Shown: positions 1 to 55,830 of the stretch, one piece after another
How the letters are laid out: every line of letters starts with the position of its first letter
Position numbering within the stretch: position 1 is the first letter of the stretch
The notes under the pieces: model-generated
Database searches by the model: none
What the model saw: only the letters and a program-made list of their open reading frames with translations
Told to the model about the DNA's origin: nothing
Translations under genes and position numbers: made by a program
DNA from: a virus
Taxonomy: Duplodnaviria; Caudoviricetes
DNA: 55,830 bases
Direction: 5' to 3' (one strand)
IMG/VR virus record: IMGVR_UViG_3300049811_000327
Span: 1-55,830 of that record

Positions 1-172
1 GACCAACTCCGGCATCGACGAAAAGTTAGTGACAACCACTGGGGTCCCACACGCTTGGGCCTCAATGATTGGAATCCCGAAGCCTTCTCCCTTACTTGGG
101 CACAAGAGCATGTCCGCTGCGTTGTAGAACATCGAGAGGTACTTGGGAGTGTACTCGCCGATCCACAGCTTG
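1..172. repeat. Terminal direct repeat, copy 1 (circular assembly overlap)
   Basis: Identical to 55659-55830 except position 73 (A) vs 55731 (G). The GT4 reading frame continues across the junction. Confidence 0.95.
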
Positions 173-945
173 TAGCGATTGGGAAAGCGGACGTTGTCTT
201 GCAGGCCCATCGACTTGACCAGGCCGGCCAGATCCCCTCCACCCATCACCTTCGTGTAGTCAGTGTGGATGTACAGAATCGCTGGCTTCGGCAAATGGGG
301 AAGAGCAGACTTGAAAGCTTGAAGGGCCTCGACGAGACCCTTACGACTCGGCCACCCCTTGTTGGCAGAGACCATCACGCCGAGCCAGGCCGCGTCCTCG
401 CAAACGTTCTTCCTGAAGGCGGCGACGTCGTCTTCGGAACGCACCCGATAGTCCGTGACCTCGACGCCGTGAGGGATGTAGTACGATCCGATCCCAGCCC
501 TGCGAAGGGCGTCTTGGCCAAACTTTGCATAGGTGATCGGGAAGTCCGCTGCCAAGACGGGATCAATCACGATCTGCGGCACGGGGTCATGATCCACGGG
601 AAGCCAGGGGGCCCAAAGACACTTGTCGAGCTCCTTGATCGACTCCTGTCTGATCACCCAGATGTCGATCAGGGTGATGAGCACGTCAGCCTTGAAGTGA
701 TCGCAGTGGGCGCCGAACATGTCGTTCCCGTAGGGGTCGACACCACGCGGATAGATGGGGATCCCATCCATGACCATCCCGCCACCCTCAAGACCGAACC
801 ACGCGAAACACGCCACGTCCTCGACAGTCGGCAAGCGCTTCAAGCGCGGCAAGAGTGACTTGCCCTGCACACCGTACCCGCTAGTACACCAGGGGGCATT
901 GCTTGCGTACATGATGCGAAGAGCGTTTTTCTGAGTGCTATCCAT
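1..945 (-). CDS. GT4-family glycosyltransferase, 5' part (continues at 55658-55395; about 402 aa in total)
   Basis: Missing from the ORF track because it runs off the window edge. ATG at 945 reads MDSTQKNALRIMYASNAPWCTSGYGVQ...; the C-terminal part carries PSKGEGFGIPIIEAQACGTPVV, the GT4 E-x7-E motif. Confidence 0.88.
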   Translation of the reverse strand, partial: MDSTQKNALRIMYASNAPWCTSGYGVQGKSLLPRLKRLPTVEDVACFAWFGLEGGGMVMDGIPIYPRGVDPYGNDMFGAHCDHFKADVLITLIDIWVIRQESIKELDKCLWAPWLPVDHDPVPQIVIDPVLAADFPITYAKFGQDALRRAGIGSYYIPHGVEVTDYRVRSEDDVAAFRKNVCEDAAWLGVMVSANKGWPSRKGLVEALQAFKSALPHLPKPAILYIHTDYTKVMGGGDLAGLVKSMGLQDNVRFPNRYKLWIGEYTPKYLSMFYNAADMLLCPSKGEGFGIPIIEAQACGTPVVVTNFSSMPELV

Positions 946-964
946 CTTCCGATAAGCCTTTCTG

Positions 965-1085
965 CTGTGACACTTAGGTCTAGCCCAGGGTCTCCTGGAA
1001 TGACCCAGTCACTCGCGAACCATCAAGATGAGTATCCCATCATCTGAACCAAGAATGAAGCTCTGGGAGGCTCCTGGCCTCTGCT
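965..1085. repeat. Dispersed palindromic element, copy a (core GATGAGTATCCCATCATC at 1027-1044)
   Basis: Intergenic; shares the 18-bp core and GTGAC/CAG-rich arms with 8 other sites. Confidence 0.75.
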
Positions 1086-1503
1086 AACTTGTAGGCGCGA
1101 CATCAATCCTGAACAGCGCCCCATAGTGTTGAAACGTACGTCCTTCATCGATCTCTACATACTCAACACCTGAGTCCTTTCTGATGCGCACCGTACGCCA
1201 TCCAGTCATCGTCAAGGGCTTGTCTTCAAGAAGTGCGCTCACTGCAGCAATGATGTTGGCAGCGCGAGAAGCACTCAGTCCTTCATCCACAACCTTGATC
1301 TGATAGAGCGATGACTCTTGCTCGATACCAGAGAAGGTGTGACTCGCCACGTCTGACTGTTGATTGAAGAGGATGTATGGCAGACTAGCCTCATTGGGGG
1401 CGAGCATCCTGTACACACCCGTACATCCGAGAGTGCCCAGAGTGGCCGTACCCAAATGAGCCACCAACCTGCTGTAAAGCGCTGCATCCACTTGCTGCAT
1501 CAA
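1084..1503 (-). CDS. Tail terminator / tail-completion protein (DUF3168-like)
   Basis: 139 aa with VY...AP...LPYI pattern; follows the HK97-gp10-like gene. Confidence 0.7.
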   Translation of the reverse strand: MMQQVDAALYSRLVAHLGTATLGTLGCTGVYRMLAPNEASLPYILFNQQSDVASHTFSGIEQESSLYQIKVVDEGLSASRAANIIAAVSALLEDKPLTMTGWRTVRIRKDSGVEYVEIDEGRTFQHYGALFRIDVAPTS

Positions 1504-1838
1504 AGGCTCCTAAGCATCTCTTTCATTGCGGTAACAAAGGCTGGGAACTCAGTCTCACCAGCTGGAATCATGTATGGTCGAGCTGACGCGCGACGAGTCC
1601 CAAACTCTACGTAGGCCGCGTAGTCGGTATGCGGTGCGACAATAGCCAACAGTCCGCCAGATTCGATTCCCGTCGAAATGGAGTTTTTCAACGTGCCAGT
1701 GTCGACTGGGACCAACGTTTTCGCCCTTGCCTCAACCCTAAAGGCTGTCGTTCTCACAACAGCAGACGCTTGGCCAGGCATCTTCGCCGCAATCTCTGGG
1801 AACCGATCAAACTCGATGACGAATGTGGTTTTTAGCAT
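1500..1838 (-). CDS. HK97 gp10-like neck/tail component
   Basis: PVDTGTLKNSI, YAAYVEFGT and ARPYMIPA signature motifs. Confidence 0.85.
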   Translation of the reverse strand: MLKTTFVIEFDRFPEIAAKMPGQASAVVRTTAFRVEARAKTLVPVDTGTLKNSISTGIESGGLLAIVAPHTDYAAYVEFGTRRASARPYMIPAGETEFPAFVTAMKEMLRSL

Positions 1839-2185
1839 CAGACCCTCGTTGCCACAGCTCGACAAGCGGTTGAGAAGGTGTGATCAAGAACGCCAACAAC
1901 GTCATAGCGCGCCGAAGCCAAGGTCAAACGATCTTCACTCTGGACGGAGGTTCCAAATGGCATGGTAAACGTCGTGAGGGCCTCGTCGGAGACTCGCCCG
2001 GCCAGGGCTCGCTCCTTGGCCGACGTCGCTGCCCATCGACACAAAACGGTGCCAACATTGATGAAACTCCGTGTTGAGCCACCCATACCGTCTGAAACAA
2101 GGGTGCCACGGGTGATGACAACCTGGGCTGTCATTGTTGCATCCTGTTGGGCTCGCAGATCAGTGAGTTCCTGTTGGGTTAGCAT
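1838..2185 (-). CDS. Head-closure protein (SPP1 gp16-like)
   Basis: 115 aa with DGMGG motif and ...EDRL...RYDVVGV; neck-gene synteny. Confidence 0.75.
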   Translation of the reverse strand: MLTQQELTDLRAQQDATMTAQVVITRGTLVSDGMGGSTRSFINVGTVLCRWAATSAKERALAGRVSDEALTTFTMPFGTSVQSEDRLTLASARYDVVGVLDHTFSTACRAVATRV

Positions 2186-2195
2186 GATTCAGCAC

Positions 2196-2777
2196 CTAGC
2201 GAGAGACATCGACACGAGTGAACGGAACGTAAACGATACCCCTCGCAGCAGAGTACATACCATGCATTTCCTTGCAATGGCGGAACCAATCTGATCGACT
2301 GAATGAGGCCCCATCGGCAGTGAATGAGTACAAAGACGCCTTAGCCCCAGCGAGCTGTCTCCATCCAGCGGCGGCAGCAGCATTGAGGTCAAAGGTTGAC
2401 GCATCGATGAGGCGAACGGAACCGCCCTGGTTATCGGTGAAGACAAAACGACCATTGAGAAAGTCAGCTGAGTAAGCTGACCCGCTGATGGTGTTGCCGC
2501 CAGAATCGAACATTCTGAAGGTCACTGGGTAAGCAGTCCCAGCCGTTCCCTCGATGTTGCGAAGAGGGGTCTCAAAGACCTTGTAGACGACCGTTCCGCT
2601 CTCGTTTTGGCCTCGTGCCGTCAACGGATGGGCATAGAAGTCGAGCCGATGGGCGTCCAAAATGCTGAGGGCCTCACTGTCGTCCCACACGGCACCTGTT
2701 GGGTCAGCGACCATATCTCTCCACGTCGTAATGATCGTTGCCATTCCAGCACGGGATGGATCAAGTGTTCCTGTCAT
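2196..2777 (-). CDS. Putative head-tail adaptor (SPP1 gp15-like)
   Basis: Position before the head-closure gene; C-terminal DLNAAAAAGW...YSFTADGASFSRS resembles adaptor proteins. Confidence 0.55.
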   Translation of the reverse strand: MTGTLDPSRAGMATIITTWRDMVADPTGAVWDDSEALSILDAHRLDFYAHPLTARGQNESGTVVYKVFETPLRNIEGTAGTAYPVTFRMFDSGGNTISGSAYSADFLNGRFVFTDNQGGSVRLIDASTFDLNAAAAAGWRQLAGAKASLYSFTADGASFSRSDWFRHCKEMHGMYSAARGIVYVPFTRVDVSR

Positions 2778-2961
2778 CAGGCCATCGACTCCTAATATCG
2801 AGCGGAGTAACGAGATCCCATTCGCTAGGATTCGTTAGGTCAACAGTTCGTACGGCTGTAACACGTGAGCCGTAGTTCGCGGTGACAACGTATGATTGTG
2901 AAGAACCTTTGCCTCGCACAATGTCGCCTGGCTGCAGTTGGCGCATTTCGTCGTAGGTCAT
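2761..2961 (-). CDS. Small hypothetical protein
   Basis: 66 aa; overlaps both neighbours in operon fashion. Confidence 0.55.
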   Translation of the reverse strand: MTYDEMRQLQPGDIVRGKGSSQSYVVTANYGSRVTAVRTVDLTNPSEWDLVTPLDIRSRWPDDRNT

Positions 2962-3419
2962 CCCTTCACCTTCCGCAGCACAGCGTGAATGTTATAGGCG
3001 AGATCGATACCAAGTTGCTCAATACGCCACTTTCGTGTGGTGTAGAAGCCGTACTTTTGACCCCAGGCTGTCCGTGGGTCAAGATAGTGGAACGATTCTG
3101 GGTGATAGCAGCGAACGTGAGTTGGATCAATCGCTGCGTTTTCACTGTTCCACATTGGTGTTCTGATAGCTATCGTTCCGCCATCCTCAAGGACCCGCCA
3201 GGCCTCGTCAAAGAATGCGACGAAGCCAAGATGGAGATGCTCCAACAGGTCCTGAGCAACGATCTCGCTGAATGACCCATCATACCATGGCCAAGGCGTC
3301 TCTTCAAGGTTCCACACTTCATCGACGAATGCCGAATGGGCAGTAACGTCATGGTTGATGGCGCCTTCGATTGGAGCATTGCCGCAGCCGAGGTTAAGAG
3401 TGGTCATGAATGAAATCAC
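2958..3419 (-). CDS. Class I SAM-dependent methyltransferase (Methyltransf_11-like; start may be 3407)
   Basis: LNLGCG motif I, DLLEHL, EAWRVLEDGG, DPTH. Confidence 0.85.
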   Translation of the reverse strand: MISFMTTLNLGCGNAPIEGAINHDVTAHSAFVDEVWNLEETPWPWYDGSFSEIVAQDLLEHLHLGFVAFFDEAWRVLEDGGTIAIRTPMWNSENAAIDPTHVRCYHPESFHYLDPRTAWGQKYGFYTTRKWRIEQLGIDLAYNIHAVLRKVKG

Positions 3420-3463
3420 CTAGTGGAGAGAGGGTCAAGTAGGCTCAACCCTCTCTCTCGAGG

Positions 3464-3856
3464 CTAGACGGAGCCGTAGCGGACGCCGACGGAGATGTTC
3501 AGCCACGCGGTGTTGACGGTGCCGGTCTCATCGTACTTCAGGCGAAGAGCCTCTCCTGCGGCCAAGGCGGGGTTGGAGACCAGCGAGCCGGTGCGCGGAA
3601 CGTCAGCGACCCAGCCGGTGTCAGCGGTGCCCGACCCGATGGTGCCCAAGGCAGTGGTGGCAGTGCCGGAAGTGCCGCCGTTCATCAGCTCGAGGGCCAG
3701 ACCTGTGCCGGCGCCAGCAGTGATCGTCGCACCAGGGGTGGCGTACCAGTTCACGACCTCGCATGCCTGGGGGGCGACCCAGATGGTATAGTTGTCATCA
3801 CCCAAGTCGCCAACGAGGTTGGCGTTGATAGGGAAAACGATCTGACTTTGGAACAT
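3464..3856 (-). CDS. Putative capsid decoration/cement protein
   Basis: 130 aa, Gly/Thr/Ala-rich, directly downstream of the major capsid gene. Confidence 0.5.
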   Translation of the reverse strand: MFQSQIVFPINANLVGDLGDDNYTIWVAPQACEVVNWYATPGATITAGAGTGLALELMNGGTSGTATTALGTIGSGTADTGWVADVPRTGSLVSNPALAAGEALRLKYDETGTVNTAWLNISVGVRYGSV

Positions 3857-4038
3857 GTCGATCCTCCGAAGGATTGAGTGTCAGTGACCCCGGGGGTCTC
3901 ACCCAGGGTTGAATGATAGAGCCTTCATCCTCGCTTGTTCAAGGCCTCTGGGGCCCTCAGGTAAGGCGAGGAAGGCGCCCATGGGTCTCTACCTGGGTCC
4001 ACTTGGAACCCTTGGGTTCAACCCATGGGTGCTTAGCT

Positions 4039-4893
4039 CTAGGTGGGCTCGGTCGCGTCGGCGGTGTACTTGACGCCGAAAGCAGGGCGATCGCCGAGAC
4101 CAACAGCGTAGCCAGCCGTCGCGTTGAGCTCCCAGCCACGCAGGCTCGCGTCGCGCTCAGGCTCCAGGCGGTAGGGCCGGCGGGTGTCCAGGGCCAGGGC
4201 ACGAGGGTGGAAGACGCCGCTGACAGCATCCGAGTTGGCGTCCACGGCGATGTTGGCAGAGATGAACACGTTGACGCTCAGGAAGCGATCCACCCAGTAG
4301 TCATTCAGAGCCTTGTTGGTGGCCTCGCCAAGGTTCGGGTAGGTGGCAGCGGGCTTGCCTAGCTCCACCCAGATGTCGTGCCAGTGGTACGGGTGCAGAA
4401 CAGCGTTGATCTGGCCGGTCGGCGCCTTGGCGTTGCGCAGGACAGCGATGGCAGCGCCCAGAGTCGTGATAGAGGCGCTGTTGTTAGCACCCGGGCCCTT
4501 GTCAGTGGTGAAAGACGCCATCGTGGTCGCCAGATCGGTGTCGATCTTGCTGGCGATCGCGTCACCCAGCTCAGTGGCAGCACTCATCATGGCGCCGTCG
4601 GGGTCAGTCTCCACATTCTGATCGGTCAGGATGATCTGGGCGATAACCTCGGCGGGAGTCAGGGTGCCAAGAGCAGAGCGAGTGAAAGTGGTCGGGTTGC
4701 TGAAGTCGACGCCGTCGGCGATGGTCACAGGAGTGACCTGCGGCCGAGTCGAGAAGGTACGGGTCATCCAGCCTTGGGCGCTGTAGGGCGACACCAGCGA
4801 CGGCATCAGAGAGGTCTCGCGAACGACCATGACTGATGTCTCGTAGATTGAAGCCACGAGCGCCGAGATGTCGGCGAAGCGAGTGATTGCCAT
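4039..4893 (-). CDS. Major capsid protein (HK97 fold)
   Basis: About 284 aa after the scaffold gene; ELGDAIASKIDTDL, AVLHP, ERDAS patterns; GGAG RBS. Confidence 0.85.
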   Translation of the reverse strand: MAITRFADISALVASIYETSVMVVRETSLMPSLVSPYSAQGWMTRTFSTRPQVTPVTIADGVDFSNPTTFTRSALGTLTPAEVIAQIILTDQNVETDPDGAMMSAATELGDAIASKIDTDLATTMASFTTDKGPGANNSASITTLGAAIAVLRNAKAPTGQINAVLHPYHWHDIWVELGKPAATYPNLGEATNKALNDYWVDRFLSVNVFISANIAVDANSDAVSGVFHPRALALDTRRPYRLEPERDASLRGWELNATAGYAVGLGDRPAFGVKYTADATEPT

Positions 4894-4929
4894 GATAGGT
4901 TTCTCCAAAGGGTTAGGTGGTGAGTGAAC

Positions 4930-5688
4930 CTAGGAAGGCGCGCCGCCTCTCCAGACTACACCGCCACCTTCGAAAAGTTGTGTCTCAGGACGGCCGAAAA
5001 TGCGCTGCTTCAGCTCATCCTCCGGGGTCTTGCCAGTCTTTGCTGACGGGCTGGTTGCCTTGAACGGGTAGGTTGTGCTGGAAGAAGTCTGTTGAGGCTG
5101 AGTGGCCGCTTTCTTCAAGTGTGGCTTCTGCTCAAGCAACTTGACCAGGGCCTCCTCAACACCAATGACCTTTCCTTCCCCATCAACCTCGGCCGCGTCA
5201 ACGCCGATGAAGACGACTGCATCAGACGGATCAACGAACTCGAGACGCGCCGCGATCTCAGTGATCTGCTTGGTCACTGCGGCTGCCTTGAGACTGGCCT
5301 CAAGCTGATTGCGTGCAGCCTGTTCTCTGGCCAGTTGCTCTCTCAGGCGTTCCACCTCGCTCAGCTCCTGAAGACGTGCCTCTTCTTCTTGCGCCTTGCG
5401 ATCAGCATCAGCCTTCTCAAGGTCACGCAGCTTAACGCGCCAAGCGGCAGCCTCTTTGCGAAGATCGGCGACCAACTTCATCGCCGCAGCCAGTTGGCCA
5501 GCCGTATCGTTGGCAGCAGCGTCGTCACTGACGGGCGCCTCGTCGATCGCGTTGGAAGCAGGCGTTTCGTCAAGTTTGCCGGCAACCTGGCCGTCAAGAG
5601 TCTCCCCTTCTAGGGGGCCTGCTACTCTACCTTGGCCCACACCTGGTGCGGCATTGGGCAGAGTTGTCTGTGACTTAGGCTTCATCAT
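4930..5688 (-). CDS. Capsid scaffolding protein
   Basis: Acidic coiled coil with LRKEAAAWRVK and LLEQKPHL; precedes the capsid gene. Confidence 0.8.
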   Translation of the reverse strand: MMKPKSQTTLPNAAPGVGQGRVAGPLEGETLDGQVAGKLDETPASNAIDEAPVSDDAAANDTAGQLAAAMKLVADLRKEAAAWRVKLRDLEKADADRKAQEEEARLQELSEVERLREQLAREQAARNQLEASLKAAAVTKQITEIAARLEFVDPSDAVVFIGVDAAEVDGEGKVIGVEEALVKLLEQKPHLKKAATQPQQTSSSTTYPFKATSPSAKTGKTPEDELKQRIFGRPETQLFEGGGVVWRGGAPS

Positions 5689-5707
5689 TCCTGTCCTTTT
5701 ACGTGAA

Positions 5708-6739
5708 TTAGCGGGGGTGGAGCAACTCGTCAAGAGATGGCACTACCCTCATATGTCCATAGGTTGCATTTGGGACCCGCTTACTGAGTTGGTCGAACGA
5801 GATGTCGCCTCTTTCCCAAGCGAGCCACGTTCTACGACCCATCATTCGGATCTGAGTAGACTTCGGAAGATCTCTAAACCACGATTCGCCTGATCTCAGA
5901 GCAATCTCAGATTGCTTGACTCCAGGGAAGCCGATTTTGCCCCATCCGTGAACGATGGGAAGCATAGCGCAGCGACCGTTGTGATGGTCCTCAAGGGTCT
6001 CATTGAGGTCGTGAAGCGTGCCGTGCATCGCTAGGCAACTAACACAGGTACGGTCATCCAACTGAGCGTGCCAACGCCACTGTTTCACGATATCGCTGTT
6101 AGCTGCGTATGTCGCCCTGCTAGCCTCTCTGTAAGCGTAGAGCTGGGCCGTCCGTGCTGTCCGCATTGCCCAAACGAGGCCAAGGCCAAGTCGCCTTGCC
6201 ATCTCTGCGCCGATGGTGTTGGGGTTGATGCCAAGAGCAATGGCTCGCAAGAGATAGTCTGAGACGTTACTCGCAACTGAGGGGCCCAGCTGCTCTATGA
6301 GGCTCATTCGGAGCGGGCTTGACTCATCCAAGAAGGCCAACATTGTCTTGATTGCTTCAACCGGGAGGTCGTTCCAGGGAAAGGAGATTCCCCCCACTGC
6401 TGCTGACGTTAGGGCCTTCGCAGCTGCAGAACCGAGACGAATCCGCTCAAGGGTAGAGCTACTTATCTCAACATCAACGTACGAGCCGAAGCGACCAATC
6501 TCATCCACCATCTGACGCTGAAGAGTGATCCAGCGCTCTAGCTTTTTGACCTTCCAAGGAGTTGGCTCACTCATCGTAGCCAACTCTGCCGTCAGTGCGT
6601 TGATCTGCACTTCCAAACGATCTATGAGCGGCCGATAGGCTCGAACGAGCTTGAGCATTTCAGCCCGTTCAGCCGTGGCCAGGCGCTTTCGATACTGCGC
6701 TGCGACCTCAAAGATGGTTGGAGTGGTTGGATCGGGCAT
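5708..6739 (-). CDS. Minor head protein (Mu gpF / SPP1 gp7 family)
   Basis: ARTA...WRWHAQLDDRTCVSCLAMHG...HHNGRC. Confidence 0.85.
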   Translation of the reverse strand: MPDPTTPTIFEVAAQYRKRLATAERAEMLKLVRAYRPLIDRLEVQINALTAELATMSEPTPWKVKKLERWITLQRQMVDEIGRFGSYVDVEISSSTLERIRLGSAAAKALTSAAVGGISFPWNDLPVEAIKTMLAFLDESSPLRMSLIEQLGPSVASNVSDYLLRAIALGINPNTIGAEMARRLGLGLVWAMRTARTAQLYAYREASRATYAANSDIVKQWRWHAQLDDRTCVSCLAMHGTLHDLNETLEDHHNGRCAMLPIVHGWGKIGFPGVKQSEIALRSGESWFRDLPKSTQIRMMGRRTWLAWERGDISFDQLSKRVPNATYGHMRVVPSLDELLHPR

Positions 6740-6745
6740 GGTCGG

Positions 6746-7159
6746 TTAACTGTCTTTGCGACTCTCAACCCATGTGCCGTTGCACTGCCAGAAGTTGGTC
6801 CTAACAGTTGGCCAAGTGAACTTCTCAAGGTCACCAGGACCAATGAAGTAGGTAGCTCCAAAGACACGATCTGTAACTGATTGGGCCACCAGAACTGCTA
6901 CGATATCTTGGGAAGTGGGGGTGTCTGAGGCGAACCATCCGCCTGCGATCCCTGCCTTCCGACGGTTTACGGCTACTTGAGCAGCCGCTATCTTAGCCTC
7001 AAACGGGCAGCCTCTTGTTTCTCCTGCCACGATCTGCATCAACGCCAACTGTTCTTCATTTGGCATACCAGATTGTGGAAGATAGAAGGATGCCGGACCA
7101 GCTACAAAGGCCAAAATGAGTGTGATTTGAACGAGTTTCGAAATGATTCTCAACTTCAT
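6746..7159 (-). CDS. SleB/Hydrolase_2-like cell-wall hydrolase with N-terminal hydrophobic segment
   Basis: IVAGETRGCPFEAKIAAAQVAVNR resembles the SleB catalytic-Glu helix, GATYF is also present; short for the family. Confidence 0.6.
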   Translation of the reverse strand: MKLRIISKLVQITLILAFVAGPASFYLPQSGMPNEEQLALMQIVAGETRGCPFEAKIAAAQVAVNRRKAGIAGGWFASDTPTSQDIVAVLVAQSVTDRVFGATYFIGPGDLEKFTWPTVRTNFWQCNGTWVESRKDS

Positions 7160-7275
7160 CTAGAATAGCCTTTTTAAGGTTGCTTTCAGTACATTGACCC
7201 GATAGAGCTATCTATCCTGACGCTGTTGCTTTTCGCAATGGGCCAATTCGCTAAAGATCACTCTCATCTAACCAG

Positions 7276-7304
7276 ATTGTATCACCATTGATGAAGAATG
7301 TACA
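7276..7304 (-). promoter_or_regulatory. Leftward promoter TGTACA-N17-TACAAT with extended TG
   Basis: Minus strand reads TGTACA ttcttcatcaatggTGa TACAAT, upstream of the hydrolase and head genes. Confidence 0.7.
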
Positions 7305-7319
7305 CTGCCAGAACCATTG

Positions 7320-7420
7320 ATTTAGGCCAAGGGACATTCCTCGGCAAGAGATGAGTATCCTATCATCTTGATCTGGTGAATGCAACTGGATCACTTCAGG
7401 AAGCTCTGGTCTAGGTTACG
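7320..7420. repeat. Dispersed palindromic element, copy b (core GATGAGTATCCTATCATC at 7350-7367)
   Basis: Exact consensus core, intergenic. Confidence 0.75.
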
Positions 7421-7426
7421 AGTGAC

Positions 7427-8134
7427 CTACTCGCCGAAGTTTCGTGCATCAATCATAAGTGGCTGTGCTCGTTGCCAGCTCTTGTTTCCCCAAGCGCTCT
7501 CTTGTTCGCCAATGTGGCGAGTCAGGTCGAGGGCGGCGAGCTTATACCCATTGGCCAAGAGGGCCTGGCAAACCGCGAGGTCCTCACCCCCAGTCTTGTC
7601 CTCCAAGGGGCCAAAGAGTGACCTCCACGATGAGGCTCGAAACGACCATGAGGAGCCCGGCACCGTTGCCCTGAACAAGGTCGGCTGACCCCCTACCCGG
7701 GCTGTGCCAACGACATGGTTCCATGGGTAGGATGGCTCCCAATTGAGGCTTGCAATGGCGATCGATGGGTCAGCAGCGGCCCAAAACGCAGCCAGGTCTG
7801 CTGCCCAACCAGGTCGATAGAGGTAGTCATCTGCTGTGAAGACCACGATGTCAGGTGGCTCGTCCGCATGGTCTTGCTTGAAGCAGTTGATGGCCAAGTC
7901 GATGGCTGAAGTCTGGGCTGCGCCAACGGTCCCAACCCTGTCGAGGATGAACCCATGGGGTCGATTCAGGACCCATAGGCGCTGCTCTGGGAGGGTAGAC
8001 CCGCCGTCCAACACAATGGTCGTGGCCCCATCTGGGAGCGATGGAAGGAGTGAGTAGTAGGTCTCTTTACAGAGGTGGAAACGGTTGAACGTCAGAAGGG
8101 CGACGGCCAACCTTGGGTGTCTGGCTTGAGCCAT
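7427..8134 (-). CDS. GT2-like (GT-A fold) glycosyltransferase
   Basis: ALLTFNR, VLDGGS, FTADD (DxD-like), GGED, HIG; AAGGAGG RBS before ATG 8134. Confidence 0.8.
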   Translation of the reverse strand: MAQARHPRLAVALLTFNRFHLCKETYYSLLPSLPDGATTIVLDGGSTLPEQRLWVLNRPHGFILDRVGTVGAAQTSAIDLAINCFKQDHADEPPDIVVFTADDYLYRPGWAADLAAFWAAADPSIAIASLNWEPSYPWNHVVGTARVGGQPTLFRATVPGSSWSFRASSWRSLFGPLEDKTGGEDLAVCQALLANGYKLAALDLTRHIGEQESAWGNKSWQRAQPLMIDARNFGE

Positions 8135-8790
8135 AGCTTGAAGGCCTCCTTGGCCACTGAAGGAGAGAATGAAGAGCGACCGCCGTGATAGACGATTGGG
8201 CAATCGGTGATCGAAAGCTCGAGGTGGTGGGCGACCAAGAGAACCTCAATCTGCCAGTCGTGCATCTTGGCCGAGTACGGCACCTTAGCCAACTTCCAGG
8301 CTGCGGGGGCACGAAAGGCGCGCAACCCGCTGGTCCAGTCGGTATGGCGCTGGCCGCGAAAGCGCAAGTTGCAAGCGGCAGTCGCGGCCTGGCTTATGGT
8401 CTTGCGCTTTGGGTCGCCGAAGTACTTGCCACCCAAGCAGAAACGGCTCCCAACAACGACATCACTGAGAGCAGTCTGGGCAGCAACGGACAGTGCGTCG
8501 ACGATCATGTGGGACCAGCCTGCATCCATCTGAACGATCGTCTTCGCACCCATGTCAAGAGCGGCGCTCCACCCAATTGTCAGGTTGCGACCAAGACCGG
8601 GACGTGACTTGAGGGCGATCACCTCAGCCCCCGCATCCCTCGCCTTCCGCACGGTGTCATCTGACGAAGCTGCGTCCACGACGACAACTTGAAGACCAGA
8701 CTTGCGCAGGCCGGTAACCAAGTAGGCGATGCTCGTGTGCTCATTCAGGGTCGAAACGACCGCTACTGTTGAACTAGGAAATTGATTCAT
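8092..8790 (-). CDS. GT2 glycosyltransferase, DPM1/polyprenol-phosphate sugar synthase-like
   Basis: STLNE, VVVDAASSDDT, QMDAGWSH, VVGSRF, DWTSGLRAF. Confidence 0.85.
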   Translation of the reverse strand: MNQFPSSTVAVVSTLNEHTSIAYLVTGLRKSGLQVVVVDAASSDDTVRKARDAGAEVIALKSRPGLGRNLTIGWSAALDMGAKTIVQMDAGWSHMIVDALSVAAQTALSDVVVGSRFCLGGKYFGDPKRKTISQAATAACNLRFRGQRHTDWTSGLRAFRAPAAWKLAKVPYSAKMHDWQIEVLLVAHHLELSITDCPIVYHGGRSSFSPSVAKEAFKLWLKPDTQGWPSPF

Positions 8791-8826
8791 CGGAGTGTCT
8801 TTCTGCCTCAAAGAGGCACTTGTGTT

Positions 8827-8925
8827 CTGTGACACCAGGAGTGACCCAGTAACAAGGTCTTAGGTTGATTAGTATCCTATCACCTTTGGGTGCAGCGTGT
8901 GCCCAGGTCACCCTGAGTGTCACAG
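8827..8925. repeat. Dispersed palindromic element, copy c (core GATTAGTATCCTATCACC at 8867-8884)
   Basis: Arms CTGTGACACCAGGAGTGACC and GGTCACCCTGAGTGTCACAG form a near-perfect inverted repeat around the core. Confidence 0.8.
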
Positions 8926-9213
8926 AGCATTGACTGGGCCCATCTGTAGAGAAAGATGCCCTTGCTCGTCTTCCGCAAGGACGAAGTCATCGACTGGGCG
9001 AGGGGCCACGCTGCGAGCGGGCTCGAGCCAGTAACGGTAGTTCGGCAAGTGAGAGACGTACGTATCGATGTAAGCCTGTGCTGCGACTCGATCAAGGGGG
9101 ACCGGCATGGTGTAGGTGGTCGGGTTCCCTTCGAACGAAAAGCAGATGATGACCTGATCGGTGGACGATTCTACGGCTTGGGCCTTGCGGCGGCCCGCCA
9201 AGTTAGACTTCAT
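8920..9213 (-). CDS. Hypothetical protein
   Basis: 97 aa; start overlaps the upstream stop. Confidence 0.55.
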   Translation of the reverse strand: MKSNLAGRRKAQAVESSTDQVIICFSFEGNPTTYTMPVPLDRVAAQAYIDTYVSHLPNYRYWLEPARSVAPRPVDDFVLAEDEQGHLSLQMGPVNAL

Positions 9214-9458
9214 CAGCCGAATGCTCCAAACGAGGTGGGCTTGGGCGATTCTGGCGGCGTCGGAATGAGATGGGCAAGGGACGGCAGGACATCAACGAAA
9301 ACGGTGGTGCCGACCTTCTTCCAGATCTGCAAAAGAATCCAATCTGCCTCAGTCTCGGCCGTGACCTGGAGCGCGATGTCAATTGGAAGAGATGGTGTGT
9401 CAACTGACAGGTCAAGAATGATACGTGCTTGCACTTTCGGTATCCTTTCTGAACCCAT
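9213..9458 (-). CDS. Hypothetical protein
   Basis: 81 aa, fills the operon gap. Confidence 0.45.
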   Translation of the reverse strand: MGSERIPKVQARIILDLSVDTPSLPIDIALQVTAETEADWILLQIWKKVGTTVFVDVLPSLAHLIPTPPESPKPTSFGAFG

Positions 9459-9484
9459 GGGTTAGGGTTCAAGGGACCCATGGG

Positions 9485-9805
9485 TCAGGGTCGGGTTCGG
9501 CGATGGCCACCCTTGGCCACAAGGACCAGTTGTCTCGAAGCTTGAGAGGCCGCGGCCTCTGGAGCGATGGGCGTCCCAGCCCTCGCCTGTACCTCTGCCC
9601 ACCAACTGGCAAAGGCCCCTGGGTGTAGGATCCTGCGCTCAGGGGTCCCAGGCAGACGAGGAGATGGGTCTGGAGCACCCATTCGCCACAAGTCACCGAT
9701 GGTGTCCAGAGCCCATGGGAAGCCAACGATGTAGGGCGTCAAGACCTCAATCAGATCGGCCTCGGTGACGATGTGTGGCTTGGAGAAGACCTGTTCTGAA
9801 CCCAT
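9485..9805 (-). CDS. Hypothetical protein
   Basis: 106 aa; start overlaps the portal stop; GGAG RBS. Confidence 0.6.
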   Translation of the reverse strand: MGSEQVFSKPHIVTEADLIEVLTPYIVGFPWALDTIGDLWRMGAPDPSPRLPGTPERRILHPGAFASWWAEVQARAGTPIAPEAAASQASRQLVLVAKGGHRRTRP

Positions 9806-11148
9806 CAGATTGCTCCCTGTTCGAAACGCATCAAGGCAGCAGACAGCCCGCTTGCGTCAGCCTGCTCCTCAGCCATGCGAACCTGCTCCACCTCCCAGTC
9901 TCGACCTCTCAAGCCAGCAGCGGTCTGACGAGAGAGGATGCCGAGGCCCATCTCCTTCTCAATGCCAGAGACCTCTTCCTCATCGTTCAGCGGCAAGGAG
10001 TCAGCCCATTCGATGTCCACGGTGACTGCATACCCAAGCATCTCCATACCAAGGGCGAAGACAGCCGTGATACCGTTCCTGTAGAGGTTGCGCTTGGTGT
10101 CCAACTTGTCAAGGGCATCCTTGAAGATCGTCCGCAGGAAGAAGTTGGACAGGTACTGGGGGCCGCTGGTAGTGAAGGCCAAGAGGTCTACACCACGACC
10201 TTCCGCAAAGAAGAGCTTCTGCAGCTGACCAAAGAAGTTGAGAGTGGCCGCAAGGTCCGACGTCATCTCCAAGTTGTACACCTTGGCGTCAGGGTTGGGG
10301 ATCGCCCAAAACCCGTTGACGGCCGTGGGTTGAACCTGAGAGGCCTCGACCCCGACACCGATCGTCTTGGGGTGTGCATGGACGTCAATGATGCGGAGCA
10401 CGTCAGAGGCCAAGAAGTTGACGTGAAGGTTGAGGTCTGCGTCGAGCAGATCAGGCTCGCCGTAGTAGGTATTGAGTGACGGAAGGTTCTTCCAGTCGAT
10501 GATGGGCGAGTAAGACGCAGTCCACTCGAGAAGGCTATCCTCAACCCAGTGAGGCTTGTTGGTCGGTTTGTGAAGATCACGAACGAACCACGCTTGGGCC
10601 GTCTCATCGAAGAAGATGTCTTGACGGTAGATGGTGCGCCCAGCCTCCCAAGCGATCATGTAGGCCACGGGCTTACTAACATCGTCAGCTCGCCAGAAGG
10701 CCGTCACCATCGATGTATCGAGCAGCACCCAACGCGGCACGCCGCCCTCCTTCTCAGGAGGCAGGACCTTGCAGAAACAGTGGCCGGAGATCGCACCCAT
10801 CAGGGCAACGCTGTGAAGGAAGATAGGCAGGTTGTTGGCTGTAGTGGTAGCCGTCCACGCCGCCAGAACCTCATCCGAAGGCTCGTCGCTGGGCCCATCA
10901 TAGAGCTCGATCGTCGGCTGGACACCCATGAAGAGCGACACGGCCTGGTTGATGATACGGCGAACGAGGTTGATCACAACGTTGTCATCACGCACTGATG
11001 GGTCCGACACCAACGGTTTGGGAAACTTGTTGGAGTAGTAATCGTTCATCGCTCGAATCGTAGCGCGACGCTCTGCTCGCTCAGGCCCTGCCAGGTCGTA
11101 GAGAATCTTCGGGTTTTCGCTAAGAGAGTAACTGTTGAGGGGCGGCAT
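9805..11148 (-). CDS. Portal protein (SPP1 gp6-like)
   Basis: About 447 aa following TerL; NLVRRIINQAVSLFMG, IEWADSLPLND, GILSRQTA; GGAGG RBS. Confidence 0.85.
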   Translation of the reverse strand: MPPLNSYSLSENPKILYDLAGPERAERRATIRAMNDYYSNKFPKPLVSDPSVRDDNVVINLVRRIINQAVSLFMGVQPTIELYDGPSDEPSDEVLAAWTATTTANNLPIFLHSVALMGAISGHCFCKVLPPEKEGGVPRWVLLDTSMVTAFWRADDVSKPVAYMIAWEAGRTIYRQDIFFDETAQAWFVRDLHKPTNKPHWVEDSLLEWTASYSPIIDWKNLPSLNTYYGEPDLLDADLNLHVNFLASDVLRIIDVHAHPKTIGVGVEASQVQPTAVNGFWAIPNPDAKVYNLEMTSDLAATLNFFGQLQKLFFAEGRGVDLLAFTTSGPQYLSNFFLRTIFKDALDKLDTKRNLYRNGITAVFALGMEMLGYAVTVDIEWADSLPLNDEEEVSGIEKEMGLGILSRQTAAGLRGRDWEVEQVRMAEEQADASGLSAALMRFEQGAI

Positions 11149-12577
11149 TTGAGCCTCCGTAGAATGGGTTTGTTGTCTGTTGGATGGAGCGAGACGGCTC
11201 CTTGGCAACGATGAACGAAGAGATGGCCCAGACAAGGGCGTCCATACGGTTGGGTGACGGATCGCCTGGCGTCCAGAGACACATTTCGTCTTCCAACTGA
11301 TAGAACGAACCGACGTGATGGACCAGGCCCTTCTTGTAGAGGACCGAGACGGGCTGGGCTCTGGCCTGCTTCCCACGGCTAGCCCAGACAAGCTTGACTG
11401 GCACCTTTGGGTCGATCTGGGCGATCACTTGTGCGACCATCTCACCGCCATTGTTGGACTCGGCGACGATGTAGTCGGCCTCAAACGAGTAAAAGGCCTC
11501 GACCGCAGCCTGGCCCCAATCGGTCGGAGACCCCTGTATCGAGTCGTCGCGAAGGACGTAGATCTGACCTTCTGCACCAACACGACCAACGGCTACGACA
11601 CCTGCCTCATCACCTGCGGATGTCGCCGAGGGGTCAACCCCAATGACTACCTGAGAACAGGCCCTGAAGTCGAATGGGGTCGTGATCCGTCCCTCTTCTA
11701 GGGTCTGGCGAGACCAAAGGGCGCCTGGTACCTCAGTGACGTCCTCGGCCAAGATCTCCATCCTATAGGCCATCGGAGTCATGTCAGCAGCGATCTCGGA
11801 CAGGGCCGCAGTGTTGAGATACGGGTTGGAGTGTGACGAGAATGCGAAGACCGCCCACTTGCCAGTCGTGTCAGCCTGCGCCTTGGCGTAGAGGCGAGCT
11901 GCGTAACGAGGGTCGCCACCCGTGCTCTTCTTGGCCGAGGCCAGTGAGGGTGGGGTGTAGATAAAGACGGCTGTGCCACCAGTGTCCAACATCATGGGAG
12001 CGCCGACGCGGTCCCAAGTGTCTGGGTGCATCAACTGGAACTCGTCCAAGATGAGGACGTCGGCGAAGTCACCTCGCATCGTGTCGGCGTTCCAGGCCGT
12101 CTTCGCCTTGATCCGACCCAGGCCACCCTTGCCCCTGAGGGTGTGACTCGACAGGTTGGCCTTGACCACCTTTTGCTCGATCAGGGCCAGAAGGGCCTCG
12201 ACGACGGCGTCCCAGAAGGCACCAAGTTGGTCTGCAGTCGGGGTCGCGTAGAGGACCCGTCGGCCACTCATCATCGCCATGACGGCCATGATCGCGGCCC
12301 CTACAGTCTTGCCACCACGGCGACCAGCCCTGATCACCTTACGGGTAGCCCGTGACTCGATGAAGCGCAACTGTTCGGGGTGAGGGTTGGGCAGAAGCAC
12401 CTCGATCACGTTCTCTCGTCTCACCCTGTCCAGGGCACGGGGCGGTCCAACCCCACGGCCCTCTTTCTCGTGCCAACGTTGGATGACGTGGGCTGGGCGT
12501 GGGTCGCTTTGCCGCTCCACCGTTGACTCAAGAAGGGCAGCCTTGGCAGCCTTGACAGCAGGCGATGGCTTGATCAC
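11120..12577 (-). CDS. terL: Terminase large subunit
   Basis: Walker A AGRRGGKT, Walker B LILDE, nuclease motifs GVDPS, ESNNGG, SPNRMDALVWA; GTG start overlaps the upstream stop. Confidence 0.93.
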   Translation of the reverse strand: MIKPSPAVKAAKAALLESTVERQSDPRPAHVIQRWHEKEGRGVGPPRALDRVRRENVIEVLLPNPHPEQLRFIESRATRKVIRAGRRGGKTVGAAIMAVMAMMSGRRVLYATPTADQLGAFWDAVVEALLALIEQKVVKANLSSHTLRGKGGLGRIKAKTAWNADTMRGDFADVLILDEFQLMHPDTWDRVGAPMMLDTGGTAVFIYTPPSLASAKKSTGGDPRYAARLYAKAQADTTGKWAVFAFSSHSNPYLNTAALSEIAADMTPMAYRMEILAEDVTEVPGALWSRQTLEEGRITTPFDFRACSQVVIGVDPSATSAGDEAGVVAVGRVGAEGQIYVLRDDSIQGSPTDWGQAAVEAFYSFEADYIVAESNNGGEMVAQVIAQIDPKVPVKLVWASRGKQARAQPVSVLYKKGLVHHVGSFYQLEDEMCLWTPGDPSPNRMDALVWAISSFIVAKEPSRSIQQTTNPFYGGSNAAPQQLLS

Positions 12578-13194
12578 TCGGGCACCTCTTCCAGTGGGGC
12601 TGCGACCTGTAGGTAGTTGAGACCGTTGGAGCCCCAAACATCACGATATGGGGCCTCGGCAGGCTGCTCGAAGTAGACAGGTGGTCCGTCTTCGAACACC
12701 TCTTCTTCGTCCTCGACCCTCTCCCTGACGCCTAGCATCATCGTCCGTTCGACCGTTCCCTCGCCCTTGCCGCCCTTGAAGACTACCTCGACGCGAACGT
12801 TGCCCTTACCCTCATCGTCTTCGATCTCTGTTGGTGGCGGTGCTCCAAAGGCGGTGTCGAGGAAGCGAGCCTGGACCCTTGGGTCTCGGCTGTTGGCCCA
12901 GTCTCGAAGGATCTTCTCTGCCACGGACAGGTAGTGGTCATCGAGCCAAAGGGGCTCGGCCGTCGCTGGGTCCCTTGCCGGCTCTCTTGCGATCGAGTTG
13001 GCCAGGGCACGAAGGGCCTTGAAGGAGTTGCCGGGCTTGAGGACTGGTCCTGGGATCTTTGCTACCTCGGGCATCGTATCACCCCTTGACTTAGCCAGCC
13101 CCTTGGCTTCTCCAATGGGGACGATCAGAGAGCGAGGGTCAACCTTCGACCCCTTGGCCTTGTCTTGCGGCTCGACACTCGGGCCAGCAGTCAT
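12574..13194 (-). CDS. Putative terminase small subunit
   Basis: Immediately upstream of TerL; FLDTAFGAP resembles TerS motifs. Confidence 0.5.
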   Translation of the reverse strand: MTAGPSVEPQDKAKGSKVDPRSLIVPIGEAKGLAKSRGDTMPEVAKIPGPVLKPGNSFKALRALANSIAREPARDPATAEPLWLDDHYLSVAEKILRDWANSRDPRVQARFLDTAFGAPPPTEIEDDEGKGNVRVEVVFKGGKGEGTVERTMMLGVRERVEDEEEVFEDGPPVYFEQPAEAPYRDVWGSNGLNYLQVAAPLEEVPE

Positions 13195-13496
13195 TCAACG
13201 CCTCTCAGGAACGGCAGGTCGACAGGGATTGTCAGCAGGCCGAGGCGCTCAATCTGTTTGGCAACCACGGTAGCGCCCTGAGGGTCTGGCCCGGATTGAA
13301 TCCGGTCGAGCTCAACCGAGGCACCGATCATTACATCGATGGCTCGGTTACGACGACGAACCAGGCCGGCTACCACAGTGTTCAGATTTGCTGGGCCAAG
13401 GATACGGCGACGCTCTTCAGCATTACGTCGCTGCCAGGTAGCCTTAGCGGCGGTAGACTTGGCAGAGGTTGAGGGTTGGGAGGTTGATTGATCCAT
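13191..13496 (-). CDS. Hypothetical protein, first gene of the leftward operon
   Basis: 101 aa; stop overlaps the next start. Confidence 0.55.
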   Translation of the reverse strand: MDQSTSQPSTSAKSTAAKATWQRRNAEERRRILGPANLNTVVAGLVRRRNRAIDVMIGASVELDRIQSGPDPQGATVVAKQIERLGLLTIPVDLPFLRGVE

Positions 13497-13594
13497 TTGA
13501 CGGTCATCTTTCTTTCTAGTTGGAAGTTAGAGAGAGAAGGGGCCTTCAACCACCATGGAGGAGATTCAACGAGAAGGCCTCTTCCCTTAGGACA

Positions 13595-13623
13595 ATTGTA
13601 TCACATGAGATGAAAGAAGTACA
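13595..13623 (-). promoter_or_regulatory. Leftward promoter TGTACT-N17-TACAAT with extended TG
   Basis: Minus strand reads TGTACT tctttcatctcatgTGa TACAAT, in the AT-rich divergent gap 13497-14010. Confidence 0.7.
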
Positions 13624-13679
13624 TTCTTTTTGCATTCTTTTTCACATTTACATTCAAACTCATACATGATCCATAAATG

Positions 13680-13762
13680 ATTCAGGAGTGTTCTTTTCTT
13701 GAAGATGATAGATCATACATTTCTAATAGAGAAAGAGCTCTGAGTCACTCTGAGAGCTTCAG
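13680..13762. repeat. Dispersed palindromic element, copy d (core GATGATAGATCATACATT at 13704-13721)
   Basis: Degenerate core with CAGGAGTG and CTCTGAGTCACTCTGAG arms. Confidence 0.6.
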
Positions 13763-13899
13763 ATGAGGAAGGGAGATCATCTTCTATCTTACTTCTCTTT
13801 CCTATTCCTATTCTTAGTTAGATTAGATGAGCTAGGCCCAAAGTATGCTCGCCATGAATGAAAGTTGACCAATGAGAGGGTCATTTGATTAAGACTGAA

Positions 13900-13957
13900 C
13901 GAACTTGGAAAATTTAACATTTCAGCTATGTACATTTTCCCAAAAGTATGATATGAT
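13900..13957 (+). promoter_or_regulatory. Early promoter repeat P1
   Basis: CGAACTTGGAAAATTTAACATTTCAGCTA-TGTACA(13929)-N17-TATGAT(13952). Confidence 0.85.
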
Positions 13958-14010
13958 CAACTTGTCGATCGGATTCACAACTCTCTCCCAAACGAAAGGT
14001 ACTCACTCCA

Positions 14011-15186
14011 ATGGCAACCTCGGTTCTCTCCACTCATGCAATTCGGCTCATCTTTTGTGAGACTCAGATCTATTTGATCTCTGGTGGTCACTGCTGGTCT
14101 CATCCCAATCACGACAAAACTCTCGCAAACACTGCACAGACTGCCATGTGCTCCTTGCGTACTACGTCTGATGGAGACATTTCGATCGCTTTCATTACTG
14201 GGACACGATCTCCGATCAGCGTTTCGGCCCTCAAGCCATCTTCCATTGAAATCGCAAAGGCACAGGCCCCTTGGGCATTCACAAGCCATGCAGACCTCAC
14301 GGAGGCACCTGCTACTCCCACCCCTACTCAGGCTGCAACAGCGGTGAGTGTTGAAATCGATGGTGATGAGGAAGTTCCGACGGCACCTTTACCCACCAAG
14401 GTGAAGTTAGCCAAGGACGCCTTCTACATCAACTCGGTCAACCTCAAGCTGCTGAAGGTCGCTGCCGGGATGGCGAGAGATGAGGGCAGTGCCAACGTCC
14501 TCTTGGTTGGCCCCTCTGGCTACGGAAAGACTTCGTTGGCAGCAGCGTTTGCTCGCATGGCTGGCATGGAGTATGTTCGGTTCAACTGCGCTGTCGTAAG
14601 GGACCCCGAAGAGTTCTTCGGCATTAGAGGAGCTGCCAACGGCACGACCACCTTCACTCACACGGAGTTCACCAGGGCGGTCATGGCAGGAAACACGGTC
14701 GTTTGCCTCGACGAGGTCAATCGCTTGGAGCCGTGGTTGTTGAACGCCCTCTTCCCCATGTTGGATGATGATCGCTCCACCACGATCCACGGCCACACCA
14801 TCACGGTCGCACCCAACACCATCTTCGTCATGACGATGAACCAGGGGTATCGCTACACTGGCACCTTCGTCATCGATGCGGCGTTCTCCAATCGAGCTCA
14901 CATGATTCTCAAGGTGGGACCGATGGATGCGAACGAGGAGACGACTGTCATCGTTCATCGGGCGAAGATCAGTAGGGATGTGGCGGCCATCATCGTCAAG
15001 GCAGCCAACTCACTGCGCAAGCAGGACCTCGATTGTGACGTCTCGACCCGCATGACTCTCAACGTTGCACGCTTCACACGCTACGGGCTGTCGGTGATGG
15101 AGGCCTTTGAGGCAGCCATCGGGAACAACGCAAGTGAAGTGGACCACAAGCGTCTGATCGACGCCGTGAAGATGGCTGTTGGATGA
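14011..15186 (+). CDS. MoxR/CbbQ/CobS-like AAA+ ATPase
   Basis: Walker A GPSGYGKT, Walker B CLDEVNR, TMNQGYRYTGT, DAAFSNR, STR sensor. Confidence 0.88.
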   Translation: MATSVLSTHAIRLIFCETQIYLISGGHCWSHPNHDKTLANTAQTAMCSLRTTSDGDISIAFITGTRSPISVSALKPSSIEIAKAQAPWAFTSHADLTEAPATPTPTQAATAVSVEIDGDEEVPTAPLPTKVKLAKDAFYINSVNLKLLKVAAGMARDEGSANVLLVGPSGYGKTSLAAAFARMAGMEYVRFNCAVVRDPEEFFGIRGAANGTTTFTHTEFTRAVMAGNTVVCLDEVNRLEPWLLNALFPMLDDDRSTTIHGHTITVAPNTIFVMTMNQGYRYTGTFVIDAAFSNRAHMILKVGPMDANEETTVIVHRAKISRDVAAIIVKAANSLRKQDLDCDVSTRMTLNVARFTRYGLSVMEAFEAAIGNNASEVDHKRLIDAVKMAVG

Positions 15187-15190
15187 CGGT

Positions 15191-15274
15191 GTGAAGGGGC
15201 CAAGGCGGTGGGGGGCCGAGAGAGTTCGGTCGACACTAGCAGGGGGGAGGCCCTCACCGCCTTGGTCCTTTCAC
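15191..15274 (+). other. Long RNA hairpin (about 26-bp stem)
   Basis: 15191-15217 pairs with 15249-15274, with G.U pairs and one bulge. Confidence 0.65.
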
Positions 15275-15278
15275 TCAA

Positions 15279-15336
15279 CGAACTTTGGAAATTTAACCTT
15301 TCTGATATGTACATTTCGACAAAAGCGTGATATGAT
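15279..15336 (+). promoter_or_regulatory. Early promoter repeat P2
   Basis: TGTACA(15308)-N17-TATGAT(15331) with a slightly diverged upstream box. Confidence 0.85.
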
Positions 15337-15378
15337 AGTCTCGTAAGCCAAACTCACTCGAACGAAAGGACCTGAACG

Positions 15379-17286
15379 ATGACTTCCCCTCTCTCTCCCA
15401 TCATCTTCGCAACAGGAACAACGACAACCTTCAAGTGTCCGTTGGTCGATCCTTCGCGGCTGGATGTTGGGTTTGTCGCCAAGTGGTACGAGACATTGGG
15501 TGACATCAGCTTTGTTGAGGCAGTTGCAGGTTCAACATCACTGATTCGCGGCATCTGCAACAAAGAGGCAACGATCGAGTTCTTCCGCCCTGAAAGAGAC
15601 AGTGGCGCAGCTGGAGCGGCGGACTTCACATCGACCCCTCCTCGCATCTTCATCTCCAAGATTTTCGTCTCTTCTTCCTTGGAACTTTGGCCCATTGAGA
15701 CGCGAAAGCTTGCTAGCATCGGTGCATGCAATGGTACGATCACACATGAAGCGCTACACATTCTGCACACGTTTCCTCACATGACGGCGGTTCGCACACT
15801 AAGACAGAACGAGATGTCGGCCTTCCAAATCATCGAAGACCTCTTCATCGAAACTGAGTGCAAAGTCAACTTCCCAGCACTCTTACCGTTCATCTCTCTC
15901 AAAAACGCCTTCCTCTTCTCAGCCGCAATTGAGAGTATGTGGGAAACAAAGCGATTTGGGATGACGACGGCCTCAGCTGTTGAGTTGATCGCAAAAGTGA
16001 TCCCGATGATCAAGTACTTCCGCAGCAGTGGCTTCGTCGAGTTTGTCCTCCACGTCGTCGGAGAGTCAGTTGAGAATCGGGCAATAGCTGAGAAAGTGCA
16101 AGACATCGCGAATCGGGCGATGGTTGCGGGTCTTCCCATCAACGTACGTATTGCTCTCGCTATCGAGCTGGCAGGTCTCCTTTACGCATTCACAGGCGGG
16201 ACAGGGATTGCACAGGAGAACGTCTACACGTTGAGTAAAACTATCTCATCTACCTGCAAGCTGGACAAAGCCTTTATGAAGAAGGCCATTGGCGGCAGCG
16301 GTGAAGAGGATGATGAAAAGGATGAAGGTGACGACGAGGACAGCGACGACGAGGACAGCGACGACGAGGACGCAAGACGAACGGAGCTGAGCGAGATTGA
16401 TGCGGCTCGTAAAGCTCTCAAGGAGCTCTCGATGGAGTTGAGAATGGCATCCTTTGGATCGGCGAGCGGTATTCTCAACAACATTCCAGTCTTTGTCATT
16501 AAGACACCGATGGCTCATAAGGAGCTCGAGGCGAGTGTTGAAACGACGAACCTTTCGAAGCATCTTCGTCAAATTCAAACCCCTCGCACAACCGTTGGTG
16601 AACCGCGAACCAGTGGTCGCATTGCAAACACTCGCCTGTGGAGAATCGCCACTGATGGCAAGATCTTTGCTGAGCGAATGCACATCGATCGATCTGCAAG
16701 ATCTTACGAGTTTGCGATCGCGGTCGACGCAAGCAGTTCAATGGGACCGACATTCTTCAAGCAGGTCTTAACGACAGCAGCCGGCATCAAGATGGACATA
16801 AACGAAGGAGGTTTTCCCGCTCAGCTGCTAGCCTTCTCTGCAGACACGCACTTGACGGAAGACGAAATCAACTGCGCAATCTACCTCATTGGAGATCGAG
16901 GGCGCATGCAGATGACGGAAATGAGGCGTTACCTTTACGAAGCGATTCAGATCAACCTCGCAGAGAATCGTGACAATCTCATGATCACTTGGGCATCGAA
17001 GAATTGCTTCACTGATCGTCACGACACTGTCAAGGTCCTCTTGGTCTTGAGTGATGGGAGTCCTTCGGCAAAGATGTTCAGACGAGAAACGGCTGAAAAG
17101 GCAACGCTGAAGGCGATTGAAGACGCACGCAGTCAAGGAATCATCGTCATCGGCGTTAGCATCAAGAATGGTGTGGTTAAGAGCAACGACGAGATGTATG
17201 GCTCTAAATTCCACGTTGACGCATCTACCCCTGGAACGATTGGCGAACAGATCGCCAAGACAATCAACAGTATCTTCGAGAGCTAG
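15379..17286 (+). CDS. VWA-domain protein with N-terminal HExxH metallopeptidase-like region (CobT-like AAA partner)
   Basis: THEALH...IIED; acidic linker with a 15-bp repeat at 16330-16371 (DDEDS); MIDAS AVDASSSM and LSDG. Confidence 0.82.
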   Translation: MTSPLSPIIFATGTTTTFKCPLVDPSRLDVGFVAKWYETLGDISFVEAVAGSTSLIRGICNKEATIEFFRPERDSGAAGAADFTSTPPRIFISKIFVSSSLELWPIETRKLASIGACNGTITHEALHILHTFPHMTAVRTLRQNEMSAFQIIEDLFIETECKVNFPALLPFISLKNAFLFSAAIESMWETKRFGMTTASAVELIAKVIPMIKYFRSSGFVEFVLHVVGESVENRAIAEKVQDIANRAMVAGLPINVRIALAIELAGLLYAFTGGTGIAQENVYTLSKTISSTCKLDKAFMKKAIGGSGEEDDEKDEGDDEDSDDEDSDDEDARRTELSEIDAARKALKELSMELRMASFGSASGILNNIPVFVIKTPMAHKELEASVETTNLSKHLRQIQTPRTTVGEPRTSGRIANTRLWRIATDGKIFAERMHIDRSARSYEFAIAVDASSSMGPTFFKQVLTTAAGIKMDINEGGFPAQLLAFSADTHLTEDEINCAIYLIGDRGRMQMTEMRRYLYEAIQINLAENRDNLMITWASKNCFTDRHDTVKVLLVLSDGSPSAKMFRRETAEKATLKAIEDARSQGIIVIGVSIKNGVVKSNDEMYGSKFHVDASTPGTIGEQIAKTINSIFES

Positions 17287-17297
17287 GAGGCTCACAA

Positions 17298-17978
17298 ATG
17301 GCAACATCGATTTTCACCAAAGGCAGTGTTCCTAAAGGCGGCGGCGGCCGTTTCGTCAAGATTGACGCAGACTCTACCGTCGAACTGGTTCCACTCATGG
17401 GCGTGGATGGAATGATCGGCTTCCACCAGCACGCCTTCTGGATGGAGGACGGCTCCTCACCGATCTTTCCCTGCATCCGAGAAGACTGCCCCGGCTGCCA
17501 GCTCGGCGACGAGCCGTCGTGGAAGGCCACGATGATGGTCATCCAGGTCGAAGGCAAGGAGCGCGAGCAGCGCATCTGGACCTTTGGCGCATCAATCGCT
17601 CGTCAGCTCACCGAGTTGGAGAGCACGATCGGGTCGACGATCGCCGGCCAGCTCCTGCGGGTCCGTCGCGCAGGCACAGGTCTGAAAACGCGCTACACCG
17701 TCGTGGCCACCGGGCGCCGTGCCAAGATCGATGGCATCACCTTCGACGAGGCTGATCTGATCAAGGAGCTCGGCCCCACCGTGCGCAACGAGATCATCGC
17801 CAAGTTGGTCGAGGCTGGCGTACCGGGAGCGGTTTCTCTCAAGGCGTCCAAGGTCAAGTCGACCAGCGCCGCGAAGGAAAGCACCAAGACCGAAGCGCAC
17901 ACGAGCGGGTCCACCTCCGCGGACGACATGCTGGACGACGAGTGGACGGCTGTCGAGGAAGACATCGACGCGCTGTAG
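17298..17978 (+). CDS. Single-stranded DNA-binding protein (gp32-like)
   Basis: H...C..EDCPGC metal-binding pattern, RRAGTGLKTRY, acidic C-terminal tail; AGGAGG RBS. Confidence 0.7.
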   Translation: MATSIFTKGSVPKGGGGRFVKIDADSTVELVPLMGVDGMIGFHQHAFWMEDGSSPIFPCIREDCPGCQLGDEPSWKATMMVIQVEGKEREQRIWTFGASIARQLTELESTIGSTIAGQLLRVRRAGTGLKTRYTVVATGRRAKIDGITFDEADLIKELGPTVRNEIIAKLVEAGVPGAVSLKASKVKSTSAAKESTKTEAHTSGSTSADDMLDDEWTAVEEDIDAL

Positions 17979-18072
17979 GCCCAAGAGGCCGAAACTAAGC
18001 GAAGAGGCGAGGCTCCTTACTAGCCCAGAAGCTCCAGGGGCCTCGCCGCTTACTCCCACAAGCGAGGATGAC

Positions 18073-18945
18073 ATGATATACATCATCGATGGCAGGAAAG
18101 GCTCTGGGAAGACCACGACAGTCAGAGCCTTGGCCAAACATTTCGAGTCGCAAGGCTTGGCCGTTCTTGAAGTCAAGCCGAGCCCACCCTCACCCGCTGA
18201 GAGCCTGGCGCAGAGCTGGATGCGTGTGTTGCGCAGCACCGAAGGCGTCGACGTGGCGATCATCGATCGTGGTCTTGGCACCGAGTGGATTTACGGCCGC
18301 CAACGTCACTTCGATCCCGAGTACTTCTACGAGATTCAGAAGCTGGACATCGAGGCGAAGCAGAACTTCTCCATCATCGAGGTGACCCTCGTCTGCGAAG
18401 ACCCCTTCAGTCGCGGGCGTGAGCCGTGGGAAGGGATGGACCTGGACACGACCGCCGAGTGGTTGACTTGGGGCTCTGTTCACTCATCGATCATCATCAA
18501 CACCGACCAGGACCCCACCGAGAAGGTCATCGAAAAGATCACTGCGATCGAGATACCCGACGACCTTTCGGGAGCCCCCAATCTCTATGACGTTATCCCC
18601 CTTGGTTATGAGGACATCTCCCTCTTCGAGCTCTTCATGCGACAGCGCAAGCTGATGACGCTCCTGGACCTGCAACCTGGCCACACAGGCATTATGTCAG
18701 CCACTCTTGGCCTGGCCTCAGAGGCAGGTGAAGTCGCCGACCTGGTGAATGACTTCAAGGCGCCATGGGCAGGGAAGTTGGCGGACAACCGTGAACACAT
18801 GCTCGAAGAGTTGGTGGACGTGATCTTCTACGTTGTTGAGCTCTTCATCATGATGGGTGGCACCAGTACAGATCTCTCAGACACCTACATGGCCAAGTGG
18901 TCGCGCAACATCAGGCGTGCCATGGAGCGACGTGATGACGCATAG
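18073..18945 (+). CDS. Fusion of dNMP kinase (P-loop) and MazG-like NTP pyrophosphohydrolase
   Basis: IDGRKGSGKTT and IIDRG in the N-terminal half; GLASEAGEVAD...EELVDV in the C-terminal half. Confidence 0.8.
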   Translation: MIYIIDGRKGSGKTTTVRALAKHFESQGLAVLEVKPSPPSPAESLAQSWMRVLRSTEGVDVAIIDRGLGTEWIYGRQRHFDPEYFYEIQKLDIEAKQNFSIIEVTLVCEDPFSRGREPWEGMDLDTTAEWLTWGSVHSSIIINTDQDPTEKVIEKITAIEIPDDLSGAPNLYDVIPLGYEDISLFELFMRQRKLMTLLDLQPGHTGIMSATLGLASEAGEVADLVNDFKAPWAGKLADNREHMLEELVDVIFYVVELFIMMGGTSTDLSDTYMAKWSRNIRRAMERRDDA

Positions 18946-19567
18946 CCTCATGGGTCCATGCTTCAGATGCACGATGTGTGGCACCCCTGCCCAACTGCCT
19001 CCGCAGCTTGTCATCGAGCCCAACCCAATCGCTCCAGTTTTGGTCGTCGGACCGTCGCTCTTCGCAAAGGCACCTTCGTCAACGGACATGGACTCATATG
19101 CCTGGTGGCATGAGTACGCTTGGTGGCATGAGAAGCTGAATCGTCCCACCGAAGGTCTGAACGACTTGATCAGCTTTTGGGCTCAGATGGATTTTTTCGC
19201 GTCTCAAACACGCAAGGACATGATGAACTACTTTGGGCCCAACTTCATGTCCCCAACTGATAGGATCTTCGCCTACACCTTCACGAGCCGTTGTCGAGCC
19301 ATACCTGAGAGTGACCAGGCGAAGATGACAGAGGCGTGCTCCATCTACACTCGCTCACTGCTCAATGACGGAAGAAAGGCCGTCATCACTGTTGGCCAAG
19401 CCGCCAAAGATCAAGTCTCTGCTATCATCGGAGGCGCCATCAGTTCCACTCCAACTTCCATCGGCGGCTTTAACACCATCGCCCTCCCTGCCTTCAACCC
19501 CGAGAAGAAGAAGCAGCACGCTCTCGTGATGGCAGGAGTCGAAGACTTTATTAAGAGGACGCTATGA
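18935..19567 (+). CDS. Divergent uracil-DNA-glycosylase-superfamily protein
   Basis: CFRC, PVLVVG, YTFTSRCR, ACSIY and KAVITVGQAA follow the family-4 UDG layout; catalytic motifs are diverged. Confidence 0.5.
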   Translation: MTHSLMGPCFRCTMCGTPAQLPPQLVIEPNPIAPVLVVGPSLFAKAPSSTDMDSYAWWHEYAWWHEKLNRPTEGLNDLISFWAQMDFFASQTRKDMMNYFGPNFMSPTDRIFAYTFTSRCRAIPESDQAKMTEACSIYTRSLLNDGRKAVITVGQAAKDQVSAIIGGAISSTPTSIGGFNTIALPAFNPEKKKQHALVMAGVEDFIKRTL

Positions 19568-20805
19568 AGTATCTCATTCTTGGTGGCGGTATCACCGGAT
19601 GGACAGCCGCCAAAAACATCTTGGTGTCGGACCCCGCAGCGCTTGTCACGATGATCACTGCTGATTCTGGCCTGCTTGAGCCATTTGGCAACGGGTATGA
19701 ACAAGGCGGACACGTTTACTCACCTGGATCGCAGATGGTGATGGCCAAACTTGGCGTCACTTTTGACGGCCCGATGCTCCAACGACGAGCTTTCTACCAC
19801 GATGGCCAAAGAAGGTGGGAATACCCAGTCCAGTACTCCATGCTGGATCGTCCTGTTAAGCCTGTCACCTACGTCGGCCAGTCACTCGAGGCCTACGGCA
19901 CCGAAGCTTTTGGTGAGCACTTCTACAACAGTTGGTTCCGACCATTCAACGAACGGGTATGGGGAATCGATCCTTGCCTGATGGACTCCGACTGGCTTCT
20001 CAATCGTGCCCCAACAACGACTGTCGGAAACGCTTCGTGGGGACCAAACTCGACCTTCAGGTGGGCTCTGGGGTCATCCATCATGAAACAGATGTATGTC
20101 CAATCATCTCGACTGTCCGTGATCACCCAGGTCTTCTCTGGCCTCCGGAGGGCACATAAGGGCCTAACGGTGACGTGTCAACAGGGCTTCCAGCAGTCGG
20201 GCTTCGAAGCCGTCATCTCCACGATCCCGATCAATACGCTTCTGAATGCCATGGAGATTGACGAGTTCCCAACTCTTCCGTACAACAAAGTGACCACCTA
20301 CGGCGTCACGACGAGTGTTCCGTACGACCAACAGTGGACATGGTGTTATGGGCCCATCGGGCAGAGCGTTCATCGCGTCACCAATCTCGCCCTTTACGAG
20401 GGCAAGGAACAGGAGTACGGGAAGTTCCTCTTCGAAGTGCCTACACCCACACGTCACTTCGCAACCACCCCTTACCCGTCGCAGGGCGGATCGCGTCTTT
20501 CACCAGACGTGTATCGCATGTTGGAGATGCTCGATGTTTCCGCAACTGACATCGTTCACTCGACCTCGATGACGCACCTAGGCTACCCCGCCCCAGTCCT
20601 TGGCCTTGCTGAAACGCGTAGAGAGATTAAGTTGCGGGTGTTGCCACTCAACATCTTCCTTGCTGGCCGATGGGGAAGTCATGCCTACCTCAATGTCGAT
20701 GGCGCGATGATGGATGGGTTCCGTGCCTCTCAAGCAGCCATTCACAGAGGCAAGGATACAGCCGCCAACGACAACTACCTTGCTACCGAGATTACACCAC
20801 TATGA
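19564..20805 (+). CDS. FAD-dependent UDP-galactopyranose mutase-like enzyme (eukaryote-type)
   Basis: ILGGGITG, GGH, YPVQ, FRPFNERVWG, WGPNSTFR, HRVT, GYPAP, GRWGSHAY-NVD, in the same order as fungal/trypanosomatid UGM motifs. Confidence 0.75.
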   Translation: MKYLILGGGITGWTAAKNILVSDPAALVTMITADSGLLEPFGNGYEQGGHVYSPGSQMVMAKLGVTFDGPMLQRRAFYHDGQRRWEYPVQYSMLDRPVKPVTYVGQSLEAYGTEAFGEHFYNSWFRPFNERVWGIDPCLMDSDWLLNRAPTTTVGNASWGPNSTFRWALGSSIMKQMYVQSSRLSVITQVFSGLRRAHKGLTVTCQQGFQQSGFEAVISTIPINTLLNAMEIDEFPTLPYNKVTTYGVTTSVPYDQQWTWCYGPIGQSVHRVTNLALYEGKEQEYGKFLFEVPTPTRHFATTPYPSQGGSRLSPDVYRMLEMLDVSATDIVHSTSMTHLGYPAPVLGLAETRREIKLRVLPLNIFLAGRWGSHAYLNVDGAMMDGFRASQAAIHRGKDTAANDNYLATEITPL

Positions 20806-21860
20806 AAACCAAGACCGTTCGTGTTCTTCCCAAGATCGGCCCGTCGCATCGGCTTAACGTCGCTTGGAACACCTGGGAGCCTGGTCTCAATGGGAACGGT
20901 TCCACTTCCGGCGGCGGAGCAATCTGGACTCGCTACTTGTGGAAGCATCTTGACAAGCACCACAACATCGGCGTCATCAACGTCTCTGGGCGCTCCAACC
21001 TTATCGGGACCGCCTTCGATGCGGCGGTCTTCTGTTGGCGATGGAACTTCCCTCGTGGCATCGGCTACGACGAGAGGGCCGACGCCTACGACAAGCAGAT
21101 GCGTCTCCTGGATGAATGCTACGAGGCCAAGATTCCGATCATCGTCCACGACCAGGACCACAAGATCGGAGCAGATATCGCCTACCTCAAGTCGATCGGG
21201 GCCCACATTTACGAGCCGAGCCTGGCGCCGCGGGAAGGGGTCAGGTCACTCTTCTTCCCCTACCCCTTTGGTCGCCCAATCACCCCCAAAATGAGCGACT
21301 ACAGGACACGACTCCACTCGATGGCCTACATCGGGAACAACTATGAGAGGTACGCACAGTTCGTCAGATACTTCGGCGGAACTAGGTGGAAGACGCCTCC
21401 CACATCCTTCTACTCTGGCGACTTTGTTCAGTGGGGGCCGAGCGTTTGGGGAAACTGGCTGGAGTCGTCTCCTCTCCGCGAGATACCTGAAAAAGTCTTG
21501 CGCGACAACCCTAATGTTCACTTTCTTGGACGCCTCGACCAATCGATGGTTCAAGAAATGATGGTGGCTTCATTCGCCACGATTCACTTCGCCAAGCCGT
21601 CCTACAACGACGTTGGGTTCGTTACGATCAGGTGGGCCGAGGCTGTCGCCGCTGGCTGCATCGGAGCCATCCCAAGTGAGTTCAATACCCTCGGACAAAT
21701 GAAGGAGCTTGTCGTTTCTCCCGACAGTATCGAGGCTTGGACCGATCGTGTTGTTCGCGACTATGAGTTCAGAATGCAGCTGATGGACATACAAGCTGAC
21801 TTTGTTCTCGGGACAATGACTGTGGCTCCCTGGGCAAGCATTCTTCGAGGTGCGAAATGA
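20802..21860 (+). CDS. GT-B fold glycosyltransferase, probable DNA-base glycosyltransferase
   Basis: SGGG loop, YIGNNYER, FLGR, TIRWAEAVAAG (R-x-x-E as in T4 beta-glucosyltransferase); ATGA-coupled on both sides. Confidence 0.65.
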   Translation: MKTKTVRVLPKIGPSHRLNVAWNTWEPGLNGNGSTSGGGAIWTRYLWKHLDKHHNIGVINVSGRSNLIGTAFDAAVFCWRWNFPRGIGYDERADAYDKQMRLLDECYEAKIPIIVHDQDHKIGADIAYLKSIGAHIYEPSLAPREGVRSLFFPYPFGRPITPKMSDYRTRLHSMAYIGNNYERYAQFVRYFGGTRWKTPPTSFYSGDFVQWGPSVWGNWLESSPLREIPEKVLRDNPNVHFLGRLDQSMVQEMMVASFATIHFAKPSYNDVGFVTIRWAEAVAAGCIGAIPSEFNTLGQMKELVVSPDSIEAWTDRVVRDYEFRMQLMDIQADFVLGTMTVAPWASILRGAK

Positions 21861-22795
21861 ACATCACAATCAACGGGATGAGTGACTTCCGCGAGATCCT
21901 GAGTTTCGTGAAAGCTGGTGTCGAGGTCAGCCCGCGCGGCATCACGACAGTCGATCAGTCACCTCTCTTCATCACAATTCTGAACCCTCGCAATCGCTTG
22001 GTCCCGATCATCGCTCGTAAGGCCAACTACGCTTTCGCCTTCACTGAGTGGCTCATGATCATGACCGGCGATGACTCAGTCGAGCGCTTGGCCGCCTACT
22101 CCAAGGAGATCAGGAAGTTTTCTTCTGATGGGGTAACGATCACCGGAGCGTACGGACCCCGTGTCTTTCCTCAACTCAGCCATGTCGAGGAAAAGCTCCG
22201 CAGCGATCGCAACACGCGACAGGCTGTGATCTCAATCCTCAAGGCTGGCGACACTCTCAACGCTGATCCGCCTTGCACCATTTCTGTCCAGCTTCGCATC
22301 AACGGCGGCAAACTGGACGTGATCACCACGATGCGCTCCAACGACATCATGTGGGGATTCACCTACGATGTCTTCTACTGGACGATGCTTCAAGAGTGGT
22401 TCGCTCGCCGCCTGGGCTTGGCAGTCGGGACCTACTATCACAATGTTGGGTCGATGCATCTCTACACCAAGCGTGACGGAGCAATGGTGGCAGCCATCGA
22501 AAGTGAACCATACGAAGCAACCTGCCCAATGCGGCAAATGGATCAATTTGCTGCCGATGGGCTACTCCAAAAGTTGAGCACCATTGAGACCAACCTTCGC
22601 ACTCTTGGGCCCATCGCCGCTTGGGACGACATCAACGCACTGCCGCCATACTGGCGTGACTGGGGGCTGGTTCTCTTCCTTTGGCATGCTCGTAAGAAGC
22701 GTGAGTTGGTCCCTTGGTGCAGCGACGTCGCGCGCCGACTCTTCTTCGACGCAACCCTTCGTGACAACTATCTCCTCAACTGGATTCCCAAATGA
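21857..22795 (+). CDS. Thymidylate-synthase-fold enzyme, dCMP hydroxymethylase-like
   Basis: YGPR, TRQAV, PPCT (catalytic Cys), MRSNDIMWGFTYD, GSMHLY; Asp at the position of ThyA Asn177. Confidence 0.82.
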   Translation: MNITINGMSDFREILSFVKAGVEVSPRGITTVDQSPLFITILNPRNRLVPIIARKANYAFAFTEWLMIMTGDDSVERLAAYSKEIRKFSSDGVTITGAYGPRVFPQLSHVEEKLRSDRNTRQAVISILKAGDTLNADPPCTISVQLRINGGKLDVITTMRSNDIMWGFTYDVFYWTMLQEWFARRLGLAVGTYYHNVGSMHLYTKRDGAMVAAIESEPYEATCPMRQMDQFAADGLLQKLSTIETNLRTLGPIAAWDDINALPPYWRDWGLVLFLWHARKKRELVPWCSDVARRLFFDATLRDNYLLNWIPK

Positions 22796-25623
22796 GCACC
22801 TTCGTTCACCTTCACGTTCACTCTGACGCCAGTGACGGCATCGGCACCCCAGAACGGATCGTGGAACGCGCTAAGGCCCTTGGTCAGCCAGCCGTTGCGT
22901 TGACTGACCATGGGACCTTGGCTAACATGGTCGCGTTCCACTCCGCTGCCAAGCGGCATGGCATCAAGCCCCTTCTTGGCCAAGAGATCTATCTCCTCGA
23001 CTACGAGGGGACCACTCCCAAGTCGCGTCACATGACCGTTTTGGCTCAGAACCTCGAAGGGTTGCACAACCTCTATGCGCTCACCACGCTAGCGAGTCGA
23101 TCGCCCTTTAAGCTTCCGACCGTCACCCTTAACGACCTCTTTTCTCACAACGCGGGCCTCATCGTTCTTTCAGGGTGTACAGCCTCACCAATCTATCACC
23201 GCGAGGGGAGTGCCCTTCAGTCCTATGTTGGGTCATTCGTCGATGTCTTCAAGGAGCGCTTCATCCTTGAGGTTACACTAGTCCCTCCTTTCGACACCAT
23301 GACTCGCATCCAAGGTCTCCACAAGAGGTTCGGATCGCTGGTGGTTCCAACATGTGATGCGCACTATATCTTGGCTGATGAGAAGGCCACACAGGCTGTA
23401 GCGAACATGGCCCGCAGGGGATTCTCTTACGAGAACGCCGAGCTGTGGATGAAGCCGGAGACGATGATTCACAAGCTCATTGAGCGAATGGGAGAACCTG
23501 GCGAGGGCCTCATTCACAACACTAGCGTTGTAGCCGGAATGATCGACGAGTTTTCCATCTCCTCACCAACTGTTGGGCTTGTTTACCCGAATGCGGCCTT
23601 CGAACTGACCACAATCGTTAAGAACAAGTTGCGAGAGGGCATTGGCTTGTTCTCTCCCGACGAGATGCGAGTCAGAATCGCAAGGGCGAAGAGTGAGCTC
23701 GAGGTCATCATCTCAAAGGGGTACGCCGACTACTTCATGATCGTTTATGACATTGTGAACTGGGCCAAACGCAACGGAATCTCAGTCGGGCCAGGTCGTG
23801 GTTCGGCCGCCGGGTCATTCGTTCTCTTTCTCCTTGGGGTCACACACCTTGATCCACTTGCTTGGGGATTGAGCTTCGAGCGGTTCCTTAACCCTAAGCG
23901 CCCAGACATGCCGGATGTTGATATCGACTTTGGGATGGTTGGTCGCCAAGAGGTTCTGGAGTACATCAGTGAGCGATGGGGAGGAGTCCAGATTGCTACC
24001 TACAGTCGTTACTCCCATAAGATGCTGGTCCACGATTTGGCCAAACAGCTTGGCATTTCCCGTGAGGATGAAATACGAGCTGCCGACGATCCCGGGTCAC
24101 CAGAGTTTCTGGAAGCGATGGCTACTTCGGCTTTCGCTGCATCGTACACCACCTTGATGGGCACCATTCGTCATCGAGGGAAACATGCAAGTGGGATAGT
24201 CATCTCCGATTCACCAATGCCATTGGAGCGAATGGGAGAGAGCCTTGGGGTTCCATGGACCGAAGGTGACTCGAAGGAGCTGTCTGCAATGGGGTTGGTC
24301 AAGTTTGACATCCTCGGCCTCACTGCTCTCACAGCAATCAAGCGCATGGAGGACTTCTCTGGGAGAACGGCCCCAGCCGACTTCGTAGCCGATCCGCGCG
24401 TTCTCAAACTCTTCCAGGATGGTGACCTGTTGGGAATCTTCCAGTTCACTGGGAGTCCTGGCATCGTTGACCTGACCAAGAAGATTCATCCAACGACTCC
24501 GGAAGACCTGATCGCAATCAACGCGCTCTGGCGACCTGGCGCACTCGATGTTGGGTCCACCCGCCTGTATGCGTCGTGGAAGGCGAGCCCGCGTAAGCTT
24601 CATCCACAGATCGACCCCCTGTTGGCCAACACGTACGGGGCCATTGTCTACCAGGAACAGGTGATGGCTGTCTTTGCAGAGGTTTCTGGTGGTGACGTTG
24701 CAGATGCGGACCTGGCTCGCCGCGTCATCGTCAAGTCGAAGGTTGGCGATCCAGATTGGGAGAAGAAAGTCCTCATAATTCATGAGACCTTCATGACCAA
24801 TGGAGCCGCTCGCGGGTTCGATCATGCCCTTTTGGACAAGCTTTGGCACGAGTTGATTGCTCACGCCAGGTATTCGTTCAACAGAGCACATGCTGCATCC
24901 TACGCCTTCATCGCCTATCAAATGGCGTTCTTCAAGGTGTACGAACCGCTCGCGTTTTATGCAGCAATGTTGGAGTTCGACAACGACAACACGGCAGCCT
25001 ATCTCTACGAGGCGTTGGGTAAGGGGATCACAATCTCACCGCCACACATCAACCTTTCGACAGACAGTTACTCACTCGACAAGACGGCATCCAAAATCAC
25101 CATGCCATTGTCGGCCATCGACGGCCTGGGGCCTTCTGGAGTGACCCGGATCATTCAAACCCGCGAAGATAATGGCCCATTCACATCATTCACGGATTTC
25201 ATCACCAGGGTCCCTGCACGATCGTGTAACGCCAAGGCAAGAAAGAACCTGATGCTGGCCGGAGCGTTCTCTGGGGTTGATGGTGACCCATCGACCATCG
25301 GCTTCGACCTAGGCAGCGAGCTCGCCCCTGGTTCACGAGAGGCTCAAAAAGCTGCCATGAAGTTCGTTGCCCCACTCCCTCGGCTCGTTCGAAAAGTGAG
25401 GGCAATTCGTGAGTTTATTCAGGCCTCTGGTGACAAGTTCAAGGTCGCTGGGGTGGTCGTCGACATTCGCAAGAAGAAGCGCGAAGACGGTGAAATTTGG
25501 TTCGTAGACCTTTACCCGGACGGCTTCTTTTGGGTCAAGACGAAGCCAAGATTGATCAAGGGAGACGTCATCGTAGCCACTCTCAGGGGCAGACGCGCCG
25601 TAAAGATCGAGGCCATTGAATGA
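22792..25623 (+). CDS. dnaE: DNA polymerase III alpha subunit (family C)
   Basis: PHP HLHVHS...TDHG, GRGSAAGS, FERFLN, PDVDIDF, HASG, KFDILGL, YSFNRAHA. Confidence 0.95.
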   Translation: MSTFVHLHVHSDASDGIGTPERIVERAKALGQPAVALTDHGTLANMVAFHSAAKRHGIKPLLGQEIYLLDYEGTTPKSRHMTVLAQNLEGLHNLYALTTLASRSPFKLPTVTLNDLFSHNAGLIVLSGCTASPIYHREGSALQSYVGSFVDVFKERFILEVTLVPPFDTMTRIQGLHKRFGSLVVPTCDAHYILADEKATQAVANMARRGFSYENAELWMKPETMIHKLIERMGEPGEGLIHNTSVVAGMIDEFSISSPTVGLVYPNAAFELTTIVKNKLREGIGLFSPDEMRVRIARAKSELEVIISKGYADYFMIVYDIVNWAKRNGISVGPGRGSAAGSFVLFLLGVTHLDPLAWGLSFERFLNPKRPDMPDVDIDFGMVGRQEVLEYISERWGGVQIATYSRYSHKMLVHDLAKQLGISREDEIRAADDPGSPEFLEAMATSAFAASYTTLMGTIRHRGKHASGIVISDSPMPLERMGESLGVPWTEGDSKELSAMGLVKFDILGLTALTAIKRMEDFSGRTAPADFVADPRVLKLFQDGDLLGIFQFTGSPGIVDLTKKIHPTTPEDLIAINALWRPGALDVGSTRLYASWKASPRKLHPQIDPLLANTYGAIVYQEQVMAVFAEVSGGDVADADLARRVIVKSKVGDPDWEKKVLIIHETFMTNGAARGFDHALLDKLWHELIAHARYSFNRAHAASYAFIAYQMAFFKVYEPLAFYAAMLEFDNDNTAAYLYEALGKGITISPPHINLSTDSYSLDKTASKITMPLSAIDGLGPSGVTRIIQTREDNGPFTSFTDFITRVPARSCNAKARKNLMLAGAFSGVDGDPSTIGFDLGSELAPGSREAQKAAMKFVAPLPRLVRKVRAIREFIQASGDKFKVAGVVVDIRKKKREDGEIWFVDLYPDGFFWVKTKPRLIKGDVIVATLRGRRAVKIEAIE

Positions 25624-26762
25624 ACGCCCTCATCACTCGTTGCTTAACGACTACTGACATCGCCCCCATCAGCCAGTTCCCTACCATCTTGCTCTCTGAC
25701 CAAGAGAATGCGATGGTGAAGTGGATTCTGACGTTTCAAATGCGCTATGGCGGGCCGCCCTCGATAGAGCGCTTCATGGCCGAATTCATTGAGTTCGTGC
25801 CTATCAAGAGTCGTGCTCCATTGCCTGACTTGGTTGAGGAGTGCATGACTCGAAAGAAGCAGCTGGCCTCGACAATGGCAGCCTCCGAGCTACTTGCTGG
25901 TGAGGCTGACCCAGCAACCGTCGCTCAGCTCCTCTTGGCCAAACTCAACTGTCAGATGTCGGACGTTATCCGCTTTTCCACGTTTGACCGAGCCTCCTAT
26001 TTTACCAGTGGGGAACCGTTTTGGTTCATGAGCAATCGCATCAACGATGTCGTCGGTGGCATCTTGCGGGGCGAACTTGCCTACATCGTTGGTCGTCTTG
26101 GAACTGGTAAAACGCTGCTAACCCAATGGATGATCTATCAGTGGTGGAAGGCTGGGAAGCGTGTTCTTCTCACATCAGCAGAGATGACACCAAATCAGCT
26201 CATGTTGCGTCTTGACGGCTTCATCGCAGGCATCAACCCAGCTGACGTTCGACGCCGCAAGATCACTGGTCCCGAGCCATTTGCAATGGTGTCGCATCTC
26301 GCTTCGATTGCTGGTGGGGATATTATCATCCCAACCAGGACACCTCGAACTCCGAGTGAGATTGGATCGCTCATCATCTCCCACAAGCCTGACATCGTTG
26401 CCGTAGACGGTGTTTATCTCCTCGATTCTGATGAGAGATTGGCCTCGAGTTGGGAGCGAATGGCCTCCATCAGTCGAGGGTTGAAGGGCCTTACACTAGC
26501 CCACAACGTTCCACTCGTAGGTACCAGTCAAGCGAACAGGAGTGCTCGTGACAAGGTCACGGGATATGACATCGCCTACTCGGACGCTTTTGGCCAGGAC
26601 GCTGATCTCATCGCAGCTCTGACGACGACCGGGCGACGGACCAGACTCGAAGTGATCAAGAACAGGAGCGCTGCTGGAGTCGTCACTGACGTAACCGTTG
26701 ACTTCGAAACCATGCGAATCGTGGAAGAAGACGAGGAGGTAATTGACCTTGAAGCACTATGA
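25620..26762 (+). CDS. DnaB-like SF4 replicative helicase
   Basis: GRLGTGKT, SAEM, VDGVYL, SQANR, DAFGQDAD, KNR. Confidence 0.9.
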   Translation: MNALITRCLTTTDIAPISQFPTILLSDQENAMVKWILTFQMRYGGPPSIERFMAEFIEFVPIKSRAPLPDLVEECMTRKKQLASTMAASELLAGEADPATVAQLLLAKLNCQMSDVIRFSTFDRASYFTSGEPFWFMSNRINDVVGGILRGELAYIVGRLGTGKTLLTQWMIYQWWKAGKRVLLTSAEMTPNQLMLRLDGFIAGINPADVRRRKITGPEPFAMVSHLASIAGGDIIIPTRTPRTPSEIGSLIISHKPDIVAVDGVYLLDSDERLASSWERMASISRGLKGLTLAHNVPLVGTSQANRSARDKVTGYDIAYSDAFGQDADLIAALTTTGRRTRLEVIKNRSAAGVVTDVTVDFETMRIVEEDEEVIDLEAL

Positions 26763-27564
26763 TCCGAACGACTTTGGGTTCACCGTTGGGCGCAGAATGG
26801 GTGACGAGGCCATGGTCATCTGCCCATTCCATGATGACACCAAACCGAGCGCGGTTTTCAACGTTTCTACAGGCCTCTTCTTCTGCTACGCCTGTCGCAC
26901 TGGCCTGAATGTCAATCAGCTGGCCAAGCGATTGAAGGTGAGTGGGATCGCCAAGCGGGAAGTTACCCACACGGGGAGGCTCGATGCTGACGAGGACCTC
27001 TGGGAGAGACGCTGGAATGCTGCTGCTCAGGTCGATGATAGTTCGTACATCCTCAGCAGGGGGGTGTCCCTGAACCTCTCCAGGCAGTTGATGATCCGTG
27101 AAGATCGAGAGGGGATCCTCTTCCCGCAGTCACCTGACGGGGTTCAGATTGTAGGTATTCAAGTGAGGTCGACGACCGGTCGCGGGCCTCGCTACAAGTT
27201 TCACGGCAAGCGCCTTCCTCTTTGGCCATTCTGGCTTTGGGCAGAGGTCGAAGCGCCGATCCTGACTGAAGGTAACTTTGGTACGTTGAGGCTTCGCAAT
27301 CAAGGCCTGCCAGCTTTCGCAACTCAAAGTGCCAACGTGCCAAAGAAGAGCCTGTCGGCTATCGCAGCCAAGGAGAGTGGGACGATCTTCTTCGACGCTG
27401 ACGAGGCTGGCCAACGAGCGGCTGTTAACTTGGCCGTTCAGACTGGGCTAAGGGTCTGTTGGCCTGGTGGAGCGACCGACGAGATGACTCCAGATGCCAT
27501 TGCATTTGCGCTGATGCGCTCGATGAGTGTACCACAGCTTCTCAAGGTGGTGTACGAATTATGA
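26743..27564 (+). CDS. DNA primase (CHC2 zinc finger + TOPRIM)
   Basis: CPFHDDTKPS...CYAC, LTEG, FDADEAG. Confidence 0.9.
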   Translation: MTLKHYDPNDFGFTVGRRMGDEAMVICPFHDDTKPSAVFNVSTGLFFCYACRTGLNVNQLAKRLKVSGIAKREVTHTGRLDADEDLWERRWNAAAQVDDSSYILSRGVSLNLSRQLMIREDREGILFPQSPDGVQIVGIQVRSTTGRGPRYKFHGKRLPLWPFWLWAEVEAPILTEGNFGTLRLRNQGLPAFATQSANVPKKSLSAIAAKESGTIFFDADEAGQRAAVNLAVQTGLRVCWPGGATDEMTPDAIAFALMRSMSVPQLLKVVYEL

Positions 27565-28007
27565 CGACTCCAACGAAACCCAAGCCGTCCACAAAGGCAA
27601 AGCCCAAGCCAAAGGTTGACTACGAGGGGGAGTTTGCAGCGAAGTTGAACGAACTTGGAATCGAAGGATTCGTTCGCCAATTTCACTTTCACCCGTTCAA
27701 TGCCTTCACTTTCGATTTCGCCTGGCCAGCTCTGAAGGTAGCTGTTGAGGTCAATGGCGGGCAGTGGGCTCGCTTTGGTGGTAGACACAACAACGACAAC
27801 TCAAGAGAACGCCTCAATGAAGCACTGGCACTCGGATGGAAGGTACTTTTGATCACCCCAGAGATGATGCATGACCCCCTCTATTGGGACGTTTTTCTTA
27901 CCCATCTAGAGGTTCTTCTTCTCTCGTACGATAACGATTCGGGCTACCCAGGAACTCACCTGGTTAAACCTAGGGCTCGCACCAAGCGGCAGAAAGTGAC
28001 GAAATAG
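27561..28007 (+). CDS. Vsr/DUF559-like PD-(D/E)xK endonuclease
   Basis: FDFAWPALKVAVEVNGG..GGRH...LGWKVL. Confidence 0.8.
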   Translation: MTTPTKPKPSTKAKPKPKVDYEGEFAAKLNELGIEGFVRQFHFHPFNAFTFDFAWPALKVAVEVNGGQWARFGGRHNNDNSRERLNEALALGWKVLLITPEMMHDPLYWDVFLTHLEVLLLSYDNDSGYPGTHLVKPRARTKRQKVTK

Positions 28008-28009
28008 TT

Positions 28010-28429
28010 ATGAAATCTTCATCAACTTCCGTTGATTTGAAGGCAGCCTTTCATCCTAGAAGACATGAGACTCCCGTAATGTGGGGAGGGGAGCCGTTAC
28101 CATATTGGGCTGGGCCGTTGGCGGATGTTTTTAATGCCACTGCGAAGATGGCGATCCACTTACGAGAATGCGGCGCGCAGATCGTTATGGCTAATATCAC
28201 ACCCTCAGAATCTCGTTCAAGCAACTTTGACATTCAACTCGTATTCGAGCTAAGAGGGACAACAACGACCATAGAGGGAACTTTCAGTCCGACATCAATC
28301 ATGGTCGATTATGAGATTGAGCCCTATCATCCGCGCATTGGTGACCCGATTCCGGCGCCCAAGCCTGAATCGTTTCCCGCGCCGCAAGACGACACTCTCT
28401 CGGGGGGGGTTCTTTTAGCGTCACCCTAA
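28010..28429 (+). CDS. Hypothetical protein
   Basis: 139 aa, last gene of the replication operon. Confidence 0.55.
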   Translation: MKSSSTSVDLKAAFHPRRHETPVMWGGEPLPYWAGPLADVFNATAKMAIHLRECGAQIVMANITPSESRSSNFDIQLVFELRGTTTTIEGTFSPTSIMVDYEIEPYHPRIGDPIPAPKPESFPAPQDDTLSGGVLLASP

Positions 28430-28608
28430 CCTGAACCCATGGGTCCCCTGAACCTGAACCCTAACCCTAGGGTCACTTGAACCTGAACCCTAGGGTCACT
28501 CGAACCCATGGGTTACCTGAACCCTAGGGTCACTTGAACCCATGGGTTACCTGAACCCTAACCTGAACCCATGGGTTACCTGAGCCTGAACCCATGGGTC
28601 ACTTGAAC
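28423..28608. repeat. Tandem array of eight 10-bp palindromes ACCC(AT/TA)GGGT; candidate replication origin
   Basis: Palindromes start at 28435, 28464, 28487, 28504, 28521, 28538, 28567 and 28590. Confidence 0.9.
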
Positions 28609-28627
28609 ATAAATTTCGATTCATCGA

Positions 28628-28685
28628 CGAACTTGGAAAATTTAACATTCCGGCTATGTACATTTCGCAAAAAGCGTGATATGAT
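28628..28685 (+). promoter_or_regulatory. Early promoter repeat P3
   Basis: TGTACA(28657)-N17-TATGAT(28680). Confidence 0.88.
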
Positions 28686-28732
28686 GTTTTTGTAAGCAAG
28701 ATTCAAACCGATTCACGAAGGAGCATCCATCA

Positions 28733-28978
28733 ATGACCACCAAGCAAATCGCAGCACTCGAAAAGACGGCATGCGTTTTCGACGTAGAAACCCAAGAAAT
28801 TCTATTTCGCTTTAATCCTAAGCACATTGATTATGGCATGGCGGTTCTGTTCGTAGCTACACTGGAAGGGAACGACCCTCTCGACTATGATGTGTTGAAC
28901 AAAGGCCGCTTGGTTACTTGGGTTCTTCCGACTACACAAAACCTTGTTGATGTCGTCATCGCTCGCACTCGTAACTAA
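28733..28978 (+). CDS. Hypothetical protein
   Basis: 81 aa with ACGAAGGAG leader directly after P3. Confidence 0.7.
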   Translation: MTTKQIAALEKTACVFDVETQEILFRFNPKHIDYGMAVLFVATLEGNDPLDYDVLNKGRLVTWVLPTTQNLVDVVIARTRN

Positions 28979-29018
28979 CGACAATTTCACTAACCCACTC
29001 ACGAAGGAGCACACTCTC

Positions 29019-29408
29019 ATGGTTACCCACCCCAACTGCCCCATTCAGATTCACAAGTCGTTCGATCACTCAGCCTGGTGCCTCACGAAGAGCGTCGGTA
29101 CTTCACCCGACAGCATTCTCTACCGGCTGGACGTCTCCCACAGCTATGAGGGCGGCAACGGCGACACCTTTACCTTCAGCTCCCACACACACGGGTATGA
29201 TTACGAGCTGGTCACTCACGAGGAGTGGACTGAGCGCTACGATGCCATCTTGGAGAACGAAGATGATGCCACCTCCAACGGTGCCATTGCACGCTTGGCC
29301 ATCATGAACCTCCTCATCATCACCGAGGCCGAGAAAGCTATTCGCCAGGAGCTGATCGACACGTGGAATCTGCTGAACACGATCGTGGCTTTCCAGGTGA
29401 CGTACTAA
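29019..29408 (+). CDS. Hypothetical protein
   Basis: 129 aa with CACGAAGGAGCACACTC leader. Confidence 0.7.
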   Translation: MVTHPNCPIQIHKSFDHSAWCLTKSVGTSPDSILYRLDVSHSYEGGNGDTFTFSSHTHGYDYELVTHEEWTERYDAILENEDDATSNGAIARLAIMNLLIITEAEKAIRQELIDTWNLLNTIVAFQVTY

Positions 29409-29418
29409 CTGACCCAAC

Positions 29419-29453
29419 GACGGGGTCTTCGCAAGAGGGCCTCGTCACTTTTT
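29419..29453 (+). terminator. Intrinsic terminator
   Basis: GACGGGGTCTTC-GCAA-GAGGGCCTCGTC followed by a T-run. Confidence 0.7.
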
Positions 29454-29468
29454 ACAAGGAGAATCCAA

Positions 29469-29678
29469 ATGTTGGTTAAATTGACCGCACAAGCGGCACA
29501 AGCTTTCGGCGAAAACGGCAGAACGGGTTGGCTCTATACTGACGCGATGCTCCTCACGGGATGTCCTCGTTGCCACGCTGAAAAGAATCACGTGTGTGTC
29601 ACATCGGGTGAAAGGCAAGCTTGGCCGCCGCATGCAGAACGACTACGGGCCTTCAAAGACATCAACACCACCAAGTAA
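29469..29678 (+). CDS. Small zinc-finger-like protein
   Basis: CPRC...C...H-xx-R; AAGGAG RBS. Confidence 0.6.
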   Translation: MLVKLTAQAAQAFGENGRTGWLYTDAMLLTGCPRCHAEKNHVCVTSGERQAWPPHAERLRAFKDINTTK

Positions 29679-29689
29679 GGAGAACTTCA

Positions 29690-29959
29690 ATGCCGATCAT
29701 CATCACTTCTCATGATTCTCGTCGTCCAGCCACTGTCGAATTTCCGACGGTTGCTGAAGTCATCGAGTTCCTGAGCTTCCTGCCACAGGACGCCGCCGTT
29801 GGGTTTGCTGGCCACTTCGGCGACATGCATCCACTGGATCTGCGTTCTGTCTACGTTCGGACGGCCGATCGCGTTGCGCACATGTGGACGGGTTCCGAAA
29901 CCGATCCCTTTTCAGTCGTCGAGATTGGCGTTCCCGACATTGGGCCTGAGCCTGACTGA
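29690..29959 (+). CDS. Hypothetical protein
   Basis: 89 aa; AAGGAG RBS. Confidence 0.65.
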   Translation: MPIIITSHDSRRPATVEFPTVAEVIEFLSFLPQDAAVGFAGHFGDMHPLDLRSVYVRTADRVAHMWTGSETDPFSVVEIGVPDIGPEPD

Positions 29960-29970
29960 TAGCAATTGCG

Positions 29971-30095
29971 GCAGTCAAATGAGGTTACCTCCCGGAAACA
30001 CCAGGGGTGACGCAGTCACTCACGACCATTTCTGATGATAGGATATTCATCAACTTGGCAAAAGGTCTCCGGGAGGCCCTCAAGACTTCTGAGCA
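29971..30095. repeat. Dispersed palindromic element, copy e (core 30034-30051, reversed), with accessory motif at 29971-29990
   Basis: GATGATAGGATATTCATC; CCAGGGGTGACGCAGTCAC arm. Confidence 0.78.
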
Positions 30096-30160
30096 CAATG
30101 CTTATACGCAGGCATGAGTGAACGTCTCTGAAGCAAAATGGCTCAAACCACGTCTCCCGA

Positions 30161-30218
30161 CGAACTTGGAAAATTTAACATTCCGGCTATGTACATTTCA
30201 CAAAAAGCGTGATATGAT
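30161..30218 (+). promoter_or_regulatory. Early promoter repeat P4
   Basis: TGTACA(30190)-N17-TATGAT(30213). Confidence 0.88.
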
Positions 30219-30266
30219 AGATTTGTAAGTGAGAATCAAACTCAACCCAAACGAAGGAACATTCAA

Positions 30267-30443
30267 ATGCAGACCTACATCATCACCACCAAATCCGGAT
30301 CATTCGCCTTCGAGGCCCACAGCAGTGACCACACCAAAGAGATTCGCGACTACATGACCAAGCAGGGATACAAGAGCACCGACTACAGCATCGAGATTGC
30401 TCCCTCATATCAGGACGACGAGACCTACAGCATCTGGGGATAA
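30267..30443 (+). CDS. Small hypothetical protein (58 aa, not in the ORF track)
   Basis: MQTYIITTKSGSFAFEAH...YSIWG*; ACGAAGGAAC leader after P4. Confidence 0.7.
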   Translation: MQTYIITTKSGSFAFEAHSSDHTKEIRDYMTKQGYKSTDYSIEIAPSYQDDETYSIWG

Positions 30444-30478
30444 CCCCAACCAACCAATACTACGAAGGAACACACCTC

Positions 30479-30670
30479 ATGAACAAGCACACTCCGATTA
30501 CTCGCATCAATTCAAGCGGCCCAGCACGTGCTCTTCTCCTCGCAGATGGCTGGTACGTTGTCGGTCGAGGAGTCATCTTCGCAGTTGACTCCGTCGAAGA
30601 GGCAGTCTCTGAGGCCGCCGAGATTGAGGCTCAATTTGGTGATTCGGAGCAGAAGGATGTGAACTCATGA
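30479..30670 (+). CDS. Small hypothetical protein
   Basis: 63 aa with ACGAAGGAACAC leader. Confidence 0.7.
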   Translation: MNKHTPITRINSSGPARALLLADGWYVVGRGVIFAVDSVEEAVSEAAEIEAQFGDSEQKDVNS

Positions 30671-30825
30671 GCATCAACGTGACCACCCCAGCCGGCAACG
30701 AGATCAGCGTGTTTTTCGACACCGAGGCAGAGGCCTTCATGGTCTTCCACGCCAACTCAGAGATCTCGTTCGGGTTTACGATCGAAGAGTGCGCCGAGGC
30801 CTTCGACAGAGACGCAGAGTCGTAA
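30667..30825 (+). CDS. Small acidic hypothetical protein (52 aa, not in the ORF track)
   Basis: MSINVTTPAGNEISVFFD...; ATGA overlap with the upstream stop. Confidence 0.6.
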   Translation: MSINVTTPAGNEISVFFDTEAEAFMVFHANSEISFGFTIEECAEAFDRDAES

Positions 30826-30942
30826 GGCTTTGATCAACCCACCTCTCCTGGCGGTGACGCCAGTGCAGGCGCGCCGGCTGTCGGTAATCGAGCCGGAGTG
30901 ACCACAGGAGAGATGGGATTCTTCACGCCAAAGAGGCAGTCA

Positions 30943-31140
30943 ATGACCAACCTTTTGCCGATCTTCTTGGTCTTCGTGCTCGTGCTGGTGGCCCTCCCGC
31001 CTAACGCCCAAGCTGCTTCAGATGATGCGCCGATAGACGCTTGGGGGAAGTGCGTGTGGAAGACGAGGCCGCGGCTACGCTGCGAGTGTGGCCCTGAGAA
31101 TCCATACAGCCCTTGGGCAAAGTGCTTGGCGCGAAAATGA
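30943..31140 (+). CDS. Small secreted Cys-containing protein
   Basis: Signal-peptide-like N-terminus ending AQA; four Cys in the mature part. Confidence 0.5.
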   Translation: MTNLLPIFLVFVLVLVALPPNAQAASDDAPIDAWGKCVWKTRPRLRCECGPENPYSPWAKCLARK

Positions 31141-31304
31141 ACCACACTCTACGGCAGTTTGAGTACGCGTGGCCATCCTACTGGAGATGCCCCTCCTGTG
31201 GAGCAGCTAACCCAATTGAAAGTCGTTCTTGCTTACACTGCGGAGAACCTCAACGAAAGGCAACCAATGCGAAAGAAGACGATGACCGCGGGTCCAGCTC
31301 CTAA
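31137..31304 (+). CDS. Zinc-ribbon protein
   Basis: WRCPSCGAAN...CLHCG. Confidence 0.6.
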   Translation: MNHTLRQFEYAWPSYWRCPSCGAANPIESRSCLHCGEPQRKATNAKEDDDRGSSS

Positions 31305-32076
31305 AGAGCCACCGCGTTTCGATCCAGCGACTTGGGTTACTCAAGCGAGAAATCTTGCTCATGGAGATGCAGACTCGGTAACGATCATTGTTGCGCTCTT
31401 CTTGATCAACGGTTCGCTTCTCTCGATGCTTGCCGCGCACCTGGTCTTCAAGGTTCCACTCGACGACATCTTCACACCGACACTGCTCTTTATCGCTGTC
31501 TCGATCGGCATCATCCTAACGTCAGTTTGGACCACCGTCTACGCGGTCACGTTGTATAACCTCAATAAGAAAGTTCAGCTCGCTACTTGGCAGCTAGAGC
31601 TCGATCTTGGCATTGACCTTAACGACGACGGTCAACTTGGACAGCCAAAGTCTTCAAGCGTTCCTCCTGCAGCGGGTCACCCGATGACGATCGGCGGCAC
31701 GAATCCGAAGACAGTCATCCTTCCAGACATTGTGCAGGTCCAGAAAGCTCCAAAGCTCCAGGGCTTCCCCGTTTCAGCAAATGATGTGGTATTCATCCTC
31801 TCGCATGTCAAAGCCCAGGGCCTATCTGTGAGGTCCTGGGAACGAACGGTCCTACCTTCCAAGACTGTAGTAGATCGAGACCTGTGGGTGGCGATCATCA
31901 AGGGCATGGAAGAGTGGAAGATGATCACTATTAAGACCGACAAGGCTGGCAAGCGTTGGCCGATGCTGAACCCCGAAGCAAAGGTTGAAGACATGATCGC
32001 CTCTGTCAGGAAGACCGCTGGAATCAAAGACGAAGGCGACGAAGAAGAGGACCTAGGACCCTCTCAAAGTGAATAA
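31267..32076 (+). CDS. Membrane protein (2 predicted TM helices)
   Basis: Two hydrophobic stretches followed by a DLNDDG motif. Confidence 0.65.
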   Translation: MRKKTMTAGPAPKEPPRFDPATWVTQARNLAHGDADSVTIIVALFLINGSLLSMLAAHLVFKVPLDDIFTPTLLFIAVSIGIILTSVWTTVYAVTLYNLNKKVQLATWQLELDLGIDLNDDGQLGQPKSSSVPPAAGHPMTIGGTNPKTVILPDIVQVQKAPKLQGFPVSANDVVFILSHVKAQGLSVRSWERTVLPSKTVVDRDLWVAIIKGMEEWKMITIKTDKAGKRWPMLNPEAKVEDMIASVRKTAGIKDEGDEEEDLGPSQSE

Positions 32077-32440
32077 CAGAACTCGAAACTCGGCACGAGC
32101 AATCGTCTTCGCCAGCAACCACAACACGAAAATCAGGTTGGTCAAGGTTGAACTTGAAGCCGAAAGACTTGCTGCCAAGGTAGCTGAACTAGAGGCCAAA
32201 GTTGATACTCTTCTCACTCACTCCAGTCGCGGGCACTCGATTGCACAGCGTTGGATTGAGGTTGCACCAGACCTTGGCGCTCTCTGGATGACCGCTATGA
32301 CAGCACGTGCCAATGGTGACGACATCGGCTTCACAGCAGCTGCGTCAGCTGCATTCACACTCATTGGTGATGCATTCTCGCATTCGTCCGATATCAGTCA
32401 ACATCACCCAAACGGCCAAGGGGCCGCGAAAGGCAAATGA
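32069..32440 (+). CDS. Hypothetical coiled-coil protein
   Basis: 123 aa; overlaps the upstream stop. Confidence 0.6.
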   Translation: MNNRTRNSARAIVFASNHNTKIRLVKVELEAERLAAKVAELEAKVDTLLTHSSRGHSIAQRWIEVAPDLGALWMTAMTARANGDDIGFTAAASAAFTLIGDAFSHSSDISQHHPNGQGAAKGK

Positions 32441-32604
32441 TGATCATGCAACTAATTGACATGATGCTTGCGAGCTGGGAACGCGAGGCTCGTAAGCAAC
32501 TTCAAAAGAACCAACCGGTCGAGAAAATCGACGCGACGGCTTTACTTTTCCGTGAGATAATTGACCAACTTTCGCAAGCCTTTCGCCATTCGCCATTCAT
32601 CTAG
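32437..32604 (+). CDS. Small hypothetical protein (55 aa, not in the ORF track)
   Basis: ATGA overlap; fills the gap exactly. Confidence 0.45.
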   Translation: MMIMQLIDMMLASWEREARKQLQKNQPVEKIDATALLFREIIDQLSQAFRHSPFI

Positions 32605-32621
32605 AGAAAGAGAGAACAACT

Positions 32622-32987
32622 ATGAAAGCGTTTCTGTTACTTGTCGGCGGAGTAGCCGCCATCGTCTTCGTCCTGATGCTTCTGCTGATCTCGAGTGATG
32701 CGATTGATACCGCAACGAGTGAAGCGGTCGAGGACGTTATCAGTCAGCTTGGTGATGAGACATCCGCATCGGCCAAACAGCTCTCGGTCAACATCTGCAC
32801 CGGTCTGTGCATCGGCTCTGGCAATAGCAAGCAAGACAGCGCGGCAACAACCACCACAATGAAGCAGGAGAAAGAGGTGGAGGTGGAACCGCCGAGCACG
32901 AGCTCAATGTTACTCTTTGGCCTCCTCTTCACAGTCGTCGTTGGGCTAGCGGTGGTCTTCGCGACGTTCATCTTTGGTAGTGAATAA
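32622..32987 (+). CDS. Membrane protein with N- and C-terminal TM helices
   Basis: Hydrophobic termini around a polar loop with CTGLC. Confidence 0.65.
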   Translation: MKAFLLLVGGVAAIVFVLMLLLISSDAIDTATSEAVEDVISQLGDETSASAKQLSVNICTGLCIGSGNSKQDSAATTTTMKQEKEVEVEPPSTSSMLLFGLLFTVVVGLAVVFATFIFGSE

Positions 32988-33100
32988 ACCTACCCATCAT
33001 CAGTCACCAAGTGTGCTCCCAAGTGTTGTGGCTGTGTGTGTTGTGCACGCTTACGCGGGAAAAACACCGTAAGACACATCGGTAAGTGAAAGGAAATCAC

Positions 33101-33481
33101 GTGAAGCATCTAATTCGCAACCTTCTCCTAGCCTTTTGCCTAATTGTTGGCTTTGTGACTCTTGCGATTGTCATATCAGAAAAGGCAGGAGAAACGGGTG
33201 CGGCAATCGTAGTTGGGGTCATATTCTTGCTAGTACTTTCGATCCCAACGTCCTTGGCGATAGCTCTCATCAACAGGTCTTTGTCGAACAGAAAATACAC
33301 CAGACAGGTGAACAACGACAATCGCCAGATCATAATCTTCGTTCAGAGAGAAAGCGGAGAGTTTGCAAAAGTTGAAGGCGAAGAGGCCAAAAGATTGCTC
33401 TCTGGGCTATCTCCTCAACACACTTCAGTCATCGTTTCCAAGTCTGGAAACACGCCCACCCATATTCAAGAAAGGCTCTAA
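33101..33481 (+). CDS. Membrane protein (2 predicted TM helices)
   Basis: Two hydrophobic helices; AAAGGA RBS before GTG 33101. Confidence 0.6.
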   Translation: MKHLIRNLLLAFCLIVGFVTLAIVISEKAGETGAAIVVGVIFLLVLSIPTSLAIALINRSLSNRKYTRQVNNDNRQIIIFVQRESGEFAKVEGEEAKRLLSGLSPQHTSVIVSKSGNTPTHIQERL

Positions 33482-33482
33482 C

Positions 33483-34019
33483 ATGGATACCATTACCGAC
33501 AGTCACATTTTCGAGAGCAATTATGGAGTCGCCTTCCATTGCGCTCCATTCAACGGTTCCGTTCACGGAATCGCCTCCTCCCCCTACGCGGCGCTCAAGC
33601 TATTCTTCGACGACGGTACTGACCCCGACCGTTGGGTCAGGTACATCACTGCTGATGAAGCACGTGCCATCCAGACCATGTTTTCCCTCTTTCTGCAGCT
33701 CCATGAGGTGTCGCCGCTTCGGCTCAGTCTCGCTCAGATACGGGAAGAGTCGGCCCCTCCAGCGCGTCCGAAGGTGAAGTTCTCTGAGCCAGTCGGCCGT
33801 CACGGAAGCTCACTGGGCCGCGAGCGCGCCAACGGCCGTATTCTGCGAGTCATCGCAGAGTCAGACATCCCCCTCTCTGTGCATGAGATCTCGCGAAGAA
33901 CGGGCCTGCCTCAGTCAACCGTTGGCGCCGCAGTGCTCTACCTCTATCGCACCGAACGCATTCAACGCGACGCCGACCACGATAGCCAGGGCGCCCCATA
34001 CCTCTATACGCTTGCGTAA
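33483..34019 (+). CDS. Protein with C-terminal winged helix-turn-helix
   Basis: RILRVIAESDIPLSVHEISRRTGLPQSTVGAAVLYL. Confidence 0.72.
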   Translation: MDTITDSHIFESNYGVAFHCAPFNGSVHGIASSPYAALKLFFDDGTDPDRWVRYITADEARAIQTMFSLFLQLHEVSPLRLSLAQIREESAPPARPKVKFSEPVGRHGSSLGRERANGRILRVIAESDIPLSVHEISRRTGLPQSTVGAAVLYLYRTERIQRDADHDSQGAPYLYTLA

Positions 34020-34033
34020 GGAGAGGTCGTCAG

Positions 34034-34091
34034 CGAACTCCGAAAATTTAACATTCCGGCTATGTACATTTGCGAGAAAGCGTGATATGAT
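34034..34091 (+). promoter_or_regulatory. Early promoter repeat P5
   Basis: TGTACA(34063)-N17-TATGAT(34086). Confidence 0.88.
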
Positions 34092-34146
34092 CAATCTGTA
34101 AGTGACGATTGCATCCAACTTCTCGCAGAACGAAAGGAACACTCCA

Positions 34147-35061
34147 ATGACTACCACTTCTTCGGTTCGCCGCTTCGACATCCACACCTTCACCGACTTC
34201 CGTACCTTCGGCCTCTCGGCTAACGCAACCGCTGCTGATATGCGATGGGTGGACATCAAGACGGAAGACATCGTCGACTTCAAGGTCGTCTCCCTGGAAC
34301 GCAAACACGCCTCGGCCACTCTGACCGTCCACAGTGCGGATCGCGAGCACCCCGAGGAGTATGCGTTCGCGAAAAGCGGCATGGACTACTTGGCCTACCG
34401 CTTGGGCATCCACTACAAGGACTTCGGGACTATCACCGATCTCAAGGCGTCTCTGGCGGCCCGCAAGATCACTCACATGGTCCTCTGCATCTTCCGCGGG
34501 ATGGTCCTCGGTACCCCCACCAAGTACGAGGGTATCATGGGGCACGATAAGGTCATCTCGAGGATCGAGCCTTTCTCCTCTCACTTCCAGTGGGGGAAGG
34601 TTACTCCCGATGAGATGATCGCGATCTTCTCGAAGGTGAGCCCGGACGTCTCTGCCCGCAAGCTGCGGTTTGGTGTGAGGGTTCGCAACGGCATGACTGG
34701 CACGGCAGCGCTTTCGGTCTCCTACGCCTTGATCGCAGATCGCCGAGTCTTCGAGTACTCTCGCCACTCTCGGTCACGGCACACCACCTTCGAGGCGGTC
34801 CTCGCGACCATCGACACCATCGAGGAGATGCTGGTCGCTGACGAGATGTACGACCTCTTGGCCAAGCTGGAAGCTTCCGCCTCTGAGTCGCCGCTCTCAC
34901 TGGTCACCATGGTCATCGAGCTCCCAGCCGACCTGGAGAAGGCCGAGAAGTGGTTCAGCGACGAGACCTCCCTCTCCTTGGCAGACATCATCGCGATCGC
35001 AATTGAGAAGGACTTCTCCAACGTCCTGATCAACAAACTGATCGAGACCTTCACTGCCTAA
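34147..35061 (+). CDS. Hypothetical protein, possibly DUF932-like
   Basis: 304 aa; FGVRVRNGMTGTAALSV...RSRH resembles DUF932; ACGAAAGGAACACTCCAATG leader. Confidence 0.45.
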   Translation: MTTTSSVRRFDIHTFTDFRTFGLSANATAADMRWVDIKTEDIVDFKVVSLERKHASATLTVHSADREHPEEYAFAKSGMDYLAYRLGIHYKDFGTITDLKASLAARKITHMVLCIFRGMVLGTPTKYEGIMGHDKVISRIEPFSSHFQWGKVTPDEMIAIFSKVSPDVSARKLRFGVRVRNGMTGTAALSVSYALIADRRVFEYSRHSRSRHTTFEAVLATIDTIEEMLVADEMYDLLAKLEASASESPLSLVTMVIELPADLEKAEKWFSDETSLSLADIIAIAIEKDFSNVLINKLIETFTA

Positions 35062-35138
35062 CGAGTTTGCCAGCAAGGGGAGGATGAGTGCAAGTGACGG
35101 CTCATCCTCCTCTCCATGTTTTCCAAAGGAACTACGAA

Positions 35139-36023
35139 ATGACAACCATCGCAATCCCCAATGATGACATCTTCAGTCGCGGGCCCAAGGCAAGCGTAAA
35201 GACTGAGCGTGACCCGATCGTTGAAGCTATCTTCTCCGGCATGACGTCCACCAACACTCTCCGCCGCAAGCGCATGTACGGAGCGGCTGCGGGCAAGTGC
35301 GCTCGTCACTCATACCTGATGACCAAGTCTGATGGGATCGACACGTTCGGTCCATCCGGGATGATGTACACGGCGATCGGAACGGCGGTCCACAACGCCA
35401 TCTCGACAGCGCTCTTCAACGCCGGTCTCCTGATGTTCAAGGAGTATCGCCTCTCACCGCCGACGTGGCTCGCACTGAGTGGGTACGTCGACGACATCAT
35501 CGCTCTCGACGGCCAGCCTGCCATCCTCGAGATCAAGACGACCGGCAACGTTTCGAAAGCAACGATCGACTTCGAACATGCAATGCAGGCGACCACCTAT
35601 GCGCTCATCACCGGCATAGATCGTGCCTTCGTCCTCTATGTCGACCGCAACGTCGGCATGCCGCTCCCCAAGATGCGCTCCCTCCAGGTCGATACGAGTC
35701 CGGAGGCGCTTCGGGCAGTGGCCACTCAGTTGGCGAACGGGCAAGTTGGCATGAATCGCGATCGCCTGCCGAGTATCCCTCTGAACCTTCGCCCGAGCCT
35801 CTGCAGGTACTGCCCGTTTCACTCCAACTGTTGGGATGATGAACCATTCACATTCCCCGTTGGTGAAGCCCTGGGAGGCCCGGACGACCTTCACGACGTT
35901 GAGTGGATGGTCGCAGACCTGATTGACCCGAAGCAACGAGCGTGGCGCCTTGAGCGAACCATCGAGTTCATCGCCAAGTTCGGCGAGAAGCGTCCGATCC
36001 CCGAACTGATCGAATCAGTCTAG
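35139..36023 (+). CDS. Cas4-like PD-(D/E)xK exonuclease with Fe-S cysteines
   Basis: C...GTAVH, GYVD, EIKT, QATTY, CRYCPFHSNC. Confidence 0.85.
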   Translation: MTTIAIPNDDIFSRGPKASVKTERDPIVEAIFSGMTSTNTLRRKRMYGAAAGKCARHSYLMTKSDGIDTFGPSGMMYTAIGTAVHNAISTALFNAGLLMFKEYRLSPPTWLALSGYVDDIIALDGQPAILEIKTTGNVSKATIDFEHAMQATTYALITGIDRAFVLYVDRNVGMPLPKMRSLQVDTSPEALRAVATQLANGQVGMNRDRLPSIPLNLRPSLCRYCPFHSNCWDDEPFTFPVGEALGGPDDLHDVEWMVADLIDPKQRAWRLERTIEFIAKFGEKRPIPELIESV

Positions 36024-36079
36024 CGAAGAGAGGGGCTTCGAAAGAGGCCCCTTCACCTCGTCGACAAAGGGCACTTCAG

Positions 36080-36535
36080 ATGTCGAGACCAACTGCTTCT
36101 TTTGCAACCAATCCAGGGAAGGCTCCAAACCTTCGCACCGCCACTACCCAACAGAACTCAGTTTGGCTTAAAGGTGCCTTGGTGAAGACAGCTTCTCATT
36201 GGGCTGAAGAGCCGAACGAGGAGGTTTTGGCAAAGTTGGTGAAGGTTGGCAGAACCATTGGTCGTGTCGATGGCCAACTTTGGTGTACTCACAACGGCAA
36301 GCTCATGCGCCAAGTGGAAGAGCCGTCTGTTGCATGTCCGAACACCGCTCTCTGGCCAGGCGTCCCACACGAAGAAGAGTATGCGTGTATCCCGTATGAG
36401 ACATGCCGCCTTTGCCTTCACTTCATGCCTCCTGAACCCGGGCTCCGCCTTTCCTGCTGCAGTTGGGTAAGAGAGGTTAGGGCTAAGGCTGAGGCCTCTC
36501 AGGGTGACCCAGTCACACGCAACGGCAAGGGATGA
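36080..36535 (+). CDS. Cys-rich hypothetical protein
   Basis: 151 aa with CRLC and CC. Confidence 0.55.
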   Translation: MSRPTASFATNPGKAPNLRTATTQQNSVWLKGALVKTASHWAEEPNEEVLAKLVKVGRTIGRVDGQLWCTHNGKLMRQVEEPSVACPNTALWPGVPHEEEYACIPYETCRLCLHFMPPEPGLRLSCCSWVREVRAKAEASQGDPVTRNGKG

Positions 36536-36580
36536 TAGGATACTCATCTCTATCGATTGGAGGCCTCAGGGAGGCTTCTA
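36490..36580. repeat. Dispersed palindromic element, copy f (core GATGATAGGATACTCATC at 36531-36548)
   Basis: Exact reverse complement of the copy b core; CAGGGTGACCCAGTCAC arm. Confidence 0.8.
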
Positions 36581-36602
36581 AACTTCCAAGAAAGGATCGA
36601 TC

Positions 36603-36899
36603 ATGGACCTCAAAGCACTCGAAAGCATGCTCATCACCGAGTCCGAATGGGAGACCTGCATCCTCGATCTTCCGGACGCTGTCGTTAAGGCAGTTGGGAA
36701 GAGCGACGACGACATCGTCATCTATGCCTTTAGGCTCCTGGCCCCACACATGTGGGCGCTCGTCTTCACGGTTGAGGTGGTCGATGGCTCGCCAGGCACC
36801 ATTGTTGACTACATCGCAAACGCGATCATGATGGCGACGGCTGACTGGGTCGAACCACCCAAGAAGGTTCCGGCTGCCTCTCGTTCCAAGACTTCCTAG
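36603..36899 (+). CDS. Hypothetical protein
   Basis: 98 aa; AAAGGA RBS. Confidence 0.65.
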   Translation: MDLKALESMLITESEWETCILDLPDAVVKAVGKSDDDIVIYAFRLLAPHMWALVFTVEVVDGSPGTIVDYIANAIMMATADWVEPPKKVPAASRSKTS

Positions 36900-37012
36900 A
36901 GGCTCCCTGCTGAATCACCACTTTGAGATGTATGTTCCTACCATCCATGAGAGGGGGGAGTGTCTGAGAGGTTCTGGGAGACTGTGGAAGGTAACCTCGT
37001 TTGACTGCTAAC
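36895..37012. repeat. Dispersed palindromic element, degenerate copy g (core 36927-36945), with accessory motif at 36989-37008
   Basis: GATGTATGTTCCTACCATC, then AGGTAACCTCGTTTGACTGC. Confidence 0.6.
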
Positions 37013-37054
37013 CTGCACATACATGCGCGGAGTGAGACGGAACCACATCAAGGT

Positions 37055-37111
37055 GAACTCCGAAAATTTAACATTCCGGCTATGTACATTTACCGAAAAG
37101 CGTGATATGAT
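37055..37111 (+). promoter_or_regulatory. Early promoter repeat P6
   Basis: TGTACA(37083)-N17-TATGAT(37106). Confidence 0.88.
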
Positions 37112-37157
37112 CTTCTCGTAAGCAAGATTCACACCAACCACGAAAGGAACAACTCCA

Positions 37158-37376
37158 ATGAGCATCTTCGGCCACATCTTCACCGACACCATCGACTGCT
37201 ATCACTTCTACATCGAGGGCTGCTACGAAGGGTCCTGTCGGGCAAGTGGCTTCGACGGCGCACGGGCCATCGCTCAGGAGCGGTTCCCCGACATCGACAT
37301 CGAGGACATCCACATCTACACCCACTTCGAGCACTGCGAGATTCAGGATCGGTACTGTGATTCGATTCGCGACTGA
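37158..37376 (+). CDS. Small acidic hypothetical protein
   Basis: 72 aa with ACGAAAGGAACAACTCCAATG leader. Confidence 0.7.
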   Translation: MSIFGHIFTDTIDCYHFYIEGCYEGSCRASGFDGARAIAQERFPDIDIEDIHIYTHFEHCEIQDRYCDSIRD

Positions 37377-37438
37377 CCCAAACGAGGCTGACCCCACTAA
37401 GGTCAGCTTCACTTTTATTCCAACTTTGGAGGACCATC

Positions 37439-37870
37439 ATGGCCGAGCGCCCATCTTGGGACGACTACTTCATGGGCATTACCTTTGCGGTCAGCAGGCG
37501 CAGCACGTGCGATCGTGCAAGAGTGGGGGCAATCATCGTCAAGGACCAAAGCATCCTCACGACAGGTTACAACGGCTCACCGAGCGGGCTGCCACATTGT
37601 GATGATGTTGGTCACCTAATGGTGGACGGTCACTGCGTGCGTACACTACACGCGGAGCAGAACGCGATCATCCAAGCTGCGCAGCACGGCGTCAGTATAC
37701 GCGGTGCGACAATCTATGTCACTCACCAACCGTGCTTGACATGCGCCAGAATGATCATCAATGCGGGCCTCGTGCGTGTCGTATACGCCGGCGACTACAT
37801 CGACGCGTACTCTGTCGAGTTCCTCGCTCAAGCTGGCGTGGCACTGCAGAAGATGACAGTTCCACAATAA
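37439..37870 (+). CDS. dCMP deaminase (ComEB-like)
   Basis: RPSWDDYFM, RSTCDR, TGYNG, HAEQNA, PCLTC. Confidence 0.93.
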   Translation: MAERPSWDDYFMGITFAVSRRSTCDRARVGAIIVKDQSILTTGYNGSPSGLPHCDDVGHLMVDGHCVRTLHAEQNAIIQAAQHGVSIRGATIYVTHQPCLTCARMIINAGLVRVVYAGDYIDAYSVEFLAQAGVALQKMTVPQ

Positions 37871-37874
37871 TCGA

Positions 37875-37932
37875 CGAACTTGGAAAATTTAACATTCCGG
37901 CCATGTACATTTCCCTAAAGGTGTGATATGAT
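37875..37932 (+). promoter_or_regulatory. Early promoter repeat P7
   Basis: TGTACA(37904)-N17-TATGAT(37927). Confidence 0.88.
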
Positions 37933-37983
37933 CTTCTCGTAAGCAAGATTCACCAAACGCACTCACGAAAGGCACACACGATC

Positions 37984-38370
37984 ATGGCACCCCTGGACAT
38001 CATCTTCATCACCCACATCGCTCATCGTTGGGACTCCACCAATCCTGGTAACCTGGTCTTCGAAGTCACCCCCGATCTCTTCCGCTATCCCAAGCCCAAG
38101 AATTACATCGTTGACACCAACCACGGTCTCATGATCGACGCTGGCACGATGCAGCTAGCAGGTGTCGACACGCGGTGGGTGCCTGTCGCTGGACACATTG
38201 GTCGAGCCAACCTCTACGCAGTCAAGGGCGAAATCAAGGACGTCCTCGAGCAGATCGCCAACGACACTTACTACGGCACCATCGAGAACGCCCGCAGCCA
38301 GCGAGAACGCGACGTTCGCATCATTCGCCAATTCGTCGCCAAGCGAATCCTGAGCATGGCGACCTCGTAA
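37984..38370 (+). CDS. Hypothetical protein (paralogue of 40900-41298)
   Basis: Shares LAG...PVAG.IG..N...IA.DT...NAR...ER.VR...IL..AT with 40900-41298. Confidence 0.75.
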   Translation: MAPLDIIFITHIAHRWDSTNPGNLVFEVTPDLFRYPKPKNYIVDTNHGLMIDAGTMQLAGVDTRWVPVAGHIGRANLYAVKGEIKDVLEQIANDTYYGTIENARSQRERDVRIIRQFVAKRILSMATS

Positions 38371-38400
38371 CGACCTACACATTTTCGAAAGAGACACATC

Positions 38401-38721
38401 ATGACCCCTAACACACCGATCATCAAGATCCTGGGCTTTCACCCACTCCACTTGGAGCTGCCTGCCTTGAACACGCCTGTCATGGCCGTCACCGTGCAGC
38501 TCCCGCCAAACCGCATCAAGCTGCTCGACCTCTCCAAAAGCGGACTGATGGATGGCCAGATCATCGCCGACCTGCCCACGATGAACATCTCGGTCACGCT
38601 GTCGGAACCGCTCACCATCTTTCAAATCGTCAGTACGATCACCACTTCACCAGAGTCCTGGGAAGGCATCTGGACCAAGGCGCAAGAGTACTTCGACGAG
38701 TGCCAGCCGATTCTCAAGTAA
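38401..38721 (+). CDS. Hypothetical protein
   Basis: 106 aa in the P7 cassette. Confidence 0.65.
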   Translation: MTPNTPIIKILGFHPLHLELPALNTPVMAVTVQLPPNRIKLLDLSKSGLMDGQIIADLPTMNISVTLSEPLTIFQIVSTITTSPESWEGIWTKAQEYFDECQPILK

Positions 38722-38739
38722 CTGCCAAAGGAGGCAACC

Positions 38740-39135
38740 ATGCCAACCACTTCTTCTGCATCGAGTGATAGTGTGGACGTCATCACGTTCTCGATCCCTC
38801 GTGTTGTCATAGAGGCTGCATTCTCCAGTTCGGTCAATACAGTTCTCAGTGGGCTGTTCAGTTCGTCGCGGACTGGGATCAACCCTGCCGGCTATAAGGC
38901 GGTGGAGAAGGCGATCACTGATTACGTTGAAGAAATGGCACTTCCCGAATCTGCCATCACTCGCATCAACGCAGTCATTGAAGAGGTTCTGCCAAAAGCG
39001 GTCGAGGCAGCGGTCAAGAATCGTGCCGGGACACTCATGGCCGAGATCATCAGATCTGGGGCGCTTGACGAGAGGATCGCTCAGGCGGTGGAGGCACGTT
39101 TGGTAGAAGCGCGTGGAGGGGGTATGTGGACCTGA
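38740..39135 (+). CDS. Hypothetical helical protein
   Basis: 131 aa; AAGGAGG RBS. Confidence 0.7.
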   Translation: MPTTSSASSDSVDVITFSIPRVVIEAAFSSSVNTVLSGLFSSSRTGINPAGYKAVEKAITDYVEEMALPESAITRINAVIEEVLPKAVEAAVKNRAGTLMAEIIRSGALDERIAQAVEARLVEARGGGMWT

Positions 39136-39206
39136 TCACGCGATGAAGCGTACGCCCGTACGGGGGGGAGAATGTGACCTTAACCATACCCAAAACGAAC
39201 TCTGGA

Positions 39207-39264
39207 CGAACTTGGAAAATTTAACATTCCGGCTATGTACATTTACCGAAATGTGTGATATGAT
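39207..39264 (+). promoter_or_regulatory. Early promoter repeat P8
   Basis: TGTACA(39236)-N17-TATGAT(39259). Confidence 0.88.
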
Positions 39265-39315
39265 CAATCTGTCAGTGAGATTCAAATCCAACCCAATCAC
39301 GAAAGGCACACTCCA

Positions 39316-40038
39316 ATGAAACCCTTCACTAGCTCGCAGGTCACCGTCGGCTCCACCATCTTCGCTCAATCAACTTCAGCTCGCATCAGCGGCAACTGGG
39401 TCGCAATCTTCGACAAACTGACCATCGCATTCATCACTCCCACCGGTCGCATCAATGCAGATGGCCCCCGCGGAAGAGCCACCTTCGCTCCCAACGGTTA
39501 CAACAAGTGCGCCGAGCCCTTTGGTAAGACTCGCAACATCTACACCAGCGTCTATGTCGCCGAGAACAGCGCCGAAGTCGAGAAGGCCGAAAGCGATAGG
39601 TGCATTTGGGAAGCCGAGACGAAGGCCGCGAGAGAGGCAGCGGCTGCGGAGAAAGCGAAGCGGTTCGACGATCGGATGGCGAAGATGGCTGAGGAGAAGG
39701 CAGCCGCGATGGCAGCCAACCAGAATCCGATCGCCGCCAGCATCTTCGGCACCCCCTTCTGGACCGTGAAGATCACCACTTGCGAAGGCTACGAGCGAGA
39801 CGTCGTCTTCACGATGACTCCCTCGATGACTGTCGACTGGACGATCGAGTCGACTGAGCCCATCAAGAAGGCGACTGTCGAAGTCGAAGGTTGGATGGCA
39901 GCTCACCCCAATCGGCCTCGCAGCACCTACAACTTCTCACTGGCCACGGCGATCGTCACCGAGGGAAAGAGTCCTTCACAGGTCGTCTTCGAGACGGTCA
40001 CTGCCCTCATCGAGAGACTCTACACCACCTCGATCTGA
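39316..40038 (+). CDS. Hypothetical protein with central coiled coil
   Basis: 240 aa with ACGAAAGGCACACTCCAATG leader. Confidence 0.72.
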   Translation: MKPFTSSQVTVGSTIFAQSTSARISGNWVAIFDKLTIAFITPTGRINADGPRGRATFAPNGYNKCAEPFGKTRNIYTSVYVAENSAEVEKAESDRCIWEAETKAAREAAAAEKAKRFDDRMAKMAEEKAAAMAANQNPIAASIFGTPFWTVKITTCEGYERDVVFTMTPSMTVDWTIESTEPIKKATVEVEGWMAAHPNRPRSTYNFSLATAIVTEGKSPSQVVFETVTALIERLYTTSI

Positions 40039-40058
40039 TCGAACCTCTCCACCATCAC

Positions 40059-40088
40059 AGACCCCCTCCCTCGAGGGGGTTTTCTTTT
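40059..40088 (+). terminator. Intrinsic terminator
   Basis: AGACCCCCTC-CCTC-GAGGGGGTTT followed by TCTTTT. Confidence 0.8.
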
Positions 40089-40129
40089 GCGTTTCCCGCG
40101 CGTGTGCGTGTGCGTAAGGGAAGCACTTG

Positions 40130-40258
40130 TCACCAGAGACTCCAGGAGTGACTCAGAGACCTTTTGTTACTTTGATGTAGGATCTATCATCCGTGGTAGT
40201 AGAAAGTGACGGCGAGGCTCTGAGTGACACAGAGAGGTAACCTTATTTAACTGCTAAC
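40130..40258. repeat. Dispersed palindromic element, copy h (core GATGTAGGATCTATCATC at 40174-40191), with accessory motif at 40235-40254
   Basis: CCAGGAGTGACTCAG and CTCTGAGTGACACAG arms. Confidence 0.8.
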
Positions 40259-40300
40259 TTAGCCTATGCGGGGGAAGAGGCGACCTACAAGCCTTTCCAA

Positions 40301-40358
40301 CGAACTCCGAAAATTTAACATTCCGGCTATGTACATTTACCGAAAAGTGTGATATGAT
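40301..40358 (+). promoter_or_regulatory. Early promoter repeat P9
   Basis: TGTACA(40330)-N17-TATGAT(40353). Confidence 0.88.
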
Positions 40359-40409
40359 CAATCTGTAAGTGAGATTCAAACCCACCCAATTTACGAAAGG
40401 AACCTACCG

Positions 40410-40715
40410 ATGAAATTCTCCACCAACGTCAGCAGCCGCATGATCAAGATCGAAATGAAGAGCACCGAAGCTTCTGCTTCAGTGGAAATCTGGTGCAACT
40501 TCGGCCAATACGGCTCCGCCTTCTGGGCTCCCGCAGAGATGCAGGTGTTCGCACGGGAGACCAAGAGCTACAGCGCAGTCGCAGAGCTGGTCGCCAAGGC
40601 AGCCGCAATCTGTGAGACCGTGAACACCATCGTCAGCCACGTTATGAGTCTGACCCCCGAGATGGTCGAGGAAGTAGAGCGTTTCCTGAACGCGGAGCTG
40701 GGGGCCATCCGCTAA
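40410..40715 (+). CDS. Hypothetical protein
   Basis: 101 aa with ACGAAAGGAAC leader. Confidence 0.72.
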   Translation: MKFSTNVSSRMIKIEMKSTEASASVEIWCNFGQYGSAFWAPAEMQVFARETKSYSAVAELVAKAAAICETVNTIVSHVMSLTPEMVEEVERFLNAELGAIR

Positions 40716-40750
40716 CCACAAGCACTCAGCCGCCTATCAACGGCAACTAC

Positions 40751-40784
40751 GCCCCCTGGTTTCATCGCCAGGGGGTTTTTCTTT
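40751..40784 (+). terminator. Intrinsic terminator
   Basis: GCCCCCTGG...CCAGGGGGT followed by TTTTCTTT. Confidence 0.8.
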
Positions 40785-40791
40785 CCCCCAA

Positions 40792-40849
40792 CGAACTCGG
40801 AAAATTTAACATTCCGGCTATGTACATTTACCGAAATGTGTGATATGAT
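40792..40849 (+). promoter_or_regulatory. Early promoter repeat P10
   Basis: TGTACA(40821)-N17-TATGAT(40844). Confidence 0.88.
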
Positions 40850-40899
40850 CTACTTGTAAGTCAGAAACAAACCAACCACTCACGAAGGAGCACACTCAA

Positions 40900-41298
40900 A
40901 TGGCAACTCTCACCAACTTCTCCACCGTCTTCTCAATGAGCTTCTCCACCAAGGCAACCAACAAGGCAGGCGTCACCTTCACCACCACCAACACCGTGAT
41001 GACCGCCAACGGACCGATTCGGAACTTCATGGCAGTCACCAACATCGGGATCGTCGCCTCAAGCGGACTCCTCGAACTCGCCGGCCTCAGCACCTACAAC
41101 CTGCCGGTGGCGGGAAACATTGGCGGTTCCAACGTCTTCAGACTCCACCACGCAGAGACGTTCAATGCACTCACACGGATCGCCGAGGATACTGGCAACC
41201 TCAACATGTTGAACGCTCGCAACGACATGGAGCGCGAGGTTCGGCAGCGCCGCATGATTATCGCCCAACTCATCTTGGAACTGGCTACCAACAACTAA
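40900..41298 (+). CDS. Hypothetical protein (paralogue of 37984-38370)
   Basis: 132 aa with CACGAAGGAGCACACTC leader. Confidence 0.75.
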   Translation: MATLTNFSTVFSMSFSTKATNKAGVTFTTTNTVMTANGPIRNFMAVTNIGIVASSGLLELAGLSTYNLPVAGNIGGSNVFRLHHAETFNALTRIAEDTGNLNMLNARNDMEREVRQRRMIIAQLILELATNN

Positions 41299-41320
41299 CC
41301 ACTGTCAGTCTTAGGCCTCT

Positions 41321-41349
41321 AGCCCCCTCAAGAGAGGGGGTTTTTCTTT
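41321..41349 (+). terminator. Intrinsic terminator ending the rightward region
   Basis: AGCCCCCTC-AAGA-GAGGGGGTT followed by TTTCTTT. Confidence 0.8.
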
Positions 41350-41429
41350 GCTCCCGCACGGGTGTGTAGGGGCGTTACAATCTGAGGTAAAACTCGGTGA
41401 CACAAGATGGCCTCGACGCAGAAAAGTAA

Positions 41430-41520
41430 AAACCTCCCAGTCACTCGCCCGTTTCGAAGATGTGTATCCTATCATCTCGTACGGTTCCAAGTGACTGAGA
41501 GGCCCTGGTAGGCCCAGGTC
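41430..41520. repeat. Dispersed palindromic element, copy i (core GATGTGTATCCTATCATC at 41459-41476)
   Basis: CTCCCAGTCACT and AGTGACTGAGAG inverted arms; lies where the two transcription directions converge. Confidence 0.8.
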
Positions 41521-41531
41521 TAGGTCTCTGC

Positions 41532-41921
41532 TTACTCGATCAGTTGCTCATAAAGTTCGCTGGTGTTCACCTTGCTCGTCTTTGCCTCAGGCGCATCGCC
41601 ATCTTCACACACGGCGTGCGTACCCAAACCGGGCTCGAACACGGTAGTGATGGGCATGGGGCAAACGTCCTTCCAAAGCCAAGTGTCTGTACCCTGAAGA
41701 ACGCAGAACACAAGGACTGGAGGGTAGCCTGGCAGCGGGACACTCTTGAGGTCGGCGCCAAGAGGGCAGAGCTGCTTCCAGATGACCCACGAGCTCTCCT
41801 GGGCCTCGGCACGTGGAGAGGTGATTGGCTCTTCATCCGTTTGGGCAGAGGCACCCAGGAACGGCATGAGCAGCGCCAAGAGGATGACGATCGTCAGCAT
41901 GAAGCGGATCTTGGTTCGCAT
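41532..41921 (-). CDS. Secreted protein with two W-K-xx-CP repeats
   Basis: Signal-peptide-like N-terminus (ASA); WKQLCP and WKDVCP; AAAGGA RBS. Confidence 0.6.
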   Translation of the reverse strand: MRTKIRFMLTIVILLALLMPFLGASAQTDEEPITSPRAEAQESSWVIWKQLCPLGADLKSVPLPGYPPVLVFCVLQGTDTWLWKDVCPMPITTVFEPGLGTHAVCEDGDAPEAKTSKVNTSELYEQLIE

Positions 41922-41939
41922 GATAGGGGATCCTTTGCT

Positions 41940-42296
41940 CTAGATAGACTCAACCAGGAGGGCGTCGGGGAGTGCCTCCTGGACACTAACTTCGTTGTCG
42001 ATGATGGACAGGATGATGTTGACCGCGTAGGCAACGAACTCATCCCTCGTCATCATCATGGAGCCGCCAAAGTAGTCGTACACCCAGCTGGCGATGGGAG
42101 CAATCGTCTCTGGGGTCGCAACACGACCAACGAGACGGACAACCCAAGCGAGGAGAATGTCGATGGTCTCAGCATCCTCTCCATCTTCCGTTGGTCGCAT
42201 CAGCCTGATGAGGACGAACCCAAGCATGATGAGAATCGCGACCAGAAGGGTGACGATGAGCGCCGTATCGAGTGGTGAAATGGACAAATGTTGCAT
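41940..42296 (-). CDS. Membrane protein, holin candidate
   Basis: One long N-terminal TM helix; AAGGAGG RBS; lysis-region position. Confidence 0.45.
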   Translation of the reverse strand: MQHLSISPLDTALIVTLLVAILIMLGFVLIRLMRPTEDGEDAETIDILLAWVVRLVGRVATPETIAPIASWVYDYFGGSMMMTRDEFVAYAVNIILSIIDNEVSVQEALPDALLVESI

Positions 42297-42336
42297 GAAC
42301 AGGTGGCCCTCCTTGGGGCCAAAGGTACAGAGTCAT

Positions 42337-43146
42337 TCAGTTGGGGGTGCGACGGTAGACGTCCACCATTTCGCGAATCGAACTCGTCGAACGAGACATT
42401 GCCTTCTTGAGAGCCTCATCGGGAGTTGACCCTTCCGAGAGTGCTTGCCAAAATGCTTTCGTGAAGAGTGCTGCTCCAGAGTTGTCGATCGGAGCACGCA
42501 TCGCCACAACGAATGGAACAACAGCAAGGAGACGACCAACGCCAGTGGATTCACATCCGGCAATCACCAAAACTTTGACGCCGTCGAGGCGATCCGAGAG
42601 CCAAAGAGCGTCAACAACTCTGTCCGAAAACTTCACCCCAGTCGGATTGGCATGAACTGACAAGTGGAGGTTCTCGATAGGCGCACCAGCTGCTCTCCTG
42701 TCACCCAGAATCGTCTCTAAGGCTTTAGCCGTGACGTCATTTATAACCTCTAACCTTACGTTCGGCAAGCCTCTCAGGAGCATCAGGTCCTCCGTGAGCA
42801 TGTGATCATTTCCGATGGCCAAGACGAGACTGAAGTCATCTTGAGAAGTCTTGACTAACGTCTTGGGATTGGGTCGTTTAGATCGTTCCCTTTGGGTACG
42901 CTCAAGTTCAAGCTCCAACTGGTGAACACGCTCACGAAGCTCAACGATCTCCGCCTGTTTTTCGACAAGCATTGTCTGCAGCAAAGCTTGCTCTGTCTCA
43001 AGCTTCAAGACGCGCTTGGTCAGTGCAACCTCTTTACTTTCGACAATCGGAAGTCGCTGAGCTCGCCAGAGAGCAACGACGACTGAGATCAATGACGCAA
43101 TCAGTGTGATAACGAACAAGTAGGTGATTTGGTTAGATGTTAGCAT
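42337..43146 (-). CDS. Membrane-anchored coiled-coil protein with CHAT (caspase-fold) domain
   Basis: TM helix, coiled coil, then LHLSVHA...VLVIAGCES...VVAM...IDNSGAALFTKAFWQALSEG. Confidence 0.75.
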   Translation of the reverse strand: MLTSNQITYLFVITLIASLISVVVALWRAQRLPIVESKEVALTKRVLKLETEQALLQTMLVEKQAEIVELRERVHQLELELERTQRERSKRPNPKTLVKTSQDDFSLVLAIGNDHMLTEDLMLLRGLPNVRLEVINDVTAKALETILGDRRAAGAPIENLHLSVHANPTGVKFSDRVVDALWLSDRLDGVKVLVIAGCESTGVGRLLAVVPFVVAMRAPIDNSGAALFTKAFWQALSEGSTPDEALKKAMSRSTSSIREMVDVYRRTPN

Positions 43147-43507
43147 CTCCACCCCACTGGATAGCGAAGATCTCTGCGAGCATCACGACGGCAAATGAAG
43201 CATTCACCAATAGTGACGTTGGACTCATTGTCGCTGCAGCAAGAACGACCCACATCGTCATTGACAATGCAGAGACGATTCGGCCGAAGAGAGAAGATCG
43301 CAAAGGCTCTTTCCTCGTCTTGAACAGCATCACACCGAGAATGATCATGATGATGCCATAGACGTGCGGTTCGAAGAAACGCAATGGAGAGACTGATTGC
43401 GCAAAGATTGGAAACACTCGCGGAAGGCCGACCGCAAGTGTGATCCAAGCCGCGAGCTTTCTGACCTGAGGGCCACTTGGTGGAGTGATCGCCGCTTTTA
43501 ATGTCAT
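43133..43507 (-). CDS. Multi-pass membrane protein, holin candidate
   Basis: 124 aa with 3-4 hydrophobic helices. Confidence 0.55.
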   Translation of the reverse strand: MTLKAAITPPSGPQVRKLAAWITLAVGLPRVFPIFAQSVSPLRFFEPHVYGIIMIILGVMLFKTRKEPLRSSLFGRIVSALSMTMWVVLAAATMSPTSLLVNASFAVVMLAEIFAIQWGGDANI

Positions 43508-43812
43508 CGTCGGAACATCCCAAAGAGAATGATTGAGCTTGTTAGGACATTACTCACTGCAACAAGTGCAAGCCCAACGGTATAGATGGTCCAGTGTGCG
43601 ACAGAAGAGTTGTCCCATTGCCAACCAAACCATATTGCAAAGACGATACCTGTGATCCCAAAGCCAATACACACGGGGATGTATTGCCGTGAGACGCGGT
43701 GTGTAGTAACCCACACCATCGATGCAGATGTCATGAAGAACGTGCACCCGATCACGATCACCCACAGCAACTTACGGATGAACTGCAGGTCTAAGAGCGT
43801 TGCCGGTGTCAT
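43504..43812 (-). CDS. Three-TM membrane protein, holin candidate
   Basis: 102 aa; ATGA overlaps on both sides. Confidence 0.55.
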   Translation of the reverse strand: MTPATLLDLQFIRKLLWVIVIGCTFFMTSASMVWVTTHRVSRQYIPVCIGFGITGIVFAIWFGWQWDNSSVAHWTIYTVGLALVAVSNVLTSSIILFGMFRR

Positions 43813-44123
43813 TGTGGGCCGTCGATGACTTGGAGAAAACGCGCGCTGACCCAACCGCTGAAAGTCTTTCGTTCCCAAACAGTGGATGTTCGCGCGGCTT
43901 TCACACTACTCTTCAAGTGGTCATCGGAGTAAGCATACTTTGCGTCGTCTGGTGTCACCCAGCCATCCATCTCAATCTTAACCCAAGCACCAGTGGGGTC
44001 AGCAGTAACGCGAACGATGCTGTGCTTCATGATTGTGATGATGCGCTTGTAGGTCGTTCCCGGACCGTCACGCAAGATAAGGTTCGCAGTCGCTGTCGCT
44101 TGTGAATCGTGGACCAGTTTCAT
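43809..44123 (-). CDS. Stand-alone bacterial SH3 (SH3b) domain protein
   Basis: NLILRDGPGTTY...WVKI...GWVSARFL. Confidence 0.75.
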   Translation of the reverse strand: MKLVHDSQATATANLILRDGPGTTYKRIITIMKHSIVRVTADPTGAWVKIEMDGWVTPDDAKYAYSDDHLKSSVKAARTSTVWERKTFSGWVSARFLQVIDGPQ

Positions 44124-44341
44124 TTCGATGCCTCGACGTTGGGAACAATCTGAATCATAGCAACGATCAGTCCATCAGCGATTTGAGGCGTCGCCTGTAG
44201 CTGACAGTTCTGCGCTTCCAACACAGCTTGGATTCCAGCTCGAACTGCCTCTATCCGACGCTGACGGTCAGCAATGATCAGCCTATTCAACTCGTCTGCC
44301 GTGAGAGGAGTGCTCGTCTGCTTTGCGTTTGATTGTGTCAT
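44120..44341 (-). CDS. Small hypothetical protein
   Basis: 73 aa; coupled overlaps. Confidence 0.6.
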   Translation of the reverse strand: MTQSNAKQTSTPLTADELNRLIIADRQRRIEAVRAGIQAVLEAQNCQLQATPQIADGLIVAMIQIVPNVEASK

Positions 44342-44628
44342 TTTGGCACCGTATTCACAATGCGCATCAGGCGTGTTGCCGCCGTGCCGGAGGTGTATTC
44401 GCCTAACGCTGTATTGACCTCGGCCAGCGCATTTTTGGCCGCTGTCATTTCAGTAACCGTGACGTGTGCAAACTCCGACAACTCGGCGTAGTCGGCATCT
44501 GTCAACGACGCCATGCCTTCGGCGGCATACATTGCAACCGCTACCACCAACCGGTTCTTGATCCGCAGCATATCGAACGCCAGAGATTGCATCTCGCTGG
44601 CTAGGTTCTTCTGCACATTCTGCATCAT
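44338..44628 (-). CDS. Hypothetical protein downstream of the tail fibre
   Basis: 96 aa; AGGAG RBS. Confidence 0.6.
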   Translation of the reverse strand: MMQNVQKNLASEMQSLAFDMLRIKNRLVVAVAMYAAEGMASLTDADYAELSEFAHVTVTEMTAAKNALAEVNTALGEYTSGTAATRLMRIVNTVPK

Positions 44629-44637
44629 GTGTGTCTC

Positions 44638-47600
44638 CTAAGTCAAAAGTCCAACATCGCGCAGGGCTTTTACCACCTGCTTGAGCGTGTATCCGTCGAA
44701 AGTCGAGGCGTCGTTTATCGCCGTGCCGCTGTTGGCCGTAAACGCGGCTGCGGCGCTGCTGGTCGTCGGCCTAGCGATAGCCGCTACGCCGTAGAAGCCC
44801 AGCGCAGCCGCGCCGCTGACAGCGCCAGCCCGTACTACTTCATAAAACGTTCCTGCGTGGCTGCCGTACAATGACAACCTGCCCGTCCGGCTTGCGTGCG
44901 TGGCCGTAGTCCAGGCGGCTTCCAACAGCGCCGCATCCTGAGACGCAGTGCTATCGCTCTCCAACTGGAACAGCACGCCGCTGGCGAAGCCTGCCGCCGC
45001 CGTGCCAGTTGTGTTGTGCTCCACGGTCAGCAGGTTGGCCCGGTCGTTGGTGCATGCGTCCGTTACCTGAACGTGCAGCCGCGTCCCTGGCGTTTGTGTG
45101 CCAATCCCCACTGCATCGGCACTGGCGTCTACGAACAGGACATAGCCAGACGTATCGCCTTCAACACGGAAATCATAGTTGGCTTGCCCGTCGTTAATGA
45201 CCGTTTCAGTCGGGCCAACAAATAGCGCGTTGACCAGGCTCCCGCTTGCCACGGGCTGCACGGTGATGCCCGATGACCGGCTGGCGTGCGTCGCATCGTT
45301 CCACACCACATCCAAAGCTGCCGCTGTCTGGTTCTCATCCGTGCTGCTATGTAACTCAAAAAGCACACGACTACCAAAACCAGCTAATCTAGTACTTGAA
45401 CTGTTATGGCTAATTTTTACTTGCGTAGTAACAGAGCTTGCTGCAGCGTCTGTCATTAATGACTGGAAGACGCCATTGACACGAAGTAGCTGACTAGCTA
45501 CTGTTGCGTTAAACTCGCCGTAGATTAAAGACTTTTTGCGCGCTCCGGCCTCATTGTCTCGCTTATCATTGTCTATGAATAGCTTTGCCGCCGCCGTCTC
45601 GTAGTACCCGGCCTGATAGCCGAGATACACCGCATTGTTTGCATAGGCCGTGCGCCCGGCCTCGTAGCCGATCATCGTGCTACTCGCCATGCTACCGGCT
45701 GCTGTGTTGCTGCCGTAACCAGCCAAATAGCCGATCAGCGTGTTGCCAGCGCCAGACGCTCGACCGCCAGTTGCATAGCCGATAGCCACTGTACCTGACA
45801 CTGCTGCCATCGAGCCGCCCGCCGAACCCCCGATAAACACCCCGTTGCTGCCTGTCGTGCTGTATCCCGCAAGCGCCCCAAGCGCCACATTGCCACTTCC
45901 GGTTTGCAGAGCGTTCAGTGCGCTGCGCCCAATGATAACATTGTCTGTACCAGTTGTTAGCGCCGCCGCACCGGAGTTGGCAATAACCGTGTTGTTGTAC
46001 CCGGTAGTTAGAACCGCGGCCGCCTGCGCACCAATGGCGATGTTACCACCGCTGTTACCGTCTGAGTTACGGCCATCGTACACGCCTAGTGCATTGTACC
46101 CAATGGCGATGTTGTTGGTAGAGAACTTTGCAGCCTGTAACGCAGCATAACCGATGGCCACGTTCTGCACACCGGTTTCATTATTTGCTAACGACAGTCC
46201 GCCAATGGCAACGTTATAGCTCGCACCAGCCACCGCCAGCCGAGACAACGCACTTACGCCGATGGCAACATTGCGTGTCGATGTTACGTTGCTCCGTAGC
46301 GCATCATCACCGATAGCGACGTTGCCAGCAGACGCAACAGACAGGTAACGAAGTGCGTTTTTCCCAAATGCTAAATTGGTCGATAGCGGCCTGACTTCAA
46401 TTTGCGTGACGGCTGAACCATCCTGCAAAGCCAGCGTGCTGGTTACTGGCGTCACAAGCTTGACCGACACGTTATCGATTGATCCGTCAAAATCCGATGA
46501 TGGCGTGAAGACCAGACCGCCCGATGCGCCAGCCGTGATTACGGGTGCAAACGTGTCAGACGAGTTGTAGTTCACACCCGCCGCCGTGCCGTTCAGCGAT
46601 ACGGCCACGGTTCCCGCCGTCCTGGTCTTGATTTGGAACGCAACTGAGTATATTGCGCCGTTGGTCAGAGTAATTGCTTGCGAAAGCGTGGCTGTAGAAC
46701 CTGCCGTGTGCTTGGCGGCCAGTGCTGTACCGTCATGTGCCCAATTTGCGCCGTATGTCCAGCCACTACTGGTTGCGAAGGCTCCATTTGTAACAAGATT
46801 GCTGCCTAGCGCTGTTACGAAACTGTTACCCCTAAAGATGGCTTGTTCATTCGTTGTGTCCAACGTAAAGAGTGCTGTTCCAGCCGCATTCAGCATTCTC
46901 AGTGCAGTAGTGCTATCGCTAGCTGTTTTCCACGTCGGTCCAATGATTCCGTTGGTAAAAGTTTGAGCTTGGCTAACAGCACCTTCATCGGCACCAGACG
47001 TCGACAAATACCCACTACTGAAAGTTCGGGCCATTGCCTCCGTACGGTCAGGAGCGTAATTCTTTGCTATGACCCCATCGTTCCGCCACTGACGCCCATA
47101 AACGTTCCCAAACGTTTCCCCACCGCTTCCAACCTCAAGGTCCCAGTATGTTTGGCAGTTTTCGCCGCTTGGCACAAAGCGCGCCGTTACAGAGTTGATT
47201 GTCACTGCGTGACTTGACCAACCAAGCGCGGCAGCTGTAACCTCAACGGAGCAGCCAGGCTCCCAAATTGAATCGGTTGGGTCTACACCAGCGTGTCGAG
47301 TTGTCAGTGTTGCTCGTGTTGTTTCGGCCAGTGATGCAAGGTAAGCAAGGCCGAGTGCCTCTGCTTGGCTGACATCACTGACTGAATTGTCCCTCAGTAC
47401 CGGTGCCCAAATCTCACCTATCGCTGCAACACTCACAGCATCCTGGATGATCTCGTCAATGCGGATGCTATATCGATAGATGATTTCCAAGTTCTTTCCA
47501 AGTGGCGGTGGAGTATCGAAATAGAACCTGCGAGTGTCATAGTGGACGAGGCAATCAAACAATGATGGGTCGTCAACATACATGATCCCAACGGATTGGG

Positions 47601-48435
47601 GCATGCCTCCAACTGAAACGCTCACGATTTCATCTGGAGAATACGGTGTTTGAAAGACGGTCGTGGAGTTATTTCCAGCCCAAGTTTCTGTCTGAAGTGT
47701 ACTTAGAGTCGATCCGCCAATAACGCGAACCGAGTTACGCAGACCCGTCGCATCGACATCAATCGAGGGCTTTATCGACATGGGAAGAGCTTGATCGTCG
47801 ATAGCCCAATCACCTTCGACATCTGTCAAGTAATAGGCGTACGGAGTCGTTCCAAGACTCTCGAGGCCGTACCAAACTTCACCAACTGCGTCAACTTTGA
47901 ATTGACGTCCAGATCGCTCTGCGAGCTTACTCAATGCACCGCGCAGAGACTCTCCCTCAAAACCAATATAGTCGACTTGCACTTGCCCCGTAGAGACAAT
48001 CTTCGAAGCGTTATACATGGCCGGGGCATACGTTTGAAGAAGGTCGCTTACGATATCCCCGTCAGAAATGATAGCCTCGAGGTCACCGCCACCATAGACG
48101 CGATCAATCGGTTGGTTCGTTAGAAGTTTAACTGCTGAAGACTGGCAATCGACAATAACGAAGCGATTGGAGCCAGCAGATTCACTCAATGGTTCGAATT
48201 GGGTACGAGAAACGAAACCTGACCAGATAGTCTTTGTCTCAGGGGCGGGGTCAATCACCTGAATCGTAACACTCGACCAAGGTGAAATTGCAGGCAATGT
48301 TCCGAGATCGATGAACGTTAGAGACGCTCGACCGATCTCCCCACCCATCGGTAGTTGAGCCGTCTGTTCACGATTGGCAAGGTGAGCCGTTAGGTCAACT
48401 CCACCAATGATTACCTTTACCGTTCGCCACTCCAT
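44638..48435 (-). CDS. Tail tip/hub protein fused to fibre (receptor-binding) domains
   Basis: 1265 aa directly after the tape measure gene; hub-like N-terminal 440 aa, many N-x-A-I-G repeats, duplicated C-terminal domain. Confidence 0.75.
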   Translation of the reverse strand: MEWRTVKVIIGGVDLTAHLANREQTAQLPMGGEIGRASLTFIDLGTLPAISPWSSVTIQVIDPAPETKTIWSGFVSRTQFEPLSESAGSNRFVIVDCQSSAVKLLTNQPIDRVYGGGDLEAIISDGDIVSDLLQTYAPAMYNASKIVSTGQVQVDYIGFEGESLRGALSKLAERSGRQFKVDAVGEVWYGLESLGTTPYAYYLTDVEGDWAIDDQALPMSIKPSIDVDATGLRNSVRVIGGSTLSTLQTETWAGNNSTTVFQTPYSPDEIVSVSVGGMPQSVGIMYVDDPSLFDCLVHYDTRRFYFDTPPPLGKNLEIIYRYSIRIDEIIQDAVSVAAIGEIWAPVLRDNSVSDVSQAEALGLAYLASLAETTRATLTTRHAGVDPTDSIWEPGCSVEVTAAALGWSSHAVTINSVTARFVPSGENCQTYWDLEVGSGGETFGNVYGRQWRNDGVIAKNYAPDRTEAMARTFSSGYLSTSGADEGAVSQAQTFTNGIIGPTWKTASDSTTALRMLNAAGTALFTLDTTNEQAIFRGNSFVTALGSNLVTNGAFATSSGWTYGANWAHDGTALAAKHTAGSTATLSQAITLTNGAIYSVAFQIKTRTAGTVAVSLNGTAAGVNYNSSDTFAPVITAGASGGLVFTPSSDFDGSIDNVSVKLVTPVTSTLALQDGSAVTQIEVRPLSTNLAFGKNALRYLSVASAGNVAIGDDALRSNVTSTRNVAIGVSALSRLAVAGASYNVAIGGLSLANNETGVQNVAIGYAALQAAKFSTNNIAIGYNALGVYDGRNSDGNSGGNIAIGAQAAAVLTTGYNNTVIANSGAAALTTGTDNVIIGRSALNALQTGSGNVALGALAGYSTTGSNGVFIGGSAGGSMAAVSGTVAIGYATGGRASGAGNTLIGYLAGYGSNTAAGSMASSTMIGYEAGRTAYANNAVYLGYQAGYYETAAAKLFIDNDKRDNEAGARKKSLIYGEFNATVASQLLRVNGVFQSLMTDAAASSVTTQVKISHNSSSTRLAGFGSRVLFELHSSTDENQTAAALDVVWNDATHASRSSGITVQPVASGSLVNALFVGPTETVINDGQANYDFRVEGDTSGYVLFVDASADAVGIGTQTPGTRLHVQVTDACTNDRANLLTVEHNTTGTAAAGFASGVLFQLESDSTASQDAALLEAAWTTATHASRTGRLSLYGSHAGTFYEVVRAGAVSGAAALGFYGVAAIARPTTSSAAAAFTANSGTAINDASTFDGYTLKQVVKALRDVGLLT

Positions 48436-48450
48436 CGTTCACCTCGTCGC

Positions 48451-51400
48451 TCAGTTCGCCAAGACATACATGCCTTGACGACGCAGCTCCTGCACCATTG
48501 ACTTTGTGATCCGACTCTCTTCCGCAGGGGTCATCCCAGCTTGCCAAGCACCCTCAAACTGGACAGTGAGATATGCTCTCCGGGGTGTCGTTTCGAAGAG
48601 GATGTTAGACCCATTAACTTCCATGTCCAAAGCGTCCTGGACCATTCCTGGCAGCCCGTAGAGGTCCTCCAGGCCCTTCTTCAGACCCAAGACGAAGTAC
48701 TCCCCAATCCTTTCGGCGACACGACTCGGGGAATGAATCCCCCATGCGGCCATGAGCACATCTCTCATTTGGTTTGCCAAGCTAAGCATCGCATCGGTAA
48801 TTGCATTAATGCTGTTAACATTCTGCATTCCACGCAACATTCCACTCATAAACATGCCGGCGATGTAATCGCCTCGATCCCACATGAGACTTCCAAGATT
48901 GAGGAAGACACCGAGAATTTGGTTCTGCATGTTAACGCCGAAACTTACAACGGCTTGCTCGACGAACTGCAGTATGCTCGCAATCTGATTGCCCAAGTTA
49001 ATCATCATTGAGCCAACTTGCGTCAGAACAACTCCGAACGTCCCAATTACTCCGATAAAGAGGGCCGAAATGGCGTTCAAAAACGCAAGCAGCTCATCTG
49101 CCGTTGGGAGATTTGCTTGATCGAGGTCCATCAGTAGTTCGAGAGCCGATCTTAGGGTGTTCACAATCGCCTGCATCTGAGCTGCGAATGCATCGGTTAA
49201 CAGCGTAGCCTGAGGGCTCAGAACATTGAGAACCCACGTCTCCCAACTCTGAAGCATACGAATCAGATTTGTGTTGAACCGTTGCAAACCAAGATCAAAT
49301 TGACTTCCTGTAACGGTGTAGTTGGCGATCCCTTGCATTACAGAAAGAGCGGCGCCAATCGCGGAAAAGACAGATTGAGCAGTTGCCCCGAAGGCGGTCA
49401 GAAATGCTAGACTCGTAGTCGTGAAGTTGGTTGTGGCCCAGTCACGAAGTCGAATCATCACCTGCTCAACATCTTCCATGAAGCGATTGATATTATTTGT
49501 CGTCGGTCCAACATAGTAAGTTAGATCTTGAAGTACTCCTACAGCGTTACCCAGCCCTTGAAAAACCACTCCTGTAACGCGACCAACTTCCTCAACAACC
49601 TCGACGGCAACCCCCATAAAATTGGCTCGTGCCCAAGTTGCGAAAGAGTTGAAAAGGGCCTGGTAATCGGTCGTGAAGGCTGTGATGGCAGCGGCTCCAG
49701 GTGAGACATAGTCGACCAAACCGGCAAGAACACCAATGGCAGACTCCATCGCTTGCATTGCGCTAGAGAACGCCGCCATCATCTCCTCGGGGACATCCAT
49801 GATGAGCCATGGACCAGATCGACTCTGCATTACCCAAGTTGCAAAATTCGTGAGCAGAAGTCCCATGTCGGCGATGAAGACGTTAATTGCAGCTTCACCA
49901 GGAGATACATACTCAACGAGCGCATCAAGCACACCGATGGAAATTTCGAGGGACGATAGGGCCTCTTGGAAGGTAGTCATCAGCTCTGCTGGGATACTCT
50001 TAAAGATTGATATTGCAGGACTGGTTGATATCCAGTTTGCGAAATCAGTCATCAACATCCCAAGATCATTCGTAAACCTCTCAATCGCAAAAGCTGCTGG
50101 TGAGACGTATTCTACAAGGCCTCCCAGGACACCCAGGGCCTCACCCATGGCACCTGTCAAGCCAATGATGAGTGCAGCTACATCGTCTTCGATGTCGACC
50201 ACCAGGGGCCCGATCACGAAGGCGATCCAACGGCCCATCCTCTCAAAGAGGAACTGGAAATCCCACATGAAGCGATTCATATCGTCAATAGCAGGACCAA
50301 CGTAACCAACCAGTGAGCCAAGAAAGGCAACTCCATCCTTGAGTCCGGCCACTATCCTTCCTGCCGCCTCAGCGAACTTGATTGCGTCATCGAAGGCCTT
50401 CCACTGCATTTGGGAGGCCATCGTCTGAAGACGTGCCACGAAGCGTCTGATCGCAAGGAAAAAGGCGTCGGTGTTGTCTATCTCGGGGGCCACATAATTC
50501 ATTGCGGTAGTCGCCCCCTCAAGAGCATCCTTCATTTGAGAACCAACTCGGCCAGCTACCTCCGCGAATTTGATTGCATCGTCGAAAACCTTCCATTGCA
50601 TCTGAGAGGCCATCGTTTGGAGGCGCGCGACGAAACGGCGAATTGCCAAGATGAAGGCATCCGTGTTGTCAGTTTTCGGCGGACTAAAGCTCATAGCCGC
50701 CGCCAGGGCCTCGAGGGCCGACTTCATCTGAGAACCAATTCGACCAGCGGCCTCTGCGAACTTGATCGCATCGTCAAAGGTCTTCCACTGCATTTGGGAA
50801 GCCATCGTCTGAAGGCGTGCAACGAAACTACGGAGTGTCGAGATAAAGGCATCCGTATTATCGGTCTTCGGAACATTGAAGCTTATGGCTGCTGCCAAGG
50901 CCTCGAGAGCGGCCTTCATCTGTGAACCAATTTGACCAGCCGCTTCAGCGAACTTGATGGCGTCATCAAAGACTTTCAGTTCCATCTGAGAGGCCATCGT
51001 TTGAAGGCTAGCAACGAAATAACGAATTGCCTCAACAAAGGCGTCCGTGTTATCAGTCTGCGGAGCATTGAAGCTTATGGCCACTGCCAAGGCTTCAAGG
51101 GCGGCCTTCATCTGTGAACCAATTCGACCAGCTGCTTCGGCGAACTTGATGGCGTCATCAAAGACTTTCAGTTCCATCTGAGAGGCCATCGTCTGAAGAC
51201 TAGCAACAAAATAACGAATTGCCTCAACAAAGGCATCCGTGTTATCAGTCTTCGGTGGGGTGAAATTCATTGCCGCGGTCAGACCATCCGCAACTCCATC
51301 AAGAATAGGGAGAATGCCGCCAGCAGCTTGAGAGAAGATAATTGCGGCTGGCAATCCAGAGAGATTAATCTCTGCCGCTGCAGCCACGATCCCATTAACC

Positions 51401-54321
51401 AACTTCGGAACAAACTGCTTGAGTTGTGCCACAAACTTCTCGATGTTAGCGTCAAGAACATCCAGCTCAGAGATCTTGGAGAAGGCATCAATGATCTGGT
51501 CAAGGTTGCTGAAGATTTGGGCCAGCGGGTCAAGAACAGCTTTAGCGCTCCAAATAGGGCTATTCTCGACGGCGAAGTACTCTGCCAATCGTTGCAGCTG
51601 AATAACTACCAGCTTGATATCGGCAATAAGCTTGGTGAGCTTAGATGGAAGGTCCTGAACGCCACCATAGAGAGCGAGAGTTTGCATTGCATCCATCACT
51701 CGGGTCATCGCATCGGCAATGATTCCGAGTGTCTGAACTGCTTTGCGGACAGGCCCGGTAAAGGCTTTGTTGATCGCCTCTGTGATTTCGCTGGTCATAT
51801 CGAGGACGCCCAGGATGAAGCCTTCAATCGTATTCTGGCCAATTTCCCTGAACACCCGAGATGGTGAATGCATGCCGAGCAAGTTTTTGGCTGCCTCAAT
51901 CGCACTCTGAACAACTCCACTGGCAGCATCAATCAAGGCTCCAGCCATTGACTTGACTCCGTTGATCAAACCTTGAATGATCTGGGCGCCAAGAGCTGCC
52001 AAATCTATCCCACTGAGAAATGCCTTGACAGCCTCAAACTTCTCGACAAACCACTCATAGATTGTTACAAGCGTAACACCAATAGCCGTTGTAAGGGCCG
52101 TTGTTGCTGCATTAACGATCTCCTTGATGTTCTCCCAAAGGCGCTCCACGGTGTCTTTGATAATCTCCCATGCACCTTCCCAGTCACCCTTGAGAATAGC
52201 CATCGCAGTGTTGACGATCCCCTCAATCAAAGTCAATGCACCATCGATGATGTTTTTGATGATCGTCCAAGCGGACGACAAGATGGTTTGGATCTCAGCG
52301 CCGTGATCATTAATGAATTGAGCTATTCCCTGAAAGACTGGAACGATCGTCGCGTTAAGAATTTCCATGACAGTAGCGATGATCGCCGAGATCCTGACCC
52401 ATGCATCCCCAAGAGTTGCCTTGATGTCTTCCCCATGCGCATCAAGAAACGTCTTCACAACACCCAGGACACCCTGGATGATATCCCCAATCGCAGTCAA
52501 TGCACCATTCACAAGAGTTGTTAGCGAGTCCCAGGCAGCTTGCAGGTTACCCTGGATAGCGCCCACGTTCTCTTGCACTGAAGCAATCAGGATCCCAAAG
52601 ATCTGTGTCACAATTTCTGCAACCAGGGGCAAAACCGTTGAAGCGATTTCGGTAATTTGTGTAAAAGTTGATGCCAACAGAGCAACGAAATTACTGAACG
52701 ACTCACCCAAAATTGTGGTCAAACCGCTCATGTTCAAGAGTCCATCGGCAATAGGGCTAAACACTCCAGTTAGGCTTGTCCCATACGCAATGAACTCTGT
52801 AACAGCATCAACTACGTCCAACAGCGCCATTCCAAAGTCTTTCAACGGGCCGACGGGGAGGTTCTCGTCAAGGACGTCCCACCCTTCATATCCAGCGATT
52901 ACGTCACTAATGGCTTGGATGAAGATGCCAATCGTGTCAATAGCTGGCTGCAGGGCATCTCGAATCCCGCCGAAGTTGGTGGCGAAAGCAACTCCGAGCG
53001 CAACAACTCCAGCAATAATTAGCCCAATCGGTGAGAGTAGCACCCCCAATCCTGTGGCCAAGGCTCCAACCATCAACAAGACTGGTCCGGCCGCCACTGC
53101 CAAAGCAGCGAAAATGATGCCCATATTGACGATCTGGGGATCAAGTGTCATTACTCCACTAAGCAGGTCACTGAGCTTCCTAGCCATCGGTGTCAGGACG
53201 TTCTCGAGAAATGGAGTTAGCGCTTTGATCTGGATACTCTCTACGACGCCGCCCAACGTTTCAAGTGCAGCCTTCCACCCCTTCGTTCGTGCAGCTGCGG
53301 TCTCTTGCACTCCAGCAGCGCCTTCGATACTGGCCCCCATAGCGGCCCACCCCTCTTCTCCCTCAGCTAGCAGGGTATTCATCGCATTCAGGCCATAGGT
53401 GCCAGCCAACGTCTGAACGATCTGGTTGCGCTGCTCCATCGTCATGCCGGCCATTGCGTCTTCAAGCTCGCTCATGATCGTTGGTAGCGCCTTCATCGTT
53501 CCAGTCGCATCATACATCGACAGGCCGAGGGCTTGCCACGTTCCCACCACATCCGAGGTATCACGCTGCATGTTCAACAACATCGACTTGAGCTGTGTCC
53601 CAGCCTCTGCCCCTTCGATTCCGCGCCCAGCCATTAGCGACAGGGCCTGGGTCACAGTGTCGAGCCCGATCCCCATTGAGTTCGCGACCGGGCCCACGTT
53701 TCTCAAGCTTTCAGCCAGCCCACCAACGCTAGCAACTCCTGCATCTGCTGTTCGAACCAATATGTCTGCAATCGATCCTGCCTCACCAGCAGATAGCCCA
53801 AAGGTGTTCATCGCAACTGAAACTACGTCAGTTGCTTGTGCTAGGTTCAGTTCGCTCGACGCCGCCAGGTCGATTGCAGATCGCAGTGCTCCACTCAACG
53901 AAGCTGTCCCCTCGAGATAACCTTGCATGTCCCCGAAGATCTGGTTTGTTGTCATACCGGCCTTATACATGGCCGTCATTGCATCACCAGCTTCGCTTGC
54001 TGTAATTCCCACCAATTGTGTGTCTGCGCCGACGGCCAACGCTGCAGCACTCAAGTCATCAAAGCTTGTTTGAGAGCTCTTGGCCGCCACAGACAGGATG
54101 TTCATGGCCTGCTCAAATTCCCCAGCAGTATTCATCGCTTGAACACCCATGATCGCTATTGGGGCAGTCGCCATTGACATCATCCCCCCCGCTTTCATCA
54201 CGGTACTGCCCATGTTTTGCAGCGACGACGACAAGCTACCCAATTGCCTTTGAGCATCTTGAACATCCGCACCAACCTTTACCATCAACTGTGCCGCTGT
54301 GTTCGTGCCACTGCCAAACAT
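48451..54321 (-). CDS. Tape measure protein
   Basis: 1956 aa; TP901-type core (GIEGAEAGTQLKSML), W/F-periodic repeats, HSPSRV motifs; follows the chaperone genes. Confidence 0.93.
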   Translation of the reverse strand: MFGSGTNTAAQLMVKVGADVQDAQRQLGSLSSSLQNMGSTVMKAGGMMSMATAPIAIMGVQAMNTAGEFEQAMNILSVAAKSSQTSFDDLSAAALAVGADTQLVGITASEAGDAMTAMYKAGMTTNQIFGDMQGYLEGTASLSGALRSAIDLAASSELNLAQATDVVSVAMNTFGLSAGEAGSIADILVRTADAGVASVGGLAESLRNVGPVANSMGIGLDTVTQALSLMAGRGIEGAEAGTQLKSMLLNMQRDTSDVVGTWQALGLSMYDATGTMKALPTIMSELEDAMAGMTMEQRNQIVQTLAGTYGLNAMNTLLAEGEEGWAAMGASIEGAAGVQETAAARTKGWKAALETLGGVVESIQIKALTPFLENVLTPMARKLSDLLSGVMTLDPQIVNMGIIFAALAVAAGPVLLMVGALATGLGVLLSPIGLIIAGVVALGVAFATNFGGIRDALQPAIDTIGIFIQAISDVIAGYEGWDVLDENLPVGPLKDFGMALLDVVDAVTEFIAYGTSLTGVFSPIADGLLNMSGLTTILGESFSNFVALLASTFTQITEIASTVLPLVAEIVTQIFGILIASVQENVGAIQGNLQAAWDSLTTLVNGALTAIGDIIQGVLGVVKTFLDAHGEDIKATLGDAWVRISAIIATVMEILNATIVPVFQGIAQFINDHGAEIQTILSSAWTIIKNIIDGALTLIEGIVNTAMAILKGDWEGAWEIIKDTVERLWENIKEIVNAATTALTTAIGVTLVTIYEWFVEKFEAVKAFLSGIDLAALGAQIIQGLINGVKSMAGALIDAASGVVQSAIEAAKNLLGMHSPSRVFREIGQNTIEGFILGVLDMTSEITEAINKAFTGPVRKAVQTLGIIADAMTRVMDAMQTLALYGGVQDLPSKLTKLIADIKLVVIQLQRLAEYFAVENSPIWSAKAVLDPLAQIFSNLDQIIDAFSKISELDVLDANIEKFVAQLKQFVPKLVNGIVAAAAEINLSGLPAAIIFSQAAGGILPILDGVADGLTAAMNFTPPKTDNTDAFVEAIRYFVASLQTMASQMELKVFDDAIKFAEAAGRIGSQMKAALEALAVAISFNAPQTDNTDAFVEAIRYFVASLQTMASQMELKVFDDAIKFAEAAGQIGSQMKAALEALAAAISFNVPKTDNTDAFISTLRSFVARLQTMASQMQWKTFDDAIKFAEAAGRIGSQMKSALEALAAAMSFSPPKTDNTDAFILAIRRFVARLQTMASQMQWKVFDDAIKFAEVAGRVGSQMKDALEGATTAMNYVAPEIDNTDAFFLAIRRFVARLQTMASQMQWKAFDDAIKFAEAAGRIVAGLKDGVAFLGSLVGYVGPAIDDMNRFMWDFQFLFERMGRWIAFVIGPLVVDIEDDVAALIIGLTGAMGEALGVLGGLVEYVSPAAFAIERFTNDLGMLMTDFANWISTSPAISIFKSIPAELMTTFQEALSSLEISIGVLDALVEYVSPGEAAINVFIADMGLLLTNFATWVMQSRSGPWLIMDVPEEMMAAFSSAMQAMESAIGVLAGLVDYVSPGAAAITAFTTDYQALFNSFATWARANFMGVAVEVVEEVGRVTGVVFQGLGNAVGVLQDLTYYVGPTTNNINRFMEDVEQVMIRLRDWATTNFTTTSLAFLTAFGATAQSVFSAIGAALSVMQGIANYTVTGSQFDLGLQRFNTNLIRMLQSWETWVLNVLSPQATLLTDAFAAQMQAIVNTLRSALELLMDLDQANLPTADELLAFLNAISALFIGVIGTFGVVLTQVGSMMINLGNQIASILQFVEQAVVSFGVNMQNQILGVFLNLGSLMWDRGDYIAGMFMSGMLRGMQNVNSINAITDAMLSLANQMRDVLMAAWGIHSPSRVAERIGEYFVLGLKKGLEDLYGLPGMVQDALDMEVNGSNILFETTPRRAYLTVQFEGAWQAGMTPAEESRITKSMVQELRRQGMYVLAN
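50290..51250 (-). repeat. Five tandem 192-bp (64-aa) repeats inside the tape measure gene
   Basis: The DNTDAF-coding segment recurs at 51241, 51049, 50857, 50665 and 50473. Confidence 0.9.
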
Positions 54322-54348
54322 AAGTCACCTCACTCCAACTGCAGTCGA

Positions 54349-54591
54349 TTACTGACGTTTCCGTCGAGCCATTACTGATCGATGATCGGCCCTGGCATGC
54401 TCCATCGCCTGCTCGCGTGTTAGTCGTTGGGTCTCCATACGCTTGTTCACAAACCCATCGACCTGTACCTTTGCCTTCCACAAAGCCAATTCACTAGCGC
54501 CCATTCTGGCGTCCATTTCGGCCAGCGTCATACCGCCAAGATCCTGACACAACTCCATCCGAAACAAGATGTCGTCGTGTCCGTCTAGGAT
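54349..54591 (-). CDS. Tail assembly chaperone, frameshifted extension (gpGT-like)
   Basis: The -1 frame reads ILDGHDDILFRMELCQDLGGMTLAEM...ELALW. Confidence 0.8.
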   Translation of the reverse strand: MLDGHDDILFRMELCQDLGGMTLAEMDARMGASELALWKAKVQVDGFVNKRMETQRLTREQAMEHARADHRSVMARRKRQ

Positions 54592-54929
54592 TTTCCCCGC
54601 GCAGCATCCTGCGCCGCCTGGGTCAGGCCGTTCAGCTCCATGACTCGCTGAGCCGCCCGGATGATCACCGCGCCACTCGTTTCCAACAGCGCCGGGATGT
54701 CGTCCTCGTCAAACTGTGGCTCGATGCAGCCCATGATGAACAGCTTCACCATGATCGCAGGATCTTGTGCAGCCACCTCATCGGCGCCCTTGAACATGGC
54801 CATCATCTGTTGCGAACGAGCGATCGGCCACTCGCCCAGCAGGATCTCGCCGCCCCATTCAGGCACCGGGAAATCCTCCGTCCGTAGACCCGCGTTCAAC
54901 ACGGCTTCTTTGGTTAGTCTCGCCATCAT
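54585..54929 (-). CDS. Tail assembly chaperone (gpG-like)
   Basis: VPEWGG motif; lies between the major tail and tape measure genes. Confidence 0.85.
   Translation of the reverse strand: MMARLTKEAVLNAGLRTEDFPVPEWGGEILLGEWPIARSQQMMAMFKGADEVAAQDPAIMVKLFIMGCIEPQFDEDDIPALLETSGAVIIRAAQRVMELNGLTQAAQDAARGKS
54591..54597 (-). other. Programmed -1 ribosomal frameshift site G GGA AAA
   Basis: CGG GGA AAA TCC TAG ends gpG; a -1 slip enters the 54349-54567 frame. Confidence 0.85.
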
Positions 54930-55000
54930 TTGCTCCTTTTCTGACTATTGCAGAGGAACCGACCTCGCAGGCCGGCCCCTCTGCGCGCTTGGGTCAACTG

Positions 55001-55390
55001 CTAGGTACGGGTCAACGGGCCGTGTCCCTTGAACGACCAGGTGCCAGCACCCAGACCATCGAACGACTGGCTCGGCGAGTGGCCAACGACCACGATCGTA
55101 CCAGAGAAGTAGTCCGCCGTTCCCTGGTAGAAGTTCACCACTGCCTTGGAGCCGGCCGTCAAGGCGGTCCAGAGGGCGGTCTGCTGGGCGTCGGTATCAT
55201 CGTAGTTGCCCTCAACCTGGCCGGACCATTCCTTGATGCCAGACTCGGTCAGCTTCCAAGAGCTGCCAAAGTTGGAGGCATCCAGTTCGGTCGCGGCGAT
55301 GTCCAGGGACCAGGTCTTCAGGCCGCCGATGATTGTGCCAGCAGTGCCTCCGTAGACCACACTGCCTTGGGTTCCACTGATAACTGCCAT
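55001..55390 (-). CDS. Major tail (tube) protein
   Basis: WSLD...ELDAS...W...GIKEWSG...FKGHGPLT. Confidence 0.85.
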   Translation of the reverse strand: MAVISGTQGSVVYGGTAGTIIGGLKTWSLDIAATELDASNFGSSWKLTESGIKEWSGQVEGNYDDTDAQQTALWTALTAGSKAVVNFYQGTADYFSGTIVVVGHSPSQSFDGLGAGTWSFKGHGPLTRT

Positions 55391-55394
55391 CTTC

Positions 55395-55830
55395 TTACCT
55401 CCGATCGTTTACTCTCTGCAAGAAGTCGTCCATCATGGGCCGCCAATACTGATCGACCAGGTTATCCCAGTCGAACTCTTGGTGGATCGCATAACTTGTG
55501 ACCAACCTCTTCTCTGCGAGCTGTGAAGGCGAGAGCGAGGCCCTCTCTTCAGTCAGCTCAAGGATTGCGGCAGCCACCCCTGGCACGTCGGGAACGGCCT
55601 GCCAACTGCTCTGGTAAGTCCAGTCGAGGCGCTGCGGATCAACCGCCACACCCCAGCGGACCAACTCCGGCATCGACGAAAAGTTAGTGACAACCACTGG
55701 GGTCCCACACGCTTGGGCCTCAATGATTGGGATCCCGAAGCCTTCTCCCTTACTTGGGCACAAGAGCATGTCCGCTGCGTTGTAGAACATCGAGAGGTAC
55801 TTGGGAGTGTACTCGCCGATCCACAGCTTG
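55395..55830 (-). CDS. GT4 glycosyltransferase, 3' part (joins 1-945)
   Basis: YNAADMLLCPSKGEGFGIPIIEAQACGTPVV; the frame is open to the window edge. Confidence 0.88.
   Translation of the reverse strand, partial: KLWIGEYTPKYLSMFYNAADMLLCPSKGEGFGIPIIEAQACGTPVVVTNFSSMPELVRWGVAVDPQRLDWTYQSSWQAVPDVPGVAAAILELTEERASLSPSQLAEKRLVTSYAIHQEFDWDNLVDQYWRPMMDDFLQRVNDRR
55659..55830. repeat. Terminal direct repeat, copy 2
   Basis: 171 of 172 bases identical to 1-172. Confidence 0.95.

Follow-up and report, generated by a model that had tools for sequence, protein, structure and literature searches.

A predicted membrane-tethered CHAT protease that travels with small membrane proteins in uncultured tailed phages, with a possible role in lysis timing

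A gene on the minus strand of a 55,830-nt viral DNA (Caudoviricetes; the whole of this stretch is referred to as the window) encodes a predicted cysteine protease that sequence comparison and structural modelling assign to the CHAT family (caspase fold, clan CD); it is reduced to a minimal form and keeps the conserved His165/Cys198 dyad intact. According to the model, the protease is held at the membrane through one N-terminal transmembrane (TM) helix and a coiled-coil stalk of about 52 residues. Two small putative membrane proteins, here termed memA (3 TM) and memB (4 TM), appear from gene order to accompany the protease in different phages, forming a mobile module of two or three genes. Protease-triggered or protease-timed lysis is the leading, as yet unproven, reading of this module. 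The ends of the window repeat 172 nt, suggesting that it is probably complete.

The open reading frame of the protease spans 42337..43152 (-) and was called as 271 aa counting from a GTG start; the ATG at 43146, chosen in an earlier sequence-only reading of this DNA, gives a product of 269 aa (42337..43146), and the closest homologues share the MLTANQ beginning. The CHAT fold proposed in that reading was borne out in three ways. Pfam PF12770 (CHAT) matched residues 83-255 above its gathering cut-off (E 1.4e-8; 34.9 bits, cut-off 24), AF2 returned a model with a pLDDT of 94.1 in which six strands alternate with helices, and the best structural match of this model was a SAVED-CHAT protein (VIA-align, 8tl0_C, Z 19.8, rmsd 2.2 A, 160 residues aligned). 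Foldseek also ranked 8tl0 first (E 1.5e-8), followed by caspases, Craspase and DdvA, and in VIA-align the SAVED-CHAT match was far ahead of DdvA (Z 13.8-14.2) and of Caspase-6/7, separase and Craspase, which matched model residues 100-269 at Z 12.5-13.8 (caspases about 13, separase 12.8). The predicted catalytic domain comprises residues 103-268 (42343..42840, -).

The two motifs on which the sequence-only reading had based its His-Cys dyad, LHLSVHA (H161 and H165) and IAGCES (C198), are both present in the protease. In the AF2 model His165 (codon 42652-42654) comes directly after strand 159-163 and Cys198 (codon 42553-42555), the sole cysteine of the protein, after strand 192-195; in a profile alignment to 8tl0, the GC(E/S) cysteine motif and the helix that follows it line up. 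That reading had also allowed that the dyad might prove not to be conserved in homologues. Among 101 aligned family members, however, H165 is kept in 94 and C198 in 96, and H161 in 96 as well. The downstream A..F...F..AL..G pattern is likewise recognisable, with A225 in 91/101 and F232 in 97/101 members, and with F228 and G239 invariant in a 7-sequence alignment and at least 90% conserved in a 25-sequence alignment. Three residues are kept more strongly than the dyad, namely D120 (100/101), W233 (99/101) and R151 (98/101). Mean column identity across the family is about 20%.

A full HMMER scan (E<=1e-3) collected homologues of the protease in 266 clusters at 50% identity, a number that excludes a chance origin. 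The family is large, and the ESM Atlas clusters closest to it consist almost entirely of viral sequences: in the three nearest (225, 86 and 75 members), 91-100% of the members with a taxon record are viral. At E<=1e-25 a match was seen in only one of 401 Chloroflexota genomes, the one from which the search centre had come; the host of the phage group may belong to Chloroflexota. A tblastn search of GenBank phages with three members (P0001, P0012 and P0019) gave no match, PHROG holds no family for the protease, and a scan of IMG/VR found no relatives of two other protease subclades. In the titles and abstract openings of the literature searched, no phage membrane-anchored CHAT protease was found.

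Hydropathy and modelling agree on the single TM helix described in the earlier reading, with a mean Kyte-Doolittle value of 2.54 across residues 7-25 and an AF2 helix at residues 4-30 (43057..43137, -; predicted N-out/C-in). No Lys or Arg precedes this helix and WRAQR follows it. A strong N-terminal TM helix occurs in 85 of 101 relatives, and in all 85 with a clear helix Lys and Arg are commoner after than before it (mean 3.1 vs 0.16). This distribution of charge predicts that the catalytic domain lies on the cytoplasmic side of the membrane, in line with what had been argued from the RAQR residues of the window protein. The coiled coil, first estimated at some 60 aa, was modelled as a single helix of 52 aa (residues 38-89; 42880..43035, -; pLDDT 87-98), and one heptad register places L/I/V/M at 67% of its a/d positions vs 33% of the whole segment. 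In 26 longer family members, Pfam matches to the N-terminal domains were of coiled-coil type or CHAT only. An i-spanin (Rz-like) identity for the TM helix and coiled coil was rejected: it needs an N-in/C-out orientation, opposite to the charge bias of the 85 relatives, and the gene cluster holds no lipobox protein that could serve as o-spanin partner, the predicted cleavage region of its secreted protein (sec129, below) being without Cys.

The protease gene sits in a string of small genes on the minus strand that is predicted, from start/stop overlaps running from a 96-aa gene through the protease gene, to be translationally coupled. The string begins with two genes between the tail fibre gene and the SH3b gene (44338-44628, 96 aa, and 44120-44341, 73 aa; ATGA overlaps), for neither of which a Pfam, PHROG or NCBIfam family was found; a homologue of the 96-aa protein lies right behind the tail-fibre gene of L013 (E 1.7e-13). 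Next come a stand-alone SH3b protein of 104 aa without signal peptide (43809..44123; Pfam SH3_3 E 4.5e-8), memA (43504..43812; 102 aa from the ATG at 43812, within a reading frame that reaches a TTG at 43878) and memB (43133..43507; 124 aa), which have three and four hydrophobic segments, respectively. The memA gene forms ATGA overlaps with the SH3b gene upstream and memB downstream, and the stop region of memB overlaps the start of the protease gene. Following the protease are tm118 (41940..42296), a 118-aa protein with one N-terminal TM helix (Kyte-Doolittle 3.19 at residues 12-30), a predicted cytoplasmic acidic tail (net charge -11) and its own Shine-Dalgarno sequence (AAGGAGG), and sec129 (41532..41921), the last gene of the string, whose 129-aa product has a signal-peptide-like N-terminus and four Cys. 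The neighbours listed in the sequence-only reading, three small membrane proteins with an SH3b and a secreted protein, were thus all recovered. No homologue of tm118 was found in related loci, while sec129 shows weak similarity to small secreted ORFs that lie close to the protease genes of L001 (E 0.009) and L012 (E 0.004).

Homologues of memB carry the conserved motifs RPxxGxxVRR and LAAATTSxTS, yet memB matched no family in Pfam, PHROG, PADLOC or NCBIfam, and a word-based homologue search with memB returned memB alone. Two membrane ORFs were rejected as memB relatives by hhalign: a 116-aa ORF upstream of the L011 protease gene (probability 8.8%) and a 105-aa ORF beside a wall-hydrolase-like gene (SleB-like, below) of the L001 phage (0.2%). 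In their small size, their three and four hydrophobic segments and their place in a putative late operon, memA and memB fit the basic description of a holin, and the late-gene regions of the window encode no other small polytopic membrane protein. Neither matched a holin family in Pfam, PHROG or NCBIfam, neither sequence has the long charged C-terminal tail that is typical of holins, and neither adjoins an endolysin gene, the candidate endolysin of the window being about 35 kb away.

Examining the neighbourhood in related phages, a check that the earlier reading had suggested, revealed a memB homologue immediately upstream of the protease gene at 8 of the 12 distinct loci that could be judged, and a memA homologue upstream of memB at 7 of these 8; in L001 and L011 the protease is present without memB. 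This evidence of gene association comes from about a dozen loci, out of a family with 266 clusters. At all loci the module is oriented like the structural genes and packed closely between them, consistent with late expression. Its position is variable. The module is found between the genes for the large terminase and the portal in L009 and directly before the portal gene in L007 and L010; counting L019, it adjoins portal genes at four loci, and in many family members portal genes are far away. In some phages it comes after the tail genes, and in L001, L012 and L013 the module or the protease gene stands beside large signal-peptide- or lipobox-bearing proteins behind the tail genes. In L001 an SH3b homologue follows the protease gene, and the two abut an integrase gene. 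In L011 the block precedes the terminase genes, and the gene after the protease matches PHROG holin family 6918 (E 3.8e-4). The lysis-cassette location assumed in the sequence-only reading is therefore not a fixed one, as the three phages with the module between terminase and portal genes or before the portal gene demonstrate.

Pfam and PHROG searches of the whole window yielded no endolysin family; the tape-measure protein matches phrog_971, labelled endolysin, but Pfam gives it tape-measure features only, and it was rejected as a lysin. The candidate endolysin is a 137-aa protein with an N-terminal hydrophobic helix, encoded at 6746..7159 (-), that profile and Foldseek searches liken to SleB lytic transglycosylases. 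By sequence the assignment is marginal. Pfam gave no match even at E<=10, NCBIfam spore_SleB matched at E 1.9e-4 with 21 bits, below its cut-off of 236, and SleB 4f55 was the top phmmer match in the PDB at E 0.37. Searching the PDB with the SleB-like profile A6 brought 4f55 to E 0.025 and 4fet to E 0.083; the top PDB profile match of the SleB-like alignment, nanobody 7dss (E 0.0025), was judged spurious. With the AF2 model (pLDDT 85), the significant Foldseek matches were SleB catalytic domains only (E 3.4e-4 to 1e-3, TM by target <=0.64), the next match standing at E 0.69. Residue E47, within an AGE motif, is the same in 11/11 sequences, and the alignment pairs it with the GES motif of 4f55.

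Three of five related phage records have a homologue of the SleB-like gene, 2.5-18.6 kb away from the protease gene, and in one related phage, L032, an SH3b homologue is directly downstream of the SleB-like gene (35% identity, E 1e-22). No membrane protein flanks the SleB-like gene in the window; in the L009 and L001 phages separate membrane-protein genes adjoin it, and their products could be the real holins. The protease had been thought to stand where an endolysin would normally be. With a candidate endolysin at 6746-7159 that placement is only partly right, while links of the locus to lysis remain, through the SH3b homologue by the SleB-like gene and the holin-family gene of L011.

Our best guess, which we put forward tentatively and at somewhat less than even confidence, is that lysis timing includes a membrane step gated by the protease of this module. 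The module would act as a membrane switch used at the end of infection, with memA and memB as holin-like or membrane-permeabilising components. The coiled coil would gather protease domains at the membrane; other caspase-fold enzymes are switched on by proximity or oligomerisation. The protease would then cut a cytoplasmic segment of a partner, for which the conserved basic N-terminal tail of memB (the RPxxGxxVRR motif) is the obvious candidate, another membrane-proximal protein being possible, and the moment of membrane permeabilisation would be set or locked by this cleavage. Degradation of the wall would be left to the separate SleB-like enzyme, probably with help from the SH3b protein, and would not be the work of the protease. 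In a narrower form of this proposal, a phage counterpart of the caspase-gasdermin principle, the protease would cleave its own small membrane-protein partner into a hole-former, a protease-gated holin by which a widespread family of uncultured tailed phages would time or commit host lysis; we consider this form rather unlikely, and to our knowledge lysis control of such a kind has been described for no phage.

Lysis timing is favoured by the SH3b protein beside the module in the window and in L001, a homologue of which stands immediately behind the SleB-like gene of a related phage, by the holin-family gene that follows the protease gene in L011, by memA and memB having no small polytopic rival in the late-gene regions of the window, and by the large signal-peptide or lipobox proteins beside the module or protease gene in L001, L012 and L013. 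The same reading is weakened by the position of the module near terminase and portal genes in L007, L009 and L010, which is unusual for lysis genes, by the lack of a holin family match and of a long charged C-terminal tail in memA and memB, by the absence of memB from L001 and L011, by the marginal sequence match of the candidate endolysin to SleB, and by the possible real holins beside the SleB-like gene in the L009 and L001 phages. Of the interpretation offered by the sequence-only reading as a whole, the CHAT fold, the dyad, the tether and the cytoplasmic side are retained, whereas the endolysin position, the fixed cassette and a gasdermin or CRISPR partner are not.

Alternatively, the protease may serve host takeover or counter-defence, cleaving host targets on the inner side of the membrane (membrane-bound defence effectors, for example, or division or wall-synthesis proteins) while memA and memB do no more than place or regulate it. 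The characterised close structural relatives, SAVED-CHAT, Craspase and DdvA, act in conflict or regulatory proteolysis on specific protein substrates, and both the almost wholly viral composition of the nearest Atlas clusters and the variable position of the module, as expected of an accessory cassette, are consistent with such a role. We nevertheless regard it as doubtful. No host target can be named, the PADLOC match to SAVED_CHAT is weak and local (E 0.003; 14.5 bits, CHAT part only), and takeover predicts neither the tight conservation of two membrane partners nor the repeated occurrence of SH3b, holin-like and secreted envelope neighbours.

A role in superinfection exclusion or abortive infection, with memA and memB as sensor or channel and the protease as effector, would resemble small two-gene exclusion systems. 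CHAT proteases are known as defence effectors in bacteria, accessory genes are often found where tail operons end and in the gap between the terminase and portal genes, and the L001 protease and SH3b genes adjoin a gene for an integrase. The module is, however, embedded in putative late operons whose start and stop codons overlap, and it shows no promoter of its own (2 promoter-like sequences vs 1.9 expected from shuffling), no integrase was recognised in the probably complete window, and besides the SAVED_CHAT match there was none to a defence family; we judge exclusion unlikely. Less probable again is a non-proteolytic membrane scaffold, active for instance in virion assembly near the portal, in which the dyad would be kept for structure or self-processing only. 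The portal genes adjoining the module in L007, L009, L010 and L019 suit such a scaffold, and the conservation of D120, R151 and W233 above that of the dyad hints at a conserved interface, but retention of both dyad residues at 94-96% against a mean column identity of about 20% argues for catalysis, and in many members the portal genes are distant. That the protease replaces the endolysin and brings about lysis itself, as the earlier reading had allowed and as the lack of a Pfam or PHROG endolysin family in the window might suggest, is highly improbable given a catalytic domain predicted to lie in the cytoplasm, a candidate SleB-like wall hydrolase elsewhere in the window and in three of five related records, and a module bound to no lysis position.

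The closest solved fold to the phage catalytic domain, the SAVED-CHAT protease (8tl0) of type III CRISPR/CBASS-type signalling, presumably shares its His-Cys clan-CD chemistry. The phage enzyme, at about 15% sequence identity, differs in being phage-encoded and paired with small membrane proteins, and in having a TM helix and coiled coil instead of a SAVED domain or nearby cyclic-nucleotide signalling genes. Indeed, only the TM helix and coiled coil precede its CHAT domain; no SAVED sensor and no TPR/Cas7-11 partner was found, and CRISPR and CBASS genes are absent from the window. TPR-CHAT/Csx29 of type III-E CRISPR (Craspase) and separase, regulated and substrate-specific proteases, have a similar CHAT catalytic domain (Z 12.5-13.7) in proteins of about 700 to more than 2000 aa, compared with 269 aa for the phage protease, which lacks TPR repeats, a Cas7-11 partner and a gene for a Csx30-like substrate. 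DdvA (8rw5, 8rot) also is a membrane-anchored bacterial protein bearing a CHAT domain. This transmembrane anti-sigma factor has about 1000 aa, contains repeats besides its anti-sigma domain and pairs with an ECF sigma factor; the phage protease has no such domain, repeats or sigma partner, and its predicted orientation and partners differ.

The likeness to caspase-gasdermin and bacterial protease-gasdermin systems is conceptual and applies if the lysis-timing reading is true, in that a protease would turn a membrane protein into a permeabiliser. Here the partners sit in the membrane as small integral proteins and are not soluble precursors of a pore, and the genes are carried by phages and not in a host defence island. 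The gasdermin- or CRISPR-type analogy drawn earlier found no such partner here, since none of the eight cluster proteins is of a gasdermin family in Pfam, PHROGs, PADLOC or NCBIfam. Holin/antiholin and SAR-endolysin/pinholin systems resemble the locus in their small late membrane proteins near SH3b and secreted proteins, and the candidate endolysin resembles a SAR-endolysin in its N-terminal hydrophobic helix. We know of no described holin system that includes a protease, and none appeared in the titles and abstract openings searched.

In bacteria, CHAT proteases are effectors of anti-phage immunity and regulated switches. Here a phage would carry such an enzyme as the catalytic core alone, anchored to the membrane and linked to small partners within it. 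Were the module to control membrane permeabilisation, proteolysis would join the known ways in which phages time lysis, as a compact, transplantable switch; were it to attack host proteins, it would be a new class of phage counter-measure. We know of no study of lysis by phages with possible Chloroflexota hosts. For this phage group, the SleB-like lytic transglycosylase and the stand-alone SH3b protein are the likely wall-degrading pair.

The open reading frame (ORF) of the protease spans 42337-43152(-), and an ATG at 43146, a start shared with the nearest homologues, yields a protein of 269 aa to which Pfam assigns a CHAT domain at residues 83-255 (E 1.4e-8; 34.9 bits against a curated threshold of 24). 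The sequence-only reading had described a transmembrane (TM) helix, a coiled coil, two dyad motifs and a downstream pattern in this protein, and each was recovered: residues 7-25 are strongly hydrophobic (mean Kyte-Doolittle 2.54) and lie in a helix modelled by AF2 at 4-30; residues 38-89 form a single long helix in which L/I/V/M make up 67% of the a/d positions in one heptad register versus 33% overall; LHLSVHA and IAGCES are both found; and a downstream helix bears A225, F228, F232 and W233. When all of 1.84 billion representatives were scanned with HMMER, 266 homologous clusters reached E<=1e-3, 180 of them E<=1e-10, and most are of 245-290 aa. When 101 of the 150 listed best hits were aligned, longer, fragmentary and shorter ones being excluded, the dyad proved to be conserved, with H165 kept in 94 and C198, the sole cysteine of the window's protease, in 96; H161 (96/101), D120 (100/101), R151 (98/101) and W233 (99/101) are retained as well.

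An AF2 model built from this alignment has a mean pLDDT of 94.1, the linker at 90-104 being its sole weak part, and its last 165 residues alternate between strands and helices. H165 lies just past strand 159-163 and C198 just past strand 192-195, the strand-end positions at which clan-CD enzymes carry their dyad. The top Foldseek match in the PDB was SAVED-CHAT (8tl0, E 1.5e-8), followed by caspases-4, -7 and -11, Craspase TPR-CHAT/Csx29, DdvA and legumain. Alignment with VIA-align gave Z 19.8 for 8tl0_C (rmsd 2.2 A, 160 residues aligned), 14.2 and 13.8 for DdvA (8rw5, 8rot; 3.0-3.1 A, 152-154), ~13-13.8 for procaspase-6 and caspase-7 (~3.5 A, ~160-167), 13.7 for Craspase (7y85_D; 2.7 A, 148) and 12.8 for separase (2.9 A, 150), and the GC motif and following helix of the family profile align with the NAC motif region of 8tl0. 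The protein is a CHAT family member on three counts, namely sequence threshold, fold and dyad, but it lacks the partners or domains that define the SAVED-CHAT, Craspase, DdvA and gasdermin-protease systems and so falls outside all four.

A clear N-terminal TM segment, starting at about residue 5, is present in 85 of the 101 aligned relatives, and in every one of these K/R residues are more numerous in the 15 positions following the segment than ahead of it (mean 3.1 versus 0.16), the short N-terminal tails being neutral or acidic. Since the K/R-rich flank of a TM segment is cytoplasmic under the positive-inside rule, this bias predicts that the N-terminus is outside and that the coiled coil and protease face the cytoplasm, as had been suggested from the window's own sequence.

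In the three ESM Atlas clusters closest to the protease (225, 86 and 75 members; proteins of 248-280 aa), viruses account for 91-100% of the members that have a taxon record. No match for three family members was found in 50,697 GenBank phage records, and neither PHROGs nor NCBIfam holds a family for the protease. In a sample of 401 Chloroflexota genomes, with six candidates scored per genome, a match at E<=1e-25 was seen in one, a Caldilineaceae MAG that was itself the source of the search centre. This gene (L004 9821-10564), the one cellular homologue found, encodes a TM helix and CHAT core without the coiled coil, memA or memB, is surrounded by ordinary cellular genes and adjoins genes for a secreted 203-aa protein and acetyltransferase-like proteins; it may be a captured phage gene. 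This distant homologue is also the sole hint of a host.

The window, a single virus record of 55,830 bases, carries a direct terminal repeat of 172 nt (1-172 and 55659-55830; 171/172 identical), and one glycosyltransferase gene is split across its two ends. On these grounds the genome is probably complete, despite the source's linear class and 82% estimate. PHROG and Pfam scans revealed a siphovirus layout: terminase, portal, head and connector genes at 1-13,500 (minus strand), replication and nucleotide-metabolism genes at 14,000-41,300 (plus strand) and, running inward from the right end on the minus strand, the major tail protein, chaperone, tape measure (1956 aa, 48451-54321) and fibre/spike block, with a fibre or spike of 1265 aa at 44638-48435. 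The protease gene lies in the string of small genes after the fibre gene.

In phage late operons, genes for one or two polytopic membrane partners accompany that of the CHAT protease, which is conserved, membrane-tethered, predicted to face the cytoplasm and probably active. In the window, ATGA start/stop overlaps join p96 (44338-44628(-)), p73 (44120-44341(-)), a stand-alone SH3b protein (43809-44123(-)), the three-TM memA (43504-43812(-)) and the four-TM memB (43133-43507(-)), whose end is overlapped by the protease start; tm118 (41940-42296(-)) and sec129 (41532-41921(-)) follow downstream, each with its own ribosome-binding site, and a convergent terminator-like hairpin closes the string. 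Related loci were drawn from IMG/VR, metagenomes and one genome, genes in high-GC loci being called by simple ORF rules. After merging near-identical loci (L007/L008, L013/L014, L015/L017) and excluding L016, L018 and L019 (no upstream sequence) and L021 (weak hit), 12 distinct loci remained, the window included. In eight of these (window, L002, L007, L009, L010, L012, L013 and L015) the gene immediately upstream of the protease gene is a memB homologue; none was found in L001, L011, L020 or the cellular L004, and in L011 a different, 116-aa membrane ORF is upstream of the protease gene. A memA-family gene precedes memB in all of the eight except L009, the window's memA being linked to the L010 type through one shared hit, in L012. 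The basic N-terminus of memB carries a conserved RPxxGxxVRR motif, and a second conserved motif, LAAATTSxTS, lies between hydrophobic segments 3 and 4. The Atlas clusters closest to memB consist of viral hypothetical proteins, and memB has no named family in Pfam, PHROG, PADLOC or NCBIfam. Neither the minimal TM-coiled coil-CHAT architecture nor its near-exclusive viral distribution and memA/memB partnership was found in the family libraries or in the available portions of the literature searched.

The position of the module varies among the loci. The module follows the tail fibre gene in the window, the tape-measure gene and a 729-aa tail gene in L002, and tail genes plus large signal-peptide/lipobox-bearing proteins (1109 and 1113 aa) in L012 and L013; in L001 the genes for tail proteins and for a secreted protein of 794 aa precede the protease gene, and those for SH3b and an integrase follow it. 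Elsewhere the module or protease gene lies between the large terminase and portal genes (L009), directly before the portal gene (L007), before it with one methyltransferase gene intervening (L010), or upstream of both terminase genes, small and large (L011). As its position is not fixed, the module behaves as a mobile late-operon cassette. The large signal-peptide proteins (794-1113 aa) between tail genes and module (L001 7510-9894, L012 1332-4661, L013 1384-4725) may be envelope- or sheath-degrading enzymes. The L001 member has an LLAGC lipobox; a CBM9-like domain (E 4.8e-5) is present in one of the three proteins, and a weak GH42 hint (E 0.0016) in one.

The protease had been read as occupying the place of an endolysin. 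Among the 64 ORFs of the window that were scanned, none matched a lysin family of Pfam or PHROG. The 137-aa ORF at 6746-7159(-), which has no Pfam match or PHROG family, encodes a protein whose hydrophobic N-terminal helix precedes an invariant AGE..GCP motif. Searched by sequence against the PDB, it best matches 4f55, a SleB catalytic domain (E 0.37 as a single query; 0.025 from a profile of 11 sequences), and NCBIfam spore_SleB matches at E 1.9e-4, far below the family cut-off. The only significant Foldseek PDB matches of its AF2 model (pLDDT 85) are SleB catalytic domains (E 3.4e-4 to 1e-3; next 0.69). From these matches the ORF is read as a candidate, and probably as the SleB-like lytic-transglycosylase endolysin, of the phage group; the enzyme may be signal-anchored. 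Three of five related but incomplete phage records contain a homologue, at distances of ~2.5, 11.7 and 18.6 kb from the gene for the protease. With such a candidate present, the protease is probably no stand-in for a missing endolysin. In virus record G403 (L032 1190-1830(-)), a SleB-like gene is followed by an overlapping stand-alone SH3b gene homologous to window 43809-44123; the pair looks like a two-gene lysin, with catalytic and wall-binding parts.

Four observations connect the module with lysis, although none is decisive. First, the SH3b gene adjoins the module in the window and directly follows the protease gene in L001; both proteins are homologous (35% and 42% identity; E 1e-22 and 2e-25) to one whose gene overlaps and directly follows the SleB-like gene in the L002 phage, and SH3b is therefore, by homology, probably the wall-binding partner of a lysin. 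Second, the gene after the protease in L011 matches PHROG holin family 6918 (E 3.8e-4). Third, memA and memB are the sole small polytopic membrane proteins in the window's late-gene regions, where no membrane protein lies beside the SleB-like gene, and in the L001 phage (without memA and memB) and L009 (without memA) other membrane-protein genes adjoin the SleB-like genes; this pattern, from four genomes, is an anecdote and not a statistic. Fourth, large proteins that are secreted or bear a lipobox, and small secreted ones that contain cysteines, are found repeatedly in the module's vicinity.

We tentatively favor a model in which lysis includes a membrane step that is gated by the module. Bringing the catalytic domains together at the membrane would be the task of the coiled coil. 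Proximity or oligomerisation commonly switches on caspase-fold enzymes, and SAVED-CHAT is activated when it forms filaments, a point on which a PDB title among the Foldseek matches also bears. The protease could then cut a cytoplasmic segment of a partner and so change its behavior, the obvious candidate target being the conserved basic N-terminal tail of memB. Such a cleavage would be comparable to the charge difference in phage lambda, where antiholin differs from holin by one extra N-terminal positive charge. Wall degradation would be left to the SleB-like enzyme and SH3b.

Three observations speak against lysis as the role: in three phages the module is beside portal genes, memA and memB match no holin family in Pfam, PHROG or NCBIfam, and hhalign gave no sign of kinship between memB and the other membrane proteins compared. 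A protease serving host takeover or counter-defence is a less probable alternative, and an exclusion or abortive-infection cassette is unlikely. A non-catalytic scaffold is quite improbable. That the protease itself executes lysis is the least credible reading, the predicted cytoplasmic location of its catalytic domain arguing against a spanin-like or envelope-degrading role.

Outside the late genes, the early region of the window encodes a chaperone-like pair at 14011-17286(+), a MoxR/CbbQ-type AAA+ ATPase (AAA_5 E 2e-19, CbbQ_C E 2e-9) followed by a 635-aa VWA-domain protein, and a Cas4-like/PD-(D/E)XK exonuclease (phrog_1706, E 1.2e-23) lies amid the replication genes at 35088-36023(+). Two small two-TM proteins are encoded in the early/middle region at 32622-33481(+); the second resembles, by eye, a 145-aa two-TM protein (L031 2429-2866) that adjoins an FtsK-like gene in the L001 phage.
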